Below, in pieces: positions 1 through 64,000 of a DNA stretch of 64,000 nucleotides. A program made the translations under genes and the position numbers. Origin of the DNA: Rhizophagus irregularis (lineage: Eukaryota). The DNA is taken from the NCBI RefSeq assembly GCF_026210795.1, contig NC_089430.1, forward strand, positions 1,054,001 through 1,118,000. The letters run 5' to 3'. Within the stretch, counting starts at the first letter, position 1. Every line of letters begins with the position of its first letter. The notes under the pieces were generated by a model. The model had not been told where the DNA came from. It made no database searches and saw only the letters and a list, made by a program, of their open reading frames with translations.

Positions 1-410
1 CGTCATGTGACGAAGCTTCTTGGAGTTGCTCCTGGAGCGACGATAATTGTTGTTGCAGTTGTTGAACTTGTTGTTGAAGTTCTTGTCGCACCTGAGATTC
101 TTGAGAAGATTTTATAATCGAAAAATCTTCTCGGACTTGTACTTCCTCCTGAAGTTCTTGAACTTCTTGACGTAGTTGAATTATTTCTTCACGAAGTTCC
201 CTGTTTTGAAGAAAAAATTCAGAGGCCACTCGAACTGCCCTTTGTGATAATTTTTGCGTTTCCTTTCCTTCTTCTTTTTCTTTCTTAGATTTGCGAACAA
301 AAAACTGCTTATTATGGTTTTTTTGAGAACTACATTTATTTTTCTTTTTAGTTAGTCTGATACGTTCTCTTGGCGTAGATTTCTGGTTATTGTATTTTTT
401 GTATACCATG
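1..410 (-). pseudogene. Partial Q/E-rich coiled-coil ORF running off the left edge, frameshifted; probably part of an unidentified repeat that interrupts the left arm of element copy A
   Basis: Manual minus-strand translation gives RKSKKEKEGKETQKLSQRAVRVASEFFLQNRELREEIIQLRQEVQELQEE...QQQVQQLQQQL. The upstream ATG near 410 is in another frame. Confidence 0.3.
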
Positions 411-1396
411 ATGACGAGAAAAGAAAGGAGACGAGAAAAATCTTAATTAGGTTACCAGATTTTCAACATTTATGGAAAAAAAAAAAAAAAACTTACAACA
501 ATTTTCTGATGATTTACCAGCCCATCCCGATCCCATAATTCATGATTTTCTTTTAAATTGATAATGAATTTCTTCCCAGAATCGATGTCACCCGTGTCCT
601 GATCATTTGATAGCCACATTTGAGAAGGCTAATACCTTAGCTTTACATGGACTTTGGTTTGTGTCCCTTTCGAGGGCCTACTGTTTTGGTATTACATGGA
701 TGACCAGTTTTTTTCATTTACTAGCGGGTTGGGAGTGAAGTGAAAAGAAAAGATAAAATTTATTTGGCTTTAATTATTTTTCGTGGGAACTCAAAATTTA
801 GTGAGGGAGATTTGATAACGAAGATTATGGCGCAGTAAAAATCACGAGATTCAAAAATCAGATGATCAATTAGTAGATCAATCATTATGTAATCAAATAA
901 TTTTGTAGATCTGATTAACGTTACAATTGTTATTTTTGTTATTTATATTATTTATGTTATTTTTATTATTTTTATTATTTCTTTTATTTATTACATTTAT
1001 TTTATTTACTTTATTTATTTTAGTTATATTATTTTCTTTATATTTTATTTTTATATAAATATCTTTTGATTTTTTTTAAGTTAAAGTGTGTGTCAGTGTG
1101 TCAGATAGATAGAAAATAGATAGTATAAGTTAGGGATTAACTTGTATTAACTATTTAATAAACTCTTATATTAAAAACGAACTGTGATTGTGTTATATTT
1201 TGCATATTGTGTTTTTGCGTGTCTTGCTGATATAAACTACGTTATAGCTATTGACTCCCTAACGTTTAGTTATAGTTGACAGAGTCTGAGACGGACCTGT
1301 TAACACCGGGTAGGAATGCACATATTTGGAAAAAATATATTCAACAATTGAAGATTAGGTAACTATAAATTAGTACTCGATTTGATAGAACAAAAA

Positions 1397-3955
1397 ATGA
1401 CTGCCCAAACTAGCACTCAAGCTCAAGTTATCCCCAAGTTCGGTGAACAGAAGAAGGCTTTTAGTATTGATGAGCTTAAACGGCTCATTAACGCTGCTAA
1501 AAGTATGAGTGACCTTGATCAAGCTAAAGGTTATCTTTGCAGTTACTTTATCCCCTGCTCCAACCTGCATGGAGTCTTCATGTGGCGGTCAGAAATCAAA
1601 AACCTCGAGCACATCCCCGATAAAAATATTAGTAAACTTATCCGTCCAATTACCAAAGTCTTTTACACACAATCCGAACAAGGTCCCTCATAAAAGGTTG
1701 AATTTAATATTAACAAATGGTTTATGATCGAATATAGTACTGTATGTGTAGCTACCTATGACCCTCAAAAATCTCGTATCTTTAAACTAGGTGGCCAACT
1801 TTATCTCAATATCTTCCCAGGATTTCTCTATGTCCTGCGTCCGATATCCACTTTTGAGTCTACAACCCATCAGGCAGTTAAATTTATCTTCTTTCACATT
1901 CAAAATATCTGGTGTTCAGGCAATTGGAATCTTACTGAGTATATCATAAAGTGGTTGGCCAGTGTGGCAGCTGGAAGGAAAATGTATTCGATTCTCTACC
2001 TGAAATCTGGACAGGGTTGGGGTAAGAGTATTATAACAGATTTCATTCAACGTAGTGTTTTAGGTACTCAACTTGTTTATAAGACCAGCGATCCTCAAAC
2101 GATTCTTGGAAGTTTCAATGGGCAATTACAAGGTAAGGTTCTTCTTCTCCTCGAGGAAATGTCTACAGAAAAAAGCCAGTGGAATAATCTGTATCGATCG
2201 TTGAAGGATAAGATAACAGGTGACATAATGGAAATCCATGAAAAATACAAGACGCCAACACATTACAAAAACTTTATATCCACCATTGTACTCACTAATG
2301 AAAATGCTCTCAGAGTGGAGAATGACGATAGGCGCACAGTGTTCTTGGATGTGTCACCATCCCACAAGGGAGACCTCAACTACTTTAAGAAACTTAGTGA
2401 CGCTATGAAATACCCAGGCGCCAGTGAGGCATTCTATGCTTACTTGAGAGCCATTGCAGATGCTTACCCAGACTTCAATGGGAATCCACTACTTATGACA
2501 ACATCTAAGCAGGATCACATCATATCGACTCTTCCACCCCTATTTCAATTCATAAAGGACACTTACCTCATAGTAAAAAATCATATAACCGACCTACCTG
2601 TTCAAGAATTTTATAGGGTATATACTTCATACTGTGAAACTCATTGCATTACATCCCTATCAAAGATAAACGCTTCTAGAATCCTATCAAATGAGTTGGG
2701 TATAAATAGCAGAAAAATACGTGTAGGTAAGGCAACACCACGAGTTTACAGCATATCCAGGGAGGACCTTTACAAGAAGTTTCTCACCAAAAAATAGATC
2801 CACGAAACAGATGAAATCAATATAGAAAAAATAGATGTAGAAACTCCTGAAAAGCCCGCATCTGATCCAAATGCCTTGGTGAAGTTCTTGGCAAATATAT
2901 ATAATCCAGCTAGTAAATCGCAAGTAGATCAAGAGGAAGTGGAGCTAGTTGTTGAGAAACCTGTTGAAGAAAAACCTACTGAAGAGCAACCAGTTGCCAA
3001 AAAGGCTCCTCCACAAGTACCACCTAAACCTGATTGCTTGAAGGTAAAACCTGCACCTGTCATCAAAGAGGATCCTATTCCTGAGGAATCTCCAGCTCCC
3101 ATAGAGTCAGATACTGATGAAATTATAGACAGTTTCTCAGACTGTTATCTATCTGATGAGGAACCTGATCAAGAAAATGAGCCGCCTGCTGAGGAACCTG
3201 CATTTGAAGCTAATGATGACTACGACGTTTTAGATGACTTGCTATCTGACTCAGATCCTACAACTGCAGACCAAGTTCCTGAGCAACAACCCGAGTCTCC
3301 TGCAGAATCTTCTGCAAAATCTGAATCTCTCACAGATTCCAAATCTTCTACAGAACCTGTAGTAGAACTGACTCTCAAAGTGCAACCTATCCCAGAACCC
3401 GACACAGAACTAGAAGTTGACCGGGACCCTGAACCAAAGGAAGGTACTCGAGCACACTGGGCTTGGCATGAAAGGCACCGATGGAATCGTAAGCCATGGG
3501 TCAAGAATTCAAAGGACCAGGTCTTCAATGATCTCTACAATACAGGTAAGGATTTATGGGCTAAGTACCAAAACGCGTCAGACGAGTATGACTGGGAAAT
3601 ACTCGCGTTTGAAGTAGAGGAATGTCCCACAACACGTATTGAGGACAAGTACCAGTTCTACTTTAGGGAGGTAGTAGACCACTTCAAGGACTGGATCAAA
3701 TATAATGGGAACTCACCTAAAACACCTAGCCGTAAAGAACTCACAAATCTAATAAGAGTATACAAGGAGGATCGTGATGCCGAGATTATCCCTACTACCT
3801 CTGGTTATGAAACTATGAAGATGAATAAAGGTAAGATACGAGAAATCCCAGAGGAGCGTCCAAAGACCAATATGGAACGCCAGTGGGAGGCTGCTAATGG
3901 ATTTGTAGACGAGTTGGATATTGATGAGGCCTGTGATATGATTGACTCCTTTTAA
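1397..3955 (+). pseudogene. SF3 (D5-like) helicase with Pro/Glu-rich C-terminal extension; two premature stops
   Basis: Walker A SGQGWGKS, Walker B LLLLEE, motif C IVLTNEN. ORFs 1382-1693, 1724-2797 and 2876-3955 are one frame broken by TAA (1691) and TAG (2795), which are CAA and TGG in copy B. Confidence 0.85.
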
Positions 3956-6052
3956 TAAGATAAGCGCCTCTTAGTTATCTTATATTTTTTATATAAAAAA
4001 CCTATATTACAATTGAATACAATTCATAGTTATATCAAATGGCCTATTCAAAAATTGCACGTGCTTTACCTACAAGACTAGATATCAAAGAACTACAGTA
4101 TTCAGGCGCAAGATTTTCTAGAGGAGCTATTGCCAGACTTGGACAGCAACTCCAATCCCGGTATCCAACTCATAAATTTCAGATTCTGCTCCCCTATGAA
4201 AACTAAAAACCCGGTGGATGGACATCAGGAAACCAACCAGCCAGCCTCTTCTCACTCTTGGACCATTATGATGAAGCACAACTACCAGATAATGCTGATC
4301 CTGATTACTTTGAACGATTCATAATTTATGTGAGAGATGCTCTACCGGTTGCAGGGGGATGTAATGGGGAGCTAAATGATTGCCTGTATGAATGCCTGAA
4401 GCATATCTATGGTATATTCTCTAAAATAACTGAGACTATAAAAAAGCCTGAATATATCAAAAAGGCATTAGGTCTCAATCGTGATGCTCCAGTTCCAGTC
4501 TCATATATGGATAAAGTTGAATAACTTGCAGGAAGCCTTGCACTTAATATTGTAGGGATTCCACTCGAATTTCCAAGAGCAAGTCTGACAGACGTGCAAC
4601 CCTCATCCTGTTTGAAGGCCACTACTCTCTTGCACTGAATCCCGGAAGACTCCACCCTAGTAAATTAGATAGAAAACAAAAGTCTCCCTTTGTTTATCGT
4701 GATGATATGGTTAATAATGTAGTAACAATATACAATGGTAAGACAGTTAAGTCTCTTACAGTTGGACAGTTTCAGAAAGGTAAGAACTCTGATAGTTACT
4801 CCTTCATCTCTATTGAGAAGAATCGTAAAACTGGAATATATGAAACACTTGAGGAAACATACTAGAGGATCCATGAAGAGCGGGATTCCTTCCTACAGGC
4901 TACAAAGAAGTTTGGTCTAGGAATCGACTTATCTTACCACAACTGGTCGTACAAGAGAACTGCTCTCTGGCTTTTTGAACGGTTTAGTGTAGGGGTTCCA
5001 GCCAATGATCCTCTTGACCCTATAGAAGCAGAGTGGATAAGTGATGCTATGATGGGAGGTCATATCTGGGCAGATAATGAATGGAAGGGCTATGGAAGAC
5101 AATACGACGTGACAAGTTTGTATCCAAGTATTCAGCAATCGAATGCAAACTTTCCAATTCGACAAGATAAGTTTCAAATACTCAAAGACTTTGTAGACCA
5201 CAGAGGTTATGCCTTGTATGGATTATTTCGTGCTAAGGTAAGTGGTAATGACATTCTCTTCCGACAGAATAAGAGGGAGTCTATACATTCATTGACTTAC
5301 AACGAGCAAAGAAACTTGGTCTCGATATACAGTTAATCCAGAATGAAAAGCCAAATGCCTTAATATATGACAGAGAAGCAAGAATTCCTGGAATTGTAAT
5401 ATTTGGTGAGTATGTCCACTTTCTCTTCAATATAAAGAACCAGGGTGGCGTGGCCGGTTATGTTGCAAAGAGAGTTCTCAATACACTATGGGGAGCACTC
5501 TGCCAGAGGAAACGCAATTACAAGACACTCACCACAGATCAAACAGATCCATTCAAGTTTCCGGAAGGCCACACACTTGACTCCATCATACCAGTAGGAT
5601 CTGACCAGTGGCAATTCCAATTCACAAACCCAGGTAGTCCCTTCAAGGGTGAGTATCCTAGGATCGCTCCATTCTTATTAGCACATGGACGGAAGATGAC
5701 TTCAGAGTTATTAGAACCATATAAGTAAGGTTGCTTGCCGAAACTAGAGGGTTTCGGCAGAATGGCGTACGCGAAACTGCTGAAACTAGTTTCGCGAAAT
5801 CATCAAGAAATGCCGAAACTGCGAAACCTATCAAAATTGTGAAACTGCCATAACTTGCCGAAACTGTTTCGGCGTTTCGGCAATACTTTCTATATGATTT
5901 AATTAGAGTTTCGGCATTTAAACAATTTATAAGAATAAAGATTAAAGACAATATGAATTTTTGTATGTAAATATTTATTTTATAATATTTAATATTAAAC
6001 TAATAAAATACACGATTAAAAATATAATAAAAATTAAAATTTAATAATATCT

Positions 6053-6979
6053 TTATCTTCTATGTGGGGACCTGCTTCTACCTCTTCTTCTATCTCTACT
6101 TCTGTCCCGTCTTTTATCTCTACTTCTATCTCGTCTTCTATCTCTACTTCTATCTCGTCTTCTATCTCTACTTCTTGATCTACTTCTTGATCAAGACCTA
6201 GATCGCGACCTTCTTCTTTCTCTTCGCAATCTATATTCATATCGACGTCGATCATGCGCAGCATGCTGCCGTCGATACTCTCGTCTAAACAGATCTAAAA
6301 TCCAATAAAAATATTAATGAATTGAATGAATTGCCTAAATAAAATTAATTTAAAATAATAATTAATAATAATTACCGGTTTGTAACCAGAATTCATCATT
6401 CATATCAGCAAAACACGCTCTATCGAAACTATTTGGGCTTATAATAGGAATGTCGTCATCATTATTATTTATTATCCTACTAAAATTTTCATAACCTCGT
6501 TTGAGGGCATTCCATTTTATTTGGCATTGCCTGGGTTAAGGTTGCTTGCCGAAACCTAGGGGTTTAGGCAAGATGGCGTTTCGCCGAAAAGCGAAATTCT
6601 GCCGAAACTATATTAAAGTTATATTAAAAAACTGGCGAAACTTTGGAGAAAGGTGAAACTGCCGAAACTTATTATAAATGCCGAAACTGCCGAAACTCTG
6701 CCTAAACTATAATAAATCTATAGTAAAATTTTGACGAAACTAATCGTAGGATTTTGAAGAGGTTTAGACAAGCAACCTTAGCCTGGGTGTCGCTGCAAAT
6801 CCCGTTGCAACGAACACCCTATTTGCTATTATTGTCCATGCATTTACATGATGACGGTTTGCAATTCTTTCAAATTGCTGATGTAAGTTTCTCCGCTCCG
6901 CGATTAATTGCCTAGCTGCGTTAATCGTCCATTGGAATACTGGTGGTGGCGGTGGGACAAAAGGTACTAATGCTGCCAT
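6053..6979 (-). pseudogene. Myb/SANT-like (trihelix-type) protein with C-terminal RS/RD repeat, carried by hAT copy 1 and disrupted by a MITE
   Basis: WT...QLI..RR......F......W..IA.......TP.QC..KW.ALKR.Y pattern. GT-AG intron 6375-6295. Exon 2 is RS-rich. Confidence 0.7.
6537..6780. mobile_element. hAT-family MITE (244 bp)
   Basis: TIR TAAGGTTGCTTG / CAAGCAACCTTA; 8-bp TSD GCCTGGGT (6529-6536, 6781-6788); near-identical to 44279-44522. Confidence 0.92.
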
Positions 6980-8101
6980 TTTTTATTTTTATGATTTTTT
7001 CGTAACTTGAAATTTGAAAATTAAATACAATTTGAAAATTAAATACAATTTGAAAATTAAAATACAATTTGGTTTTGAATTGCGAAAAAAAAATTCAAAT
7101 TTCATAACATTTATAATAATTTTAAAATTCATTATAATGTTTAAAACATGAACTGATGAACATAATAACATTCTACATAATTAAAGTATTTGTAACAAAA
7201 TAAACACAGTTTTGATTCTAATGTAATAAATTTAATTAACGCAGTTCTAAATTTTTTTTTGTAACGCAGTTCTTAAAATTTATTGATCTAATGTAATAAA
7301 TTTAATTAACGAAGTCCTTAAAACTTATTGATTCTAATATAATATGCTTATCCTTATTTCTTAATTAAATTGCACTATTTTTAAAATATAATATGCTTAT
7401 CCTTATTCCTTAATTAAATTGCAATGTTTTAAAATATAATATAAAATTACAATTGCCTGCATTGCCTGCATAATTATATGTTAACTGGACTTTGATCGCG
7501 AATATTTTGCCCTGCATAATTACATCATTTATTTCCTAAATAGTATCATTATTTAAATCACATGATATTAGAATTAATTCTCATTGGATTAACTATTGTA
7601 ATTATTTCTCATTATTATTATTCCTCATTATCATCATAATTATCATCATTATTATCACCGTCATCCATACCTAATACATCATCTATATTATAATCATAGT
7701 CACCTTCTCCGGGTCTCTTGTTATTACCACTATCATCAACTTCATCATCTTCCGCATTATTTTCATCTGAATCATCCAATATATTTCTTGGAATATCGCC
7801 GATTTCACTAGTAATTGAATCATGCGATAAATTAACAAATTGATCAATCCATAGACTTTCGATTACTACACGGCAATTGTCTTCGGGTATTATTTCACTG
7901 CTTGTAGTTAATCTCTGAGTAGAAGCTTGCTCCTCATTATATTCCTCATCGTCATCTTCTGCAAAAGCTTCTGCAATACGTATATTGATCTCATCATCAC
8001 TAAGACGAGTATTCTTTTTTTGATCAATTATATAAAATCCAAGTTCAGTTTTTGAATTGGATTTCCAATACAAAATTAATTTGCACATGGATTCTAGTTT
8101 A

Positions 8102-10013
8102 TTTTTTTTTTTTTTTTTTAAACAAAGGACAATATTTATTATAAAAGAAAAATATACAAAATTGAACTAATCTAGTTTAAATACAAGATCGAATAAAAAC
8201 TAATAAAAAAAATGGTGACTTAAGAATATATGTTCAAAAGAACTATCTACCGTCATGCCTGCCCAAATACTTTCACATGCATAAGCACCCTACCGGTATT
8301 CGTACATCCTTTGGTGACTAGATCAAAAATATTTTTCTAAAAAAAAAAAACACACTATAAAACAAAAAAAAATTATTCTAAAACCTAAAAAAATTTAGTA
8401 TATCCTAAATTAATTTACGTAAAACATCTAAAATTTCCGCTAAGACCTTTGATCGTGATGTTTTACGGGACTTATCTTTCTTCTGCTTATTATGCTTCTC
8501 AGATTTTGCCTCTTGTGGTTTCTTTTTAGAATTCTTAGAATTCTGTTTACTTTTATCAGTCTGTCGACTTCCTGAAGTTCGTTGCCGGTCCTTGTTGGTA
8601 TTATTACCAAATGACCTTGTTCGTTGCGATGGAGAATCATGTCGATTCCAAGACAGGTGCAATTGCTCCCAATCAAATTGATTATCTAATGCTGTACGCA
8701 TATCAACCCACTTTTCAAAATAACCAATAAGTTTACGATCCCCCCTTGCAGTCTGTATAATTTTAAAGCTTTTCAAACCCTTAATCGCAGAAAGGAATGA
8801 ATGTGGGCAATGGTCTTTCCATAAGGCTGCTATCGTCATCGATTCTGGAATTTTTCGAATTGTAGCTTGGAACTTCTCACGTTGTTTTCTTTCTTTGAGT
8901 GTCCACCTTGCTGGAAACCATCGAACCGGTATCCCCCCTAAATCCGTAGTCCAAACAGGATCATCATTACCTTCGAACTGGGTAAGACGCAAAGAATTTA
9001 ATTCTATCTTCAAACGAACTGTTTGGTATTTCTTTTGTTGTTTCATTTGTAATGAGATAGTATTCCCCCAAAATGTTAACTTTTGCAGAATTTCTTCTGG
9101 CGTCCAGGATACTGGGATATCATAAACCAAAATGTCTCTGACTTGTGATGTACCATCATCACCTGGTTTATGACCTGTAATAACTTGCTGAATTATATTT
9201 TTATTTGACTTCTTTTTTTTATTCGAAGATTTTGTCAAATTAGATAAATTATTATCTGGTTGTTGTAATAGCTGCGGCTGAGGCATTGTAACATCCAGAT
9301 TAGATACTGGTTCTACTGGTGTGACGTCCATATCAAAAGGTTGATCAACATGTGATTGAGATCCAGAGGCATCCGCAATCGACCGATTTATATTAACATC
9401 TTGATCATCACCTATTTGATCATCATCATCAACAGTATTTCGCATATAATCATCTGATTCATCATTTGTTAATGGATCAGAATCAGAATCAACAGTTTGG
9501 TGTTTTTTCTTTTTATTCTTTTTAGCCTTTCTTTTTTTAGACTTATCCTCATGTTTTCTCACAACATTCATTATTTGCTTTCTTTCAGCATATCTCTGTT
9601 GTATCCCATCATATACTGCGTTAAAACCATGAGAAGCAGAGTACATAGCAACATGTAAAAAAAATGAGAAACTTTGAGGAGTCATTTGGTAACGAGAGGC
9701 TCTATTCTCCCAACTGAGTATGTCTTCATTTGTTAATCCAAAATTTGCTTTTAAAATATTATTTTGAACTTCTGTTGAACGTCCCTTAAAAAATGAAGCA
9801 CTAAGACTTTCACAATATTGTATATATTGGAAATATGTAGTTTTTAAAAACCTATTTTCATCACCCATAATAAGCATAGGAAACTTATTTTCGGCTATTT
9901 GTATTTTTCTTGTATCTTCCATTTTAATAAAAAACTGAGTAAAATAAAATTAAAATTTTACTGCGGAATTGTTATGTTTTTTAATTTTTGAAGGAAGAGT
10001 TTTTTTTTTTCTT
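8102..10013 (-). mobile_element. Non-autonomous non-LTR retroposon encoding only a LINE ORF1-like protein
   Basis: 17-bp TSD ACATGGATTCTAGTTTA (8085-8101, 10014-10030); poly(A) tail seen as a T run at 8102-8119; absent from hAT copy 2. Confidence 0.88.
8405..9922 (-). CDS. LINE ORF1-like RNA-binding protein (RRM-like segments, basic low-complexity regions), 505 aa, intact
   Basis: DILVYDIPVSWTPEEILQKLTFWG resembles RAIQVTDIPFFITKPQL.SYFKKFG of the LINE ORF1 at 13866. No RT or endonuclease motifs. Confidence 0.65.
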   Translation of the reverse strand: MEDTRKIQIAENKFPMLIMGDENRFLKTTYFQYIQYCESLSASFFKGRSTEVQNNILKANFGLTNEDILSWENRASRYQMTPQSFSFFLHVAMYSASHGFNAVYDGIQQRYAERKQIMNVVRKHEDKSKKRKAKKNKKKKHQTVDSDSDPLTNDESDDYMRNTVDDDDQIGDDQDVNINRSIADASGSQSHVDQPFDMDVTPVEPVSNLDVTMPQPQLLQQPDNNLSNLTKSSNKKKKSNKNIIQQVITGHKPGDDGTSQVRDILVYDIPVSWTPEEILQKLTFWGNTISLQMKQQKKYQTVRLKIELNSLRLTQFEGNDDPVWTTDLGGIPVRWFPARWTLKERKQREKFQATIRKIPESMTIAALWKDHCPHSFLSAIKGLKSFKIIQTARGDRKLIGYFEKWVDMRTALDNQFDWEQLHLSWNRHDSPSQRTRSFGNNTNKDRQRTSGSRQTDKSKQNSKNSKKKPQEAKSEKHNKQKKDKSRKTSRSKVLAEILDVLRKLI

Positions 10014-12626
10014 ACATGGATTCTAGTTTATCCACATTAAGATTTAAGCGACGTTTATGAAATAGCCATCCTAAAGTCAAAAATCCACGTTCACAAGTTG
10101 CTGAGTTAGGACATATTGCAAATAGATAACTTGCAATTCTTGGCAGGACATCTGGTTCTGGTTCGGTATTAATATATTTCCACCAATTCATGGGATTATC
10201 TTTAGCAAAACCGATATCTAGGTCAAATGGCTCTTGCTCATTAATATATTTCTGTATTTGATCACATAAAGTTTCAGCTTCGTAACGGTCAAAACCTAAA
10301 TTTTTCCCGATTGAAGCTGCACATTTGATAATTCTCATGAGGGCGCATTTTTTAAGTGGCGCGTTTCTAAATCTGGGATCTATAAAAAAACAAGTAATAT
10401 ACTTATCATCATCGAACTCATCAAATCTTTCATTTATTACTTTGATACAATGACTTCAGAATGCAGGATTTAATGACTTTTTTAATGTAGCTGCAAGTCT
10501 TGCCAAACTCAGGAAACAATCTGCAAGTGTAGCTCTTCTCGATTCTAATGAAAGTACCGCTTTTCTTAGAGGATCCAGAACAAATCCAAGAACTCGTAAA
10601 TTTGAAAAAAATTTCTCGATTGAATAATCGGTTTTATTTTATCATTTGTTAGCACTTTATCATGATCGCTGGCCATTTCTTCTAGTGCTGATTTCAAATT
10701 TATTACTGAATTTACGGATTCACTAGCAGTAGTTCAGCGTGTCTTGCAATATAATTTTAATCCTCCTCCACTAATTCCTTTTTCTTTAATTATTTGAGCA
10801 AGTTTTGCATTAGCCTGATGAGAACTTCTAAAAAAGGTTGTCAAAATATTAACACGTTTTAATAAACGTTCCCCAAACTTCTTCTTGACGATGTCGCATG
10901 CAATTAAATTGATAGAATGTGCAACGCATCGCACATTCTCAATCTTTGGATGATTCTCATGTATAATTTTTCATGCATTACGAACATTGGCCGCATTATC
11001 GGAAACTACAGCACATATTCGATCTTCTCCAATACCTTCTATAACCTTTTCAATTACCGTAACTAGATATTCTGCAGTGTGCGAATTTTCAGACAAATCA
11101 GAAAGTTGATAAAGATATTCTTTACGCGACGAAGTCATTACAATGAAGTTCCAAATTGAATGATGTGTACCAGACGTCCAACCATCAAAGGCTAAATTAT
11201 AAATTAATATTATATAGTAAGTAAGATTAAATAAAAATGACGTATGATAGTCTATTTAATTTAACAAACCTAACGTTAAATTCGTTTCCTTTTCAAGCTC
11301 AGAATTAACTTTGAAGTTCACTTGAGCTAATTCACGTTCAAGTAGTTGATTTACTAATACTTCCCTTATTGGTGTATTGTACCCGGCATTAAGCTCTTTT
11401 ATAAAATTGATGAAAAAGGGATGTTCTATTACTCTAAACACAATTCCGCACGCAATAAAAAATTTAACTAATGCACGATTAATTCGTGTACATCTTTGTT
11501 TGTTAAGCTCTGTTGAATTATGGTAATCATCCATGTTACTTTGACCTTCAGAGTATTTTCTTTTTTTGGATGACTTGGACTTATCTTGCTGTTCCATTAC
11601 TTTAGTCATATACCTTCTAACAACTGCTGCTGGCGCATCTGGACAATGGTTTGAAAGATGCTTTTCGAGCTTTGAAACTTTACCGCATGACCATGTATTC
11701 TTACAGTACTTGCAGGAGGCGGCAAATTTGCCAGAACCAACAGCTTCTCCTTTATTAATATCTTCCCAAATGCTATTAGGTGGCCGACCTCCTCTATTTT
11801 TCATTTTAATGGGTGAATCTTCTATGTGATCAGTCATTTGAAACAGTTTATTATTAATATTATTATTAAGAAAACGGAAGAAAGTAAAAGAAACTTTAGT
11901 TCAGTGTTAAAGGAGATGACGGAATTGGGTTTATTAAATGCATGTTACGCATTTTCCTTTAATGAATATAAGCCCCTTAAAGAAAAACTGTAAAAACGTG
12001 TAATATCATAATATTAATATAGGAGTTAGAAATGAAAATTCTAACACTAGATAAAGCTTAAAAGAACTAAGACGACGGTAAAATATTGAAGTTTAATCTT
12101 TTATCTGTAGATTATTTGATCATTTAAATTATATTATTAATTGGTGTAACTTGGCGTAACTATATGCAAATCTTATGATCAACTATGCCAAAATTATGGA
12201 GAAACCTATTATAGAGGTTTCGGCATGTTTCGGCAGTTTCTCAATTTTGACAGGTTTCGGCGTTTCGGCGTTTCGGCACTATATAAGAGGTTTCACCTTT
12301 CAGCATTAGGCCAAACAGGTTTCGGCAAGCAACCTTACATATAAGGATAAAGTATGACGCATCCATACAGATGGATTTATTCTAGAGGAACAGCCAAGTA
12401 GTCCTACACTTATCACTTGTTCAGAAAATGCATCCAAAGCATTGAAAGCTTTCAAGTTTGAAAACGCAGAATACTGCCATGTGAAAAATGCAAACAAGGT
12501 TATCTGGACATGATTGCCAAGAATGCGGTTGGGTTTACAATAGGTATATATATTTTTTCTTGCTTGAATGTAAAGTCAATTTGAATATTCCTATTTATTA
12601 CAAAGTACAAAAAAGTATAAGGAATC

Positions 12627-13097
12627 ATGTCAACATATACCGAATTAGCAAGCATTATTAACAGCACTGACAGCATTAGTGATGAAGTTATTTATGATGC
12701 ATCATGCAATCAGTTCACCATTATCTCTGATGAAACTGTCCTCAAGATTATCCGTGCATTAAAAGACACTATAGTAGTTGCATTAGTATCTGGGTTTAGC
12801 AAAACCAGCTACCTTGTCCAGGATCATGTGAAGTATATCAAGAGAATCCAGACAGCAAAGTCTCCTGTATCATATGTGAAGTTTGTGGCCAGAAAACTCT
12901 TCCCAGATAATGCAGCATATACTGCTAAGATAGCAAAGATTCGTGAATTATACAAGAATAAACAAGCTCTTCTAGACAAACTTGAGGCCCTCTTTGAGTT
13001 GTATTATAATATAATTAAGGACTCATCAACAGGCCCCCCAAAGCGAGCTGTCACTATGAATGAGGCTGAGAAAATCTTAGCAGAACTTCTTGCATAA
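12627..13097 (+). CDS. Hypothetical 156-aa protein of the Polinton-like element (copy A)
   Basis: Intact and near-identical to 34792-35262 in copy B; no motif recognised. Confidence 0.7.
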   Translation: MSTYTELASIINSTDSISDEVIYDASCNQFTIISDETVLKIIRALKDTIVVALVSGFSKTSYLVQDHVKYIKRIQTAKSPVSYVKFVARKLFPDNAAYTAKIAKIRELYKNKQALLDKLEALFELYYNIIKDSSTGPPKRAVTMNEAEKILAELLA

Positions 13098-13190
13098 GCG
13101 GCTCCTGTACAAATTTAGTTTATATTTTTTATCCATTTGTAATGGGCATACAGTAATTGAAGATGGCTATAGTATAAGTAACATAACATC

Positions 13191-13606
13191 ATGTTGGACC
13201 GATTACCAGTAGAAATAGTCGAACGCATTGTTGCAAAGATCCCAGATACTGACCTTATTGCAGCAAGTAAAGTAGATAGTGTGTGGTGGCAGGAGGTTCG
13301 TTAAGAAGCATATAAGAGATGGAAAAATTACACTACTACAATTGGACATGTCCAAGCTCTTGAAAAGCCGTTTGAAAAAGGGAATATTGACTGAATATCA
13401 TTTGAAGATGTAAACGACTTCTATAAAAGATGGATAGACCACCTCACCGAGGATCAGCTTTATATTATGGAGAAAATGCTTAGGAATGGGATGGTCGTGA
13501 ACCCCAAGAGAGGGAAACCATAGAGCATGCATTAAGTGAACAAAGATGGGGAGGCGACCCTTGGGGACTGAACTGGGAGTGGAACGAATGGACTCAACAG
13601 GAGTAG
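13191..13606 (+). pseudogene. F-box-like protein (copy A only), with premature stops
   Basis: Manual translation MLDRLPVEIVERIVAKIPDTDLIAASKVDSVWWQEVR* fits the F-box consensus LP.EI...I......DL.....V...W. Confidence 0.65.
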
Positions 13607-13865
13607 CTTATTTATCGGGTATCCTCATATTTCTCGACAAGAACTGATGACCATGTAACCTTATCATCAGGTATCCTTGCATTTTTTCGACAAGGATTGA
13701 TGACCATGTAACCTTATTATCAGGTATCCTTGAATTTTTTCAACAAGGATTGAAAGGATTGATAGATCTCTTACCGCCGATCTATTGACCAAAAATTTTT
13801 GGAAAGAAAATTTTATATCTTCGTACTAACAACTCTTATATTTTACCCAACCCATACCTTCTAAC

Positions 13866-15998
13866 ATGTCTAGAAACCTTGCTAGAAGAGGTGGCGGCAG
13901 CTATAATCCTAATAGTAACAAGGCTGCTCGTCAAGAAAAGAAAAATAATAAAAAACAACTCTCTGATAACTCTGGTTCTGATAGTGATAATAATTCCCAA
14001 AAACGTTCCCGTACACTTACAAAAGACTCCATGGATGAAGACTATGAAGATTTCGTTGCCGACGCGCCGGCTGATGGTGGTTTAGTTGGTTCAACTTTGA
14101 CCGCTATTCCTCAACAAAATAATTCCCGCAGCACCGCCCAAGAAAATACTCAAGCTTCTACCCCGAATAATTCTGCTGCGCCCACTGCGTCTGGCCAAGA
14201 CGCGTCCTCTGGAGCTAACGCGTCAATTCATGCACCTCGAAACAAAGAAAATAACTCATCCCCTAACGCGTCCCCTAATATGGATGCAAATGATGGTACA
14301 TCGCCCGATCATGCTGTCGATCCCTCCCCAACTATTACCATTAATCGTCAAGATTTCCTGGCTGCGGCTGCGCCCAACTCCGCTCCCCAAACTCTAGAGA
14401 AACTTAAAACTAATAAGGAAATCATTGATGCCGTTAACAACTTATTTTTAGAAACATACGAATCATATACCGGTCGTGCTCGTATGACTGGTTCAGGGGA
14501 CGCCAAACGTCTCATCATTCACTTCCATACTGCGGAGGCTCGTGACTTGTGTGTTGGTAGCACACACTCGGAATTTTCAGACCTACAATTCCACCTGTAC
14601 GATCCCAAACAGCTCCGGTCCGATGAAGACCTCCGTGCTATTCAAGTCACGGATATACCATTCTTCATTACCAAACCCCAATTATAATCCTATTTCAAGA
14701 AATTTGGCAATTTGCTGTCCCTTCATCTCTATTCAAGAAAAGGTGCCAAAATGCAACAAGCCCGCATCGTTTATGATCATGCCGATGCCATCGCCCGTTT
14801 TACCACCCAATGGGCAGTTTATTGTTTTTCCACCTGTTTGCGCGTTACTCCCTGTCACTATTCAGTGGATCAAAAAGCTGCTCGTCGTGAATTTGTTGCT
14901 GTCCTTTCTGGACTCCCTGCTAACACTAAAGACATCCATCTTGCTCCATTAGTTAAAGAACACGGAGCCAAAGCCATTAATATTCCTCTTTCCTTAAACT
15001 CATATAAACCTAAACCATGGGCTTATGTTACTTTCAATTCACAAGCGACAATGGATGCCGCTATGGAACAAACGATAGGATTCCAAGGTCGTACTCTTCG
15101 GTGGGGTACTTCCAACGATTCGAAAGCCCTTTGCCACAGATGTGGAAAACTTGGATGTGCTCCTACCTCCTGCCCACTCAACCAACGCCGCGGACGCTCA
15201 CGTACACGTGACCCTGTTGCCGCCCTTAAAGAACGTTTCAACATTGGCCAAAGACCTGCTCAACAAAGATCTTCGCGTAATAGTTCTCGGTCTCGATCTC
15301 GTTCTAAATCCCGGGATCGTTCTGCCTCTGCTCAACGTTCTAATTCAAACCCCAATCGCCCTAATAATAATAATAACAGCAATAACAATACTATACCCCC
15401 TTCTTCCGGTTTAGCTAATCCTTCTACTTCTGCTCATGGACGAACACCTTCCAATAATCGGAAAGGCAAAGATAGATCTGTTTCCTTTTCGTCCAATGCT
15501 CGCACTCCACTTTCCGATTCAAACACTTCTAATGCCCTTGAGGCTGCCCTCAAGATACTTAACGTTTTACAAACTCTTCAACAAGATGTTGCACGAGTGG
15601 AATCCCGCATTTCAACCCTTGAACTTAACAACCAACGGCTGTCTGCTATTGAAGCCCATTTAGGCATCAACCCTCCCTCCGCACCTGTTGTCAATTCTGA
15701 ACCTGATCGGATGGAAGAAGACCCTCCTGAAACTACTGGTACTCTAATTCCACATCCTAATGCTCCCTTATCTTCTGGTGCAAAGAATTCCTCTTCTCCC
15801 AAATCTACACCCAATAATGTTCCGCACTCAGTTCCTACGTCCATCTCTAACCCTTCCCTGCAAGATGAATTGAATTCGGTTATCCAAGATCAAAAAGCGA
15901 TTAAAGATACTTTGCAATCGCTCACTGGTTCCATTCAAGGTTTTATTGCTTCTCTTGGTGGTTCTCCCTCCAATCGAGCTTCTGCTCCTTCGCAATAA
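13866..15998 (+). pseudogene. LINE ORF1 (RRM-like domains, zinc knuckle, RS-rich region, coiled coil) with one in-frame stop at 14685
   Basis: ORFs 13866-14687 and 14712-15998 share a frame; KPWAYVTF RNP1-like motif; CHRCGKLGCAPTSC knuckle. Confidence 0.8.
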
Positions 15999-16044
15999 TT
16001 GTTTTCTGTTCCCCTTCCCCGTTCCTGATTATCATTGTGCTCTA

Positions 16045-19000
16045 ATGTCAGACAATTTTAATTATGATACATTTGTTCGTAACCCACCCAACCCCGTAGA
16101 TACTTATATTTTTTCAGAACATGAATCTTTATTTACTACCTCGAATTCTTCTCCTATCCCTAATTCTTTTAATATTTCATCCTTTAATGTTAATGGCCTT
16201 CGCCATAATAGTCAAGTTAAAATTGAGCAAATTTCTAATTTCTTCAATCTCAAACATATTTCCTTTGGTGGTATCGTAGATACCCATTTATCCCCTAAAC
16301 AAATTCATTTCTTATCTAAACGCCTCCCTAACTATACTGTCTTTTCATCTGATATAGATAAAACCAAACAAGTTAATTCCACTGGTGGCGTTTCCCTTTT
16401 CATTGAAAAATCCCTTGCTTCTCATGTACAAGATTTTGTTTCACATTCTTCACGTATTTTATCTGTTGATCTCTATTTCAAAGGCAACATTAAATTGCGT
16501 ATTTTTGTTATATATATTCCCCCTATCTCTGATTCTAAACTACGGTCAGAAACTATTGATCTCCTATTACAACTCCTGGTGCAAGCCAAACAACAAAATT
16601 TTTATCACGCCATTTGTGGTGATTTTAATATGCACCTAGATACATATTACCCTATTTATTTTAATCGCCCTGCTACTGCTTCGCAACGAGCTTATCGTTT
16701 GCTTCATCATCTTTTATCTCATGGTTACGAAGAAACTTTCCCTGTTAACGCTTCTAATTCCTTAGGCACCTTTCACCGTGATGACCAAGTTACTCGTATA
16801 GACTATGTTTGGTCTTGCCCAATGCTAAAAAGCTACGCTCTCACTTCTTATATTTTTGACGCCCAAGACACCTGCTCTTCGGACCACAATCCTATCATCA
16901 CGTATTTTGATGATTCACTCTTGGTTGCGTCTATCAAGGTTGCTCGTGCTAAACAACTTCAACGTCAGACTCGACGCGTTTTTAAACTCGATTCCGTCAC
17001 TACTCAACAATGGGAATCCTTTTCTACACATACTGATTCCTTATGCGACGTTTCTCCTTCAATCTTCTCAACATGGCACATCAATCAACAATGTGAATAT
17101 TTACATTCCCGAATTGTGAAAGCTGCTAATACTTCCCTTCCGTCCGTTACAGTTGGAAATCAACATGTACCCACGATGCCCAAGGATTTAGAAGCTTTGA
17201 CTCAACATTATCGTTTCCTCAGCCGTTTGTTGCATTCGATACGCTTATTGCGAAAATATCCTTCCACATATTATAATAGATATGAACGTACTTGGTCCAT
17301 TCATTTCATTCGACTTCAAAAGATTCTTTATCTTTACAAGAAGGTTATTCCTTCTCCCCCTATTTTACCTACTTCTTTGTCCACATGTAGGCAAGACGAA
17401 TTTAAATTTTTACTGGAATCTTTAAAGACTATTTCTTGCGCCCTCCATGGTTTCCTTCTTCTCAAAGAAAAAGATTTTCAAGATTCTTCCATTCGTGCCA
17501 AATTGGACGATAGGGATACCCATTTTGAAACTGATATTTCCTCATTTATTAATTCTGCTCTCTCAAGGACTCGACGCCGTATCACTTTGGATCGTGTTTT
17601 TATTGACCACCCTACACAACCTAAACTTTTAACGGACCCACACGACATTGATGACGCTGTTATCAACCATTTCCAGAATTCCGTACCCATCAAATCGACT
17701 CCTCCTGATAATATTTCAGCTCTTCCTGAAAGATGGTCTTCTGCTTATCGTCCTATGGACGATGTGGATTCTTCTATTTATAATTCCTTATTGGATCCTC
17801 CTACTCTTGAAGAATGGTTATCTACGGTCTCTTCTATGCCTAATGACAAAGCTCCTGGTCCTTCTATGATCACTTATGAAATGCTTAAGCACCTGGGTTC
17901 CAATACTTCAGCTTTGGTTTTAATCCTGGTCCAATCCTGCCTTTACACTGCAGATATTCCTGATTTATGGCGTCAAGCTATGGTTTTCCCTATCCCTAAA
18001 CCTCACGAATGGAAATGTCAACTTATGAATACTAGACCTATAACTTTACTTGAAGTAATTAGGAAATCTTTGGTCAAACTTTTTTATAATCGTCTTGCTT
18101 CCATTTTGGCTTCAAAGGAAGTTTTGAAAGGAGGTAACTTCGCCGGTCTCCCTGGAGGTTCTTGTCGCGACCCTATTGTCGTCCTGGAATCTATTATCCA
18201 TGATGCTCATGTCAACAAGTCGCCGCTTTGGATTCTCTCACAAGATATTTCGAAGGCTTTCGACTCAGTTGATCTCAAGATGTTGCGTTTTGCTTTAGAA
18301 CGCATTAAACTTCCTGCTTCTGCTACCAAGTTTATTTTATCCCTTTTTATGAAACGCTCTAATCGCGTTTTTACTGCTCATGGAACTACACCTTCCTACC
18401 GCGTTTGTATTGGTATAGATCAAGGCGAAGTTATCTCTCCCTTACTTTGGGTTATATATATAGACCCTTTATTGACTATTCTTAAGAATGAAATGATGGA
18501 TCCCTACATACTTCATGCTCCTTCTTTATCTAATCCCTTGGCTGAGATTAGTTCAGACGAACTACGCATCAACAACTTGGTCTTTATGGATGATTCTACT
18601 TTAATTTCTTCATCCAAACTTGGAATGGAATTGATGCTCTCTATCACGGAAGAATTTTATCAAATCAATAATACTTCCGCTAATCATAACAAATATGTTT
18701 TAATTACTAATTCGTTGCCTCCCACTTCAGTTTCTTCACCTTCTCCAGTCGTGTTTGACTTGCAATTATCTGAACTGAATAAAGTTCCCTCCATTTCTAT
18801 TGTGCCCATCGCCATGAATAGCTCTTTCCGCTTCCTGGGTGTCTGGTTCAATGTCGCTGGTTCTCGCGATTTTGTCAAAAAGCAAGTTGCTCGAGAATGC
18901 AACTCTTTCGCTGCTACCGTTCGCCCTGCCAAATTATCTGCTAAACAAGTAGTTTATTTACACAATACCGTCCTTATTCCCAAATTGGAATATCGCATGC

Positions 19001-21666
19001 AAGTCACTCACCTCTCCGAATCTGAATGTGCCTCGGCAACCAGCAGTATCCGTTCCTTGGTTAAACATAAGGCCAATTTTTCACGTGTACTCCCTGATTC
19101 TATTTTGTTTTTATCTCAAGGCTTGGGATTGATTAATTTATTTTTTCATCAATCACAAACACATTTAACTAATTTATTTTTATTAGCTAATTCTTCTTCT
19201 TCTTTTATGAAAAATTTATTATTATATAGATTACGTTTAATTCAATTTTCTTTTTTGATTCCTATTTCCCCATTGTTAGTTAAAGATTGGACTATATGGT
19301 CTAAACTTTTTGCTTTCAAACAGGATTATATCGCTTGCGCTATTGCTCTCCTGACCACCACTCCTTTCAAGTTGTCACGTTCTCAACTTTCAACTTTGCC
19401 TGCCCTTACTATACCTGATGGTCATACACCTTTATTTGAAGTTATGACTCCAAATATTTTTATATCTTATTTCCGACGCCTTAGAAGTCTGCAACTTTAT
19501 TACCTATCTCAGTTCATCACGCCTCAAGGAACCCATATGATCACTTGGAATGTTTACTTATCCAATTTATCAAGTAGGAAAGGTCATCGAGTCCTCCCGC
19601 ATAAGTGGTTCAATGACATCCGTCAAAACGTCACTATTCCAAATTCCAATTCTTTCCTTTTGGATCAATTCTCCTCTGATGCTACTCCTTCAAATGTTGA
19701 CTTGATCCCAGCCTTTGGTTCCTCTAGAAAATCCATGAAATGGATCGTGACTTTGGACGAAGATGGTTCTCCTCTTTTTGGAAAACAACTCAGCAAACAA
19801 CAATATTCTTGCAAGATTGTCTATTGGACCTCTGATTGTGTGACTCGACCTAATGATGTTATCACGCTCGCTCCTTGTCCTGGTTGTTCTAAACATGTAC
19901 CGGTTTCTCATACTAAAAACCAACCATCCGATGTTACTCCCTTATGTATCATTCCAAAACTCTCTCCACTTAGATCTTTAATTCTTCCTACAACGCAGGA
20001 GCGTATTAGATATGACACCGTCAATATTACTTCTCCCTTCACTTGGGCGGACCTTGATGAAACTGTTCGATCCTATTATGGTCGTTTGGACACTCAACCT
20101 AATTTTTCACAAGTAGATGTGGTTACTCTTCCTACTCCTTCTTTTCCTCCCTCTTTGGACTCGGCTGCCTCTTTTGCTTTTGCTGCCTCGCCGTTAGCGA
20201 CTCCTCCTGATAACCATTATTGTTTTTATACCGATGGTTCTTTAATTAACCTTGGCACTCCTGTTGTTTCTATGGGTTGGTCTTGGGTTCAAGTCCTCGA
20301 TGGCGCTGGTTTTTTCCAATCTATCGCTGCTCATGCTCATGGAATTATTCACAATTGGCCTTCCTCCACAAGAGCTGAAATCGCTGCTATACATGCTGCC
20401 CTTACAGTCACTCCACCCTCTTCAACAGTCACTATTCATACTGACTCTCAATCTGCCATAGATGGTCTTCGTCTATGTGCTACCTTTTCTTATTCCAATA
20501 GTAGGCTTTATTACAAGACCACCAATTTCGAACTCTGGGCTATTATTGAACGTCTCATTTCTTCCAAATCTTTATCCGTCATGGCTGTTAAAGTGAAAAG
20601 TCACTCTGGTAATTTCTACAATGACTACGCGGACTCTTTGGCCAACTCTGCGCATTCTTCTTCTTCAGCAATTCTTCTCTCTGATCTGGACCAAATATCT
20701 CCTCACGATTTCTTATTAACATATGATGATATTTTATGTGAATCCAACCCACGACGCCTATTTAAGCAATATTCGCAAATGCTGTGGATGTATAGATTAA
20801 CGCGTCTATCGCGTTTTAACTTTACCATTGCTTTATCTTCTACCCCAGATTTCGTGATTGATTGGGATCTTACCTGGTTCTCGTTAAATTCAGAACCTCA
20901 GCATGATGCCTTTTTTACTCGTGCTCATGCTTCCTCTCATCACACCTTCAAATTCAAACTCTTTTTGGAAGATTTACCTATCTTGGAACATCTTAAAAGA
21001 ATTCGCCCGGACTTGTATATCGACATCTTATTGTGTCGTTCATGCCTCGACTCCAAGGAAGATTTCATGCACTTGTTTATGTGCAAATGTAGACGAATCG
21101 CTATGGAACAGATTCTCCTCTCCTACCAACGTCATTTTATCAACAAACTTCAAGAAGCTGGTGATCTCGTTAAAAAAGATCCCTCTTTAATTATTAACAA
21201 ATTTAAATCTCTTCCTTGTTGGTCCTTTTCTTCTTCAAATTGGACTTCATATAGTCTTGTCTGTGGCTGCCTTCCGAAATCCTTTGTTGAATTTTTTGAA
21301 GAACTTTCTGTTCCACGTAACTCTGCAATGAAGGTTATCTCTGCCATCCATAATCACTTTATCCAAAAGATCAGAAAACGAATTTGGCTACCGCGCTCCT
21401 ATGATAAATCTAAATGGGAAGACGCGATGAATATTACTCATAAACTCAAACTCTCTCGGCCTTCAAATTTGCCGAAGCCTACGTACTTACCTTTCTCAAC
21501 TTTACCTCCTCCGACCCTTTCCAATGACGCACGTGACTCCGACGTTGATTATTTAAAGAACTCGATGAAATATGGTTTGCCTTGGTTTAATCACTATTCG
21601 GGTTTTATAAGTCGTCTAACGGTGCAACTTACTAACAGCTTTAGCAGGGTGGTGTGTCGATTTTAA
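16045..21666 (+). CDS. LINE ORF2 polyprotein: AP endonuclease, reverse transcriptase, RNase H, C-terminal Cys/His motif
   Basis: APE: SFNVNGL, GDFN, RIDYVW, SDHNP. RT: RPITLL, DISKAFDSV, QGEVISPLL, FMDD, FLGVW. RNase H: YTDGS, RAEI, TDSQ, KSHSGN..ND.AD. C-terminal CRSC...HLFMC. First ATG at 16045. Confidence 0.95.
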   Translation: MSDNFNYDTFVRNPPNPVDTYIFSEHESLFTTSNSSPIPNSFNISSFNVNGLRHNSQVKIEQISNFFNLKHISFGGIVDTHLSPKQIHFLSKRLPNYTVFSSDIDKTKQVNSTGGVSLFIEKSLASHVQDFVSHSSRILSVDLYFKGNIKLRIFVIYIPPISDSKLRSETIDLLLQLLVQAKQQNFYHAICGDFNMHLDTYYPIYFNRPATASQRAYRLLHHLLSHGYEETFPVNASNSLGTFHRDDQVTRIDYVWSCPMLKSYALTSYIFDAQDTCSSDHNPIITYFDDSLLVASIKVARAKQLQRQTRRVFKLDSVTTQQWESFSTHTDSLCDVSPSIFSTWHINQQCEYLHSRIVKAANTSLPSVTVGNQHVPTMPKDLEALTQHYRFLSRLLHSIRLLRKYPSTYYNRYERTWSIHFIRLQKILYLYKKVIPSPPILPTSLSTCRQDEFKFLLESLKTISCALHGFLLLKEKDFQDSSIRAKLDDRDTHFETDISSFINSALSRTRRRITLDRVFIDHPTQPKLLTDPHDIDDAVINHFQNSVPIKSTPPDNISALPERWSSAYRPMDDVDSSIYNSLLDPPTLEEWLSTVSSMPNDKAPGPSMITYEMLKHLGSNTSALVLILVQSCLYTADIPDLWRQAMVFPIPKPHEWKCQLMNTRPITLLEVIRKSLVKLFYNRLASILASKEVLKGGNFAGLPGGSCRDPIVVLESIIHDAHVNKSPLWILSQDISKAFDSVDLKMLRFALERIKLPASATKFILSLFMKRSNRVFTAHGTTPSYRVCIGIDQGEVISPLLWVIYIDPLLTILKNEMMDPYILHAPSLSNPLAEISSDELRINNLVFMDDSTLISSSKLGMELMLSITEEFYQINNTSANHNKYVLITNSLPPTSVSSPSPVVFDLQLSELNKVPSISIVPIAMNSSFRFLGVWFNVAGSRDFVKKQVARECNSFAATVRPAKLSAKQVVYLHNTVLIPKLEYRMQVTHLSESECASATSSIRSLVKHKANFSRVLPDSILFLSQGLGLINLFFHQSQTHLTNLFLLANSSSSFMKNLLLYRLRLIQFSFLIPISPLLVKDWTIWSKLFAFKQDYIACAIALLTTTPFKLSRSQLSTLPALTIPDGHTPLFEVMTPNIFISYFRRLRSLQLYYLSQFITPQGTHMITWNVYLSNLSSRKGHRVLPHKWFNDIRQNVTIPNSNSFLLDQFSSDATPSNVDLIPAFGSSRKSMKWIVTLDEDGSPLFGKQLSKQQYSCKIVYWTSDCVTRPNDVITLAPCPGCSKHVPVSHTKNQPSDVTPLCIIPKLSPLRSLILPTTQERIRYDTVNITSPFTWADLDETVRSYYGRLDTQPNFSQVDVVTLPTPSFPPSLDSAASFAFAASPLATPPDNHYCFYTDGSLINLGTPVVSMGWSWVQVLDGAGFFQSIAAHAHGIIHNWPSSTRAEIAAIHAALTVTPPSSTVTIHTDSQSAIDGLRLCATFSYSNSRLYYKTTNFELWAIIERLISSKSLSVMAVKVKSHSGNFYNDYADSLANSAHSSSSAILLSDLDQISPHDFLLTYDDILCESNPRRLFKQYSQMLWMYRLTRLSRFNFTIALSSTPDFVIDWDLTWFSLNSEPQHDAFFTRAHASSHHTFKFKLFLEDLPILEHLKRIRPDLYIDILLCRSCLDSKEDFMHLFMCKCRRIAMEQILLSYQRHFINKLQEAGDLVKKDPSLIINKFKSLPCWSFSSSNWTSYSLVCGCLPKSFVEFFEELSVPRNSAMKVISAIHNHFIQKIRKRIWLPRSYDKSKWEDAMNITHKLKLSRPSNLPKPTYLPFSTLPPPTLSNDARDSDVDYLKNSMKYGLPWFNHYSGFISRLTVQLTNSFSRVVCRF

Positions 21667-22121
21667 TAATGGGCGCATTGTTCGTTGGTTTGTTTGCATA
21701 GTTGCTTCTTCTTAGGTTGGAATATATCTAGGCGGGGGATCAGGATAGTTTTAGTGTTATGCGATTTTTTCCTTTTTGAATTAATTTTATAGCTTTATTA
21801 CTGTTTTGGAGACTATATAGTTTTGTTTTTAGTTAATTTTATTTTTCTTTTTTGTACTTTGAAAATTTTATTTTATTTTTGTAAGTTCGTTAAATAAATT
21901 TAATAAAGATAAAGGCTACTATGCCATATTTGCCTCGACAAGGATTGATGACCATATAACCTTATCATCAGGTATCCTTGCATTTTTTAATAAGGACTGA
22001 TGACCATGTAATCTTATCATCAGGTATTCTTGTATTTTTTGATAAGGACTGATGACCATGTCACTTGGTTATTGTAAATTGAAGAAAACTATTAGGTATG
22101 TAGACACATACAGAAAAAGAC

Positions 22122-22699
22122 ATGTCTTACCCTTATATAGCTAACCCTATAACTGGACGTCCAATTATTATTGGTGGAGATACCTTTAATCGAATAGTTA
22201 TGGAATCCCATGATTATATTGATGGAAGGCTTGTCCGTAGACAAACTGCACTTCCACCTGAGGAGCAACCTGTATATTTAAATACAGATCAGGACATTAT
22301 GTTCGACGTGGTACTAGAATATATCATAGACTGATTGAGAGTGACTATGAGGTAGTTGAGGACTACTACCTTATCCATTATGAAGAAGAAGAGCTTATAG
22401 AGGAAATCATCAATGAAACACGCTATAATGAGGAAAATCTTGATGGCAAGCGGTTAACTTTCAATGATATACAACAAATCAGAACTGCTATTCAGGCTGA
22501 CCAAGATGAATATGATGATTTTATCTCACAGCAGGATATGACTGATATGACAACTATCGGTCCTTCCGGTCGTCCACAAACTTTGGAGGACCATGCCCCG
22601 AGACTTGCAGAGCTTAATATTGAGTTGTGTAGGGAATGTCTCATGCCTGTAAGCCCAAGTGACTTAACGGACAAGTTGTGCAAGGACTGCTCCGAATAG
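22122..22699 (+). pseudogene. Small protein with two NPxTGR-type repeats and a C-terminal C4 zinc finger (copy A, frameshifted)
   Basis: NPITGRPIIIGGDTFNRI and (from copy B) NTDTGRYVRRGTRTYHRL; ends LCRECLMPVSPSDLTDKLCKDCSE. Confidence 0.6.
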
Positions 22700-22744
22700 T
22701 TACTTAATTTTGAATAATTCTTTTTTACATAAAGAAAGATAGCC

Positions 22745-23304
22745 ATGTCAACATCAATCGTAATAAACCAGTGTCAAAACTGTGGAGTAATCACTCCAAA
22801 AACAGCACATAGAGGATTATCCAGTGTATTATACAGACAGATTATAAAGAAGATTAGTGATGAAAATGACCCTCTACAAGCCTTGGGACTTGCTAGGGAT
22901 AAGTTAGTTCAGATCATTCGTCGGGAAGTAATGTGGACTTTACACAATTGTTTACACAAAGACTGGATATAAAAATTATGGATGGAGAGCCATATGAAGA
23001 TATTAGGAAGTGGCTTCTCGAACAGCTTATAGCCATAGGTTGTGACAGTGGAGAAATTGCTTTATATCAATTTCTAAGGGATACATATTTAGATAGTATT
23101 GACGAGCCTTTCACTACATTCTATGAGAACTATGTAAATCATATAAGTAATCCAATGACTAAGAACTTTGCTTCTCGTGCTTTAGGAGCAATAGGGTTGA
23201 AGGCTAAGATGTTAAGGATTAACTTTGAAGGCCGTAAAAAAAGTGCTATGATTCTTAGAACTTCTGCAGACGAATTACTTGATATTCTCACAAGATACTA
23301 TTAA
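22745..23304 (+). pseudogene. 186-aa protein homologue (copy A, one frameshift)
   Basis: Matches intact 32391-32951 of copy B. Confidence 0.7.
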
Positions 23305-24080
23305 TCCCTACTTGTAATGCTCGACGGTCCATGTGGCTCTTAGAAAAGATCTGTAGAAGGACTTCAATACCTTCTATTATTTTTTTATTATCCAGAGGGC
23401 GACTAGACTTCAGGGCTTCATATTGGAAGAATAACTCCTTCACATTCTCAGTTTTCAGAGTTTCAGTCTTTGCAGTCCTACCCTGTACTTTAGCTAAGAA
23501 GTCCTGAAAGTCAGCTCCTAGGGTCTTACTAGAGAGTCCATAAGCTTCCCGAAAGACATATTTAATCCAGATATCTGTATTCTTGGCTAAGACACCAGGT
23601 ACAAGTAAATGTTTACGTTCTTTAGGGGATGGAAATACCCGAGCAAATTCAATCAAGTGTCCACCTTTTTTTGCTTCAGATACAGCTTTCTGACCATAGG
23701 GACTAAACTTGGATCGAACTGTGATTGAACTGGGTTCAGACTGAGATCGAACTGGGTTCAAACTTGGATCAAACTGAGATTGAACTGAGATCGAACTAGG
23801 ATTGAACTGAGATTGCTCTGAGATCGAACTGAGACTAGTATCCCATCTTACTCGAATGGACAGTGGATCACTTTTGGACCGTCTAAGATCAAACACTACA
23901 AATTCACGTTGCAGAGTAAGATTATCAATTACTGGTGCTAATGACTCTGATTCTTCTGTATATAGGCGGATGATTCTCTTGGTATCTGTAAGGCTCCCAT
24001 GACCTCCATGCAGTGAGATGTAGTTAACATTTTCTCGAATAGCCTTAAGAATGGCAAAGAATCTTTGGGCTACATAAATA
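23288..24080 (-). pseudogene. Packaging ATPase copy A, 3' part (continues at 41287-41312 and 57706-58120)
   Basis: Reverse complement of the copy B ATPase; joins seamlessly across the pogo TA and the hAT GTCGTCCA duplications. Confidence 0.88.
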
Positions 24081-24467
24081 CCGTATAGCGCTGCATATAG
24101 TACCTGGGGTACTATTCAAAAACGCCAGCCTAAATTAAATAGTACCCGGGGGGGTATTATGTGAGGAGGAGGGTACTATAAAAAGGGGGTACATTGTAAA
24201 GGGGGTACTAATCATGTGATAATATTATTAACAGTTAAGTAATCAAAAGAACTCTAACAATTTTCAACCGCAAAATTTAAAATAAAATAAAAAACTTCAG
24301 ATGTAAAATGTAAAAATTTTGTAAATTCGGAAATTATTGTAATGATGATCGTAATTCAGATCAGAATAAATCATGAAATTCAATCGTGTTTTTCGCGTTT
24401 TTATTCTGCAACTTTTATTTCATATAAAATGGGTCCCCGCGCAAACAAAAGAATTAACCGCTAAACA

Positions 24468-26066
24468 ATGACAGAAAAAAAGCGAAGACAATGGAACGCG
24501 CGTGAAAAAATTGCAATTATTATGTATCATGAGAACGGCCATAGTAAAAGAAAGACAGCAGACAAGTTCAACATTCAAGCAAAGCAACTTTGTGACTGGA
24601 TATCTAAAAAACTACAGTTATTAAAGGTACAGCCGGGTGTAAAACGTTTAAATATAGGAGTAAAACCAAAATATCCAGCTTTAGAAACTGCTCTAGTTAC
24701 CTGGGTTAAAGAAAAAAGAAAAAATCAAAATGCTGTCACACGAAGTATGATTCAAATAAAAGCCCAGACCCTTGCACAACAACGTCAATGGCAAGTTATG
24801 TGTTCTGGTATCAGGTCTTTTAGGTTTAGTAATAAGTGGTTAAATGGTTTCATGAGCTGAAATAAATTGAGTAATCGTCATCGCACTACAATTGCACAAC
24901 GTTTACCTGAAGATTTAATCGAAAAACAGCAATCATTTTTGGCATTCGTCACGTACCGCCGCATACAACATGATTATCCCTTAGCATATATAGGAAACAT
25001 GGATGAAACGCCAGTATCATTTGATCTGCCCACCAATACAACTGTTGATGAACTGGGTGCACGATCAGTTAGCATCCGCACTACAGGTCATGAAAGAACA
25101 AATTTTACAGTTGTATTAACCTGTATGGCAGATGGAACAAAACTTCCCCCACTCATAATTTTCAAACTCAAAAATATTCCACGAGGAAATTTTCCCCCAG
25201 GAGTTATTATTCGAACAAACCAAAAAGGATGGATGAATGAGAATGAGATGCTCTTTTGGATTGAAAATGTATGGGTTAAACGCGAAAGGCTTTCCAATCC
25301 ACAATCATTATTAGTTTTAGATTCATTTTCTGCTCACATCGTGGATTCTGTTAAAAGGCGTTTCATCGAAAAAAAAACTGATATTGCAGTTATTCCTGGA
25401 GGGTTGACATCTCGCCTACAACCTTTGGATGTTTCAGTGAATAAATCATTTAAATCAAAGGTAATAATTATTAATTTTCTCTCCATTTTCTAGGGCGACT
25501 CTATTTTTTTTAAAAAACATTTTATTTTTATTTTCACCTTATAGATGCGAAGAAGATACAATGAGTGGATGGCAGAAACTATAAAAGATTTAACACCAAC
25601 TGGCATCATCAAAAGACCCACTTATGAAACTGTAGCACATTGGGTCAAAGATTCGTGGGAAGCTGTTGATGTTAATTTGATTCGGCGATCCTTTAAATGC
25701 TGTGGCATTTCTAACAATCGTGATGGAACTGAAGATGGCTGGATTTTTAATTATGATCGTCTTGAACAACAAGCAAGCAAACCTAATGATGAAGTAGCAC
25801 CACAATCAGATAAAGAGGACGAAAATACAAGTGATGAGGGATACGAAACTGATACAAGTGAAGAGGAACATGGAACCGACGGAAGTGATGAAGAATTTGG
25901 AAATAATGAAAGTGATGAGGAATCTGAAAATGATGAAAGTGATGAGGAACATGGAAATGAAGAGGATAAATCTGATGAGAGTGAATATGAGGAGGTGGAG
26001 GATGATGGCTATTCGGGTTATTATGATGAACAAGGAACAAATTACGTTAATGTATGGGATGAGTAA
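24468..26066 (+). pseudogene. pogo-like transposase (HTH/CENP-B DNA-binding domains, DDE_1 domain, acidic tail); one stop at 24858; intron 25461-25544
   Basis: NMDETP, LLVLDSFSAH, LQPLDVSVNKSFK; GT...AG intron restores the frame into MRRRYNEW. Confidence 0.9.
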
Positions 26067-26222
26067 AATGGGTGGCTTTGATTGTGTAACCATTGCTAAT
26101 TGATGGTTTGTTAATAAAATTTCATTTTACGGCAATTGTTTTTTTATTACAATTAATTATATGAAAGTGTACATATACTGTATACATTGAACTATACAGT
26201 ATATTTATAAATCAAGGTTAAA

Positions 26223-26686
26223 GTCGTCGGGCTGGATGTGGGAGGTGCAAGCACCACCCACCTCCGGGTCTACGACCCGTCGCAGTACCTATATCGCCCC
26301 TACGGGGCTCAGAAATCCCCATATATCCGCCACAATCTGGGACAACATATGGAACAAATATATATACCAAATAACTAGAAAACAATAGAAAAGGAAGGAA
26401 TAATGGATATAATGAGAGGGTTGTCCCGGATGTGGCAGATGTGGCAGATGTTTCAGAAAAAATATGAGAGGACATTCCCCCAGAAAAAGTTTTATTTTTA
26501 CCCCCTCAGATCCGCCACATCCGGAACATCTGGAACAAGTCAGGATTCTGTCTAATAATCTGTTGGAAGCAGTGAGACAGCAAACCAGGTAAATTAGTAG
26601 GTAAGCCCCTAGAAGGTCTATAAAGCCAGTAAGACCAACCCCGTCCCGCTCCCATCAGAAAAAATAAGTAATTGAACAATGGGTAT
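26223..26686. repeat. Terminal inverted repeat of copy B (integrase side)
   Basis: GTCGTCGGGCTGGATGTGGGAGG...AACAATGGGTAT is the reverse complement of 40489-40951 with few mismatches. Confidence 0.95.
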
Positions 26687-26725
26687 TGAGAATAGAGCAT
26701 ATCCAGATAAGTTTAGAAGACAGTA

Positions 26726-27045
26726 CTAATCCGTCTTCCTCTTTTTTGCCTCCTTAAGGCATTTATCAATACACTGTTTACACGCGTCATCAGAATCTAA
26801 GATTTTCTGTCCAAGTTTTTTGCATTGCCGATTGTAAGCCGTCTGCTGTCTCTTAGCAGCGGTTTCTTTTTTTTCTCCTTAGTCTTCTTCTTGATCACCC
26901 AGTCTATTCCAGTAAAAGTATTCTTATGCATACCACAAATTGTGCAGTCACCATGCAGCCGGTAACGCCCATTTGTAGTCATATCTTGTATTTCACTAGC
27001 CGTCTCAGTTTCCTTCTTGCACTTTAGGCAGTAAAAACGTGTCAT
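26726..27045 (-). pseudogene. Zinc-ribbon protein (DUF5679-like), frameshifted in copy B
   Basis: FYCLKCKK...NGR..L.G.C.ICG..K..F; intact homologue at 62260-62580. Confidence 0.65.
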
Positions 27046-27089
27046 TTTAAGATTTGAAGTCTAAAACCATTCCTTTAATTTGTCGTAAT

Positions 27090-28181
27090 ATGTCGCATTT
27101 AGAGAATTATTACAAATACTACAATCTCTCCGGAGTACCAGCACGAATTCTAAAAGGTGAGGAGCACTACAACCTATACAAAAAGCCCCTAAAGGAGAAG
27201 TCAACAGAACGCCCAAAGGTAATTGTATGGAAACCAAATGCAACACATCAGGCAGATCTTGCAGAGATGCCAGTTGACCCCAAAGGATTCCACTATTTTC
27301 TCGTAGTGGTAGAAGTTGCAGGAAAGAGAGTTGATGCAGAACCCCTAAAGGATAAGACTGCAAATAGAGTTCTAAACGGGTTTGTCAAAATCTACAGAAG
27401 AAATCGTATCAAGCCTCCAACACACCGACTAAAGACAGACTCCGGATCAGAATTCACTAACGACCAGGTACGTGATTTTTTCCTGAACAGCCTAGGGGTA
27501 ATGATGAGGTTCGGAGAGCCAGGAAGGCATAAACAGCAATCTTATGCTGAAAGAGCTATCCAAGCCATCCAAGAAACCCTTCTTAAACGAATGGTAGCAC
27601 AGGAGTTGAAAACTGGGGTGACATCCGTAGAATGGTCAGAAGATTTCCATAATATAGTGAATAAAGTAAATGAACTCTGGCAGAGAAATCCCCCAGACAT
27701 TCCGACAGAGTCACCCAAAGTGTCAAAAAAGACGGATCTCCTCTCTGAAGGAGCACGTGTCAGAGTCAAGTTAGATGAACCTATTTCTGTACTTGATAAC
27801 AAACTTCACGGAAAATTCCATACAGGAGACATAAGATGGAACCCAAACATTCGTGTAATCAAAAAAATGATACTCTCACCTGAACAGCCTCCTACATATC
27901 TTCTTAACGGACCACATGGTCGATTAGGTGTATCCAGATGTGCATATACCCGAAAGGAATTGCAAGTAGTTCCTATTAATGAAAAGCCTCCACCTGACTC
28001 TGTGATAAGAGGACAACCTGAAAGATTTGTTCTTGAGCAGATACTTCGGCATCGCATTAGAAAAGGTCAAGACCAGTATTTGGTTAAGTGGGAGCGCTAT
28101 CCAGACACTGAGGCTACTTGGGAACCTGCTGACCAGTTGAAGGAGGATGTCCCTGACTTAATTCGCAAATTTTGGGAATAA
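27090..28181 (+). CDS. Retroviral-like (rve, DDE) integrase with C-terminal chromodomain, intact
   Basis: HQADL, TDSGSEF, YAERAI (D,D,E triad); chromodomain EQILRHR....QYLVKWERYPDTEATWEP. First ATG at 27090. Confidence 0.92.
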   Translation: MSHLENYYKYYNLSGVPARILKGEEHYNLYKKPLKEKSTERPKVIVWKPNATHQADLAEMPVDPKGFHYFLVVVEVAGKRVDAEPLKDKTANRVLNGFVKIYRRNRIKPPTHRLKTDSGSEFTNDQVRDFFLNSLGVMMRFGEPGRHKQQSYAERAIQAIQETLLKRMVAQELKTGVTSVEWSEDFHNIVNKVNELWQRNPPDIPTESPKVSKKTDLLSEGARVRVKLDEPISVLDNKLHGKFHTGDIRWNPNIRVIKKMILSPEQPPTYLLNGPHGRLGVSRCAYTRKELQVVPINEKPPPDSVIRGQPERFVLEQILRHRIRKGQDQYLVKWERYPDTEATWEPADQLKEDVPDLIRKFWE

Positions 28182-28205
28182 AAAAAATAGAAAAATTAAA
28201 GGGTC

Positions 28206-28945
28206 TTATTTTTTATCCCCTCGATTAGCATCAGGAACTATCAGGATAAAAACATTCTTCCCATCACAGGTAAAGGCTATATGTTCACGTGATTCATGGA
28301 CATCATAATTGTAACGTTTCAGACACGTTCGGCTTAACCCAATTTCCCTATGCTTGTAACCACTTAAGACTGCAAGGTCCTCAGTGATAGCATAATCAGG
28401 GGTAAGTTTGATTGTCACTCCCTTTACCATGCCAAATGTCCTACCTGTTCCTGAAGTACCAGATATGTTGTATGTAATACTCTTGTCGATATCCAACCCT
28501 AATTCCTCAGCAGCTTCTCTCTGAATAAAAGACGCATTAGCACAAGTGTCTGCTAAACACTGAATTGCTATCCCATTAACCTCCCCATCCAGTGCTAAAA
28601 GATCTTTAGTATTCTCTAAACGAGCTATGTCAATATCCATAGGATCGTCTACCCTGATATCTTCTTCTTGTTCCTCCTCAACTAGGTCCTCCGGAATCTC
28701 TGTGACTTTTCTAGCAGACAATAACTCCTCCTGAAGAATCTCACGGAGTAATTTCCTAAAGTCTGCAGACCTTAACAGGCTTAATAAGTCATTCTTAGTA
28801 ACAGCTTTTGCAGGTGTAGACTTACTACCAGTAACTTTCACAGGAATCTTAACAGGGGTTGCTTTGCCTTTCAATGGCACACTAGAAGAGCTAACTGCTG
28901 TCTTATTTGGGGACGACTTAAGAAGTTTTGAGATACTTGAACCTA
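28206..28945 (-). CDS. Retropepsin-type aspartic protease, in the -1 frame relative to the Gag-like ORF
   Basis: GEVNG..IQCLADTCANASFI..EAAEELGL, flap ISGTSG, IGLSRTCL. Frame is open back to the A-run before the Gag stop. Confidence 0.82.
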
Positions 28946-30373
28946 CTTTTTTTTTGACCCAACACGAACCATATAGACATCACCATCTTTTTCTTTCAAT
29001 TCTACCTTTTCACCAAAACTCGCAGTATCAATGTCCATAGCATCATCATTAAGATCGAGGTTTCTCATTGCTCGGGCCAAATCCAGATCATCACGTCTAT
29101 CTTTAGCCTTCTGAAGTTGTTTTGTAAGTATTTTAGACGTCCCACGTTTATATCCCATAATAAGATCAATAGCATTTTGATGATCATCCAAAGTCCACTC
29201 AGGAGCATCAGGGTCATCACCAACATCATGATCTACATAACCATCATCCCAATCAGGATCCTGAGGATCCTGAACAACACGTCTCTGTGGTTTTGGTCGA
29301 ACAGGTTTAATCTGCTGTCTATAGACTGGTGGATTACGAACTGGCCGAGCCTGTAATTGTTTAAATTGCACCTGAAAATTCTTGGTAAGTTCCTCAGCTT
29401 GAGCCTTAAGTAACTCTTGTAATTGTTCTTGAGTAACCCCAGATGACTTTGATGTCAGTACGACAGGTTCCTGTTTTCCTAACAGAGGTTGAGTTACATC
29501 ACTGTAATCTGCTTGAAGTCGTCGATTTCTATCTTGTAACCCCAAGCGCATTTCAGCCCTTCTCCGTTCTAAATTTCTCAGATGTTTAACCAAGTCATCA
29601 GGATTAAGATTACTAAACCTTTCTGCTTCAAAAATATTATCAGCCGAAAGACCTCTAAAGAACTGGTCGATAATAAGATCATCAGTTAGTTTTAGTAATT
29701 TTCCAGCTCTCTTTACAGTTCTATAAAATGCATCGACTGGCTCATTTTCCTGATAAAGACTGTTAAAACGGATACGTTTCTTTTCATCTAAAATAGTTGG
29801 AAATTGTGTTCTAAGCCAATAAAGCGCCTGGTTAGGTTTAATACCTGAAAAAACTATAAGATGATTATTAGCAGCAGCAACACCAGCATCTGCAGTAGCT
29901 GGAGCAACTCTATCTGTCGGACGAGCACCAGCTCTTTCCCAAGCTTTATTTCCACCTATTAAATCATGAGTAGGAATAAATGTTGCTCTAATAGTTGCTA
30001 ATGCATTATTTATATCTCTTGAATAGATTTGTGCTTCAGACCCATTTACATAGGTACCTGCATTTGGTCCTCCTGCACCTTCTGGTATTACTAATGCTAC
30101 AAAAGCAGCTAAATTAGCTCCACCTCTTGAAGTGATACCAGAAAGTTCCCAATTTTTTCCTGTAATTTCTCGATCAAACCATTCAGTTGCTTCACCAGTC
30201 ATGCAGCTTCTAAGTATACCCATAGCTCTTTTCCAAGACTCTGGTGGCCCTCCAGCAGCATATGGGTTAAGATTAATAGTATCAAGATAACCCATATAAA
30301 GCCTAACAAATGTATCAATATCATCAATAGCTTTACCCTCAAAAATCGGCAATTCTATCGCAGTGGTAGCCAT
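28943..30373 (-). CDS. Retrotransposon Gag (capsid)-like protein, 476 aa, intact
   Basis: LPIFEG..DDIDTF, LRSCMTGEATEWF, and an MHR-like LYQ.NEPVDAFY...K.......D..IIDQFFRGL. No zinc knuckle seen. Confidence 0.78.
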   Translation of the reverse strand: MATTAIELPIFEGKAIDDIDTFVRLYMGYLDTINLNPYAAGGPPESWKRAMGILRSCMTGEATEWFDREITGKNWELSGITSRGGANLAAFVALVIPEGAGGPNAGTYVNGSEAQIYSRDINNALATIRATFIPTHDLIGGNKAWERAGARPTDRVAPATADAGVAAANNHLIVFSGIKPNQALYWLRTQFPTILDEKKRIRFNSLYQENEPVDAFYRTVKRAGKLLKLTDDLIIDQFFRGLSADNIFEAERFSNLNPDDLVKHLRNLERRRAEMRLGLQDRNRRLQADYSDVTQPLLGKQEPVVLTSKSSGVTQEQLQELLKAQAEELTKNFQVQFKQLQARPVRNPPVYRQQIKPVRPKPQRRVVQDPQDPDWDDGYVDHDVGDDPDAPEWTLDDHQNAIDLIMGYKRGTSKILTKQLQKAKDRRDDLDLARAMRNLDLNDDAMDIDTASFGEKVELKEKDGDVYMVRVGSKKK

Positions 30374-31152
30374 ATCGTCTCTAGTGGATTGTTTAAAAGA
30401 GGTGGAGGAGGGTTCAATTGTCTAATTCGAAACCATTGTACCTGAATTCTAAGAGCAGCTATCTGTTGGAAAAGTCTATTTCTAAGTCTCCCTAATGTCT
30501 GAATCCCAAAACGCACCCTATTATTAGCATGTGCTAGCTGTACATTAACCTGTCCAAGTTGCACATTAACCAATACAAGTTGTCCTCCAGTTCGAGTAGC
30601 CCTCAGCCGCCAATGATTTAAAAGGATATTACCACGATTCACAGCATTTTGAGCCTCATTACGATCCCTTACTGCTTGAGTATAATCTGCTTGTAATACA
30701 TTACGTTCATGTCATGCCTGATTACGTTCACCTATAGCCTGTCGACGAAGCTCTACCATAGTATCATAATCTCTTTGCAGGTTATGGTTTTCTTCTATGA
30801 AATTATCATTGGCAGCACGTATAATAACTAATTGACATTCTAAATTAGTAAACGTTTCATCAAATGCATTTATCTTACCTTGTGCAAAAACTAACAAATC
30901 TTTTGTAATACCAAGTTCTTCATGTTTTGCTTTACAGCGATACATTAATATATTAATAATATGTTTGATTTGATTATTTGCCTCCTGTATCTCTGAATCA
31001 ACAGTTAAACGACCCCTGGTAGTCAATAAATTTGCATGAGCCTTTAGTATTCTAACTAATTCATCATCGTCTTTTTCATTGACCAAGTGTGCAGGAGGCG
31101 GTCCAGTAGGTTCTGAAGGAGTATAAACTGGAATTGGTGTTGATGTCGACAT
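30355..31152 (-). pseudogene. Coiled-coil protein upstream of Gag (265 aa; one CGA>TGA stop at 30712)
   Basis: Intact homologue at 58152-58949; heptad-rich; ends PPPPLLNNPLETIWLPLR overlapping the Gag start. Confidence 0.75.
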
Positions 31153-31183
31153 AGTATTTAAACTAAGTTAGAATAAAATTCAA

Positions 31184-32407
31184 ATGGATCTTTATATATA
31201 CAATTTGGACGAGTATACGACCGACTCAAGACAAGGCAATGAGTTTGCTCCATCATGGCCCTTTCGATTAGCTGTAGCAGGTAGCTCAGACTCAGGTAAG
31301 ACAACTATGATCATTAATTTGTTAATGGGTGACAAGAAAGCAAAAGAGGATGGTAATCGGTATGTACTATGTGATGCAGTACTTTTAGTTGGCAGATATC
31401 TTGACGAGCTGAAGTGGGCAGTTGTACATGATTTTTTCGAAGAGGAAAAGATCCCATTCACTGCAGTAACCCATAGTGAGATTTCAGAGATTGACTCCTT
31501 CGACCCTACTCAAGCTACTGTGGTAATCTTCGAGGATCTGATGGATGCACCTAAAAAAATCCAGGATCTCATCACTGGTTACTTTACACATGGACGACAC
31601 AAAAATATTTCATGTATTTATGTAGCCCAAAGATTCTTTGCCATTCCTAAGGCTATTCGATAAAATGTTAACTACATCTCACTGCATGGAGGTCATGGGA
31701 GCCTTACAAATACCAAGAGAATCATCCGCCTATATACAGAAGAATCAGAGTCATTAGCACCAGTAATTGATGATCTTACTCTGCAACGTGAATTTGTAGT
31801 GTTTGATCTTAGACGGTCCAAAAGTAATCCACTGTCCATTCGAGTAAGATGGGATACTAGTCTCAGTTCTATCACAGAGCAATCTCAGTTCAATCCTAGT
31901 TCGATCTCAGTTCAATCTCAGTTTGATCCAAGCTTGAACCCAGTTCGATCTCAGTCTGAACCCAGTTCAATCACAGTTCGATCCAAGTTTAGTCCCTATA
32001 GTCAGAAAGCTGTATTTGAAGCAAAAAAAGGTGGACACTTGATTGAATTTGCTCGGGTATTTCCATCCCCTAAAGAACGTCAACATTTACTTGTACCTGG
32101 TGTCTTAGCCAAGAATGCAGATACCTGGATTAAATATGTCTTTCGGGAAGCTTATGGACTCTCTGGTAAGACCCTAGGAGCTGACTTTCAGGATTTCTTA
32201 GCAAAAGTACAGGGTAGGACTGCAAAGACTGAAACTCTGAAAACTGAGAATGTGAAGGAGTTATTCTCCCGATATGAAGCCCTGAAGTCTAGTCGCCCTC
32301 TGGATAATAAACAAATAATAGAAGGTATTGAAGTCCTTCTACAGATCTTTTCTAAGAGCCACATGGACCGTCGAGCATTACAAGTAGGGATTAATAGTAT
32401 CTTGTGA
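31184..32407 (+). pseudogene. A32/FtsK-HerA-type DNA-packaging ATPase (407 codons; one stop at 31661 that is GAA in copy A)
   Basis: PFRLAVAGSSDSGKTT (Walker A), VVIFEDL (Walker B), FTHGRHKNISCIYVAQ (Arg finger and sensor Gln), IPKAIR.N. Confidence 0.88.
31864..31995. repeat. 11-bp tandem repeat, 12 units, inside the ATPase ORF
   Basis: Consensus CAGTTCGATCY; also present in copy A at ~23700-23831. Confidence 0.85.
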
Positions 32408-32951
32408 GAATATCAAGTAATTCGTCTGCAGAAGCTTTAAGAATCATAGCACTTTTTTTACGGCCTTCAAAGTCAATCCTTAACATCTTAGCCTTCAACC
32501 CTATTGCTCCTAAAGCACGAGAAGCAAAGTTCTTAGTCATTGGATTACTTATATGATTTACATAGTTCTCATAGAATGTAGTGAAAGGCTCGTCAATACC
32601 ATCTGGATATGTATCCCTTAGAAATTGATATAAAGCAATTTCTCCACTGTCATAACCTATGGCTATAAGCTGTTCGAGAAGCCACTTCCTAATATCTTCA
32701 TATGGCTCTCCATCCATAATATTCATATCCAGTTTTTGTGTAAACAATTGTGTAAAGTCCACATTACTTCCCCGACGAATGATCTGAACTAACTTATCCC
32801 TAGCAAGTCCCAAGGCTTGTAAAGGTTCACTCTCGTCGCCAATCTTCTTTATAATCTGTCTATACAACACGCTGGATAATCCTCTATATGCTGTTTTTGG
32901 AGTGATTACTCCACAGTTTTGGCATTGGTTTATTACGATTGATGTTGACAT
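32391..32951 (-). CDS. Hypothetical 186-aa protein (N-terminal CxxC; C-terminus resembles a winged-helix domain)
   Basis: Intact ORF. LYQFLRDTY...FTTFYENYV......TK.FASRAL..IGLK parallels LFQFIKD.Y...FY.VY..Y......SK..ASRIL..LGIN of the element's own helicase. Confidence 0.65.
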   Translation of the reverse strand: MSTSIVINQCQNCGVITPKTAYRGLSSVLYRQIIKKIGDESEPLQALGLARDKLVQIIRRGSNVDFTQLFTQKLDMNIMDGEPYEDIRKWLLEQLIAIGYDSGEIALYQFLRDTYPDGIDEPFTTFYENYVNHISNPMTKNFASRALGAIGLKAKMLRIDFEGRKKSAMILKASADELLDILTRYY

Positions 32952-32996
32952 GGCTATCTTTCTTTATGTAAAAAAGAATTATTCAAAATTAAGTAA

Positions 32997-33577
32997 CTAT
33001 TCAGAGCAGTCCTTGCACAACTTGTCCGTTAAGTCACTTGGGCTTACAGGCATGAGACATTCCCTACACAACTCAATATTTAGCTCTGCAAGTCTCGGGT
33101 ATGGTCCTCCAAAGTTCGTGGACGACCGGAAGGACCGGAGGAAGGTGTCCCGTTAGTCATATCTTGCTGTAAGATAAAATCATCATATTCATCTTGGTCA
33201 GCCTGAATAGCGGCCCTGATTTGTTGTATATCATTGAAAGTTAACCGCTGCCCATCAAGATTTTCCTCATTATAGCGTGTTTCATTGATGATTTCCTCTA
33301 TAAGCGCCTCTTCTTCATAATGGACAAGGTAGTAATCCTCAACTACCTCATAGTCACTCTCAATCAGTCTATGATATGTTCTAGTACCACGTCGAACATA
33401 ACGTCCTGTATCTGTATTTAAATATACAGGTTGCTCTTCAGGTGGAGGTGCAGTTTGTCTACGGACAAGCCTTCCATCAATATAATCATGGGATTCCATA
33501 ACTATTCAATTAAAGGTATCTCCACCGATAATAATTGGACGTCCAGTTATAGGGTTAGCTATATAAGGGTAAGACAT
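32997..33577 (-). pseudogene. NPxTGR-repeat / zinc-finger small protein (copy B, disrupted)
   Basis: Homologue of 22122-22699, with a different stop and frameshift. Confidence 0.6.
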
Positions 33578-33700
33578 GTCTTTTTTCTGTACGTGTCTAC
33601 ATACCTAATAGTTTTCTTCAATTTACAATAACCAAGTGACACGGTCATCAGTCCTTATTAAAAAATGCAAGGATACCTGATGATAAGGTTACATGGTCAT

Positions 33701-33979
33701 CACTGGTAAAAAAATGATTTATCCTACACATATCTTACACATATTGGGTACTCAAAATGTAGAAAATCATACACAAATAATACACATATCATACACATAT
33801 CGGGTACTAATATATATATCATACATATATCAGGTACCTGATAGGTATACTATATATATAAGTACCCGATATGTGTATGATATGTGTATTATTTGTGTAT
33901 GATTTTCTACATTTTGAGTACCCGATATATATAAGATATGTGTAGGATATGTGTAGAATAGACCATTTTTTTACCAGTG
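33701..33979. mobile_element. CACTA-type foldback MITE inserted in the 53-bp array of copy B
   Basis: TIR CACTGGTAAAAAAATG / CATTTTTTTACCAGTG; 3-bp TSD CAT; near-palindromic throughout. Confidence 0.88.
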
Positions 33980-34300
33980 CATCAATCCTTGTCGAAAAAA
34001 TGCAAGGATACCTGATGATAAGGTTACATGGTCATCAGTCCTTGTCAAGAAATATGAGGATACCCGATAAATAAGTTACTGGGTTATTGGCCTAGAATGC
34101 ATTCATGGAAAAACTATGGATTATATTACAGAAAATGTGAACGGAGTTCATGTCACGTGATACCCTGAACAAATGTGTAGAGTGTCACGTGATTTCATGC
34201 GGTACGTAGATCATTTCATTTTTGGGCGATACCCGTTCCACAAAAAATCGATTTGGTAAGAATGCGTTTGGAACCCTGTGTAACATAAATTTCCTTTTTC

Positions 34301-34715
34301 GGGGGTCGTCTAAAGCGGAGTCAAATCACGTGATTTGATATAATATGAGTGAACTAATTTTTTTATGAATCAAGTTTAACATAAACTTGAAAATCATAAA
34401 ATAAGTGTATTTTAGCCTGCTCTACGAGTTTACTTAAGGTTGAAAGGTAGATTTTGAATACTGGTTTTCACTTTATATATTAGCAAAAGCTTTTTTGCCG
34501 ATCATATCCAAAAATGGATAGACAAAAATGAAAAGTCAAATAAATCGAAAACGGCATTCAAAACTCATTTTGTCATTCTAAGTAAACTTGCAGAGCAGGC
34601 CAAAATACACTTAGTATATATGTTTAAAAGGTCATATATATATTGCGAAAAATTTTATTTAGAAAATAAATTTTTTTCAAAGTCACGTGATTTGACTCCG
34701 CTTTAGACGTCCCCC
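34301..34715. mobile_element. MITE with ~33-bp TIRs
   Basis: GGGGGTCGTCTAAAGCGGAGTCAAATCACGTGA / TCACGTGATTTGACTCCGCTTTAGACGTCCCCC. Flanked by duplicated TTTTTC (TSD 6-10 bp depending on boundary choice). Confidence 0.85.
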
Positions 34716-34791
34716 TTTTTCGGTAATTCGGGATTACGCGGTAATGCTGGCCGGATCTAAAAAATATAAACTAATTTCGTACAGGAGCCGC

Positions 34792-35262
34792 TTATGCAAG
34801 AAGTTCTGCTAAGGTTTTCTCAGCCTCATTCATAGTGACAGCTCGCTTTGGGGGACCTGTTAATGAGTCCTTAGTTACATTATAATACAACTCGAAGAGG
34901 GCCTCAAGTTTGTCTAAAAGAGCTTGTTTATTCTTGTATGATTCATGAATCTTTGCTATCTTAGCAGTATATGCTGCATTATCTGGGAAGAGTTTTCTGG
35001 CCACGAACTTCACATATGATACAGGAGACTTTGCTGTCTGGATTCTCTTGATATACTTCACATGATCCTGGACAAGGTAGCTGGTTTTGCTAAACCCAGA
35101 TACTAATGCGACTACTATAGTGTCTTTCAATGCACGGATAATCTTGAGGACAGTTTCATCAGAAACAATGGTGAACTGATTGTGTGATGCATTATAAATA
35201 ACTTTATCACTAATGCTGTCAGTGCTGTTAATAATGCTTGCTAATTCGGTATATGTTGACAT
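34792..35262 (-). CDS. Hypothetical 156-aa protein (copy B)
   Basis: Intact; homologue of 12627-13097. Confidence 0.7.
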   Translation of the reverse strand: MSTYTELASIINSTDSISDKVIYNASHNQFTIVSDETVLKIIRALKDTIVVALVSGFSKTSYLVQDHVKYIKRIQTAKSPVSYVKFVARKLFPDNAAYTAKIAKIHESYKNKQALLDKLEALFELYYNVTKDSLTGPPKRAVTMNEAEKTLAELLA

Positions 35263-35375
35263 GATTCCTTATACTTTTTTGTACTTTGTAATAAATAGGA
35301 ATCTTCAAATTGACTTTACATTCAAGCAAGAAAAAATATATATACCTACTGTAAATTCAACCGCATTCTTGGCAA

Positions 35376-37256
35376 TCATGTCCAGATAACCTTGTTTGCA
35401 TTTTTCACATGGCAGTATCCTGCGGTTTCAAACTTGAGAGCTTTCAATGCTTTGGATGCATTTTCTGGACAAGTGATAAGTGTAGGACTACTCGGCTGTT
35501 CCTCTAGAATAAATCCATCTGTATGGATGCGTCGTACTTTATCCTTATATGGTTCTAATAACTCTGAAGTCGTCTTCCGTCCATGTGCTAATAAGAATGG
35601 AGTGATCCTAGGATACTCACCCTTGAAGGGACTACCTGGGTTTGTAAACTGGAATCGCCACTGGTCAGATCCTACTGGTACGATGGAGTCAAGTGTGTGG
35701 CCTTCTGGAAACTTGAATGGATCTGTTTGATCTGTGGTGAGTGTCTTGTAATTGCGTTTCCTCTGGCAGAGTGCTCCCCATAGTGTATTGAGAACTCTTT
35801 TTGCAACACGACCGGCCACGCCACCCTGGTTCTTTATATTGAAGAGAAAGTGGACATACTCACCAAATATTACAGTCCCAGGAATTCTTGCTTCTCTGTC
35901 ATATATCAAGGCATTTGGCTTTACATCCTGGATTAACTGTATATCGAGTTCAAGTTTCTTTGCTCGTTGTAAGTCAATGAATGTATAGACTCCCCTCTTA
36001 TTCTGTCGGAAGAGAATGTCATTACCACTTACCTTGCCCTTGGGCGCTCCCTGGGAGCTAGCACGAAATAATCCATACAAGGCATAACCTCTATGGTCTA
36101 CAAAGTCTTTGAGTATTTGAAACTTACCTTGTCAGATTGGAAAGTTTGCATTTGATTGCTGAATACTTGGATACAAACTTGTCACGTCGTATTGCCTTCC
36201 ATAGCCCTTCCATTCATTGTCTGCCCAGATAAGACCTCCCATCATTGCATCACTTATCCACTCTGCTTCAACTGGGTCAAGAGGATCATTGGCTGGAACC
36301 CCTACACTAAACCGTTCAAAAAGCCAGAGTGCAGTTCTCTTGTACGACCAGTTGTGGTAAGATAAGTCGATTCCTAGACCGAACTTCTTTGTAGCCTGTA
36401 GGAAGGAATCCCGCTCTTCATGGATCCTCTGGTATGTTTCCTCAAGTGTTTCATATATTCCAGTTTTACAATTCTTCTCGATAGGGATGAAGGAGTAACT
36501 ATCAGAGTTCTTACCTTTCTGAAACTGTCCAACTGTAAGAGACTTAACTGTCTTACCATTGTATATTGTTACTACATTATTAACCCCATCTTCACGATAA
36601 ACAAAGGGAGACTTTCGTTTTCTATCTAATTTGCTAGGGTGGAGTCTTCCGGGATTCAGTGCAAGAGAGTAGTGGCCTTCAGACAGGATAAGTATTGCAC
36701 GTCTGTCAGATTTGCTCTTGGAAATTTGAGTGGAATCCCCTACAATATTAAGTGCAAGGCTTCCTGCAAGTTGTTCAACCTTATCCATATATGAGACTGG
36801 AACTGGAGCATCACGATTGAGACCTAATGCCTTTTTGATATACTCGGGCTTTTCGATTGACTTTGGCATTTTAGAGAATGTGCCGTAGATATATTTCAGG
36901 CATTCATACAGGCAATCATTTAGCTCCCCGTTGCAACCCCCTGCAACCGGTGGGGCATCTCTCACATAAATTATGAATCGTTCAAAATAATCAGGGTCTG
37001 CGTCATCCGGTAGTTGTGCTTCGTCGTAGTGGTCCAAGAGTGAGAAAAGGCTGGCTGGTTGGTTTCCTGATGTCCATCCACCAGGTTTCCAGTTTTCATA
37101 GGGGAGCAGAATCTGAAATTTATGTGTCGGATACCAGGATTGGAGTCGCTGTCCAAGTCTTGCTATTGCTCCTCTGGAAAATCTTGCGCCTGAATACTGT
37201 AATTCTTTGATATCCGGTCTTGTAGGTAAAGCACGGACAATCTCTGAATAAACCAT
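35376..37256 (-). pseudogene. Protein-primed-type family B DNA polymerase with OTU-like N-terminal region (~626 codons; one CGA>TGA stop at 36132)
   Basis: AMMGG, YDVTSLYPS (motif A), AKRVLNTLWG (motif B), RIHTDGFIL (variant motif C). N-terminal NDCLYECL...ILILSEGHYSL. Confidence 0.88.
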
Positions 37257-37339
37257 TTGATGTATTTATAAATTGTGTTCAGTTGTAATATAGGTTTTTT
37301 ATACAAAAAATATAAGATAACTAAGAAGTGCTTATCTTA

Positions 37340-39882
37340 TTAAAAGGAGTCAATCTTGCTGCATACACGATCAAGATCCTCTTCATCCCAGTCGTCGACA
37401 ATTCCATTGGCGGCTTCCCATTCACGTTCCATATCAGTTTTTGGACGTTCCTCTAGGATTTCTCGTGCTTTACCCTTATTCATCTTCATAGTTTCATAAC
37501 CAGAGGTGGTAGGAATAATCTCGGCATCACGATCCTCCTTGTATACTCTTATTAGATCTGCGAGTTCTTTACGGCTATGTGTTTTAGGTAAGTTCCCATT
37601 ATATTCGATCTAGTCCTTGAAGCGGTCTACTACCTCCCTAAGGTAATACTGGTACTCGTCCTCAATACGTGTTGTGGGACATTCCTCTACTTCAAACGCG
37701 AGTATTTCCCAGTCATAGTCGTCTGACACGTCTTGGTACTTAGCCCATAAATCCTTACCTGTATTGTAGAGATCATTGAAGACCTGGTCCTTTGAATTCT
37801 TGACCCATGGCTTACGATCCCATCGGTGCCTTTCATGCCAAGTCCAGTGTGCTCGAGTACCTTCCTTTGGTTCAGGGTCCCAGTCAACTTCTAGTTCTGT
37901 GTCGGGTTTTGGGATAGGTTGCTCTTCAGGAGCCGGTTCTGGGTCAGGCTTAGTGACAGATGCAGAAAATTCTGCAGGAGACTCAGGTTGTTGTTCAGGA
38001 GCTGGGTTCACAGTTGTAAAATCTGAGTCAGATAGCAAGTCATTTAAAACGTCGTAGTCATCATCAGCTTTATATGCAGGTTCCTCAGCAGGCGGCTCAT
38101 TTTCTTGATCAGGTTCCTCATCAGATAGATAACAGTCCGAAAAGCTATCTATAGGTTCATCAGTATCAGATTCTATAGGAGCTGGAGATTCCTCAGGAAT
38201 AGGATCCTCATTGATGACAGGTGCGGGTTTTACCTTCAAGCAATCGGGCTTAAGTGGTACTGGTGGTGGAGTCTTTTTGGAAACTGGTTTCTTTTCAATA
38301 GGCTTCTTCTTGACAGGAGCGGGTTTTTCCTCAGCAGGTTTCTCTTGTACGTCTTGTGGATTATTAGCAGGAATGCTATATATATTTGCCAAGAACTTTT
38401 CTAAGGCTTTGGGATCAGATGCGGGCTTCTCGGGAGTTTCTACATCTATTCCTTCTATATTGATTTCATCTGTTTCGTGGATCCATTTTTTGGTGAGAAA
38501 CTTTTTGTAAAGGTCCTCCCTAGATATGCTGTAAACTCGTGGTGTTGCCTTACCTACACGTATTTTTCTGCTATTTATACCCAACTCATTTGATAGGATT
38601 CTAGAAGCGTTTATCTTTGATAGGGGTGTAATGCAATGAGTTTCACAGTATGAAGTATATACCCTATAAAATTCTTGAACAGGTAGGTCGGTTATATGAT
38701 TTTTTACTATGAGGTAAATGTCCTTTATGAATTGAAATAGGGGTGGGAGAGTTGATATGATGTGATCCTGCTTAGATGTTGTTATAGGTGGTGGATTCCC
38801 ATTGAAGTCTGGGTAAACGTCTGCAATGGCTCTCAAGTAAGCATAGAATGCCTCACTGGCACCTGGGTATTTCATAGCGTCACTGAGTTTCTTAAAGTAG
38901 TTGAGGTCTCCCTTGCGGGATGGTGACACATCCAAGAACACTGTGCGCCTATCGTCATTCTCCACTCTGAGAGCATTTTCATTAGTGAGTACAATGGTGG
39001 ATATAAAGTTTTTGTAATGTGTTGGCGTCTTGTATTTTTCATGGATTTCCATTATGTCACCTGTTACCTTATCCTTCAATGATCGATACAGATTATTCCA
39101 CTGGCTTTTTTCTGTAGGCATTTCCTTGAGGAGGAGAAGAACCTTACCTTGTAATTGCCCATTGAAACTTCCAAGAATCGTTTGAGGATCACTGGTCTTA
39201 TAAACAAGTTGAGTACCTAAGACACTACGTTGAATGAAATCTGTTATAATACTTTTACCCCAACCCTGTCCAGATTTCAGGTAGAGAATCGAATACATTT
39301 TCCTTCCAGCTGCCACACTGGCCAACCACTTTATGATATACTCAGTAAGATTCCAATCGCCTGAACACCAGATATCCTGAATGTGAGAGAAATAAATTTA
39401 ACTGCGAGGTGGGTTGTAGATTCAAAAGTGGATATCGGACGCAGGATATGGAGAAATCCTGGGAAGATATTGAGATAAAGTTGGCCACCTAGTTTAAAGA
39501 TACGGGATTTTTGAGGGTCACAGGTAGCTACACATACAGTACTATATTCGATCATAAACCATTTGTTGATATTAAATTCAACCTTTTGTGAAGGACCCTG
39601 TTCAGATTGTGTGTAAAAGACTTTGGTAATTGGACGGATAAGTTTATTAATATTTTTATCAGGGATGTGCTCGAGGTTTTTGATTTCTGATCGCCACATG
39701 AAGACTCCATGTGGGTTGGAGCAGGGGATAAAGTAACTGCAAAGATAACCTTTAGCTTGATTGAGATCCCTCATATTCTTTGCAGCGTTAATGAGCCGTT
39801 TAAGCTCATCAATACTAAAAGCCTTCTTCTGTTCACCGAACTTGGGGATAACTTGAGCTTGAGTGCTAGTTTGGGCAGTCAT
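37340..39882 (-). pseudogene. SF3 (D5-like) helicase, copy B (one frameshift, one late stop)
   Basis: SGQGWGKS, LLLLKEM, IVLTNEN; colinear with 1397-3955. Confidence 0.85.
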
Positions 39883-40174
39883 TTTTTGTTCTATCAAATC
39901 GAGTACTAATTTATAGTTACCTAATCTTCAATTGCCGAATATTTTTCCAAAGATCTGCACTCCTACCAATTTACCCTCCTGTAGTCCTATGGTCCTGCGA
40001 TTCTGCGGTCCTCCGGTTATATCTGGTTATCTTCTAGGGGTAAAAAAAAACTATAAACCACGAACCTTTACGACTGCTCTAAATCTTCCCTTCCCCTTTT
40101 TCAAACTACATATATCTGAAATCCAAACCGCTCAAGAGCTCCTTTTACTATAGTTAGCTTTTTTCTAGTGTCCG

Positions 40175-40459
40175 TTAACTCTTTACAAGCCTTTTGATAC
40201 GCCTTCCATTCAAGTTCACAGAGGATACCCTCCTCCTCCAATGATTGGCCAAGAGCATCATTTGCTTTTTCCTTCTTTTCACTGCCCTGTCGTATGCCTC
40301 CTCGGCTTTTTTATGCCGCTTCCAGAGTACTCGTTCAGCTTCAGCTCTCCAGATTGGGCTGACTTCTAAAAGATGTGGCCCAAAATTGCTACTTGGAATG
40401 TGTTCCAGGATATGGCTTACAAGTTCGGGGATTACTAATACTGCGTGCGGGGTATACAT
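40175..40459 (-). CDS. F-box-like small protein next to the TIR (possibly frameshifted at its 3' end)
   Basis: VLVIPELVSHILEHIP......LLEVSPIWRAEA fits an F-box-like pattern. Confidence 0.55.
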   Translation of the reverse strand: MYTPHAVLVIPELVSHILEHIPSSNFGPHLLEVSPIWRAEAERVLWKRHKKAEEAYDRAVKRRKKQMMLLANHWRRRVSSVNLNGRRIKRLVKS

Positions 40460-40488
40460 GTTATCTGTCCTTATAGGTTACTTATGGT

Positions 40489-40951
40489 ATACCCATTGTT
40501 CAATTACTTATTTTTTCTGACGGGGGCGGGACGGGGTTGGTCTTACTGGCTTTATAGACCTTCTAGGGGCTTACCTACTAATTTACCTGGTTTGCTGTCT
40601 CACTACTTCCAACAGATTATTAGACGGAATCCTGACTTGTTCCAGATGTTCCGGATGTGGCGGATCTGGGGGGTAAAAATAAAACTTTTTCTGGGGAGAT
40701 GTCCTCTCATATTTTTTCTGAAACATCTGCCACATCTGCCACATCCGGGACAACCCTCTCATTATATCCGTTATTCCTTCCTTTTCTATTGTTTTCTAGT
40801 TATTTGGTATATATATTTGTTCCATATGTTGTCCCAGATTGTGGCGGATATATGGGGATTCCTGAGCCCCGTAGGGGCGATATAGGTATTGCGACGGGTC
40901 GTAGACCTGGAGGTGGGTGGTGCTTGCACCTCCCACATCCAGCCCGACGAC
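40489..40951. repeat. Terminal inverted repeat of copy B (helicase side)
   Basis: Inverted copy of 26223-26686; ends CCAGCCCGACGAC. Confidence 0.95.
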
Positions 40952-41820
40952 TTAAAACACATGGAATAAAAATTTGCTTGTAAACATTTTTTATTAGTCC
41001 GAAGTGTAACAAAGGACTATATACTATTCGTATCGGTTTCACAAATGTTTGTTGTACATCCGGCACGTGATGATGTGCGATCGGTTTCCTTTTCCTAGTT
41101 AGTATGAAGAATTTTTATTAGTAATTATATACCGGTATTTGATTAGTACCGGGTACTATTCAAAATCGGATTTTGATTAGTACCGGGGTACTATTCAGAA
41201 ATACCCGAATGTAAACTTGAATAATACACAGGTACTATTTATGGGGGGTACTATTTGAGGGGGGTACTGTATGCAGCGCTATACGGTACATGAAATATTT
41301 TTGTGTCGTCCATAAGGTTGCTTGCTGAAACCTGTTTGGCCTAATGCTGAAAGGTGAAACCTCTTATATAGTGCCGAAATGCTGAAACGCTGAAACTGCG
41401 AAACCTGTCAAAATTGCGAAACTGTCAAAACATGCCGAAACCTCTATAATAGGTTTCTCCGTAGTTTCGGCATAGTTGATCATAAGATTTGCATATAGTT
41501 ACGCCAAGTTACACCAATTAATAATATAATTTAGATGATCAAATAATCTACAGATAAAAGATTAAACTTCAATATTTTACCGTTGTCTTAGTTCTTTTAA
41601 GCTTTATCTAGTGTTAGAATTTTCATTTCTAACTCCCATATTAATATTATGATATTACACGTTTTTACAGTTTTTTTTTAAGGGGCTTATATTCATTAAA
41701 GGAAAATGCGTAACATGCATTTAATAAACCCAATTCTGTCATTTCCTTTAACACTGAACTAAAGTTTCTTTTACTTTCTTCCATTTTCTTAATAATAATA
41801 TTAATAATAAACTGTTTCAA

Positions 41821-44121
41821 ATGACTGATCACATAGAAGATTCACCCATTAAAAATGAAAAATAGAGGAGGTCGGCCACCTAATAGCATTTAGGAAGATA
41901 TTAATAAAGGAGAAGCTGTTAGTTCTGGCAAATTTGCCGCCTCCTGCAAGTACTGTAAGAATACATGGTCACGCGGTGAAGTTTCAAAGCTCGAAGAGCA
42001 TCTTTCAAACCATTGTCCAGATGCACCAGCAGCAGTTGTTAGAAGGTATATGACTAAAGTAATGGAACGGCAAGATAAGTCCAAGTCATCCAAAAAAAGA
42101 AAATACTCTGAAGGTCAAAGTAACATGGATGATTACCATGATTCAACAGAGCTTAACAAACAAAGATGTACACGAATTAATCGTGCATTAGTTAAATTTT
42201 TTATTGCGTGTGGAATTGCATTTAGAGTAGTGGAACATCCCTTTTTCATCAATTTTATAAAAGAGCTTAATGCCGGGTACAATACACCAACAAGGGAAGT
42301 ATTAGTAAATCAACTACTTGAACGTGAATTAGCTCAAGTGAACTTCAAAGTTAATTCTGAGCTTGAAAAGGAAACGAATTTAACGTTAGGTTTGTTAAAT
42401 TAAATAGGCTATCATACGTCATTTTTATTTAATCTTACTTACTATATAATATTAATTTATAATTTAGCCTTTGATGGTTGGACGTCTGGTACACATCGTT
42501 CAATTTGGAACTTCATTGTAATGACTCTGTCGCGTAAAGAATATCTTTATCAACTTTCTGATTTGTCTGAAAATTCGCACACTGCAGAATATCTAGTTAC
42601 GGTAATTGAAAAGGTTATAAAAGGTATTGGAGAAGATCGAATATGTGCTGTAGTTTCCGATAATGCGGCCAATGTTCGTAATGCATGAAAAATTATACAT
42701 GAGAATCATCCAAAGATTGAGAATGTGCGATGCGTTGCACATTCTATCAATTTAATTGCATGCGACATCGTCAAGAAGAAGTTTGGGGAACGTTTATTAA
42801 AACGTGTTAATATTTTGACAACCTTTTTTAGAAGTTCTCATCAGGCTAATGCAAAACTTGCTCAAATAATTAAAGAAAAAGGAATTAGTGGAGGAGGATT
42901 AAAATTATATTGCAAGACACGCTAGACTACTGCTAGTGAATCCGTAAATTCAGTAATAAATTTGGAATCAGCACTAGAAGAAATGGCCAGCGATCATGAT
43001 AAAGTGCTAACAAATGATAAAATAAAACTGATTATTCAATCGAGAAATTTTTTTCAAATTTATGAGTTCTTGGATTTGTTCTGGATCCTCTAAGAAAAGC
43101 GGTACTTTCATTAGAATCGAGAAGAGCTACACTTGCAGATTGTTTCCTGAGCTTGGCAAGACTTGCAGCTACATTAAAAAAGTTACCCAAATCATTAAAT
43201 CCTGCATTCTGAAGTCATTGTATCAAAGTAATAAATGAAAGATTTGATGAGTTCGATGATGATAAGTATATTACTTGTTTTTTTATGGATCCCAGATTTA
43301 GAAATGCGCCACTTAAAAAATGCGCCCTCATGAGAATTATCAAATGTGCAGCTTCAATCGGGAAAAATTTAGGTTTTGACCGTTACGAAGCTGAAACTTT
43401 ATGTGATCAAATACAGAAATATATTAATGAACAAGAGCCATTTGACCTAGATATCGGTTTTGCTAAAGATAATCCCGTGAATTGGTGGAAATATATTAAT
43501 ACCAAACCAGAACCAGATGTCCTGCCAAGAATTGCAAGTTATCTATTTGCAATATGTCCTAACTCAGCAACTTGCGAACGTGGATTTTCGACTTTAGGAT
43601 GGCTATTTCATAAACGTCGCTTAAATCTTAATGTGGATAAACTAGAATCCATGTGCAAATTAATTTTGTATTGGAAATCCAATTCAAAAACTGAACTTGG
43701 ATTTTATGGAATTGATCAAAAAAAGAATACTCGTCTTAGTGATAATGAGATTAATATACGTATTGCAGAAGCTTTTGCAGAAGATGACGATGAGGAATAT
43801 ATTGAGGAGCAAGCTTCTACTCAGAGATTAACTACAAGCGGCAAAACAATACCCGAAGACAATTGCCGTGTAGTAATCGAAAGTCTATGGATTGATCAAT
43901 TTGTTAATTTATCGCATGATTCAATTACTAGTGAAATCGGAGATATTCCAAGAGATATATTGGATGATTCAGATTAAAATAATGCGGAAGATGATGAAGT
44001 TGATGATAGTGGTAATAACAAGAGACCCGGAGAAGGTGACTATGATTATGATATAGATGATGTATTAGGTATGGATGACGGTGATAATAATGACGATAAT
44101 TATAATGATAATGAGGAATAA
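41821..44121 (+). pseudogene. hAT transposase, copy 2 (multiple stops and frameshifts)
   Basis: BED finger; RCVAHSINLI; NSATCERGFSTLGW; intron ~42390-42467. Confidence 0.9.
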
Positions 44122-44278
44122 TAATAATGAGAAATAATTACAATAGTTAATCCAATGAGAATTAATTCTAATATCATATGATTTAAATAATGATACTATT
44201 TAGGAAATAAATGATGTAATTATGCAGGGCAAAATATTCGCGATCAAAGTCCAGTTAACATATAATTATGCAGGCAAT

Positions 44279-44522
44279 TAAGGTTGCTTGCCGAAACCTA
44301 GGGGTTTAGGCAAGATGGCGTTTCGCCGAAAAGCGAAATTCTGCCGAAACTATATTAAAGTTATATTAAAAAACTGGCGAAACTTTGGAGAAAGGTGAAA
44401 CTGCCGAAACTTATTATAAATGCCGAAACTGCCGAAACTCTGCCGAAACTATAATAAATCTATAGTAAAATTTTGACAAAACTAATCGTAGGATTTTGAA
44501 GAGGTTTAGACAAGCAACCTTA
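44279..44522. mobile_element. hAT-family MITE (same family as 6537-6780)
   Basis: Same TIRs; 8-bp TSD CAGGCAAT / TAGGCAAT. Confidence 0.9.
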
Positions 44523-45355
44523 TAGGCAATGCAGGCAATTGTAATTTTATATTATATTTTAAAACATTGCAATTTAATTAAGGAATAAGGATAAGCATAT
44601 TATATTTTAAAAATAGTGCAATTTAATTAAGGAATAAGGATAAGCATATTATATTTTAAAAATAGTGCAATTTAATTAAGGAATAAGAATAAGCATATTA
44701 TATTAGAATCAATAAGTTTTAAGGACTTCGTTAATTAAATTTATTACATTAGATCAATAAATTTTAAGAACTGCGTTACAAAAAAAAATTTAGAACTGCG
44801 TTAATTAAATTTATTACATTAGAATCAAAACTGTGTTTATTTTGTTACAAATACTTTAATTATGTAGAATGTTATTATGTTCATCAGTTCATGTTTTAAA
44901 CATTATAATGAATTTTAAAATTATTATAAATATTATGAAATTTGAATTTTTTTTTCGCAATTCAAAACCAAATTGTATTTTAATTTTCAAATTGTATTTA
45001 ATTTTCAAATTTCAAGTTACGAAAAAATCATAAAAATAAAAAATGGCAGCATTAGTACCTTTTGTCCCACCGCCACTACCAGTATTCCAATGGACGATTA
45101 ATGCAGCTAGGCAATTAATCGCGGAGCGGAGAAACTTACATCAGCAATTCGAAAGAATTGCAAACCGTCATCATGTAAATGCATGGACAATAATAGCAAA
45201 TAGGGTGTTCGTTGTAACGGGATTTGCAGCGACACCCAGGCAATGCCAAACAAAATGGAATGCCCTCAAACGAGGTTATGAAAACCTCAGTAGGATAATA
45301 AATAATAATGATGACGACATTCCTATTATAAGCCCAAATAGTTTCAATAGAACGT

Positions 45356-46028
45356 TGTCACCCACGTCTGCCACCTGTGGATAAACACATCTTTCTCATT
45401 TAACTTTATTTCTCGTTACTTTGCTTGGTTTAGATTTTATTTTTCTTTTAACTTCTCACTTTCTTTCTCATTTATCCGTAGTATTTATTCTCAATACTAC
45501 CACTCATTCATAATATTCCCAAAATATTATTCTTTATGTAATATTTATTCTTTCAAATATTACCACTTTATTTCCTATAAACTGCGAGAGTTCTCCTAAC
45601 TTCTTATTATATTTCATACAACAAAACGAGAATAACTCCTTCACTTTACTTTTCTGGACTTAATAGTATAATATTAATTAATTCTCAAGCGTACAATGAG
45701 CATATTCAAGATAACTTTTAATAATTAATATTTATTTTATTAAATTTGAGTCAAAAACTGACTGCAGAATTCCTAACGAATCCCACCTATATTTATACAT
45801 TTTTAAGAAAATTATTTCTACTATTTCTAACTTTTCTACTAATAAAAATTTAAGAACAATAAGAAAATAAAGATGTATTATCATATGACTATCTCGTGAC
45901 TAAACTAAACTAAACTATAAATATTATTTTATCAGTTAATTATTTATCCATCAGTTAATTATTTATCCTTGTTCTATTTGGTCTTTTATCCATCTGCTCA
46001 CGTGATTATCCTGATTTCTCGGGTTACA
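45356..46028 (-). repeat. 3' LTR
   Basis: TGTCACCCACG...GGGTTACA; matches 56339-57012. Confidence 0.93.
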
Positions 46029-46069
46029 GCTATCCCCCCAAGAAAAATTTGAGTCCCATCAAATTCTAA

Positions 46070-46530
46070 TTATAACTTCGAAACTTGACCTGTCAATATA
46101 TTCCTTCAATAATTCTTCATTTATTGGTGTTTTCTGTATTCTTCCCTCCATAGTTTTAATTTTATAAGATCCTTTAGAAATTATTTCATGTATATAACAC
46201 GGTCCTTTCCATTATTCTTCCAGTTTTCCAGACCATTGTTTTTCTTTTGCTGCATCATAATATAGTACTTTATCCCCTATTTGAAAATTCTTTTTCGTCT
46301 TATATTTCTTGTCATGATATTTCTTCTGTTTTTCTCGAGATTTCTCTATATTTTCTCTAGCTTGGCTTCTAATGTTCAGTGGATCTTCCATTAAACTATT
46401 AACTCTTTGTGTTATCGTAACATTTTCATCTTCTAAATTTAATAATGTCTTCATTTCTCTTCCATATATTAAATATCCCGGTTTTAACTTTGTTGAATTA
46501 TTCTTCTTTGTTCTACACGCGAATAAGACC
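46070..46530 (-). pseudogene. Gypsy integrase C-terminal remnant
   Basis: RSQARENIEKSREKQKKYHD....FQIGDKVL....KL..*WKGP.YI (GPY/F-type motif). Confidence 0.75.
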
Positions 46531-46548
46531 CCTCTTCCTCCATTTAAA

Positions 46549-46657
46549 ATATTGTAAAGGTTAAGGTGTTGTAAGGATTAAAATGTTGTAAAGGTTAAGG
46601 TGTTGTAAGGATTAAAATGTTGTAAAGGTTAAGATGTTGTAAAGATTAAAGTGTTGC
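46549..46657. repeat. 17-bp tandem repeat (alternating variants) at the integrase-remnant boundary
   Basis: TGTTGTAAAGGTTAAGG / TGTTGTAAGGATTAAAA, about 6 units. Confidence 0.8.
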
Positions 46658-49044
46658 ATCCATTCTAAAACATTCTGATAATTTGTAATTATATATTATA
46701 TATATTAATTTTCCATTTCCTATCATTAATTTAATCTTTATATTCTCATATTCGTTTAGCCTTCTTCTTCTAATGTTTCATAAAAATATCCTATATTTTT
46801 TCTCAATTTATTTGTTTGCCTTTCTACCATCATTCTCTCATCGTTTAGGCTTGTCAATATTTTATTTATTTTAAATTTAGCGACTAATTTTGTCGATTAT
46901 TTCATTAACATTTCTAAAAATAGATCTCTAATTTTAGTAGATCGCTATATTTAGATTCCATTAACTTAATTTGTTATTTTAGCCCCTCAATCTATCATGT
47001 TTTACTATTTAAAATATTTTTCCCTTGTTTTAAAAATAATTCTTCTTACTCCAGAAATTTTCCACATGTCACCATACGTCTTATATTATTATTTCTAATT
47101 AATTTTTATTATTATCCAATTATATTTTCTTAATATTGCGCAATTTTTCTTCATAATTTTTCTATCATAATACTCATGTCTGATCTCCTGATTTTATCAT
47201 TTATCTCGATAAATTCTTCGTCCTCAAAATAATTTATTTTTACGCGTTTTACGTATTTTACGCGTATTATCTTCCATTTAAATATCCATAAAATTCTACT
47301 TATTCACACTCCTTTTTCTTCCCACATTATTTCATGTTTATCATTATTATCATTTTATTTTATTTTATTCTATTATTATTATTATTTTTTTTTTTTTTTT
47401 TAACTCCATTTTTCCTATACTATTTTATTTCAACTCCTTACGCTGTGATTTTAATTTTCCTTAGGTAAGCAGCGCTAAAGACGGCTGGTTCTATGATGGA
47501 CTTGGAGAGTCCAAACCTCTGCACATTATACGTGTATACTTTTATAGTCCCTAAAGTATAATAAGATATGTTTGGCTCAGTGCCTGAGAACGTCCCGCTA
47601 CAGTTTTAATGATACTGCTTATAAGATTGTCAGAAGTCCGAGGGTTTCAAGGAATATCTCGGTTATGCCGAAATGGAATGCGAAACAGATGTCTCCTTCT
47701 GACTTGAACGTACTCTCTATTTATTTTAGGTTTTTCGTCCCATATCTCTCTGTCCAACAAAATCACTCTTTTAATTAATCAGCTGACTTGTCGATCATCT
47801 AATCTGTTGATCATCTCATCCATTTGATTACACCATTATTTTACTAATTGTAGATCAATTCAATTTTGTAAGTGTTCCTCGTGGTTGTTTTCTAATTCTT
47901 TCCTATTACTTCGCAATTCTTATTAATATTTTCTCATAAAATTTTCTACTTTTCTTTTTACTTTTTTTTTTAATTTTACGCTTTATTATTCTTTCAACAA
48001 TTTCATAATGTCTCTCGTAACTTTCTGTTTCACTATATTTCTCGACTTATTGGTGAGTAATTTATTATTTCAAAAGAAAATGATTATTATTCTATTTAAT
48101 ATTCTGTAATCTAACTTTACACTTTTCAATAATTTTCTTAGTCTCTTCGTTATAATTCTCACGGTATATACTTTTTAGCTTGTTACTCCTCTCTTCTATT
48201 CCTATATAGTAAGTATTATTAAACTCCTTTCTCTTTTCTTTTCTTTTCTTTCAAATACTCTTCTTTTCTTTATAATAATCCAACTCAACCAAAAATCATT
48301 TTCTATTCTATAGGTATATTTTCTTTATTTTTCACTCTCTTGTCACGTGACTTTTCTTTCAATTAAACTGAATATGCTTTTAGATTCTACAGGTAAGCAG
48401 CGCTAAAGTTTTAGATCAGTTTTAATGATACTGCTTACAGTCAATATTCGTATCGAGTAGTTAGTTATAGGCGATTAGATGCCTCGTAAGGGGTTAAGGG
48501 CGTAAAATTTTCAATCATTAACAAACTATAACTAACTCTTGCCAACCCTTTAAAACTCTCTTCTTTCTCGCATTTCCCTTTCCCTTTATTATTATTTTCT
48601 TCATCGTTGTGCGCTCCTCGTTCTGTACGATGTCCCCATTACTTTATTAGGTATGCGATATTCCATTTCAAAGACTTTTACGAACTCGACCTTCTTCAAC
48701 ACGTGATAATGACATTAAGAATTATTGCATTCCCTCCAATCTTTATATTCATTTTATTTCAGAATAGTCTTCTTTATTTATACTAGTATTCACCTGTTAA
48801 CTACGTTAACAGTTAGGGATAAATCTGCTTACAGTCTGTATAACAATTCTGTATATTTATAGTAATACGCACTTTTCAATTTTATTACTTAACAATTCTT
48901 AAAAAAAAAATTATTTTTTATTTATTCTTTGGGTTTTGCTAACGATCACACCAGTGGTGATTTTCACTATACATAAATTTTATTGGTTAATTTTTTGCAT
49001 TGACACAATTTTTATTTTTTAGTGATAGCTCTTTTATTTTTTGC

Positions 49045-51160
49045 CTAATAACATAAAGATCAATAAAAACGCGAAAATCAAGGATAAGATCAAAGGGTAA
49101 TCACATCCCAAAGATAAAGAACACAAAGATCAATAAAAAACGCGAAAATCAAGGATAAGATCAAAGGGTAACCACATCCCAAAGATAAAGAACACAAAGA
49201 TCAATAAAAAATGCGAAAATTGAGGATAAGATCAAGGTAATCACATCCCAAAGATAAAGAACATAAAGATCAATAAAAATGCAAAAATCAAAGATCAGAT
49301 CAGAAATGTTAGTAGTGTTCTTAAATCAAAAAAAAACCAAAAAAGAAACAAAAAAACAAATGCAAATACTCACTTCAAAGCCAAAATCTGGAGTCCAAGT
49401 CCGTCCCTAAAGAAAAAGAAAGAAAAGGAACATTAGTAGTGTTCCAAATCAAAAAAGAAAAAGAAACAACAAACAACACAAAACTCACTCCAAAACCGAA
49501 ATCTTGAGTCCAGTAATATCCGAGTTCATTCTTAAAGAAAAAGAAAGGAAAAGGAACGTTAGTAGCGTTCCTAAATCAAAAAAAAAACAAAAACAAACAA
49601 AAAAACAATTGCAAATACTTGCCCCAAAGCCAAAATCTAGTGTCCAGTAATATCCAAGTTTATTCCTAAAGAAAAATAAAGGAAAAGGAACGTTAGTAGC
49701 GTTTCCAAATCAAAAAAAAATAAAAATAAAAAATAACGTGAATACTTACTTTAAAGCCGAAAGCTGAAGTCCAGGTTCGAAGTCAAGACAGCTTGCTTTT
49801 GTAAAAGCTAGACTCGGAAAGTTAAGTTGCAAGAAAGACAAAAGAATGCGTGGAAGGGATAAAATCCTGAAAAGCGGGCAAACCTAGCAGTGCTCAGTCT
49901 CTAAAGAAAAAAAAAACAAAAGTTGCACCATGCAAAATCACGGCGCGGCGCAAGCTTTTTCTGAGATTCTTTCTTTTTTTGTAGGTCGGTATTCAGCATT
50001 CTTCTATAGAGTTCTTTTCTTTTTTGTAGGTCAGTTCGGTATTCTCTTTCTTGTAGGATGACGCTCTGGGATTCTCTTTCTTGTAGGACGACGCCTTCAG
50101 GATTCTTTTACTTTTTTTGTAGGTCAGTATTTGGTATTCTTTATCGGGTTCTTTTCTTTTTTGTAGATCAGTTTGGTATTCTCTTTTTTGTAGGTTGGTA
50201 TTATTTGGTATTCTTCTATCGGGTTCATATTTTCTCTTTCTTTCAATTTCCCTTTCGTTAGAAGTTAGAAGTTTCTAACCTCTTTCATTTTTTTTTCTTT
50301 AGGTCGGTCCTTTTTTCAGCATCGGACTCCAAGTAGGTAGAGCCCTCTTTCTTTTATTTTCCTTTAGTTAGAGGTTGCTAACCTTTTTCGTCTTTTTTTC
50401 TTTAGGTCAGTCCTCTTTTTAACATGAAATTCCAGGTAAGTCTTTCTTTGTTTTCGCTTGTTCTGCTTTGTTTTGTTTCATTTTTCGTTCGTTCTAACCT
50501 TTACCCTCTCCATTTAGGTCCCGGTTCTTTCAGCTCTTCAACCCTATGGTACATTTTTTGTTTAGTTTTATTTGTGTTGTTTGTTTTGTTTCGCTTTTTG
50601 CTCGTTCTTACCTTTACTCTCTCCATTTAGGTCCTGGCTCTTTGGCTTTAAGGTGCGACTTGTTTTCATTTTTTGTTTGCTTTGTTTCATTTTTTGTTTG
50701 TTTTAACCTTTACCCTTTCCATTTAGGTCCCGGTTCTTTCAGCTCTTCGACCTTAAGGTACATTTTTTGTTTAGTTTTGTTTGTGTTGTTTGTTTTGTTT
50801 CGCTTTTCGCTCATTCTTACCTTTACTCTCTCCATTTAGGTCCTGGCTTTTCAGCTCTAAGGTGCAACTTATTTTCATTTTTTGTTTGCTTTATTTTGTT
50901 TTTCGTTCATTCTAACCTTTACCCTCTCCATTTAGGTCCCGGTTCTTTCGGCTCTTCGACCCTAAGGTGCATTTTTTGTTTAGTTTTGTTTGTGTTGCTT
51001 GTTTTGTTTCGCTTTTCGCTCATTCTTACCTTTACTCTCTCCATTTAGGTCCCGGCTCTTCAGCTCTAAGGTGCGACTTATTTTTGTTTTGTTGTTTGTT
51101 TTGTTTGTTTTATTTTGTTTTTCATTCGTTCTAACCTCTACTCTCTTTCCATTTAGGTAT
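49045..51160. repeat. Complex tandem repeats inside the LTR element (~69-bp units at 49050-49300, ~125-bp units at 49305-49770, ~110-120-bp alternating T-rich units at 50470-51160)
   Basis: Recurring AAAGATCAATAAAAA.GCGAAAATCAAGGATAAG, GTTAGTAG.GTT..AAATCAAAAAA, and CCTTTAC.CTCTCCATTTAGGTCC. Unit sizes estimated by eye. Confidence 0.75.
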
Positions 51161-52363
51161 GCGCGGTGGGTTCTTTTTTTTGCTTTTCTTTTTTCGTTGT
51201 TGAAGAAAGGGAAAGGTAATAAAGTTAATTTAAAAACGCGTAACTGCCTTTATTAAGATCGCGTCATGTGTGTCATGCACTGCGGTTACACAATTTGTAA
51301 ATAGTTATTTATGTGGGTAGTCTAAACATAACGCCCACGTGATTGCAGTGTTTTTAAATATATAGATATTTTATCTTCTTTCTCATTTACAAAATCGTTA
51401 TTCTATATCATAATAAATTTTCATATCGCTTCTTCTAAATTTGAATTATTCCGCGTTATTCCAGAATTTTCCAGATTTCTTAATTTTCCCGTTGTAATAA
51501 TTTCAAATATGATCATCATATTTTACTTTTCTATTAACATCTCTTCTTTCTAGTTTTCTTTATCTTCTTGTATTCTTCACAACTTTATTATGTATTACTC
51601 ATATTTCTGTATTATATATATCAATTAATAAAGTATTAATTTTATCATTAATTTGTTAAATATGAAATCTATGTGTGGTTCTGTTTATCATCATAACTCT
51701 AATACTTTTATAAAAATAAAGTTTTCTTTTAGCGATTTTAATTATTTTCTCAATAATTTTCGCATTCAATTATTACCCTCTCATTCTTGATAGTACATTC
51801 ATATTTTAATAATTTTACCTCTTAGGAATCGTCTACTTATTTTTTTCTTATCTCGTAAACATCTCTTCATTATTATTCACGCTTTGTAAATTACTCTTCT
51901 TATTGTATCATTATTTGTACTGTCCAGATATTTTATTTTGTTCTCATTTCATCTGTTTGCAAAATGATCATACTTTGCATTTTCCATTTGTCCATATATA
52001 AATTCTCATTACTGGTATAAATCTTACTCTTTTTATATTTTAAATATTCTGTTCCTTTCATCAATTAATCTTTCGTTCATTACACATTTCTACTTCAATT
52101 TTTAAATGCTTTTTTAATCAAATCATTTCTTTTGTTATTTCTATTATCATTAATCTGATCTTCAGTCGATTAATTTTGATTTTCTTACATTGTCTTGTTG
52201 ATCGTTCATCTCCATTGTTATGTCAATCATTTTTTTTTTTTTTTTTTTTATCTTATCAAATTCTCCATTTCTTTTCTTTTTACTAGATGGATAACTTTCT
52301 TCTCCATCTTTTCTTATCAGTATTATATATTCCATTAATTTTGCATACGTATTTCTGTTATAA

Positions 52364-52575
52364 GGGGATGGCCAGAAATGACGTAATTTAAATTTTAGGA
52401 TTTTTGACCCCCCCCTCCCCATGTCATCATTCATTTTAGGAAATGTAAAATTAAAACACAATTCTGGCTAGAATTATATTAACTACAAGTGTCTAAAAAT
52501 GGAAGATGTGTAACATCATTATGGTCTTAGCCCCCCTCCCCCCCTTAGGAAATGACATCATTTCTGGCAGTCCCC
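52364..52575. mobile_element. PIF/Harbinger-type MITE
   Basis: TIR GGGGATGGCCAGAAATGACGT / ACATCATTTCTGGCAGTCCCC; TAA TSD. Confidence 0.82.
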
Positions 52576-53595
52576 TAACTCATTGCTTTCAGTATTACTT
52601 TTTGAAAAATCTTCCAAAGTTCTTTAAACCAATTTCCTATCTCTATTTCGTCAGTATTATAACATTTTAGACATAAAGGGTTTACTTGATATTCTTCTCT
52701 TGATTCATTATATTTCTCTATTTCATGTCTATTCTTAATCTCTTCTAATTCATCATATATATCAGACATTTTAACTTATTTTATTTACTTATTTATTTGC
52801 AAAATGATTTCATTTCGTATTTTTATTTTTATTCATGTAGTAATTATTCATTTATTATTTCAATCTTTATTTCCTTATATTTTTACGTATATAACTTCTT
52901 ATTACATTTCTTTATTACACTTTCTATTACATAACGTTCTATTACTCGTACTTAATATTCTTTGACTTCATTAATCCTCAATTGATTTAATGTCTTTTCA
53001 GACAACTGCTTGTCCTTTAATTCTTATTATCCAAATATTTCTCAATTAGCTTATATTCCAATCTTAACCACTTAATTTCATTACATTTATTACCCTTCTT
53101 ATAATATCTTTTTATTTCAATTATTATCTTTTTTAACATTTTCAGACACTTATTTTGTCCTTTAGCACTCTTTCTACTTTTTCAAATTTTATATTCTGTC
53201 TGTTCATATACTTTCTGATTATTCCTATATGCAGCTATTTTGCATTCTCCCATTTGCAATATATTCATATTTTTGTGTTCACATCTTTCTTCATATTCAC
53301 TAAGATATTCCATTCCTTTTCGAAAGTACTCTTTACATAACGTTTCTATTTTATTTCTTAAACTTTCTTCACTTTCTTCCCTGACTTCAAAATAATTAAT
53401 TTCTCGTAACGTTACATTCTCTATTTTCTCGCAATATTTACATTTCACTTCACCGTCTATTCTAATAAACCCTTTTCCATTTATATTTTCAAATATCATC
53501 ATTTCCATTTCTAGTATTTTATTCAAAATTTCTTATTTATTATTATTTTATTTTGTCATTATTCATTTTCTTTTACTTTTATAATAATCGATTAC

Positions 53596-53856
53596 TCAAC
53601 TTCTATTATCACTTGAGTATCTATCAATTATTCTAAATTTTAAATTCAACCATTTAATCTCATTTTTATCCCAATCTGCAATACACATTCCTTCATTTTC
53701 AAACCATTGTAGCACATTTCCTAACAAATGTGTCTTCACAATTTTAAATATTCTTTTATCATCTTTAATTCCTATCTTTGACAGATATTTTTCTACTTGA
53801 TCCGTCCATTCTTTCGGATTTTCTCTTATTACACCATAAAATATTGGTATTTCCAT
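53596..53856 (-). CDS. Truncated Gag N-terminal domain of the LTR element
   Basis: IPIFYG...ENPKEW.DQVE.Y...........HL.G..LQWF.....W..LK..I..RY. Confidence 0.65.
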   Translation of the reverse strand: MEIPIFYGVIRENPKEWTDQVEKYLSKIGIKDDKRIFKIVKTHLLGNVLQWFENEGMCIADWDKNEIKWLNLKFRIIDRYSSDNRS

Positions 53857-54055
53857 TTTAACGCTCTATTTTATCTCCCAAATATAATTACACTTTTATT
53901 CTCTTTCACAATATAAATTTGCACTTTTTATAATTTACTTTAAATATTTTATTTCTTTATTTATCAATTCTTTCATTTATTACATATATTTCTCATACTT
54001 CTTCTAATTTCATTTCATTTAACTCTTAAACTTCATCTCTATATATTTCAACTTT

Positions 54056-54931
54056 TTATTCTTCCATTATACTATTTCTTTCTTCTTCTATTTCATTTAT
54101 TTTTCTTATTAATTCATCAACTTCACCTTTCTTTTCTTTAAGGTTTATTATTGTATTCATACTGGTATTTTTCATTCTATTTATTTTACTTCTTCCTCCT
54201 ATTCCCTTAAATAATTTGTAAACTCTTTCAGCTCTTTCAATCTTACTTTGTATCGCTTTTCTGCTAAATCCTTTTAATCTTTTTGTTAATTCATTATACA
54301 TCTTAGTTCTTATTGACTTTTCTTTTATTCTTAATTTGTTTCTTTCTTTTTCAACCTTGTTTCTAACAGCTTTTCCTACATCATACCAACATTTTATTGC
54401 TTCCTGTCCCACTTTTATTGCCTTGGTAAACAATCTTTCTAATGTCACCTCTTGATCATTTTCTTCACTTTCTAGTGATTCTTTTACTGTTGATACACTA
54501 AGGTCTTTTAATAATTCATAAAATGCTTTTGATCTTTCCATTACTACTTCTTTTTCAATTTCTTCCTTATCCGTCCCTGATCTATATTCTTCACTACTGG
54601 TATCATCTTCATTATTTGTTACATTTTCTTTGTGATTACTGTCATCATTTTCTCCAATATCTTCGTCAGTATCCATTTCTCCTTTGTTATTATAAATATT
54701 ATCATTACTTTCTTCAACTTCATCATTTATTTCTTTTATTTCTTCAACTTTTCTTATTTTGCATTCTTTCCTACTATTAACTTCTTTTATTACTATTTCA
54801 TATGTAACATGCCATTTTTCAATTATTACATCCTCTTCATTATAAATATCTATTTCAATATTATCTTCTGTACTCAACTTATTTTTAATTCTCTCTAATT
54901 TTTCTTTCGGTATTTCAAATTTCAATGGCAT
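54056..54931 (-). CDS. Hypothetical 291-aa charged protein carried by the LTR element
   Basis: Open 291-codon frame just downstream of the 5' LTR leader; no Gag or Pol motif recognised. Confidence 0.55.
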   Translation of the reverse strand: MPLKFEIPKEKLERIKNKLSTEDNIEIDIYNEEDVIIEKWHVTYEIVIKEVNSRKECKIRKVEEIKEINDEVEESNDNIYNNKGEMDTDEDIGENDDSNHKENVTNNEDDTSSEEYRSGTDKEEIEKEVVMERSKAFYELLKDLSVSTVKESLESEENDQEVTLERLFTKAIKVGQEAIKCWYDVGKAVRNKVEKERNKLRIKEKSIRTKMYNELTKRLKGFSRKAIQSKIERAERVYKLFKGIGGRSKINRMKNTSMNTIINLKEKKGEVDELIRKINEIEEERNSIMEE

Positions 54932-56338
54932 ATTTTATGGCTTTTACTTGTATTTTATTTTTGTTAATTATATATCAGAATTTATTTTATTATTATTTTT
55001 TTTTTTAATTTCGATCTCCTCAGCTCTGAGGACGTCCTATATATATTATTTCTATGCTTACATAATCAATCATGTGACTTGTACTTTCTCTTATTTCTTT
55101 TATCTTCTTTCTTTATTTTCTCAACACGTGATCTGTATCACTCCAAAAATTATAAATACACCCCCTTTTCCTTTTAAATTTCAATTTTTCGCATTTTATT
55201 TTTATTCCACTGCATCAAGGTATGTATTATTTATTCTTTTTGTCACTTTACTGTGCTTTATGTAACCTACTTTTTCATATGATTTGTACTACTCACGTGA
55301 CTTCTTACATAATATTCTTATGTAATCTCCTCAGCTCTGGGGAGGTCTATATTCTCATATAACTTTTATTTTTCTGAAAATAATCTAAGTCCACAATCTT
55401 CTCAGACCGGGGAGGTCTATATATGTATTTTACTGCGCATTCACACAATTTACCTTACAACATTTATTTATTAAATTCTTTTAACAACATCATTTTCTTT
55501 ATTTCATTTTATAATTTCTTACATTGCTATTATCATTCTCTTACTTGACCAGCAAGTTCCTTCAAAAATAAATTAATATGAGGGTTTAACACCGCTTTAC
55601 CCACAACGTACAATAATAATAATGGGGTTTCTTACAGTTTAACCCGCAACTTACAATCTAGAGGGTTTATTACAGCTTAACCCACAACTTACAATCTTAT
55701 AGTGTTTTAAAGGTTCCCACATAACCACTAGTGTTTTTCTTGTTAGGTTCCCACGCAACCTCTTGGGTTTATAGTTCACCCGCAACTTTTTGCATTATTT
55801 CTTTTATTAGATTTACTTTCTTACCGTGAAATCTCAATACGGTCTTATTTTCTTCTATAGTCAATTATTATGACTAACTTAACTCCAATAATTCTTATAG
55901 AATTATCTCCTTTTATTTTCAATAACCTATACTAGGCTTACCTCTACCTTCACATCGAAGTATGTTAGTTTCTAGGTTTGTCATTAACAACTTTTATTTC
56001 TTATTTATCAGGTTTATACATCGTTTAATGTATTTTTCTTTCATTTCATGTTAGTCCTTTTTCATACTAACATATACTTCTTTCAACTTCTTATAATAAG
56101 CTTCATAATTTCCTGATAAATCTCCTAATCACAAGCAACACATGCTTTGATTATCCTTCATTACTTGTATTTCTTTTATTTCTCATTGTACACTTAATAA
56201 CTTTTTCTTTTTATACTCAAGTCCAGATCCTCTAGGAATACCACGCAGGTACCTAACTATATGAAGATAGTCAGAATGATCATATTTCATTCCTTTTATT
56301 CATTGATCATTTCCTTTCTCGAGAGCATTGCACCAAAT

Positions 56339-57012
56339 TGTCACCCACGTCTGCCACCCGTGGATAAACACATCTTTCTCATTTAACTTTATTTCTCGTT
56401 ACTTTGCTTGGTTTAGATTTTATTTTTCTTTTAACTTCTCACTTTCTTTCTCATTTATCCGTAGTATTTATTCTCAATACTACCACTCATTCATAATATT
56501 CCCAAAATATTATTCTTTATGTAATATTTATTCTTTCAAATATTACTACTTTATTTCCTATAAACTGCGAGAGTTCTCCTAACTTCTTATTATATTTCAT
56601 ACAACAAAACGAGAATAACTCCTTTCACTTTACTTTTCTGGACTTAATAGTATAATATTAATTAATTCTCAAGCGTACAATGAGCATATTCAAGATAACT
56701 TTTAATAATTAATATTTATTTTATTAAATTTGAGTCAAAAACTGACTGCAGAATTCCTAACGAATCCCACCTATATTTATACATTTTTAAGAAAATTATT
56801 TCTACTATTTCTAACTTTTCTACTAATAAAAATTTAAGAACAATAAGAAAATAAAGATGTATTATCATATGACTATCTCGTGACTAAACTAAACTAAACT
56901 ATAAATATTATTTTATCAGTTAATTATTTATCCATCAGTTAATTATTTATCCTTGTTCTATTTGGTCTTTTATCCATCTGCTCACGTGATTATCCTGATT
57001 TCTCGGGTTACA
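56339..57012 (-). repeat. 5' LTR
   Basis: Direct repeat of 45356-46028; adjacent to the PBS-like sequence. Confidence 0.93.
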
Positions 57013-57705
57013 GCGTGTTTTGCTGATATGAACGATGAATTCTGGTTACAAACCGGTAATTATTAATAATTATTATTTTAAATTAATTTTATTTAGGCAA
57101 TTCATTCAATTCATTAATATTTTTATTGGATTTTAGATCTGTTTAGACGAGAGTATCGACGGCAGCATGCTGCGCATGATCGACGTCGATATGAATATAG
57201 ATTGCGAAGGGAAAGAAGAAGGTCGCGATCTAGGTCTCGATCAAGAAGTAGATCAAGAAGTAGAGATAGAAGACGAGATAGAAGTAGAGATAGAAGACAA
57301 GATAGAAGTAGAGATAGAAGACGGGACAGAAGTAGAGATAGAAGAAGAGGTAGAAGCAGGTCCCCACATAGAAGATAAAGATATTATTAAATTTTAATTT
57401 TTATTATATTTTTAATCGTGTATTTTATTAGTTTAATATTAAATATTATAAAATAAATATTTACATACAAAAATTCATATTGTCTTTAATCTTTATTCTT
57501 ATAAATTGTTTAAATGCCGAAACTCTAATTAAATCATATAGAAAGTATTGCCGAAACGCTGAAATAGTTTCGGCAAGTTACGGCAGTTTCGCGATTTTGA
57601 TAGGTTTCGCAGTTTTGGCATTTCTTGATGATTTCGCGAAACTAGTTTTGGCAGTTTCACGTACGCCATTCTGCCGAAACCCTCTAGTTTCGGCAAGCAA
57701 CCTTA

Positions 57706-58120
57706 GTCGTCCATGTGTAAAGTAACCAGTGATGAGATCCTGGATTTTTTTAGGTGCATCTATCAGATCCTCAAAGATTACTACAGTAGCTTGAGTAGAG
57801 TCAAAGGAGTCAATCTTTGGAATCTCACTATGGGTTACTGCAGTGAATGGGATCTTCTCCTCTTCGAAAAAATCATGTACAACTGCCCACTTCGGCTCGT
57901 CAAGATATCTGCCAACTAAAAGTACTGCATCACATAGTACATACCGATTACCATCCTCCTTTGCCTTCTTGTCACCCATTAACAAGTTAATGATCATAGT
58001 TGTTTTACCTGAGTCTGAGCTACCTGCTACGGCTAATCGAAAGGGCCATGATGGAGCAAACTCATTGCCTTGTCTTGAGTCAGTCGTGTACTCATCCAAA
58101 TTGTATACATAAAGATCCAT
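57706..58120 (-). pseudogene. Packaging ATPase copy A, 5' part
   Basis: AGSSDSGKTT, VVIFEDL, YFTHGR, then interrupted by the hAT TIR. Confidence 0.88.
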
Positions 58121-58151
58121 TTGAATTTTATTCTAACTTAGTTTAAATACT

Positions 58152-58949
58152 ATGTCAACATCAACACCAATTCCAGTTTATACTCCTTCAGAACCTACTG
58201 GACCGCCTCCTGCACACTTGACCAATGAAGAAAATGATGATGAATTAGTTAGAATACTTAAGGCTCATGCAAATTTATTGACTACCAGGGGTCATTTAAC
58301 TGTTGATTCAGAGATACAGGAGGCAAATAATCAAATCAAACATATTATTAATATATTAATGTATCGCTGTAAAGCAAAACATAAAGAACTTGGTATTACA
58401 AAAGATTTGTTAGTTTTTGCACAAGGTAAGATAAATGCATTTGATGATATGTTTACTAATTTAGAACGTCAATTAGTTATTATACGTGCTGCCAATGATA
58501 ATTTCATAGAAGAAAACCATAACCTGCAAAGAGATTATGATACTATGGTAGAGCTTCATCGACGGGCTATAGGTGAACGTAATCAGGCACGACATGAACG
58601 TAATGTATTACAAGCAGATTATACTCAAGCAGTAAGGGATCGTAATGAGGCTCAAAATGCTGTGAATTGTGGTAATATCCTTCTAAATCATTGGCGGCTG
58701 AGGGCTACTCGGACTGGAGGACAACTTGTATTGACTAATGTGCAACTTGGACAGGTTAATGCACAGCTAGCATATGCTAATAATAGGGTGCGTTTTGGGA
58801 TTCAGACATTAGGGAGACTTAGGAATAGACTTTTCCAACAGATAGCTGCTCTTAGAATTCAGGTACAATGGTTTCGAATTAGACAATTGAACCCTCCTCC
58901 ACCTCTTTTAAACAATCCACTAGAGACGATATGGCTACCACTGCGATAG
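58152..58949 (+). CDS. Coiled-coil protein upstream of Gag (265 aa, intact in copy A)
   Basis: Homologue of 30355-31152; carries T_TTA_AAC at 58907-58913. Confidence 0.75.
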   Translation: MSTSTPIPVYTPSEPTGPPPAHLTNEENDDELVRILKAHANLLTTRGHLTVDSEIQEANNQIKHIINILMYRCKAKHKELGITKDLLVFAQGKINAFDDMFTNLERQLVIIRAANDNFIEENHNLQRDYDTMVELHRRAIGERNQARHERNVLQADYTQAVRDRNEAQNAVNCGNILLNHWRLRATRTGGQLVLTNVQLGQVNAQLAYANNRVRFGIQTLGRLRNRLFQQIAALRIQVQWFRIRQLNPPPPLLNNPLETIWLPLR

Positions 58950-60361
58950 GATTGCCAATTTTTGAGGGTAAAGCTACTGATGATATTGATACATTTATTA
59001 GGCTTTATATGGGTTATCTTGATACTATCAATCTTAACCCATACGCTGCTGCAGGGCCACCAGAGTCTTGGAAAAGAGCTATGGGTATACTTAGAAGCTG
59101 CATGGCTGGTGAAGCGGCTGAATGGTTTGATCGAGAAATTACAGGAAAAAATTGGGAACTTTCTGGTATCACTTCAGCTGGTGGAGCTAATTTAGCTGCT
59201 TTTGTAGCATTAGTAATACCAGAAGCTGCAGGAGGACCGAATGCAGGTACCTATGTAAATGGGTCTGAAGCACAAATCTATTCAAGAGATCCAATTAATG
59301 CATTAGTAACTATTAGAGCAGCATTTATTCCTACTCATGATTTAATGGGTGGAGATGAAGCTTGGAAAAGAGCTGGTGCTCGTCCGACAGATAGAGTTAC
59401 TCCAGCTACTGCAGATGCTGGTGTTGCTGCTAATAATAATCATCCTATAGTTTTTCCAGGTATTAAACCTAACCAGGCGCTTTATTGGCTTAGAACACAA
59501 TTTCCAACTGTTTTAGATGAAAAGAAACGTATCCGTTTTAACAGTCTTTACCAGGAAAATGAGCCAGTTGATGCATTTTATAGAACTGTAAAGAGGGCTG
59601 GAAAATTACTAAGACTAACTGATGATCTTATTATCGACCAGTTCTTTAGAGGTCTTTCAGCTGATAATATTTTTGAAGCAGAAAGGTTTCACAATCTTAA
59701 TCCTGATGACTTGGTTAAACATCTGAGAAATTTAGAATGAAGAAGGGCTGAAATGCGCTTGGGGTTACAAGATAGAAATCGGCAACTTCGAGCAGATTAC
59801 AGTGATGTAACTCAACCTCCATTAGGAAAACAGGAACCTGTCGTACTGACATCAAAGTCAACTGGGGTTACTCAAGAACAATTACAAGAGTTGCTTAAGG
59901 CTCAGGCTGAAGAACTTACCAAGAATTTCCAGGTGCAATTTAAACAATTACAGGCTCAGCCAGTTCGTAATCCACCAGTCTATAGACAGCAGATTAAACC
60001 TGTTCGACCAAAACCACAGAGACGTGTTGTTCAGGATCATCAGAATCCTGATTGGGATGATGGTTATGTAGAACCTGATGTTGGTGATGACCCTGATGCT
60101 CCTGAGTGGACTTTGGATGATCATCAAAATGCTATTGATCTTATTATGGGATATAAACGTGGGACGTCTAAAATACTTACAAATCAACTTCAGAAGGCTA
60201 AAGATAGACGTGATGATCTGGATTTGGCTTGAGCAATGAAAAACCTTGATCTTAATGATGATGCTATGGACATTGATACTGTGAGTTTTGGTGAAAAGGT
60301 GGAATTGAGAAAAAAAGATGGTGATGTCTATATGGTTCCTGTTGGGTCAAAAAAAAAGTAG
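58931..60361 (+). pseudogene. Gag-like protein, copy A (stops at 59738 and 60230)
   Basis: Colinear with intact 28943-30373. Confidence 0.78.
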
Positions 60362-61098
60362 GTTTGAGTATCTCAAAACTTCTTAAGTCGTCCCCAAATA
60401 AGACAGCAGTTAGCTCTTCTAGTGTGCCCTTAAAAGGCAAAGCAACCCCTGTTAAGATTCCTGTGAAAGTTACTGGTAGTAAGTCTACACCTGCAAAAGC
60501 TGTTACTAAGAATGACTTATTAAGCCTATTAAGGTCTGCAGACTTTAGGAAATTACTCCGTGAGATTCTTTAGGAGGAGATGATGTCTGCTAGAAAAGTC
60601 ACAGAGATTTCAGATGACTTAACTGAGGAGGAACAAGAAGAGGATATCAGGAAATACGATCCTATGGATATTGATATAGCTCGTTTGGAAAATATTAAAG
60701 ATTTATTAGCACTTAATGGGGAGGTTAATGGGATAGCAATTCAGTGTTTAGCAGACACTTGTGCTAATGCGTCTTTTATTCAGAGAGAAGCTGCTGAGGA
60801 ATTAGGGTTGGATATCAACAAGAGTATTACATACAACATATCTGGTGCTTCAGTAACAGATAGGACATTCGGCATGGTAAAGGGAGTGTTAATCAAACTT
60901 ATTCTTGATTATGCTATCACTGAGGATCTTGCAGTTTTAGATGGATACAAGCATAGGGAAATTGGATTGAGCCGGACGTGTCTGAAACGTTACAATTATG
61001 ATGTCCATGAATCACGTGAACATGTCGCCCTTACCTGTGATGGGAAGAATGTTTTTATCCCAATAGTTCTTGATGTTAATCGAGGAGACAAAAAATAA
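60358..61098 (+). pseudogene. Retropepsin-type aspartic protease, copy A (CAG>TAG at 60571)
   Basis: CLADTCANASFI; -1 frame relative to Gag. Confidence 0.8.
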
Positions 61099-61123
61099 GA
61101 CCCTTTAATTCTTCTATTTTTTT

Positions 61124-62215
61124 TTATTCCCAAAATTTGCGAATTAAGTCAGGGACATCCTCCTTCAACTGGTTAGCAGGTTCCCAAGTAGCCTCAGTAT
61201 CTGGGTATCACTCCCACTTAACCAAATACTGGTCTTGACCTTTTCTAATGCGATGCCGAAGTATCTGCTCAGGAACAAATCTTTCAGGTTGTCCTCTTAT
61301 CACAGAATCAGGTGGAGGCTTTTCATTAATAGGAACTACTTGCAATTCCTTTCAGGTATATGCACATCTGGATACACCTAATCGACCATGTGGTCCGTTA
61401 AGAAGATATGTAGGAGGTTGTTCGGGTGAAAGTATCATTTTTTTGATTACACGAATGTTTGGGTTCCATCTTATGTCTTCTGTATGGAATTTTCCATGAA
61501 GTTTGTTACCAAGTACAGAAATAGGTTCATCTAACTTGACTATGACACGTGTTCCTTCAGAGAGGAGATCCGTCTTTTTTGATACTTTAGGTGACCCTGT
61601 CGGAATGTCTGGGGGATTTCTCTGCCAGAGTTCATTTACTTTACTCACTATATTATGGAAATCTTCTGACCATTCCACGGATGTCACCCCAGTTTTCAAC
61701 TCTTGTGCAACCATTCGTTTTAAGAGAGGTTCTTGGATTGCTTGGATGGCTCGTTCGGCATATGACTGCTATTTATGTCTACCTGGTTCGCCGAACCTCA
61801 TCATTACCCCTAGGCTGTTCAGGAAAAAATCACATACCTGGTCGTTAATGAATTCTGATCCGGAGTCCGTCTCCAGTCGGTGTGTTGGAGGCTTGATACG
61901 ATTTCTTCTGTAGATTTTGACAAACCCGTTTAGAACTCTATTTGCAGTCTTATCCTTTAGGGGTTCTGCATCGACTCTCTTTCCTGCAACTTCCACCACT
62001 ACAAGGAAATAGTGGAATCCTTTGGGGTCAACTGGCATCTCTGCAAGATCTGCCTGGTGTGTTGCATTTGGTTTCCATACAATTACCTTTGGGCATTCTG
62101 TTGACTTTTCCTTTAAGGGCTTTTTGTATAGGTTGTAGTGCTCTTCACCTTTTAGAATTCGTGCTGATACTTTGGATAGACTGTAGTACTTGTAGTAATT
62201 TTCTAATTGTGACAT
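61124..62215 (-). pseudogene. rve integrase + chromodomain, copy A (several stops)
   Basis: HQADL, ETDSGSEF; colinear with 27090-28181. Confidence 0.88.
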
Positions 62216-62259
62216 ATTATGACAAATTAAAGGAAAGATTTCAGACTTCAAATCTCAAG

Positions 62260-62580
62260 ATGACACGATTTTACTGTCTAAAGTGCAAGAAGGAAACTGA
62301 GACTGCTAGTGAAATACAAGATATGACTACAAATGGGCGTTACCTGCTGCATGGTGACTGCACAATTTGTGGTATGCATAAGAATACTTTTACTGGAATA
62401 GACTGGGTAATCAAAAAGAAAACTAAGGAGAAAAAGAAAGAAACCGCTGCTAAGAGACATCAGACGGTTTACAATTGGCAATGCAAAAAACTTGGACAGA
62501 AAATCTTAGATTCTGATGACGCGTGTAAACAGTGTATTGATAAATGCCTTAAGGAGGCAAAAAAGAGGAAGACGAATTAG
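62260..62580 (+). CDS. Zinc-ribbon protein (DUF5679-like), 106 aa, intact
   Basis: MTRFYCLKCKKETET...NGRYLLHGDCTICGMHKNTF; further C-terminal CKQCIDKC. Confidence 0.7.
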   Translation: MTRFYCLKCKKETETASEIQDMTTNGRYLLHGDCTICGMHKNTFTGIDWVIKKKTKEKKKETAAKRHQTVYNWQCKKLGQKILDSDDACKQCIDKCLKEAKKRKTN

Positions 62581-62690
62581 TACTGTCTTCTAAACTTCTC
62601 TGAATATGCTCTATTCCCAATACCCATTGTTCAATTACTTATTTTTTCTGACGGGGGCGGGACGAGGTTGGTCTTACTGGCTCTATAGAC

Positions 62691-62867
62691 TATACATGCC
62701 ACCCAAATTATTTTGGACTGCCGTAATCATAAGTAAAATCCCAAATTCAATTATGGCATCCCAAATAATTTTGGCACTTTACATAGTAAATTATATATAA
62801 ACCGAATAAATTATGGCATCCCAAATTATAATTATGACATCCCAAAATAATTTGGGCAGCATGTATA
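62691..62867. mobile_element. hAT-type MITE
   Basis: TIR TATACATGCCACCCAAATTA / TAATTTGGGCAGCATGTATA; 8-bp TSD CTATAGAC. Confidence 0.88.
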
Positions 62868-62919
62868 CTATAGACCTTCTAGGGGCTTACCTGCTAACTT
62901 ACCTGGTTTGCTATCTCAC

Positions 62920-63133
62920 TAGAGTTTCGATCTGTAGCGGTTTTATCCGGGTTTTATCCGGATACTGGCTCGGTTAATTTAGGCTGGGACCACCAAAATT
63001 AATAAAAATTTATGGAATAATATTATTTTAATTCTGGCCGAAATTATAGTCCACTCAAAGCCGAAATTTGTAACCTTTTTTAATCATAATCCCACGTTAA
63101 AATATTTGAGGTTTTATCCGGATCGAAACACTA
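62920..63133. mobile_element. hAT-type MITE
   Basis: TIR TAGAGTTTCGATC / GATCGAAACACTA; 8-bp TSD TATCTCAC. Confidence 0.85.
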
Positions 63134-64000
63134 TATCTCACTGCTTCCAACAGATTATTAGATGGAATCCTGACTTGTTCCAGATGTTCCGGATGTGGCG
63201 GATCTGGGGGGGTAAAAATAAAACTTTTTCTGGGGGGATGTCCTCTCATAATTTTTCTGAAACATCTGCCACATCTGCCACATCCGGAACAACCCTCTCA
63301 TTATATCCGTTATTGCTTCCTTTTCTATTGTTTTCTAGTTATTTGGTATATATATTTGTTCCAGATGTTGTCCCAGATTGTGGCGGATATATGGGGATTC
63401 CTGAGCTCTGTAGGGGCCATATAGGTACTGCGACGGGTCGTAGACCCGGAGGTGGGTGGTGCTTGCACCTCCCACATCCAGCCCGACGACTGTGTTTTTT
63501 TTTATATTTTTTGAAATAGCTTTTAAATTATCAATGTAGTTCTCCTGATGATCCATAAAATAAATAAATAAATAAATATCCTGGTCATTTATTCAATGTA
63601 TAATTCAATTTTGTGTGCTGTGGTGAAGTCTTTCCGCCGATCATTATATCCAAAATTTTTAGGACAAACAAAAGTTGGAAGAGTTCAAAAAGTAAATATT
63701 AAAACATTCCTTTCAGTGCATTTCAACATCACCAACTATTGATTCATTCTCTTACGAATTTGTAGATAATTTATTTTGGACTTCAGATAGTAGCTTTCAA
63801 ATTTTTTGACGGAAAAATTTTACACTTCTTTAACTAACATAGGTCACCCAACAGAATGATATGTTATGGCGAGGAGTTATCTTTATCAAAAGTCAATGGA
63901 AAGTGATACAAGTTCAGGAATAATAAAGAAGGTTTACCATTCGTTAGGAGAGGTCCTCTTTGGATTTTTTAGTTTCGGGAAATTTTTCGTCTTTTTTTTT

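Follow-up and report, generated by a model that had tools for sequence, protein, structure and literature searches.

A decayed Polinton-like element of Rhizophagus irregularis encodes a predicted retroviral-type Gag and protease that may enclose its DNA

The element of ~14.7 kb bounded by terminal inverted repeats (TIRs) at positions 26223-40951 of the Rhizophagus irregularis NC_089430.1 window (the window being the whole 64,000-nucleotide stretch of DNA that was analyzed), here called copy B, is a decayed Glomeromycota replicon of the Polinton/mavirus-like kind. On balance, we favor the view that intact members build a CA-type particle around their own linear DNA with Gag and a retropepsin, replacing the jelly-roll capsid. 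A broader reading, plausible but somewhat short of probable, is that these are chimeric viruses in which a dsDNA replicon from the jelly-roll lineage, with protein-primed replication, has had its whole structural module swapped for a retro-type capsid and protease, with DNA packaging by an A32 motor without reverse transcription, and that this module would be the missing capsid of mycorrhizal Polintons. The features of copy B are:

26218-26222: left target-site duplication TTAAA, matching the right flank
26223-26686: left TIR, 464 bp, 97.6% identical to the right TIR
26797-27045, minus strand: DUF5679 small Cys-rich protein (Pfam E=2e-17), adjoining the integrase in relative L002 too
27090-28181, plus strand: rve integrase with C-terminal chromodomain, intact, convergent with the protease (rve E=3e-9, Chromo 9e-17)
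28206-28955, minus strand: -1 frame with a ~110-codon leader and retropepsin (DTC catalytic motif; Asp_protease_2 E=8e-8), first Met at 28640
28946-28955, minus strand: conserved A9G run adjoining the Gag stop on its 5' side, where -1 slippage into the protease frame is predicted
28943-30373, minus strand: Gag, 476 aa, intact; predicted CA-NTD and CTD in residues 1-275 (AF2 and structure searches), then a low-complexity tail
29846-30157, minus strand: ~100-aa insertion in the CA-NTD (residues 73-176), between model helices 60-69 and 180-204
30355-31152, minus strand: coiled-coil ORF in a different frame from Gag, whose start it overlaps; stop at 30712-30714, open (265 aa) in copy A
31184-32407, plus strand: A32-like packaging ATPase with C-terminal extension (Pox_A32 E=7e-9), stop at 31661-31663
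32391-32951, minus strand: 186-aa ORF, 22% conserved in L002/L003, C-terminal part like the helicase C-terminal domain
33080-33499, minus strand: 139-aa acidic ORF, unmatched in L002/L003
33500-34791: 52-bp repeats in non-coding DNA, plus a palindromic insertion (33701-33979) missing from copy A
34792-35262, minus strand: 156-aa ORF, unmatched in L002/L003
35376-37256, minus strand: short family-B DNA polymerase (PolB), ~626 codons (DNA_pol_B_2 E=0.0017), stop at 36132-36134
37610-39882, minus strand: SF3 (D5-like) helicase (DUF5906 E=8e-17), split by a frameshift near 39334-39397
40175-40459, minus strand: 94-aa ORF without Pfam match
40489-40951: right TIR, pairing with the left TIR
40952-40956: right target-site duplication TTAAA, matching the left flank

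TIR alignment, the TTAAA flanks and Pfam matches confirm what an earlier note on this DNA had proposed, a single unit bounded by TIRs and a target-site duplication and encoding PolB, an SF3 helicase, a packaging ATPase and a chromo-integrase. Among the marks of Polinton/Maverick elements are TIRs with a 5-6 bp target duplication, an rve integrase and an A32/FtsK packaging ATPase; copy B has the 464-bp TIRs with TTAAA, and both proteins by Pfam. It is defective, with the in-frame stops in PolB, the ATPase and the coiled-coil ORF and the helicase frameshift listed above; the Gag and integrase ORFs are intact. Copy A, 92-96% identical to B and in the opposite orientation, is spread over 1309-63490 by nested insertions: copy B lies within a pogo element, and the pogo element within copy A. 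The same cassette does sit in copy A, whose Gag carries two stops; this copy is a sister insertion of B, and so is weak evidence for cassette stability.

The element family is already known, as the Glomus/Rhizophagus Polinton, the Rhizophagus MELD virus and the mavirus-related pMVRE group 1, and Mavericks are described as expanded in Glomerales (PMC11952901). The Glomus intraradices Polinton/Maverick, from the same host lineage, has PolB, rve and the A32 ATPase (PMC7805220); the passages on it report that no major capsid protein (MCP) was detected and record neither Gag nor aspartic protease (PMC7805220; bioRxiv 2026.06.19.733378). The fungal lineage of pMVRE group 1 is TIR-bounded, occurs in Glomerales and has DUF5906, chromodomain, rve and DUF5679, as does copy B, with sizes mostly of 13-15 kb among 30 supplement rows (PMC13215967). 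The DUF5906 SF3 helicase given there as specific to group 1 (PMC13215967) is present in copy B. The supplement lists 128 Glomeromycota elements and annotates Asp_protease_2, alongside PolB, in only six, a count that speaks against the CA-shell view; Pox_A32 co-occurs just once, so the sensitivity of the annotation may be low (PMC13215967). Its authors report no viral structural proteins for the lineage and consider it a likely plasmid, and the word 'gag' is absent from the main text (PMC13215967).

In a figure legend from 2021, 'Matrix/Capsid/NC/Pro' are the labels given to a PolB element (Starrett et al. 2021, PMC8502044). This element very likely belongs to the present lineage, and the Rhizophagus glomeromycete fungus MELD virus (taxid 2707321) shares its host genus with the closest protein matches of copy B. 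Given that legend, the architecture is probably not unreported, and the novelty that the earlier note implied for it was overstated for a catalogued family with published retroviral labels. Section 3.4 of the MELD virus paper is silent on these labels, the legend has an NC label whereas copy B has no NC knuckle, and its passages on the virus give no frameshift, fold test or selection analysis (PMC8502044). Papers of 2021 and 2026, in their passages on the lineage, still describe it as capsid-less or plasmid-like (PMC7805220, PMC13215967). New here are the A9G-stop with the protease in the -1 frame, purifying selection on the protease leader and the fast-evolving CA insertion.

Metagenome relatives, compared at the sequence level, support the cassette as a long-held part of the element. 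These loci were picked by Gag, so they show linkage of Gag to the element and not the share of elements that carry Gag. The ATPase or integrase adjoins the cassette in eight of the ten Gag-bearing loci, the other two contigs ending within the cassette, and the convergent integrase follows directly after the protease in all four loci that extend beyond it. Two soil contigs, L002 and L003, overlap at 99% identity and jointly cover an element from one TIR to the other, whose genes and gene order match those of copy B; the largest gap in the coding part of L003 is 191 bp. Identity between B and L002/L003 is 61% for CA, 59-60% for the integrase, 49-55% for the ATPase and 45-48% for PolB; CA is conserved as strongly as the core genes. 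Viral contigs contained no relative of Gag or PolB, and prokaryote genomes none of protein P0179.

It is very improbable that the cassette is an unselected leftover from a nested LTR retrotransposon whose reverse transcriptase (RT) was lost. A Gag-Pro with a -1 junction is of retrotransposon type and the window is crowded with nested insertions, but the cassette holds the same position in families 40-60% diverged, which contradicts such an origin, and both the CA core (CA dN/dS 0.27, B versus L002/L003) and the protease are under purifying selection. The LTRs, and the RT and RNase H in pol, that define Metaviridae were not detected; no direct repeat surrounds the cassette (27901-31400). An RT domain occurs in none of 57 protease relatives (801-2285 aa range), all of which are at most 921 aa, and long Gag-Pol fusions (1564-4465 aa) were sought without success, which is weak evidence. 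The claim that the cassette is a stable part of the element rather than a nested retrotransposon thus stands. A decayed Gypsy element in the window was rejected as Gag donor, with no tblastn match at E<1e-4 from any protein searched.

The replication genes resemble those of the mavirus virophage, which has a short PolB from which most of the exonuclease is missing, a separate SF3 helicase and an rve integrase (PMC11161782). Polinton/Maverick elements also have a family-B polymerase of the protein-primed group; here, PolB motifs A-C are present (DVTSLYP, KRVLNTLWG, IHTDG), and the intact PolB of L003 matches PF03175 (DNA_pol_B_2) at E=1.8e-6; a PDB sequence search with PolB gave no match, and its AF2 model (pLDDT 43) was too poor for structure search. 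The counterpart of the ATPase in L002 is an intact ORF of 416 codons, and the L003 helicase is a single 797-codon ORF. By eye, a Cys...His pair in the N-terminal half of PolB has a vOTU-like look.

The assignment of the 476-aa ORF as a CA-fold Gag is backed by modeling and structure comparison. The AF2 model of residues 1-275 (pLDDT 83.4, pTM 0.73) retrieved only retroviral, retrotransposon or derived CA in rows 1-38 of the 50 in a VIA structure search, the best being the PEG10 CTD (Z 10.7, rmsd 2.3, 84 aligned), and rows unrelated to CA had Z<=4.5. Both CA domains aligned with Copia (Z 9.4, rmsd 9.4, 160 aligned) and HIV-1 (Z 9.3, rmsd 6.4, 156 aligned); the rmsd of these two-domain alignments is high. 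The Atlas call was Retrotrans_gag at 0.93, the Pfam sequence match to Retrotrans_gag reached merely E=0.04, Foldseek returned nothing at E<=0.001 (best PEG10, 3.6e-3), and the Gag profile had no PDB sequence match below E=1.4. A two-domain helical CA fold is thus predicted, firmly for the CTD and for the NTD through full-length alignments only. L002 additionally has a stand-alone CA-CTD-like ORF (E=0.0015).

Copy B is like the Gag-Pro of Ty3/Gypsy (Metaviridae), PEG10 and Arc in its predicted two-domain CA fold, its retropepsin and its -1-frame Gag/protease junction, and unlike them in lacking RT, RNase H, LTRs and knuckle, in having the integrase on the opposite strand, and in the ~100-aa CA-NTD insertion. 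The CCHC zinc knuckle is missing from the Gag of copy B and its stand-alone relatives and is kept in 9 of 265 proteins, these being distant relatives. In a midpoint-rooted CA tree (41 of 51 rows, ten being left out for gaps), B, A, L002 and L005 belong to a clade (98) lacking the knuckle, and the relatives that have it branch outside.

The protease had been described as a 144-aa ORF; its retropepsin-like nature is upheld by the Asp_protease_2 match, but the ORF is only the 3' part of a -1 frame of ~250 codons that overlaps the Gag stop. The A9G-stop is present at all nine Gag/protease junctions, with three different stop codons, and in L002-L004 the -1 frame is shut just upstream of it. The leader before the first Met has a dN/dS of 0.14-0.21, indicating purifying selection, and a Lys run lies at the C-terminal end of 16 of 18 hand-picked full-length stand-alone Gag relatives. 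The junction, leader and Lys-run patterns argue strongly for production of Gag in excess, with minority -1 slippage at A9G yielding Gag-Pro. Against this, the sequence 3' of A9G forms no stable hairpin (z -1.5 to +1.5), and public gene models connect Gag and protease via a predicted intron. Four raw-read runs each gave 141-253 patchy, mostly divergent reads with no cassette joint and are silent on expression and splicing.

In copy B no counterpart was detected of the double and single jelly-roll capsids or the cysteine protease of mavirus. As the earlier note had held, RT, RNase H, jelly-roll and adenain families gave no Pfam match in the ORFs, and none at E<=0.1 in six frames with X at stops, a scan of modest sensitivity in which the weak matches of PolB and Gag dropped out too; neither the double and single jelly-roll capsids of polintoviruses nor an adenain/Ulp1-type maturation protease was found. 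The argument that the unassigned ORFs (<=265 aa) are too short for an MCP fails: the coiled-coil ORF has 457 codons in a distant relative, and it is excluded as MCP by its coiled-coil character, not by length. In distant relatives this ORF is joined in frame to Gag. The 186-aa ORF matches the element's own helicase (blastp E=3e-4), with an Atlas lead to Pox_D5 at 0.84, below the 0.9 mark. The 139-, 156- and 94-aa ORFs were judged by sequence alone and could still hide a small single jelly-roll. These three ORFs, together with the mavirus-like replication module of short PolB, SF3 helicase and rve (PMC11161782), would fit a satellite model, in which a jelly-roll capsid is provided in trans or encoded by an unrecognized gene and Gag-Pro is an accessory. 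We nevertheless consider it quite improbable: the three ORFs are unmatched in the distant TIR-to-TIR relative L002+L003, whose sequence appears to leave no room for an MCP gene, and the G. intraradices element is likewise described without a detected MCP (Bellas 2021, PMC7805220).

We therefore return to the CA-type shell, for which the following sequence of events is proposed. Linear TIR-ended DNA would be excised or copied by the short PolB and the SF3 helicase, as protein-primed PolB biology suggests, and the chromo-integrase would insert it, leaving the 5-bp duplication that is observed. The overproduced Gag would assemble into a CA shell, subsequently matured by the protease that the minority slip supplies. 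The retained A32 ATPase would pump ~13-15 kb of DNA into the shell, the least certain step; pairing of an A32-type motor with a CA shell is not known to us from any system, and nothing in the element can be recognized as a portal or vertex protein. Packaging of element DNA by Gag is in our estimate somewhat more probable than its absence. Ty3 particles measure ~47 nm (PMC6525542), and by calculation 14.7 kb fills 35-47% of a shell with an inner radius of 22-20 nm. Nine MCP-less Polintons are reported also to lack ATPase and protease (PMC4028283); the ATPase is retained here, unlike in those nine, and this was counted for a packaging role.

Gag-Pro particles could instead be Arc/PEG10-like or intracellular and move element RNA, proteins or the integration complex from nucleus to nucleus within the coenocytic hypha, while the ATPase would serve elsewhere, for example in DNA segregation. 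PEG10, Arc and Copia CA, the nearest folds among the 50 VIA rows, package RNA, the CCHC knuckle persists in distant relatives (9 of the 265 proteins), and no vertex protein was seen. Such a role appears unlikely to us: there is no RT to copy RNA back, the PolB-linked Gag subfamily lacks the knuckle for RNA capture, and an ATPase conserved at 55% adjoins the cassette.

To our knowledge, systems built on the retroviral capsid fold either package RNA or rely on reverse transcription. If DNA packaging in the CA shell is true, a DNA-to-DNA replicon with a CA fold and a packaging motor would represent a capsid exchange across virus realms, a claim that is directly testable; a comparable capsid replacement is described for bidnaviruses (PMC11161782). 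It would also explain the ATPase without detectable capsid in the abundant Glomerales Polintons, and suggest a route of spread in a major plant symbiont without transformation tools.

The ~100-aa CA insertion evolves fast, with pN/pS of 1.2-3.7 in close pairs and a pooled Nd/Sd of 25/3 versus 10/11 in the core (Fisher p=0.003; versus neutrality p=0.04). Its apparently diversifying selection, the stand-alone CA-CTD-like ORF of L002 and the description of the fungal lineage as likely plasmids (PMC13215967) would suit a Gag that acts as a defense or copy-control factor like Fv1 or Ty1 p22, poisoning retrotransposon or competitor capsids, with the replicon a capsid-less integrating plasmid. We judge this distinctly unlikely: at ~50% protein divergence the element still conserves its frameshifted protease, the upstream coiled-coil ORF and the packaging ATPase, none of which such a factor would require. 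In the CA shell favored here, the insertion would face outward and meet host factors. Its fast evolution is also compatible with a restriction-factor role.

Copy B, the element at 26223-40951 of the window, is bounded by terminal inverted repeats of 464 bp (97.6% identity between the two) and flanked on the left and right by TTAAA. Pfam identified an rve-chromo integrase, an aspartic protease, an A32 ATPase and a DUF5906 helicase, together with a weakly matching PolB of organellar/viral type. The bounded unit proposed in the earlier note is real. It is decayed, with one in-frame stop each in PolB, the ATPase and the coiled-coil ORF, and a frameshift in the helicase. The closest proteins, for most of the best 120 of 191 matches, are annotated from Rhizophagus irregularis, which makes this fungus or a close relative the very probable host. 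The reverse-oriented copy A, 92-96% identical to copy B, had been considered independent; a second copy is indeed present, but it is spread across 1309-63490 by at least four nested insertions, and copy B sits within a pogo element that is itself inside copy A. The insertions in copy A are:

5726-12337, hAT-like element
~13754-21924, LINE, with an open RT ORF at 15874-21663
24082-57705, nested block containing a second hAT copy as well as the pogo element that harbors copy B
62691-63135, insertion

A heavily decayed Gypsy-like element at 45356-57012 has two ~660-bp LTRs (99.6% identical) around an interior that is AT-rich and riddled with stops; a plain CA-NTD persists in it at 53599-53865 (minus strand).

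The 476-aa Gag ORF of copy B (28943-30373, minus strand) matched Pfam Retrotrans_gag at only E=0.04, and a profile search found 327 relatives at 50% clustering, with weak Retrotrans_gag matches in 23 of the 44 scanned. An AF2 model of residues 1-275 (CA, the capsid-type part), built from 51 sequences, has a pLDDT of 83.4 and consists of three N-terminal helices and a mixed insertion of ~100 aa, followed by a long helix and then a C-terminal domain of four helices. In a VIA comparison with 48,161 chains, rows 1-38 were without exception capsids, whether from retroviruses, from retrotransposons or domesticated. PEG10 CA-CTD scored highest (Z 10.7, rmsd 2.3, 84 aligned), and unrelated rows reached Z ≤4.5. 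Two-domain alignments, at high rmsd, were obtained with Copia, HIV-1, MLV, RSV and dArc1. PEG10 was also the top Foldseek match (E=3.6e-3 only), and Atlas returned Retrotrans_gag clusters at 0.93. Because of this model and these matches, the ORF is assigned, in line with the earlier note, a predicted CA fold and not a jelly-roll. No CCHC knuckle is present in copy B Gag; one is found in nine distant relatives, several of which have the coiled-coil fused in frame. At 30355-30375 (minus strand) the coiled-coil ORF and the start of Gag overlap, with an identical shift of frame in 9/9 loci; distant relatives have an in-frame fusion instead, and a second recoding or reinitiation signal may be present here.

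In close pairs, pN/pS was 0.06-0.44 for the CA core and 1.2-3.7 for the insertion. Pooled Nd/Sd over two independent pairs was 25/3 for the insertion vs 10/11 for the core (Fisher p=0.003; insertion vs neutrality, p=0.04). Faster evolution of the insertion is suggested, since the pairs are few and decay in dead copies is included. Its position may be that of the exposed cyclophilin loop in HIV. Between copies B and A, dS is 0.06 for CA (Gag 28943-30373 vs 58931-60358) and 0.14-0.18 for integrase, ATPase and protease, a hint of recombination between copies.

Gag ends in A AAA AAA AAG plus a stop (TAG, TAA or TGA) in all nine copies spanning the junction, and the protease is in the -1 frame relative to Gag at every junction. 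The ~110-codon leader between the A-run and the first Met of the protease is under purifying selection (dN/dS 0.14-0.21 in three pairs, own Nei-Gojobori script) and is therefore translated. The simplest reading is a -1 slip at the A-run. No stimulatory hairpin was found at the junction, so transcriptional slippage or an intron, the latter assumed in public gene models, may instead join the two frames.

Ten soil-metagenome loci, all picked by Gag and so informative about Gag-to-element linkage and not the share of elements with Gag, place an ATPase or integrase beside the coiled-coil/Gag/protease cassette in 8/10; the other two contigs stop within the cassette. A convergent integrase follows the protease in all four loci extending that far. 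Two loci, L002 and L003, overlap at 99% and have an inverted end in common. Joined, they make up an element of ~12.5 kb that encodes a helicase, an intact PolB of 626 codons, ATPase, coiled-coil, Gag, protease, integrase and DUF5679, and there is no space left for another large gene; that the capsid comes from a helper is quite improbable. Identity of copy B to this family is 61% for CA, 60% for integrase and 48% for PolB. None of 57 long protease relatives has an RT domain, and fused Gag-protease gene models occur in Entrophospora candida and R. clarus. Position, matching CA and integrase identity and RT-free relatives bear out the cassette as a stable part of the element, and its being a remnant is barely credible. 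Beside the TIR, L002:7555-7899 (plus strand) holds a 115-codon ORF similar to the C-terminal domain of CA on its own (own HMM, E=0.0015); it may be a factor for copy control of the Ty1 p22 type.

Assignment to jelly-roll polintoviruses or to LTR retrotransposons was rejected on the defining features of each. The family most likely functions as a DNA element that replicates itself, integrates and has a shell of retro type. PolB and helicase would replicate it as linear DNA, which would integrate into host DNA; Gag and Gag-Pro would be synthesised, and a shell would assemble and then mature. That the ATPase then fills the shell with the element's own DNA is the least certain step, and we give the scheme as a whole slightly better than even chances. 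Filling is favored by retention of the ATPase, which MCP-less Polintons tended to lose according to the accessible text of PMC4028283, by loss of the CCHC knuckle, and by the 35-47% fill of 14.7 kb in a Ty3-sized shell. The lack of any vertex protein seen in the element counts against it; particles of Gag-Pro carrying RNA or protein are an unlikely but serious alternative, and Gag as a restriction factor is rather improbable. Within the C-terminal extension of the ATPase are 11-bp tandem repeats (31861-31992, plus strand) across which the frame stays open.

The anatomy, predicted fold, linkage and purifying selection are shown. The Polinton-like/Gag-Pro hybrid is a real architecture within a family of elements already known, and it was probably named in one figure and has since escaped notice: the 'Matrix/Capsid/NC/Pro' PolB element of Starrett 2021 (PMC8502044) is, from its legend, likely the Rhizophagus lineage. 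No text treating this Gag as a capsid was found in the literature searched, which lay mostly outside subscription journals and the 2006 and 2015 primary papers. In the accessible parts of the sources, Bellas 2021 (PMC7805220) states that the Polinton of G. intraradices yielded no MCP, and A32 ATPases from Glomus/Rhizophagus are reported in a preprint of 2026 (bioRxiv 2026.06.19.733378). PMC13215967, in its accessible parts, catalogues 128 mavirus-related elements with TIRs from Glomeromycota, regards the fungal lineage in section 7 as probable plasmids that lack structural proteins, and tabulates Asp_protease_2 together with PolB in six elements. According to the accessible text of PMC11161782, mavirus combines a PolB that has no exonuclease with an SF3 helicase, a replication module like that of copy B by gene content. 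The N-terminal half of copy B PolB (36690-36940, minus strand) contains conserved Cys and His motifs that, by eye only, resemble a vOTU protease domain.

Follow-up and report, generated by a model that had tools for sequence, protein, structure and literature searches.

MMTV- and HTLV-type retroviruses express gag-pro by a −1 frameshift, RF1 and RF2 of PEG10 are also connected by a shift, and −1 shifts leading from Gag to protease or from Gag to Pol are the norm in relatives of the capsid described here. Efficient eukaryotic −1 ribosomal frameshifting normally requires a 3' structure (PMC4552492), and A_AAA_AAG is an E. coli-type shift site, A_AAA_AAC being among the mammalian ones (Atkins et al., PMC5009743). 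Transcriptional slippage has been described at nine A or T residues in Thermus thermophilus dnaX (PMC5009743), and the addition of one A in potyvirus pipo (PMC4552492).

The Polinton/Maverick element of Glomus intraradices (Rhizophagus irregularis) is said to have no detectable major capsid protein (PMC7805220; 10.64898/2026.06.19.733378), and Mavericks have recently expanded in R. irregularis and the Glomerales (PMC8647823, PMC11952901). The legend of Fig. 5 in Starrett et al. 2021 marks a polymerase-B element with Matrix/Capsid/NC/Pro, its host being unnamed there (PMC8502044). Since this legend lists Gag- and retropepsin-like genes, the Gag-bearing element studied here is probably already in the literature. 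The text of that paper reports no frameshift for the element, the sole mention of 'frameshift' concerning a human relic (PMC8502044), and one of its supplements mentions neither Rhizophagus nor Gag nor retropepsin.

The window, that is, the whole stretch of 64,000 nt of R. irregularis DNA that was analysed, contains two copies of a Gag-protease cassette, and the carrier is a Polinton-like DNA element. Around copy 1, terminal inverted repeats of ~465 bp that begin with AG (left, 26222..26686, plus strand, beginning AGTCGTCG; right, 40489..40952, minus strand) delimit a span of 14.7 kb (26222-40952). Within it we identified an rve integrase with a chromodomain, convergent with the protease (27051..28181, plus; PF00665, E 2.9e-09); an A32-like packaging ATPase with a stop at 31661-31663 (31172..32407, plus; PF04665, E 6.9e-09); a protein-primed DNA polymerase B-like gene with a stop at 36132-36134 (35376..37265, minus), whose match to PF03175 was below the cut-off (E 0.0017; E 0.015 in a second profile search); and a D5-like helicase in two frames (37610..39927, minus; PF19263, E 8.1e-17). 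A coiled-coil-like ORF without a family match lies upstream of Gag and overlaps its start (30355..31152, minus); a stop at 30712-30714 interrupts it in copy 1, and in copy 2 it is whole. The ATPase is a single continuous ORF in one relative (L018). The stops in the polymerase, the ATPase and the coiled-coil-like ORF indicate that copy 1, like the broken copy 2 described below, is not autonomous.

The integrase, the A32 ATPase and the long terminal inverted repeats bear out the assignment of the cassette to a DNA element in the preliminary description made from the sequence. An LTR retrotransposon of the Ty3/gypsy type was considered and rejected because the terminal repeats are inverted and not direct and no reverse transcriptase follows the protease; in the loci compared, what stands directly after it is either an integrase in convergent orientation or a small ORF rich in cysteine. 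The target-site duplication of Polintons is 6 bp. At the two ends of the present element we found no target-site duplication and the flanks do not match; these could be the ends of a rearranged copy. Sequence profiles from Pfam and PHROGs gave no match to a jelly-roll capsid or an adenain-type cysteine protease, and the unassigned ORFs between the inverted repeats are each <200 aa, probably too short for a jelly-roll capsid. An Atlas search with two accessory ORFs returned leads under 0.9 only. In host group, long terminal inverted repeats, rve-chromo integrase, A32 ATPase and a probable polymerase B, the element resembles published descriptions of the Glomus Polinton. It differs from other Polintons in carrying Gag and an aspartyl protease, apparently in place of a double jelly-roll capsid and a cysteine protease. 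With the element of Starrett et al. it shares a probable polymerase-B setting together with retroviral Gag- and retropepsin-like genes (PMC8502044).

The intact Gag ORF of copy 1 (28943..30373, minus; 476 aa) ends in Lys-Lys-Lys-stop, with capsid domains at residues ~3-285. Its Pfam match to PF03732 (Retrotrans_gag) was weak in the window protein (E 0.041) and was above the cut-off in the homolog P0310. A structural model of residues 1-291, built from 67 sequences, reached a pLDDT of 85.9 and comprises capsid N- and C-terminal domains; a first model had been poor (pLDDT 49.9) and was replaced by this one after a deeper alignment. When the model was compared with 48,161 PDB representatives by VIA-align, the top 34 rows were all retroviral or retrotransposon-type capsids, from a best row of Z 9.6 (rmsd 7.7, 178 aligned) down to Z 5.4. 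Foldseek alone gave no match at E<=0.001; its best E value was 2.3e-03, the PEG10 capsid domain was the top match, and the Ty3 capsid was absent among the rows listed. The single Z values are middling and it is the uniform list that argues for a predicted retro-type two-domain helical capsid fold, in agreement with the earlier designation of this ORF as Gag. No CCHC zinc knuckle was found in the window Gag, and weak PF00098 matches occurred in the distant homologs P0294 and P0373.

The second ORF (28206..28946, minus) is in the −1 frame and encodes a basic linker of ~100 codons with one conserved helix, followed by an aspartyl protease domain (PF13650, E 7.7e-08, above the cut-off), so that both the frame and the identity of the protease given in the preliminary description hold. 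The predicted catalytic Asp (28548-28550) lies in an unusual D-T-C motif; this residue is conserved in at least 90% of the sequences, and the motif reads D-T/S-C or D-T-N, not D-T-G. A comparison of the protease with the PDB produced weak Ddi1 matches only. Copy 2 is a broken pseudogene on the plus strand: its Gag (58931..60361) has two internal stops (59738-59740 and 60230-60232), and its −1 frame linker-protease (60358..61098) has one (60571-60573).

At the junction of copy 1, nine A's at 28947-28955 (minus) hold an in-phase A_AAA_AAA (28949-28955) and overlap an in-phase A_AAA_AAG (28946-28952), which is followed by TAG (28943-28945). The corresponding positions in copy 2 (plus) are 60349-60357 for the nine A's, as read from the sequence, 60352-60358 for the A_AAA_AAG heptamer and 60359-60361 for TAG. 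The reported Gag end of nine A's and G-TAG was therefore exact in both copies. In copy 1, the −1 frame is closed upstream by a stop at 28980..28982 (minus), which bounds the entry point; the frame opens 24 nt before the run, extends for 246 open codons past it and has its first Met at codon 103 (28640). The statement that the protease frame is open from the run holds for copy 1 and fails for copy 2, owing to the stop at 60571-60573. With 95% identity between the copies over 5 kb, and with 56 occurrences of AAAAAAG (19 + 37) in the window, selection at the run cannot be shown from the window alone, and the evidence against chance comes from relatives.

A metagenome scan with the protease alignment yielded 28 loci. 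IMG/VR was scanned with the alignments of both Gag and protease, and no relative turned up there. The Gag-protease cassette adjoins the convergent integrase in 15 of the 28 loci and the ATPase in 2. Three loci were dropped, two because the junction was not reached (L026 and L027) and one as a 43-residue fragment with unrelated upstream DNA (L028). The remaining 25 loci and the two window copies make up a set of 27 junctions in 14 lineages, grouped at ~80% protease identity, with pairwise identity of the protease core down to 47%. The Gag frame was taken from tblastn in 24 junctions; L016 and L022 were assigned theirs by the longest open frame, and L021 received that of its sibling L022. The run consists of nine A's in 22 junctions, ten in 3, eleven in 1 and eight in 1, so that at least nine A's are kept in 26 of 27; its first A can occupy any of the three codon positions. 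Elsewhere in these Gag and protease ORFs, 34,932 coding nt in all, A-runs of nine or more are absent, and only 32 of 92 Lys-Lys pairs are written AAA-AAA. At the protein level, 25 of 29 hand-picked hits that reached or approached the profile end were Gag ends, some of them identical with sequences from the loci. Lys-Lys occurs among the final seven residues of every one of the 25, and KKK or KKR forms the terminus of 18.

The −1 frame is free of stops for the first 20 codons in 25 of 27 junctions, compared with 1 of 27 for the +1 frame, and in every junction the last upstream stop of the −1 frame lies 15-60 nt from the run with no Met in between. The exceptions are L008 (A8, with a +1 relation), L013 (a later indel), L015 (a stop 12 codons in) and L024 (a stop just before the run). 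L008 lost the −1 relation with its A8 run, and L013, its 93% identical sibling, has A9; runs of 7 or 8 A's are absent from the 26 junctions that have the −1 layout. Substitutions in the linker favour the third codon position of the −1 frame (147/129/239 at the three positions, counted over 13 overlapping, non-independent pairs), and 27 of 52 linker gaps are multiples of three, 21 of the 52 coming from one poorly aligned pair. These results show that the junction feature is real and conserved.

The conserved feature is a run of at least nine A's and not the heptamer. The preliminary description had proposed A_AAA_AAG as the signal; it is in phase at 17 of 27 junctions and missing in 10. An in-phase A_AAA_AAA is present at all 27, as it is automatically in any A9, and the stop is exactly one codon past it in 24 and 4-6 codons away in L015 and L020. 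A 3' stimulator, as in programmed ribosomal frameshifting of the retroviral type, was not found: over the 70 nt past the run, none of the 27 junctions had a folding z-score below −2 against shuffles (mean z +0.39), and the window copies fold worse than shuffles (z +1.1 to +1.8). A pseudoknot was predicted at p<=0.05 in 3 of 27 junctions (L010, L017 and L018) by a crude scan and not in the window copies, and Rfam gave no match over 28000-31500. With the heptamer present and no stimulator, the retroviral signal is only half present. We rejected three further candidates: a conserved downstream hairpin, against which the folding z-scores and the pseudoknot scan speak; a stop-adjacent slip of a single tRNA as the general mechanism, since Gag ends in an Arg codon in 7 of 27 junctions and the stop is distant in 2; and a further slippery site (U_UUA_AAC) ahead of the start of Gag as a family feature, seen in 2 of 6 only.

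The codons at the end of Gag provide a further indication. In all three lineages whose Gag closes with AAA-AAA-AGR, the codon in front is CAA, whereas none of the nine AAG lineages has A at that preceding place (Fisher p 0.005, or 0.018 if two of the three go back to one event; the lineages are related, and these values are rough). AGR drops one A at the 3' side of the run and CAA adds one at the 5' side, so that the run length stays nine. This compensation is no more than suggestive of selection on run length, since paired indels or selection for a basic C-terminus could produce it too.

The run is kept in 26 of 27 junctions and absent elsewhere, the −1 frame beyond it is open in 25, and no junction is fused in frame; we therefore regard a frameshifted Gag-protease fusion, by any slip at the run, as likely on sequence grounds, and the sub-stoichiometric fusion put forward in the preliminary description appears to be the best reading. 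Most expression would stop at the Gag stop and yield Gag, and a minority would enter the −1 frame at the run and yield Gag-linker-protease, which may carry a few protease molecules into Gag particles for maturation. For the slip itself, we favour the addition of one A by host RNA polymerase II at the A9 run in some transcripts, to which we assign a probability of roughly 0.45, over stimulator-free −1 slippage of the ribosome; the two kinds of slippage may also operate jointly. One added A gives exactly the −1 frame, as can be read directly from the sequence, and this needed direction, together with the length floor of nine, the tolerance of codon phase and the missing stimulator, is compatible with slippage of the polymerase. 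Polymerase II reportedly adds an A in ~10% of transcripts from an A8 tract in COS-7 cells, a dog A10 tract gains or loses an A in ~10% of transcripts each, and yeast polymerase II is biased to additions (PMC3520932, citing others); insertions also outnumber deletions in a second yeast account, in which frameshifts increase with tract length (PMC5650487). The in vivo slippage threshold in bacteria is nine A or T residues, close to the length of the RNA-DNA hybrid (PMC5009743), and ribosome sliding on A9 or A10 yields little product in an E. coli system (PMC4363877). Slippage in the transcript would also be safe in an element that replicates as DNA, because its RNA, in contrast to a retroelement's, is presumably not reverse-copied into genomes. 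Against this, yeast polymerase II is said to slip often only on tracts above 11 (PMC3520932), so that slippage may be infrequent at A9 in a fungus. The extra A's could also stem from selection for a Lys-Lys-Lys/Arg C-terminus, and phase changes could arise by paired indels, leaving the run intact without selection on its length.

The ribosome could instead slip by −1 on A_AAA_AAA with two lysine tRNAs, without a stimulator and perhaps aided by a pause at the stop, and would make the same products; we consider this only somewhat less probable. It corresponds to the idea of the preliminary description with the shift site one codon further upstream. The in-phase heptamer at every junction, the stop one codon on in 24 of 27, the crude pseudoknot signal in three and, as noted above for relatives of the capsid, the usual occurrence of −1 shifts at Gag-protease and Gag-Pol junctions all fit with it. 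Pea enation mosaic virus likewise needs a stop 3 nt past the shift site, and such a geometry bears on the ribosomal shift of an umbravirus (PMC5009743). However, the heptamer comes automatically with any A9, a run of seven or eight would suffice for it and yet never occurs with the −1 layout, no junction has a stimulator by folding z-score, two junctions (L015 and L020) have the stop 4-6 codons off, and 10 of 27 lack A_AAA_AAG.

An optional intron could remove the Gag stop and join the protease frame, unspliced RNA giving Gag only. A GT lies within one base of the run in 23 of 27 junctions, and among the 120 Gag homologs listed, ~85 are gene models in which the protease is joined to Gag and the junction residues are left out; however, the GT is largely dictated by the G and the stop codon, 4 of 27 junctions lack it, the join points of the models differ between subfamilies, and no donor-like site is common to the junctions. 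Splicing would, moreover, leave the A-run unexplained, and it does not need a −1 frame that is open past the run in 25 of 27 junctions compared with 1 of 27 for +1. We consider an intron unlikely and the Rhizophagus gene models that bridge the junction probably annotation artefacts. Still less probable is production of the protease alone from the Met of a conserved D-x-M-D-I-D motif, by a separate transcript or internal initiation: all 56 homologs in the alignment carry this Met103, but ~85-120 codons upstream of it stay open in the −1 frame with substitutions that favour third codon positions, no Met occurs from the upstream stop to the run at any of the 27 junctions, a similar M-D-x-D/S motif near the Gag end is not a start there, and the A-run is again left without explanation. 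An equally slim chance attaches to a switch at the DNA level, in which replication slippage produces rare A10 fusion copies that supply protease in trans in a many-nucleated fungus. L008 is an A8 variant, and in one gene model (P0026, CAB4432354.1) Gag continues into the linker without a break. Copies with an in-frame fusion, the outcome named in the preliminary description as contrary to a frameshift, were nevertheless found at none of the 27 DNA junctions, and P0026 is 1 of 120 gene models, in a single-member cluster where an assembly error is possible. In 14 lineages the protease frame of the A9 copies has remained open and conserved, and this suggests that it is used in cis.

The junction is like retroviral gag-pro and PEG10 in having a capsid-fold ORF, a −1 protease, a slippery run before the Gag stop and a predicted minority fusion. 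Unlike in those systems, no 3' stem-loop or pseudoknot was found and conservation concerns an A-run of nine or more; the cassette is borne by a DNA element, no reverse transcriptase follows, and a convergent integrase stands in 15 of 28 loci. The interpretation in the preliminary description is partly supported: the junction appears to work in the manner of retroviral gag-pro recoding but fails the stimulator test for that class of signal. Whatever ratio control a retroelement ancestor may have passed on, its signal may since have become one of another kind. With dnaX and pipo the junction shares the homopolymer where the frames meet, the opening of the −1 frame by one A, the absence of such runs elsewhere in the coding sequence and the lack of a stimulator. 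Bacterial or viral polymerases act in those cases; the polymerase at this junction would be the nuclear polymerase II of a fungus.

Apart from subscription papers, Repbase notes, the figure of Starrett et al. and bioRxiv supplements, the literature that we searched contained no account of this junction or its frameshift. Our tentative and somewhat doubtful broader proposal is that glomeromycotan Polintons swapped the jelly-roll capsid and cysteine protease for a retro-type Gag and an aspartyl protease and, as elements that replicate through DNA, the ribosomal shift for programmed slippage of the host's polymerase II at A9. If this were true, it would be a case of conserved, productive slippage by nuclear polymerase II that sets the protease dose of a DNA-packaging Gag particle; a transcriptional slip would in itself be a rare example of selected polymerase II slippage in a eukaryotic nucleus. 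The findings also suggest a possible answer to the 'missing capsid' of Glomus/Rhizophagus Polintons, namely a retro-type Gag with its protease under recoding control, and such control points to a working particle and not a captured fragment. The putative recoding site is compact, recurs in 14 lineages and has no predicted stimulator. The best protein matches were R. irregularis gene models with 95-99% identity, and one homolog came from Entrophospora candida.

The start of Gag in the Polinton-like element was overlapped identically by an upstream ORF in all six loci compared (the two window copies and the metagenome loci L007, L008, L018, and L020). In each of them, the Gag ATG straddles a Trp codon of the upstream ORF, which terminates four codons further on. 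In the window, this region lies at 30355-30397 on the minus strand in copy 1 and at 58907-58949 on the plus strand in copy 2. Among the six loci, only the two window copies carried an in-phase U_UUA_AAC heptamer, 23 nt 5' of the Gag ATG. In the distant gene models P0294 and P0299, a single protein spans the upstream region and Gag.

Remoter Gag families are represented by P0291, P0294, P0295, P0299, P0309, P0310, and P0340 (E values of about 1e-20 to 1e-38), and some of their members contain a zinc-knuckle-like motif. Since several of these proteins have Lys-Lys at or close to the C-terminus, the remoter families may possess a recoding site of their own.

Alignment of 56 protease homologs revealed that D-T/S-C (or D-T-N) replaces D-T/S-G in the protease motif, the Asp of which lies at 28548-28550 on the minus strand. 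In L005, L013, and L024, a small cysteine-rich ORF directly follows the protease without an intervening integrase: the integrase module is missing or relocated in some lineages.

Two long palindromes (33701-33979 and 34301-34715), one of 230 bp and near-perfect and the other of 415 bp, are located inside the element between its polymerase and Gag sides, and are possibly inserted miniature elements or an origin. Additional partial copies of the element, with 92-96% identity, were found at 1309-5725, 21998-24081, and 57706-63491.

The window also contains a LINE-like element (13830-21666, plus strand), whose RRM-containing ORF1 is interrupted by a stop and whose second ORF is open (1930 aa) and encodes an endonuclease and reverse transcriptase. 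Remnants of Pogo/Tc5-like and hAT transposases were detected at 24465-25493 and 41894-43977 (both plus strand) and at 10012-11900 (minus strand).

Follow-up and report, generated by a model that had tools for sequence, protein, structure and literature searches.

A window of 64,000 nucleotides from Rhizophagus irregularis (NCBI RefSeq assembly GCF_026210795.1, contig NC_089430.1, positions 1,054,001 to 1,118,000) was analysed around an A32/FtsK-HerA ATPase gene, which was found to be paired with a Gag capsid gene. The pairing is real, conserved and unusual; it occurs in a known family of Maverick/Polinton elements, and the copy in the window is a pseudogene. As the best single explanation, at somewhat under an even chance, we propose that these elements exchanged their jelly-roll shell for one built of Gag and that the ATPase fills this Gag shell with DNA.

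The ATPase gene is housed in an element of 14,729 bp (14.7 kb; positions 26223-40951), which is, as judged from its sequence, a Glomerales Maverick/Polinton. Polintons of Glomus and Rhizophagus have been known since 2006-2007, and the membership of the element in this group had been overlooked in the preliminary description. The features are collected in Table 1. The gene order is DUF5679, integrase, retropepsin, Gag, coiled-coil, ATPase, three small ORFs, PolB, helicase and a further small ORF. The integrase contains the DDE motifs. The PolB motifs A, B and C (YDVTSLYPS, KRVLNTLWG and HTDGF) were read directly, the profile matches (PF03175, E 0.0017; phrog_1907, E 0.014) both being weak, and the helicase matched PHROG primases (E 1.8e-19). 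A true F-box gene (E 1.4e-5) is present in the related locus L005.

Table 1. Features of the element and of its relatives in the window, in order of position.
Feature	Positions	Strand	Remarks
Copy 4, partial (helicase, polymerase)	1309..5725		further piece 12338-13131; 91.6% and 96.2% identical
Copy 3, partial	21981..24081		95.7% identical; ATPase from codon 144, open to end, and two ORFs behind
Left target-site duplication TTAAA, 5 bp	26218..26222		conditional on 5'-GT...AC-3' ends
Left terminal inverted repeat	26223..26686	+	~464 bp, 97.4% identical to right repeat
DUF5679 zinc-ribbon gene, frameshifted	26797..27045	-	intact copy 62260-62580 matches PF18930, E 8.9e-18
rve (DDE) integrase with C-terminal chromodomain, open 363 aa	27090..28181	+	PF00665 E 2.7e-9, PF00385 E 8.5e-17
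Retropepsin-like aspartic protease frame	28206..28979	-	-1 relative to Gag; PF13650 E 7e-8
Predicted -1 frameshift site	28943..28955	-	9 A and G directly before Gag stop
Gag capsid protein, 476 aa (fold predicted)	28943..30373	-	CA N-domain (~105-aa insertion), CA C-domain, helical/disordered tail, no CCHC
Coiled-coil gene, 265 aa in intact copies	30355..31152	-	overlaps Gag start; in-frame stop 30712-30714
Spacer between divergent start codons	31153..31183		31 nt
A32/FtsK-HerA ATPase gene	31184..32407	+	P-loop domain 1-225, linker, helical domain ~266-407, in-frame stop
ORF, 186 aa	32391..32951	-	no Pfam match; 85% identical homolog, equivalent place in L006
ORF, at least 139 aa	33080..33499	-	L006 homolog with 2-cysteine adaptor domain, PF08793 E 1.9e-5
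ORF, 156 aa	34792..35262	-	no significant Pfam or PHROG match
Protein-primed-type PolB, ~626 codons	35376..37256	-	in-frame stop 36132-36134
D5-like superfamily 3 helicase (DUF5906)	37610..39882	-	PF19263 E 7.3e-17; frameshift near 39330-39400
Small ORF, F-box-like by eye only	40175..40459	-	no Pfam match
Right terminal inverted repeat	40489..40951	-	partner of left repeat
Right target-site duplication TTAAA, 5 bp	40952..40956		identical 5-mer to left
Copy 2, inverted, partial	57706..63491		95% identical; terminal repeat, integrase, protease, Gag, intact coiled-coil gene, ATPase codons 1-138

Polintons/Mavericks have target-site duplications of 5-6 bp and 5'-AG...CT-3' ends. For the element described here, the TTAAA pair (chance match ~0.002 from the flank composition) was seen only with GT...AC ends and in one complete insertion; with the ends read as AG...CT, no duplication was obtained. 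The insertion site is a Pogo-like transposon (~24081-41286, with TA-flanked inverted ends), its class being assigned from motifs. The window contains four additional pieces of the family at 92-96% identity. In the window copy the ATPase, coiled-coil, polymerase, helicase and DUF5679 genes are all broken, and with five broken genes this copy is therefore dead. The element was also searched for signs of reverse transcription: no YxDD-type motif was found in its six frames and no reverse-transcriptase Pfam match was obtained, and the ends are inverted, without LTRs. A nested LTR retrotransposon was rejected on the lack of LTR and reverse transcriptase and on the cassette order, which is identical in L005 and copy 2.

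The ATPase gene matches Pfam Pox_A32 (PF04665) with E 6.3e-9. Walker A (GSSDSGKT), Walker B (VVIFEDL), the GRH arginine finger and the sensor Q, all claimed earlier, were read where they had been placed, and the linker between the P-loop domain and the extra helical domain is repeat-encoded (31861-31992). A model of an intact homolog (P0001; pLDDT 73) matched VirB4 (Z 14.2), HerA (Z 13.2) and the STIV2 packaging NTPase B204 (Z 12.8; 179 residues aligned, rmsd 3.7) as well as viral A32 ATPases; together with the Pox_A32 match, this upholds the assignment to a virus-type DNA-packaging family. In the model, residues 266-407 fold with confidence into a helical domain that the fold matches do not cover, and for this domain there was no Pfam match and no usable Atlas match. 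A PDB sequence search with the ATPase profile returned nothing, and neither IMG/VR scans with the ATPase and its alignment nor prokaryotic genomes yielded a relative. The closest named homologs are proteins of R. irregularis and R. clarus (59-95%), and the P-loop core is ~25-33% identical to the distant relatives L007-L017. The ATPase tree, built from 20 family rows and eight distant ones and lacking both virophages and NCLDVs as outgroup, cannot place the family.

The gene had been described as retained. In the window copy it is a pseudogene: an in-frame TAA at 31661-31663, overlooked in the preliminary description, replaces codon 160 of 407 and truncates the protein just past the sensor Q, so that the gene is not retained intact here. 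This stop is private to the window copy, the copy at 24081-21981 being open at that point. Base 31661 was a different letter in every covering contig in four of four presumed DNA-type runs (X15-X17 and X19).

Conservation was counted in the 120 homologs listed of 232 found, many of these rows being decayed genomic copies or gene models. The Walker A lysine is present in 105/105 aligned rows, and the arginine finger and the sensor glutamine in 109/120 each. Walker B has the form hhhhED, which is fixed in the family (E 110/120, D 110/120, with 7-8 gaps); in A32 ATPases it is hhhhDD. Values of dN/dS were calculated by the Nei-Gojobori method for the window copy and L001-L005, giving 15 pairs that share branches and hence are non-independent. 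For the P-loop domain (codons 1-225), dN/dS was 0.05-0.10 in 11 of the 15 pairs (three others were saturated and one near-identical); for the extra C-terminal domain it was 0.20-0.32 in seven of ten. Across the lineages of the family, strong purifying selection acts on the ATPase, which does not evolve neutrally; this answers the check by dN/dS across copies that had been proposed earlier; a neutral relic as an account of the gene was ruled out by the 0.05-0.10 values.

An AlphaFold model of the Gag protein was obtained from 21 sequences (mean pLDDT 62, with the CA helices mostly at 75-90). In a VIA search with this model, rows 1-34 were all retroviral, retrotransposon or Arc/PEG10/PNMA capsids, with both domains represented. 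The Z values (HERV-K Gag, Z 9.8, 169 aligned, rmsd 8.2; PEG10 C-domain, Z 9.5, 84 aligned, rmsd 2.4) are modest for a helical protein, and it is the uniform list of capsids that constitutes the evidence. Foldseek placed PEG10 first (E 0.014; none below 0.001), and the fold matches include the Ty1-derived Drt2. In the Atlas, Gag scored 0.93 to Retrotrans_gag clusters with 118/256 features in common, the mark of a distant relative, and a caulimovirus coat protein was found at row 26. A PDB sequence search gave a weak PEG10 match alone (E 0.3), and IMG/VR scans with the Gag alignment and with the knuckle-Gag alignment gave no relative. Gag is thus predicted to have the two-domain CA capsid fold, and the earlier term 'Gag-like' is borne out at the level of the model. 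Its dN/dS (0.43-0.57 at dS near 1) is higher than that of the ATPase.

The protease active site reads DTCA in 82/82 pattern-matched homologs (120 examined); this is not D[TS]G, although the aspartate is kept, and protease activity is therefore in doubt. Among the sister proteins three have DTGS, and others deviate too. The A-run, the G, the Gag stop and a protease open in the -1 frame were found at all three loci with DNA (window, copy 2 and L005), and 15 of 16 stand-alone full-length Gags end in a Lys run. The conserved A-run and the position of the protease in the -1 frame predict a -1 frameshift; its product would be a Gag-protease fusion made in minor amounts, the way some retroelements set the stoichiometry of their particles. 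At the junction of the coiled-coil and Gag genes the heptamer TTTAAAC was present in three of the four loci examined and absent from L005, and on account of that absence no frameshift is claimed there. A spliced coiled-coil-Gag-protease polyprotein, as in public gene models, was likewise not adopted, the junctions differing between the models and no RNA joints having been found at a depth that was too low.

The window Gag has one cysteine and no CCHC knuckle, as had been stated in the preliminary description, and the motif was found in none of the 120 homologs listed. A profile search gave 358 relatives, of which 49 rows covering the CA region were used for a tree, shorter ones being dropped. 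The window Gag falls in a branch of 29 rows (support 92/90), whose Gags begin at their own Met, two of them being spliced gene models; CCHC was found in 0/27 protein rows checked in this branch, 16 of these full-length. Outside the branch, where the named Gags are from Rhizophagus, Racocetra, Entrophospora, Diversispora and Acaulospora, CCHC was found in 7/20 rows, and in many a coiled coil is joined to Gag within one reading frame; GBC46968.2, CAB4418762.1 and CAJ0638383.1 are examples of knuckle-bearing Gags. Gags commonly have a CCHC knuckle, and its loss in the window branch is therefore the simpler reading; since the tree was midpoint-rooted, we infer this direction of change. A reverse-transcriptase domain was found in 0/25 gene models of the knuckle-bearing Gags, a count that is non-informative, as a frameshifted Pol would fall outside the models. 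The basic residues of the window Gag form short stretches only.

The gap of 31 nt between the ATG of the ATPase gene and the divergent coiled-coil ATG (31152), reported earlier, was confirmed. The two genes lie head-to-head, 31-55 nt apart, at seven of seven loci, and Gag is next at all four loci that reach that far, including one at 54% ATPase identity. This locus, L005, has integrase, protease, Gag, coiled-coil and ATPase genes in order, with Gag at 34% identity. All linkage loci were found via the ATPase, so Gag elements without an ATPase could not appear among them. At L001 the ATPase and coiled-coil proteins are 87% identical to those of the window and the Gag N-domain 43% (first 96 residues). 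From this mismatch, the ATPase and CA are not tightly co-inherited; with the Gag N-domain exchanged and the other two kept, the docking partner of the ATPase, if there is one, would better be sought in the coiled-coil protein than in CA.

The coiled-coil gene is intact in copy 2 and L001 and has 40 homologs. It sits where sister Gags carry a fused N-terminal coiled coil, and the coiled coil of L005 has a weak match to P0388 (36% over 84 aa, E 1e-5). This position and the single match suggest that it may be a severed N-terminus of Gag; when the coiled-coil family was compared by profile with the alignment of sister Gags, the probability was 0.8%, which lends this no support. RNA was examined in four raw-read runs (at most three samples from two studies, about a quarter of each run), in which 129-282 reads, most of them over part of their length only, fell on 15 kb; mean depth over the coiled-coil, Gag and ATPase genes (29607-32612) was at most 0.65 per direction in all four. 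The family is close to silent in the RNA samples examined.

Double jelly-roll, penton and adenain profiles (Pfam) had no match in the 25 frames of at least 100 codons in the element, and tblastn of the element with the capsid-bearing loci L014 and L016 gave no match. As a positive control, fragments of L014 and L016 (the two scanned of 11 distant ATPase loci) matched the double jelly-roll profile PF21738 with E 1.6e-12 to 0.002. At both loci the distant relatives of the ATPase adjoin a double jelly-roll capsid, and this is the ancestral context of the ATPase. None of the element frames without a family exceeds 190 codons; a very divergent capsid would lie beyond sequence detection.

The same pattern can be recognized in earlier records. 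In PMC4028283 (Table S1; 2014), P_Gi1.2 of Glomus intraradices is scored negative for the major capsid protein, penton and cysteine protease and positive for the ATPase, which is the profile of the present element in the same host group. The P_Gi1.1 and P_Gi1.2 records are of 11.0-12.0 kb, compared with 14.7 kb here, the comparison being by description only, and Gag, retropepsin and frameshift go unmentioned in Table S1 and in the accessible text of that paper. In the accessible part of Starrett et al. (2021; PMC8502044), the legend to Fig. 5 names Matrix/Capsid/NC/Pro and S3H for a PolB 'related element', which is not discussed in the text of section 3.4; known from its legend alone, this unnamed element is likely to be the family described here, with the difference that NC is named there and the window lineage has no CCHC knuckle. 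A preprint (10.64898/2026.06.19.733378, accessible portion) groups Glomus and Rhizophagus A32 genes from fragmented assemblies with Maverick-Polinton ATPases, and the word 'gag' is absent from it. A link between Gag and Polintons is likewise absent from the portions consulted of PMC11952901, PMC8647823, PMC11296320, PMC5294986, PMC7017919, PMC3671162, PMC6431247, PMC5751038 and 10.64898/2026.10.13.758929. Within the open full-text literature searched, a scope that excludes subscription papers, the 2006-2007 descriptions and Repbase, neither the pairing of Gag and ATPase nor a replacement of the Polinton capsid is discussed.

The element shares inverted repeats, protein-primed PolB, an rve integrase with chromodomain and an A32 ATPase with canonical capsid-bearing Polintons and adintoviruses. 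It differs from them in that Gag and retropepsin are found and no jelly-roll, penton or adenain was detected, and in the extra ATPase domain of ~140 aa, the SF3 helicase and, with GT...AC ends, the 5-bp duplication. With Ty3/gypsy-type Gag, PEG10, Arc and PNMA it shares the (here predicted) two-domain CA fold and a retropepsin behind Gag in the -1 frame; unlike Ty3/gypsy elements it has no LTRs, reverse-transcriptase motif or knuckle, and its CA N-domain has an insertion of ~105 aa. Caulimoviruses carry dsDNA in a Gag-derived shell; in the Ty3/gypsy and caulimovirus systems the DNA arises by reverse transcription within the shell, and no motor is involved.

With no jelly-roll detected, a Gag gene in the element and an ATPase under strong selection, the DNA loaded by the pump likely goes into a retrovirus-like shell. 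The Glomerales Mavericks may accordingly be viewed, only a little more tentatively, as chimeric dsDNA viruses in which the jelly-roll module (capsid, penton and adenain) was swapped for Gag-protease and the A32 motor was kept. PolB and the helicase would copy an excised linear genome, and Gag would assemble an empty shell without RNA. The ATPase would dock with the additional helical domain at its C-terminus, the most plausible partner being the coiled-coil protein and not CA, and would pump the 14.7-kb dsDNA into the shell predicted from the neighbouring Gag; the integrase would re-insert the released DNA. No fusogen or lysis gene was seen in the element, and particles would therefore move through the shared hyphal cytoplasm and hyphal fusions. 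The inner radius computed for 14.7 kb of dsDNA is 19-23 nm at 55-30% packing, close to the size of a T=9 retrotransposon shell, and dense filling of a shell of this size would need a motor. Of the proposal in the preliminary description that the ATPase could load a Gag-type shell, the groundwork stands (a selected ATPase, no jelly-roll detected, a predicted CA fold and no knuckle), and docking and filling are what we infer from it.

Several observations count against filling. The weak point of the proposal is that CA lattices have, to our knowledge, no portal; the pores in them are also too small to admit duplex DNA. The Walker B motif ED and the protease site DTCA indicate that either enzyme may have changed its role. 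The exchange of the Gag N-domain at L001, the branch support of 92/90, the higher dN/dS of Gag, the near-zero RNA and the ATPase-based sampling of loci are noted on the same side. P_Gi1.1, which is Polinton-1_GI, is listed without capsid, penton, cysteine protease and ATPase (PMC4028283 Table S1), and its lack of an ATPase is a further observation of this kind. On the side of the proposal, the ATPase is absent in nine of the 12 capsid-less rows of the same table, so that keeping it is the exception.

It is less likely, though a serious alternative, that Gag forms a particle in which the ATPase is not a filling pump and acts in end binding or nucleation of co-assembly, in DNA condensing, or in uncoating or nuclear entry. 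Linkage and selection are equally expected under this explanation and under filling, Walker B is non-standard, the best structural neighbours include the non-packaging translocases VirB4, HerA and EccC, and CA shells normally co-assemble around their cargo. Against it, the catalytic motifs are all conserved, the Gag lacks a knuckle and has only short basic stretches, and A32 family members package genomes wherever this has been tested (PMC4028283, accessible text). Whether by filling or by such a non-pump route, Gag probably encapsidates the element. That the two modules are independent we regard as unlikely: the ATPase would then serve replication, segregation or movement of free linear DNA, and Gag-protease would be captured cargo with a benefit of its own, such as restricting host retrotransposons (domesticated CA restriction factors exist, e.g. 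Drt2) or ferrying RNA or protein. The exchanged Gag N-domain at L001 beside a kept ATPase and coiled-coil protein fits this account, as do the variant protease site and Platynereis P_Pd1.1, a capsid-less element that has an ATPase (PMC4028283 Table S1) and no known Gag; it is opposed by the fact that even in lineages with as little as 54% identity the cassette lies 31-55 nt from the ATPase start, and by a cassette in the expected capsid-protease place with its frameshift-type junction kept.

In a third alternative, which we consider improbable, the ATPase would package the element into a jelly-roll capsid that another Polinton or a giant virus provides in trans; a helper element with such a capsid had been named in the preliminary description as what would refute the proposal. 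No jelly-roll capsid was detected in the element, and none has been reported for the host group: no capsid gene had yet been found for G. intraradices Polintons (PMC4028283; PMC7805220, accessible part), nor a gene for a major capsid protein in five R. irregularis genomes assembled to chromosome level (PMC10640383, accessible part). That paper likewise failed to detect A32, in genomes with many copies of the ATPase, and its negative result for the capsid is therefore insensitive to Polinton-type proteins; it also describes a 1.5-Mb asfarvirus-like region in one R. irregularis strain. The searches are thus too insensitive to settle the matter of a helper, but a helper would normally carry its own ATPase, and the conserved Gag cassette would be left unexplained.

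We know of A32-type motors only with shells of the jelly-roll lineage, and of CA-fold shells only with RNA co-assembly. If the proposal of a motor-filled Gag shell is true, two virus realms would be joined in one particle and a CA lattice would be able to accept a motor; this would be the first motor that fills a capsid of retroviral fold with DNA, and arbuscular mycorrhizal fungi would have in this element a candidate dsDNA virus. With three small proteins and intact natural copies, the pairing is directly testable. The proposal would also explain a gap in print, namely Glomus Polintons without a detectable capsid (PMC7805220, accessible part), one of which nevertheless has an ATPase (PMC4028283). 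Mavericks have expanded specifically in Glomerales (PMC11952901, accessible part) and belong to the elements that expanded recently in R. irregularis (PMC8647823, accessible part), so that the way in which they spread bears on the genomes of the main fungal symbionts of plants.

At the coiled-coil/Gag junction of the 14.7 kb Maverick, a TTTAAAC heptamer was found in the window, in the partial copy 2 and in L001 (a locus carrying an ATPase homologue of this family), and was not conserved in L005, a distant member with 54% ATPase identity. A −1 frameshift at the heptamer could yield a predicted coiled-coil–Gag fusion. At the opposite end of the coiled-coil gene, its start codon and that of the ATPase are separated by just 31 nt (window 31153-31183). 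This spacer is too short for two ordinary fungal promoters with their leaders, and the transcripts must overlap or begin with very short leaders. The number of repeats in the ATPase linker differs between copies, with the reading frame kept open. In L004, another locus with an ATPase homologue, the fungal ATPase gives way to a GC-rich bacterial ABC-transporter frame within one contig (1200-3129); this contig is likely to be an assembly chimera, and its ATPase end was thus regarded as uninformative. Features are listed in the table.

Features of the Maverick family and of neighbouring elements
Feature	Sequence	Position	Strand	Remarks
Non-LTR retrotransposon	Window	13866-21666	+	Open 1873-aa endonuclease-RT-RNase H frame; ORF1 pieces upstream (by eye)
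ORF1 related to that of the non-LTR retrotransposon	Window	8405-9922	−	
AT-rich stretch, 11.7 kb	Window	45355-57014		Bounded by 677 bp direct repeats, 99.6% identity
Pogo/Tigger-like transposon	Window	24081-41286		Contains the Maverick in its 3' part
hAT-like element, pieces	Window	5726-7442, 10014-12337, 41313-45241, 57009-57705		Ends start with TAAGGTTGCTTGCC
TTTAAAC heptamer	Window	30389-30395	−	In coiled-coil frame, just upstream of overlapping Gag start
CA N-domain insertion, ~105 aa	Window	29840-30160	−	Gag residues about 73-178
ATPase linker repeats	Window	31861-31992		~12 imperfect 11 nt tandem units
F-box gene	L005	5175-5699	−	Tail-to-tail with ATPase; Pfam E 1.4e-5

A further Maverick copy has its ATPase broken by the Pogo/Tigger-like transposon at window 24081, and the hAT-like pieces interrupt three copies, one of the breaks lying within the ATPase (window 57706). 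Tandem arrays with units of 209, 71 and 17 nt fill the AT-rich stretch, which resembles an LTR-type element of very recent origin.

The insertion in the predicted capsid N-domain of Gag is rich in Gly, Ala and Asn and was common to all of the Glomeromycota relatives seen, both with and without the CCHC knuckle; a surface spike is one structure that it might form. The N-terminal halves of Gag are swapped among family members (L001 1-397 and the Gag-relative proteins P0187, P0243 and P0165), close similarity being kept in the Gag tails and flanking genes where these halves differ. By analogy, this exchange may be likened to capsid swapping under pressure. In P0393, an Entrophospora gene model, a knuckle-bearing Gag continues into sequence that by eye looks like the C-terminal tail of an integrase and a zinc-ribbon nuclease. 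This is a hint that DNA elements may be home to knuckle-bearing Gags too.
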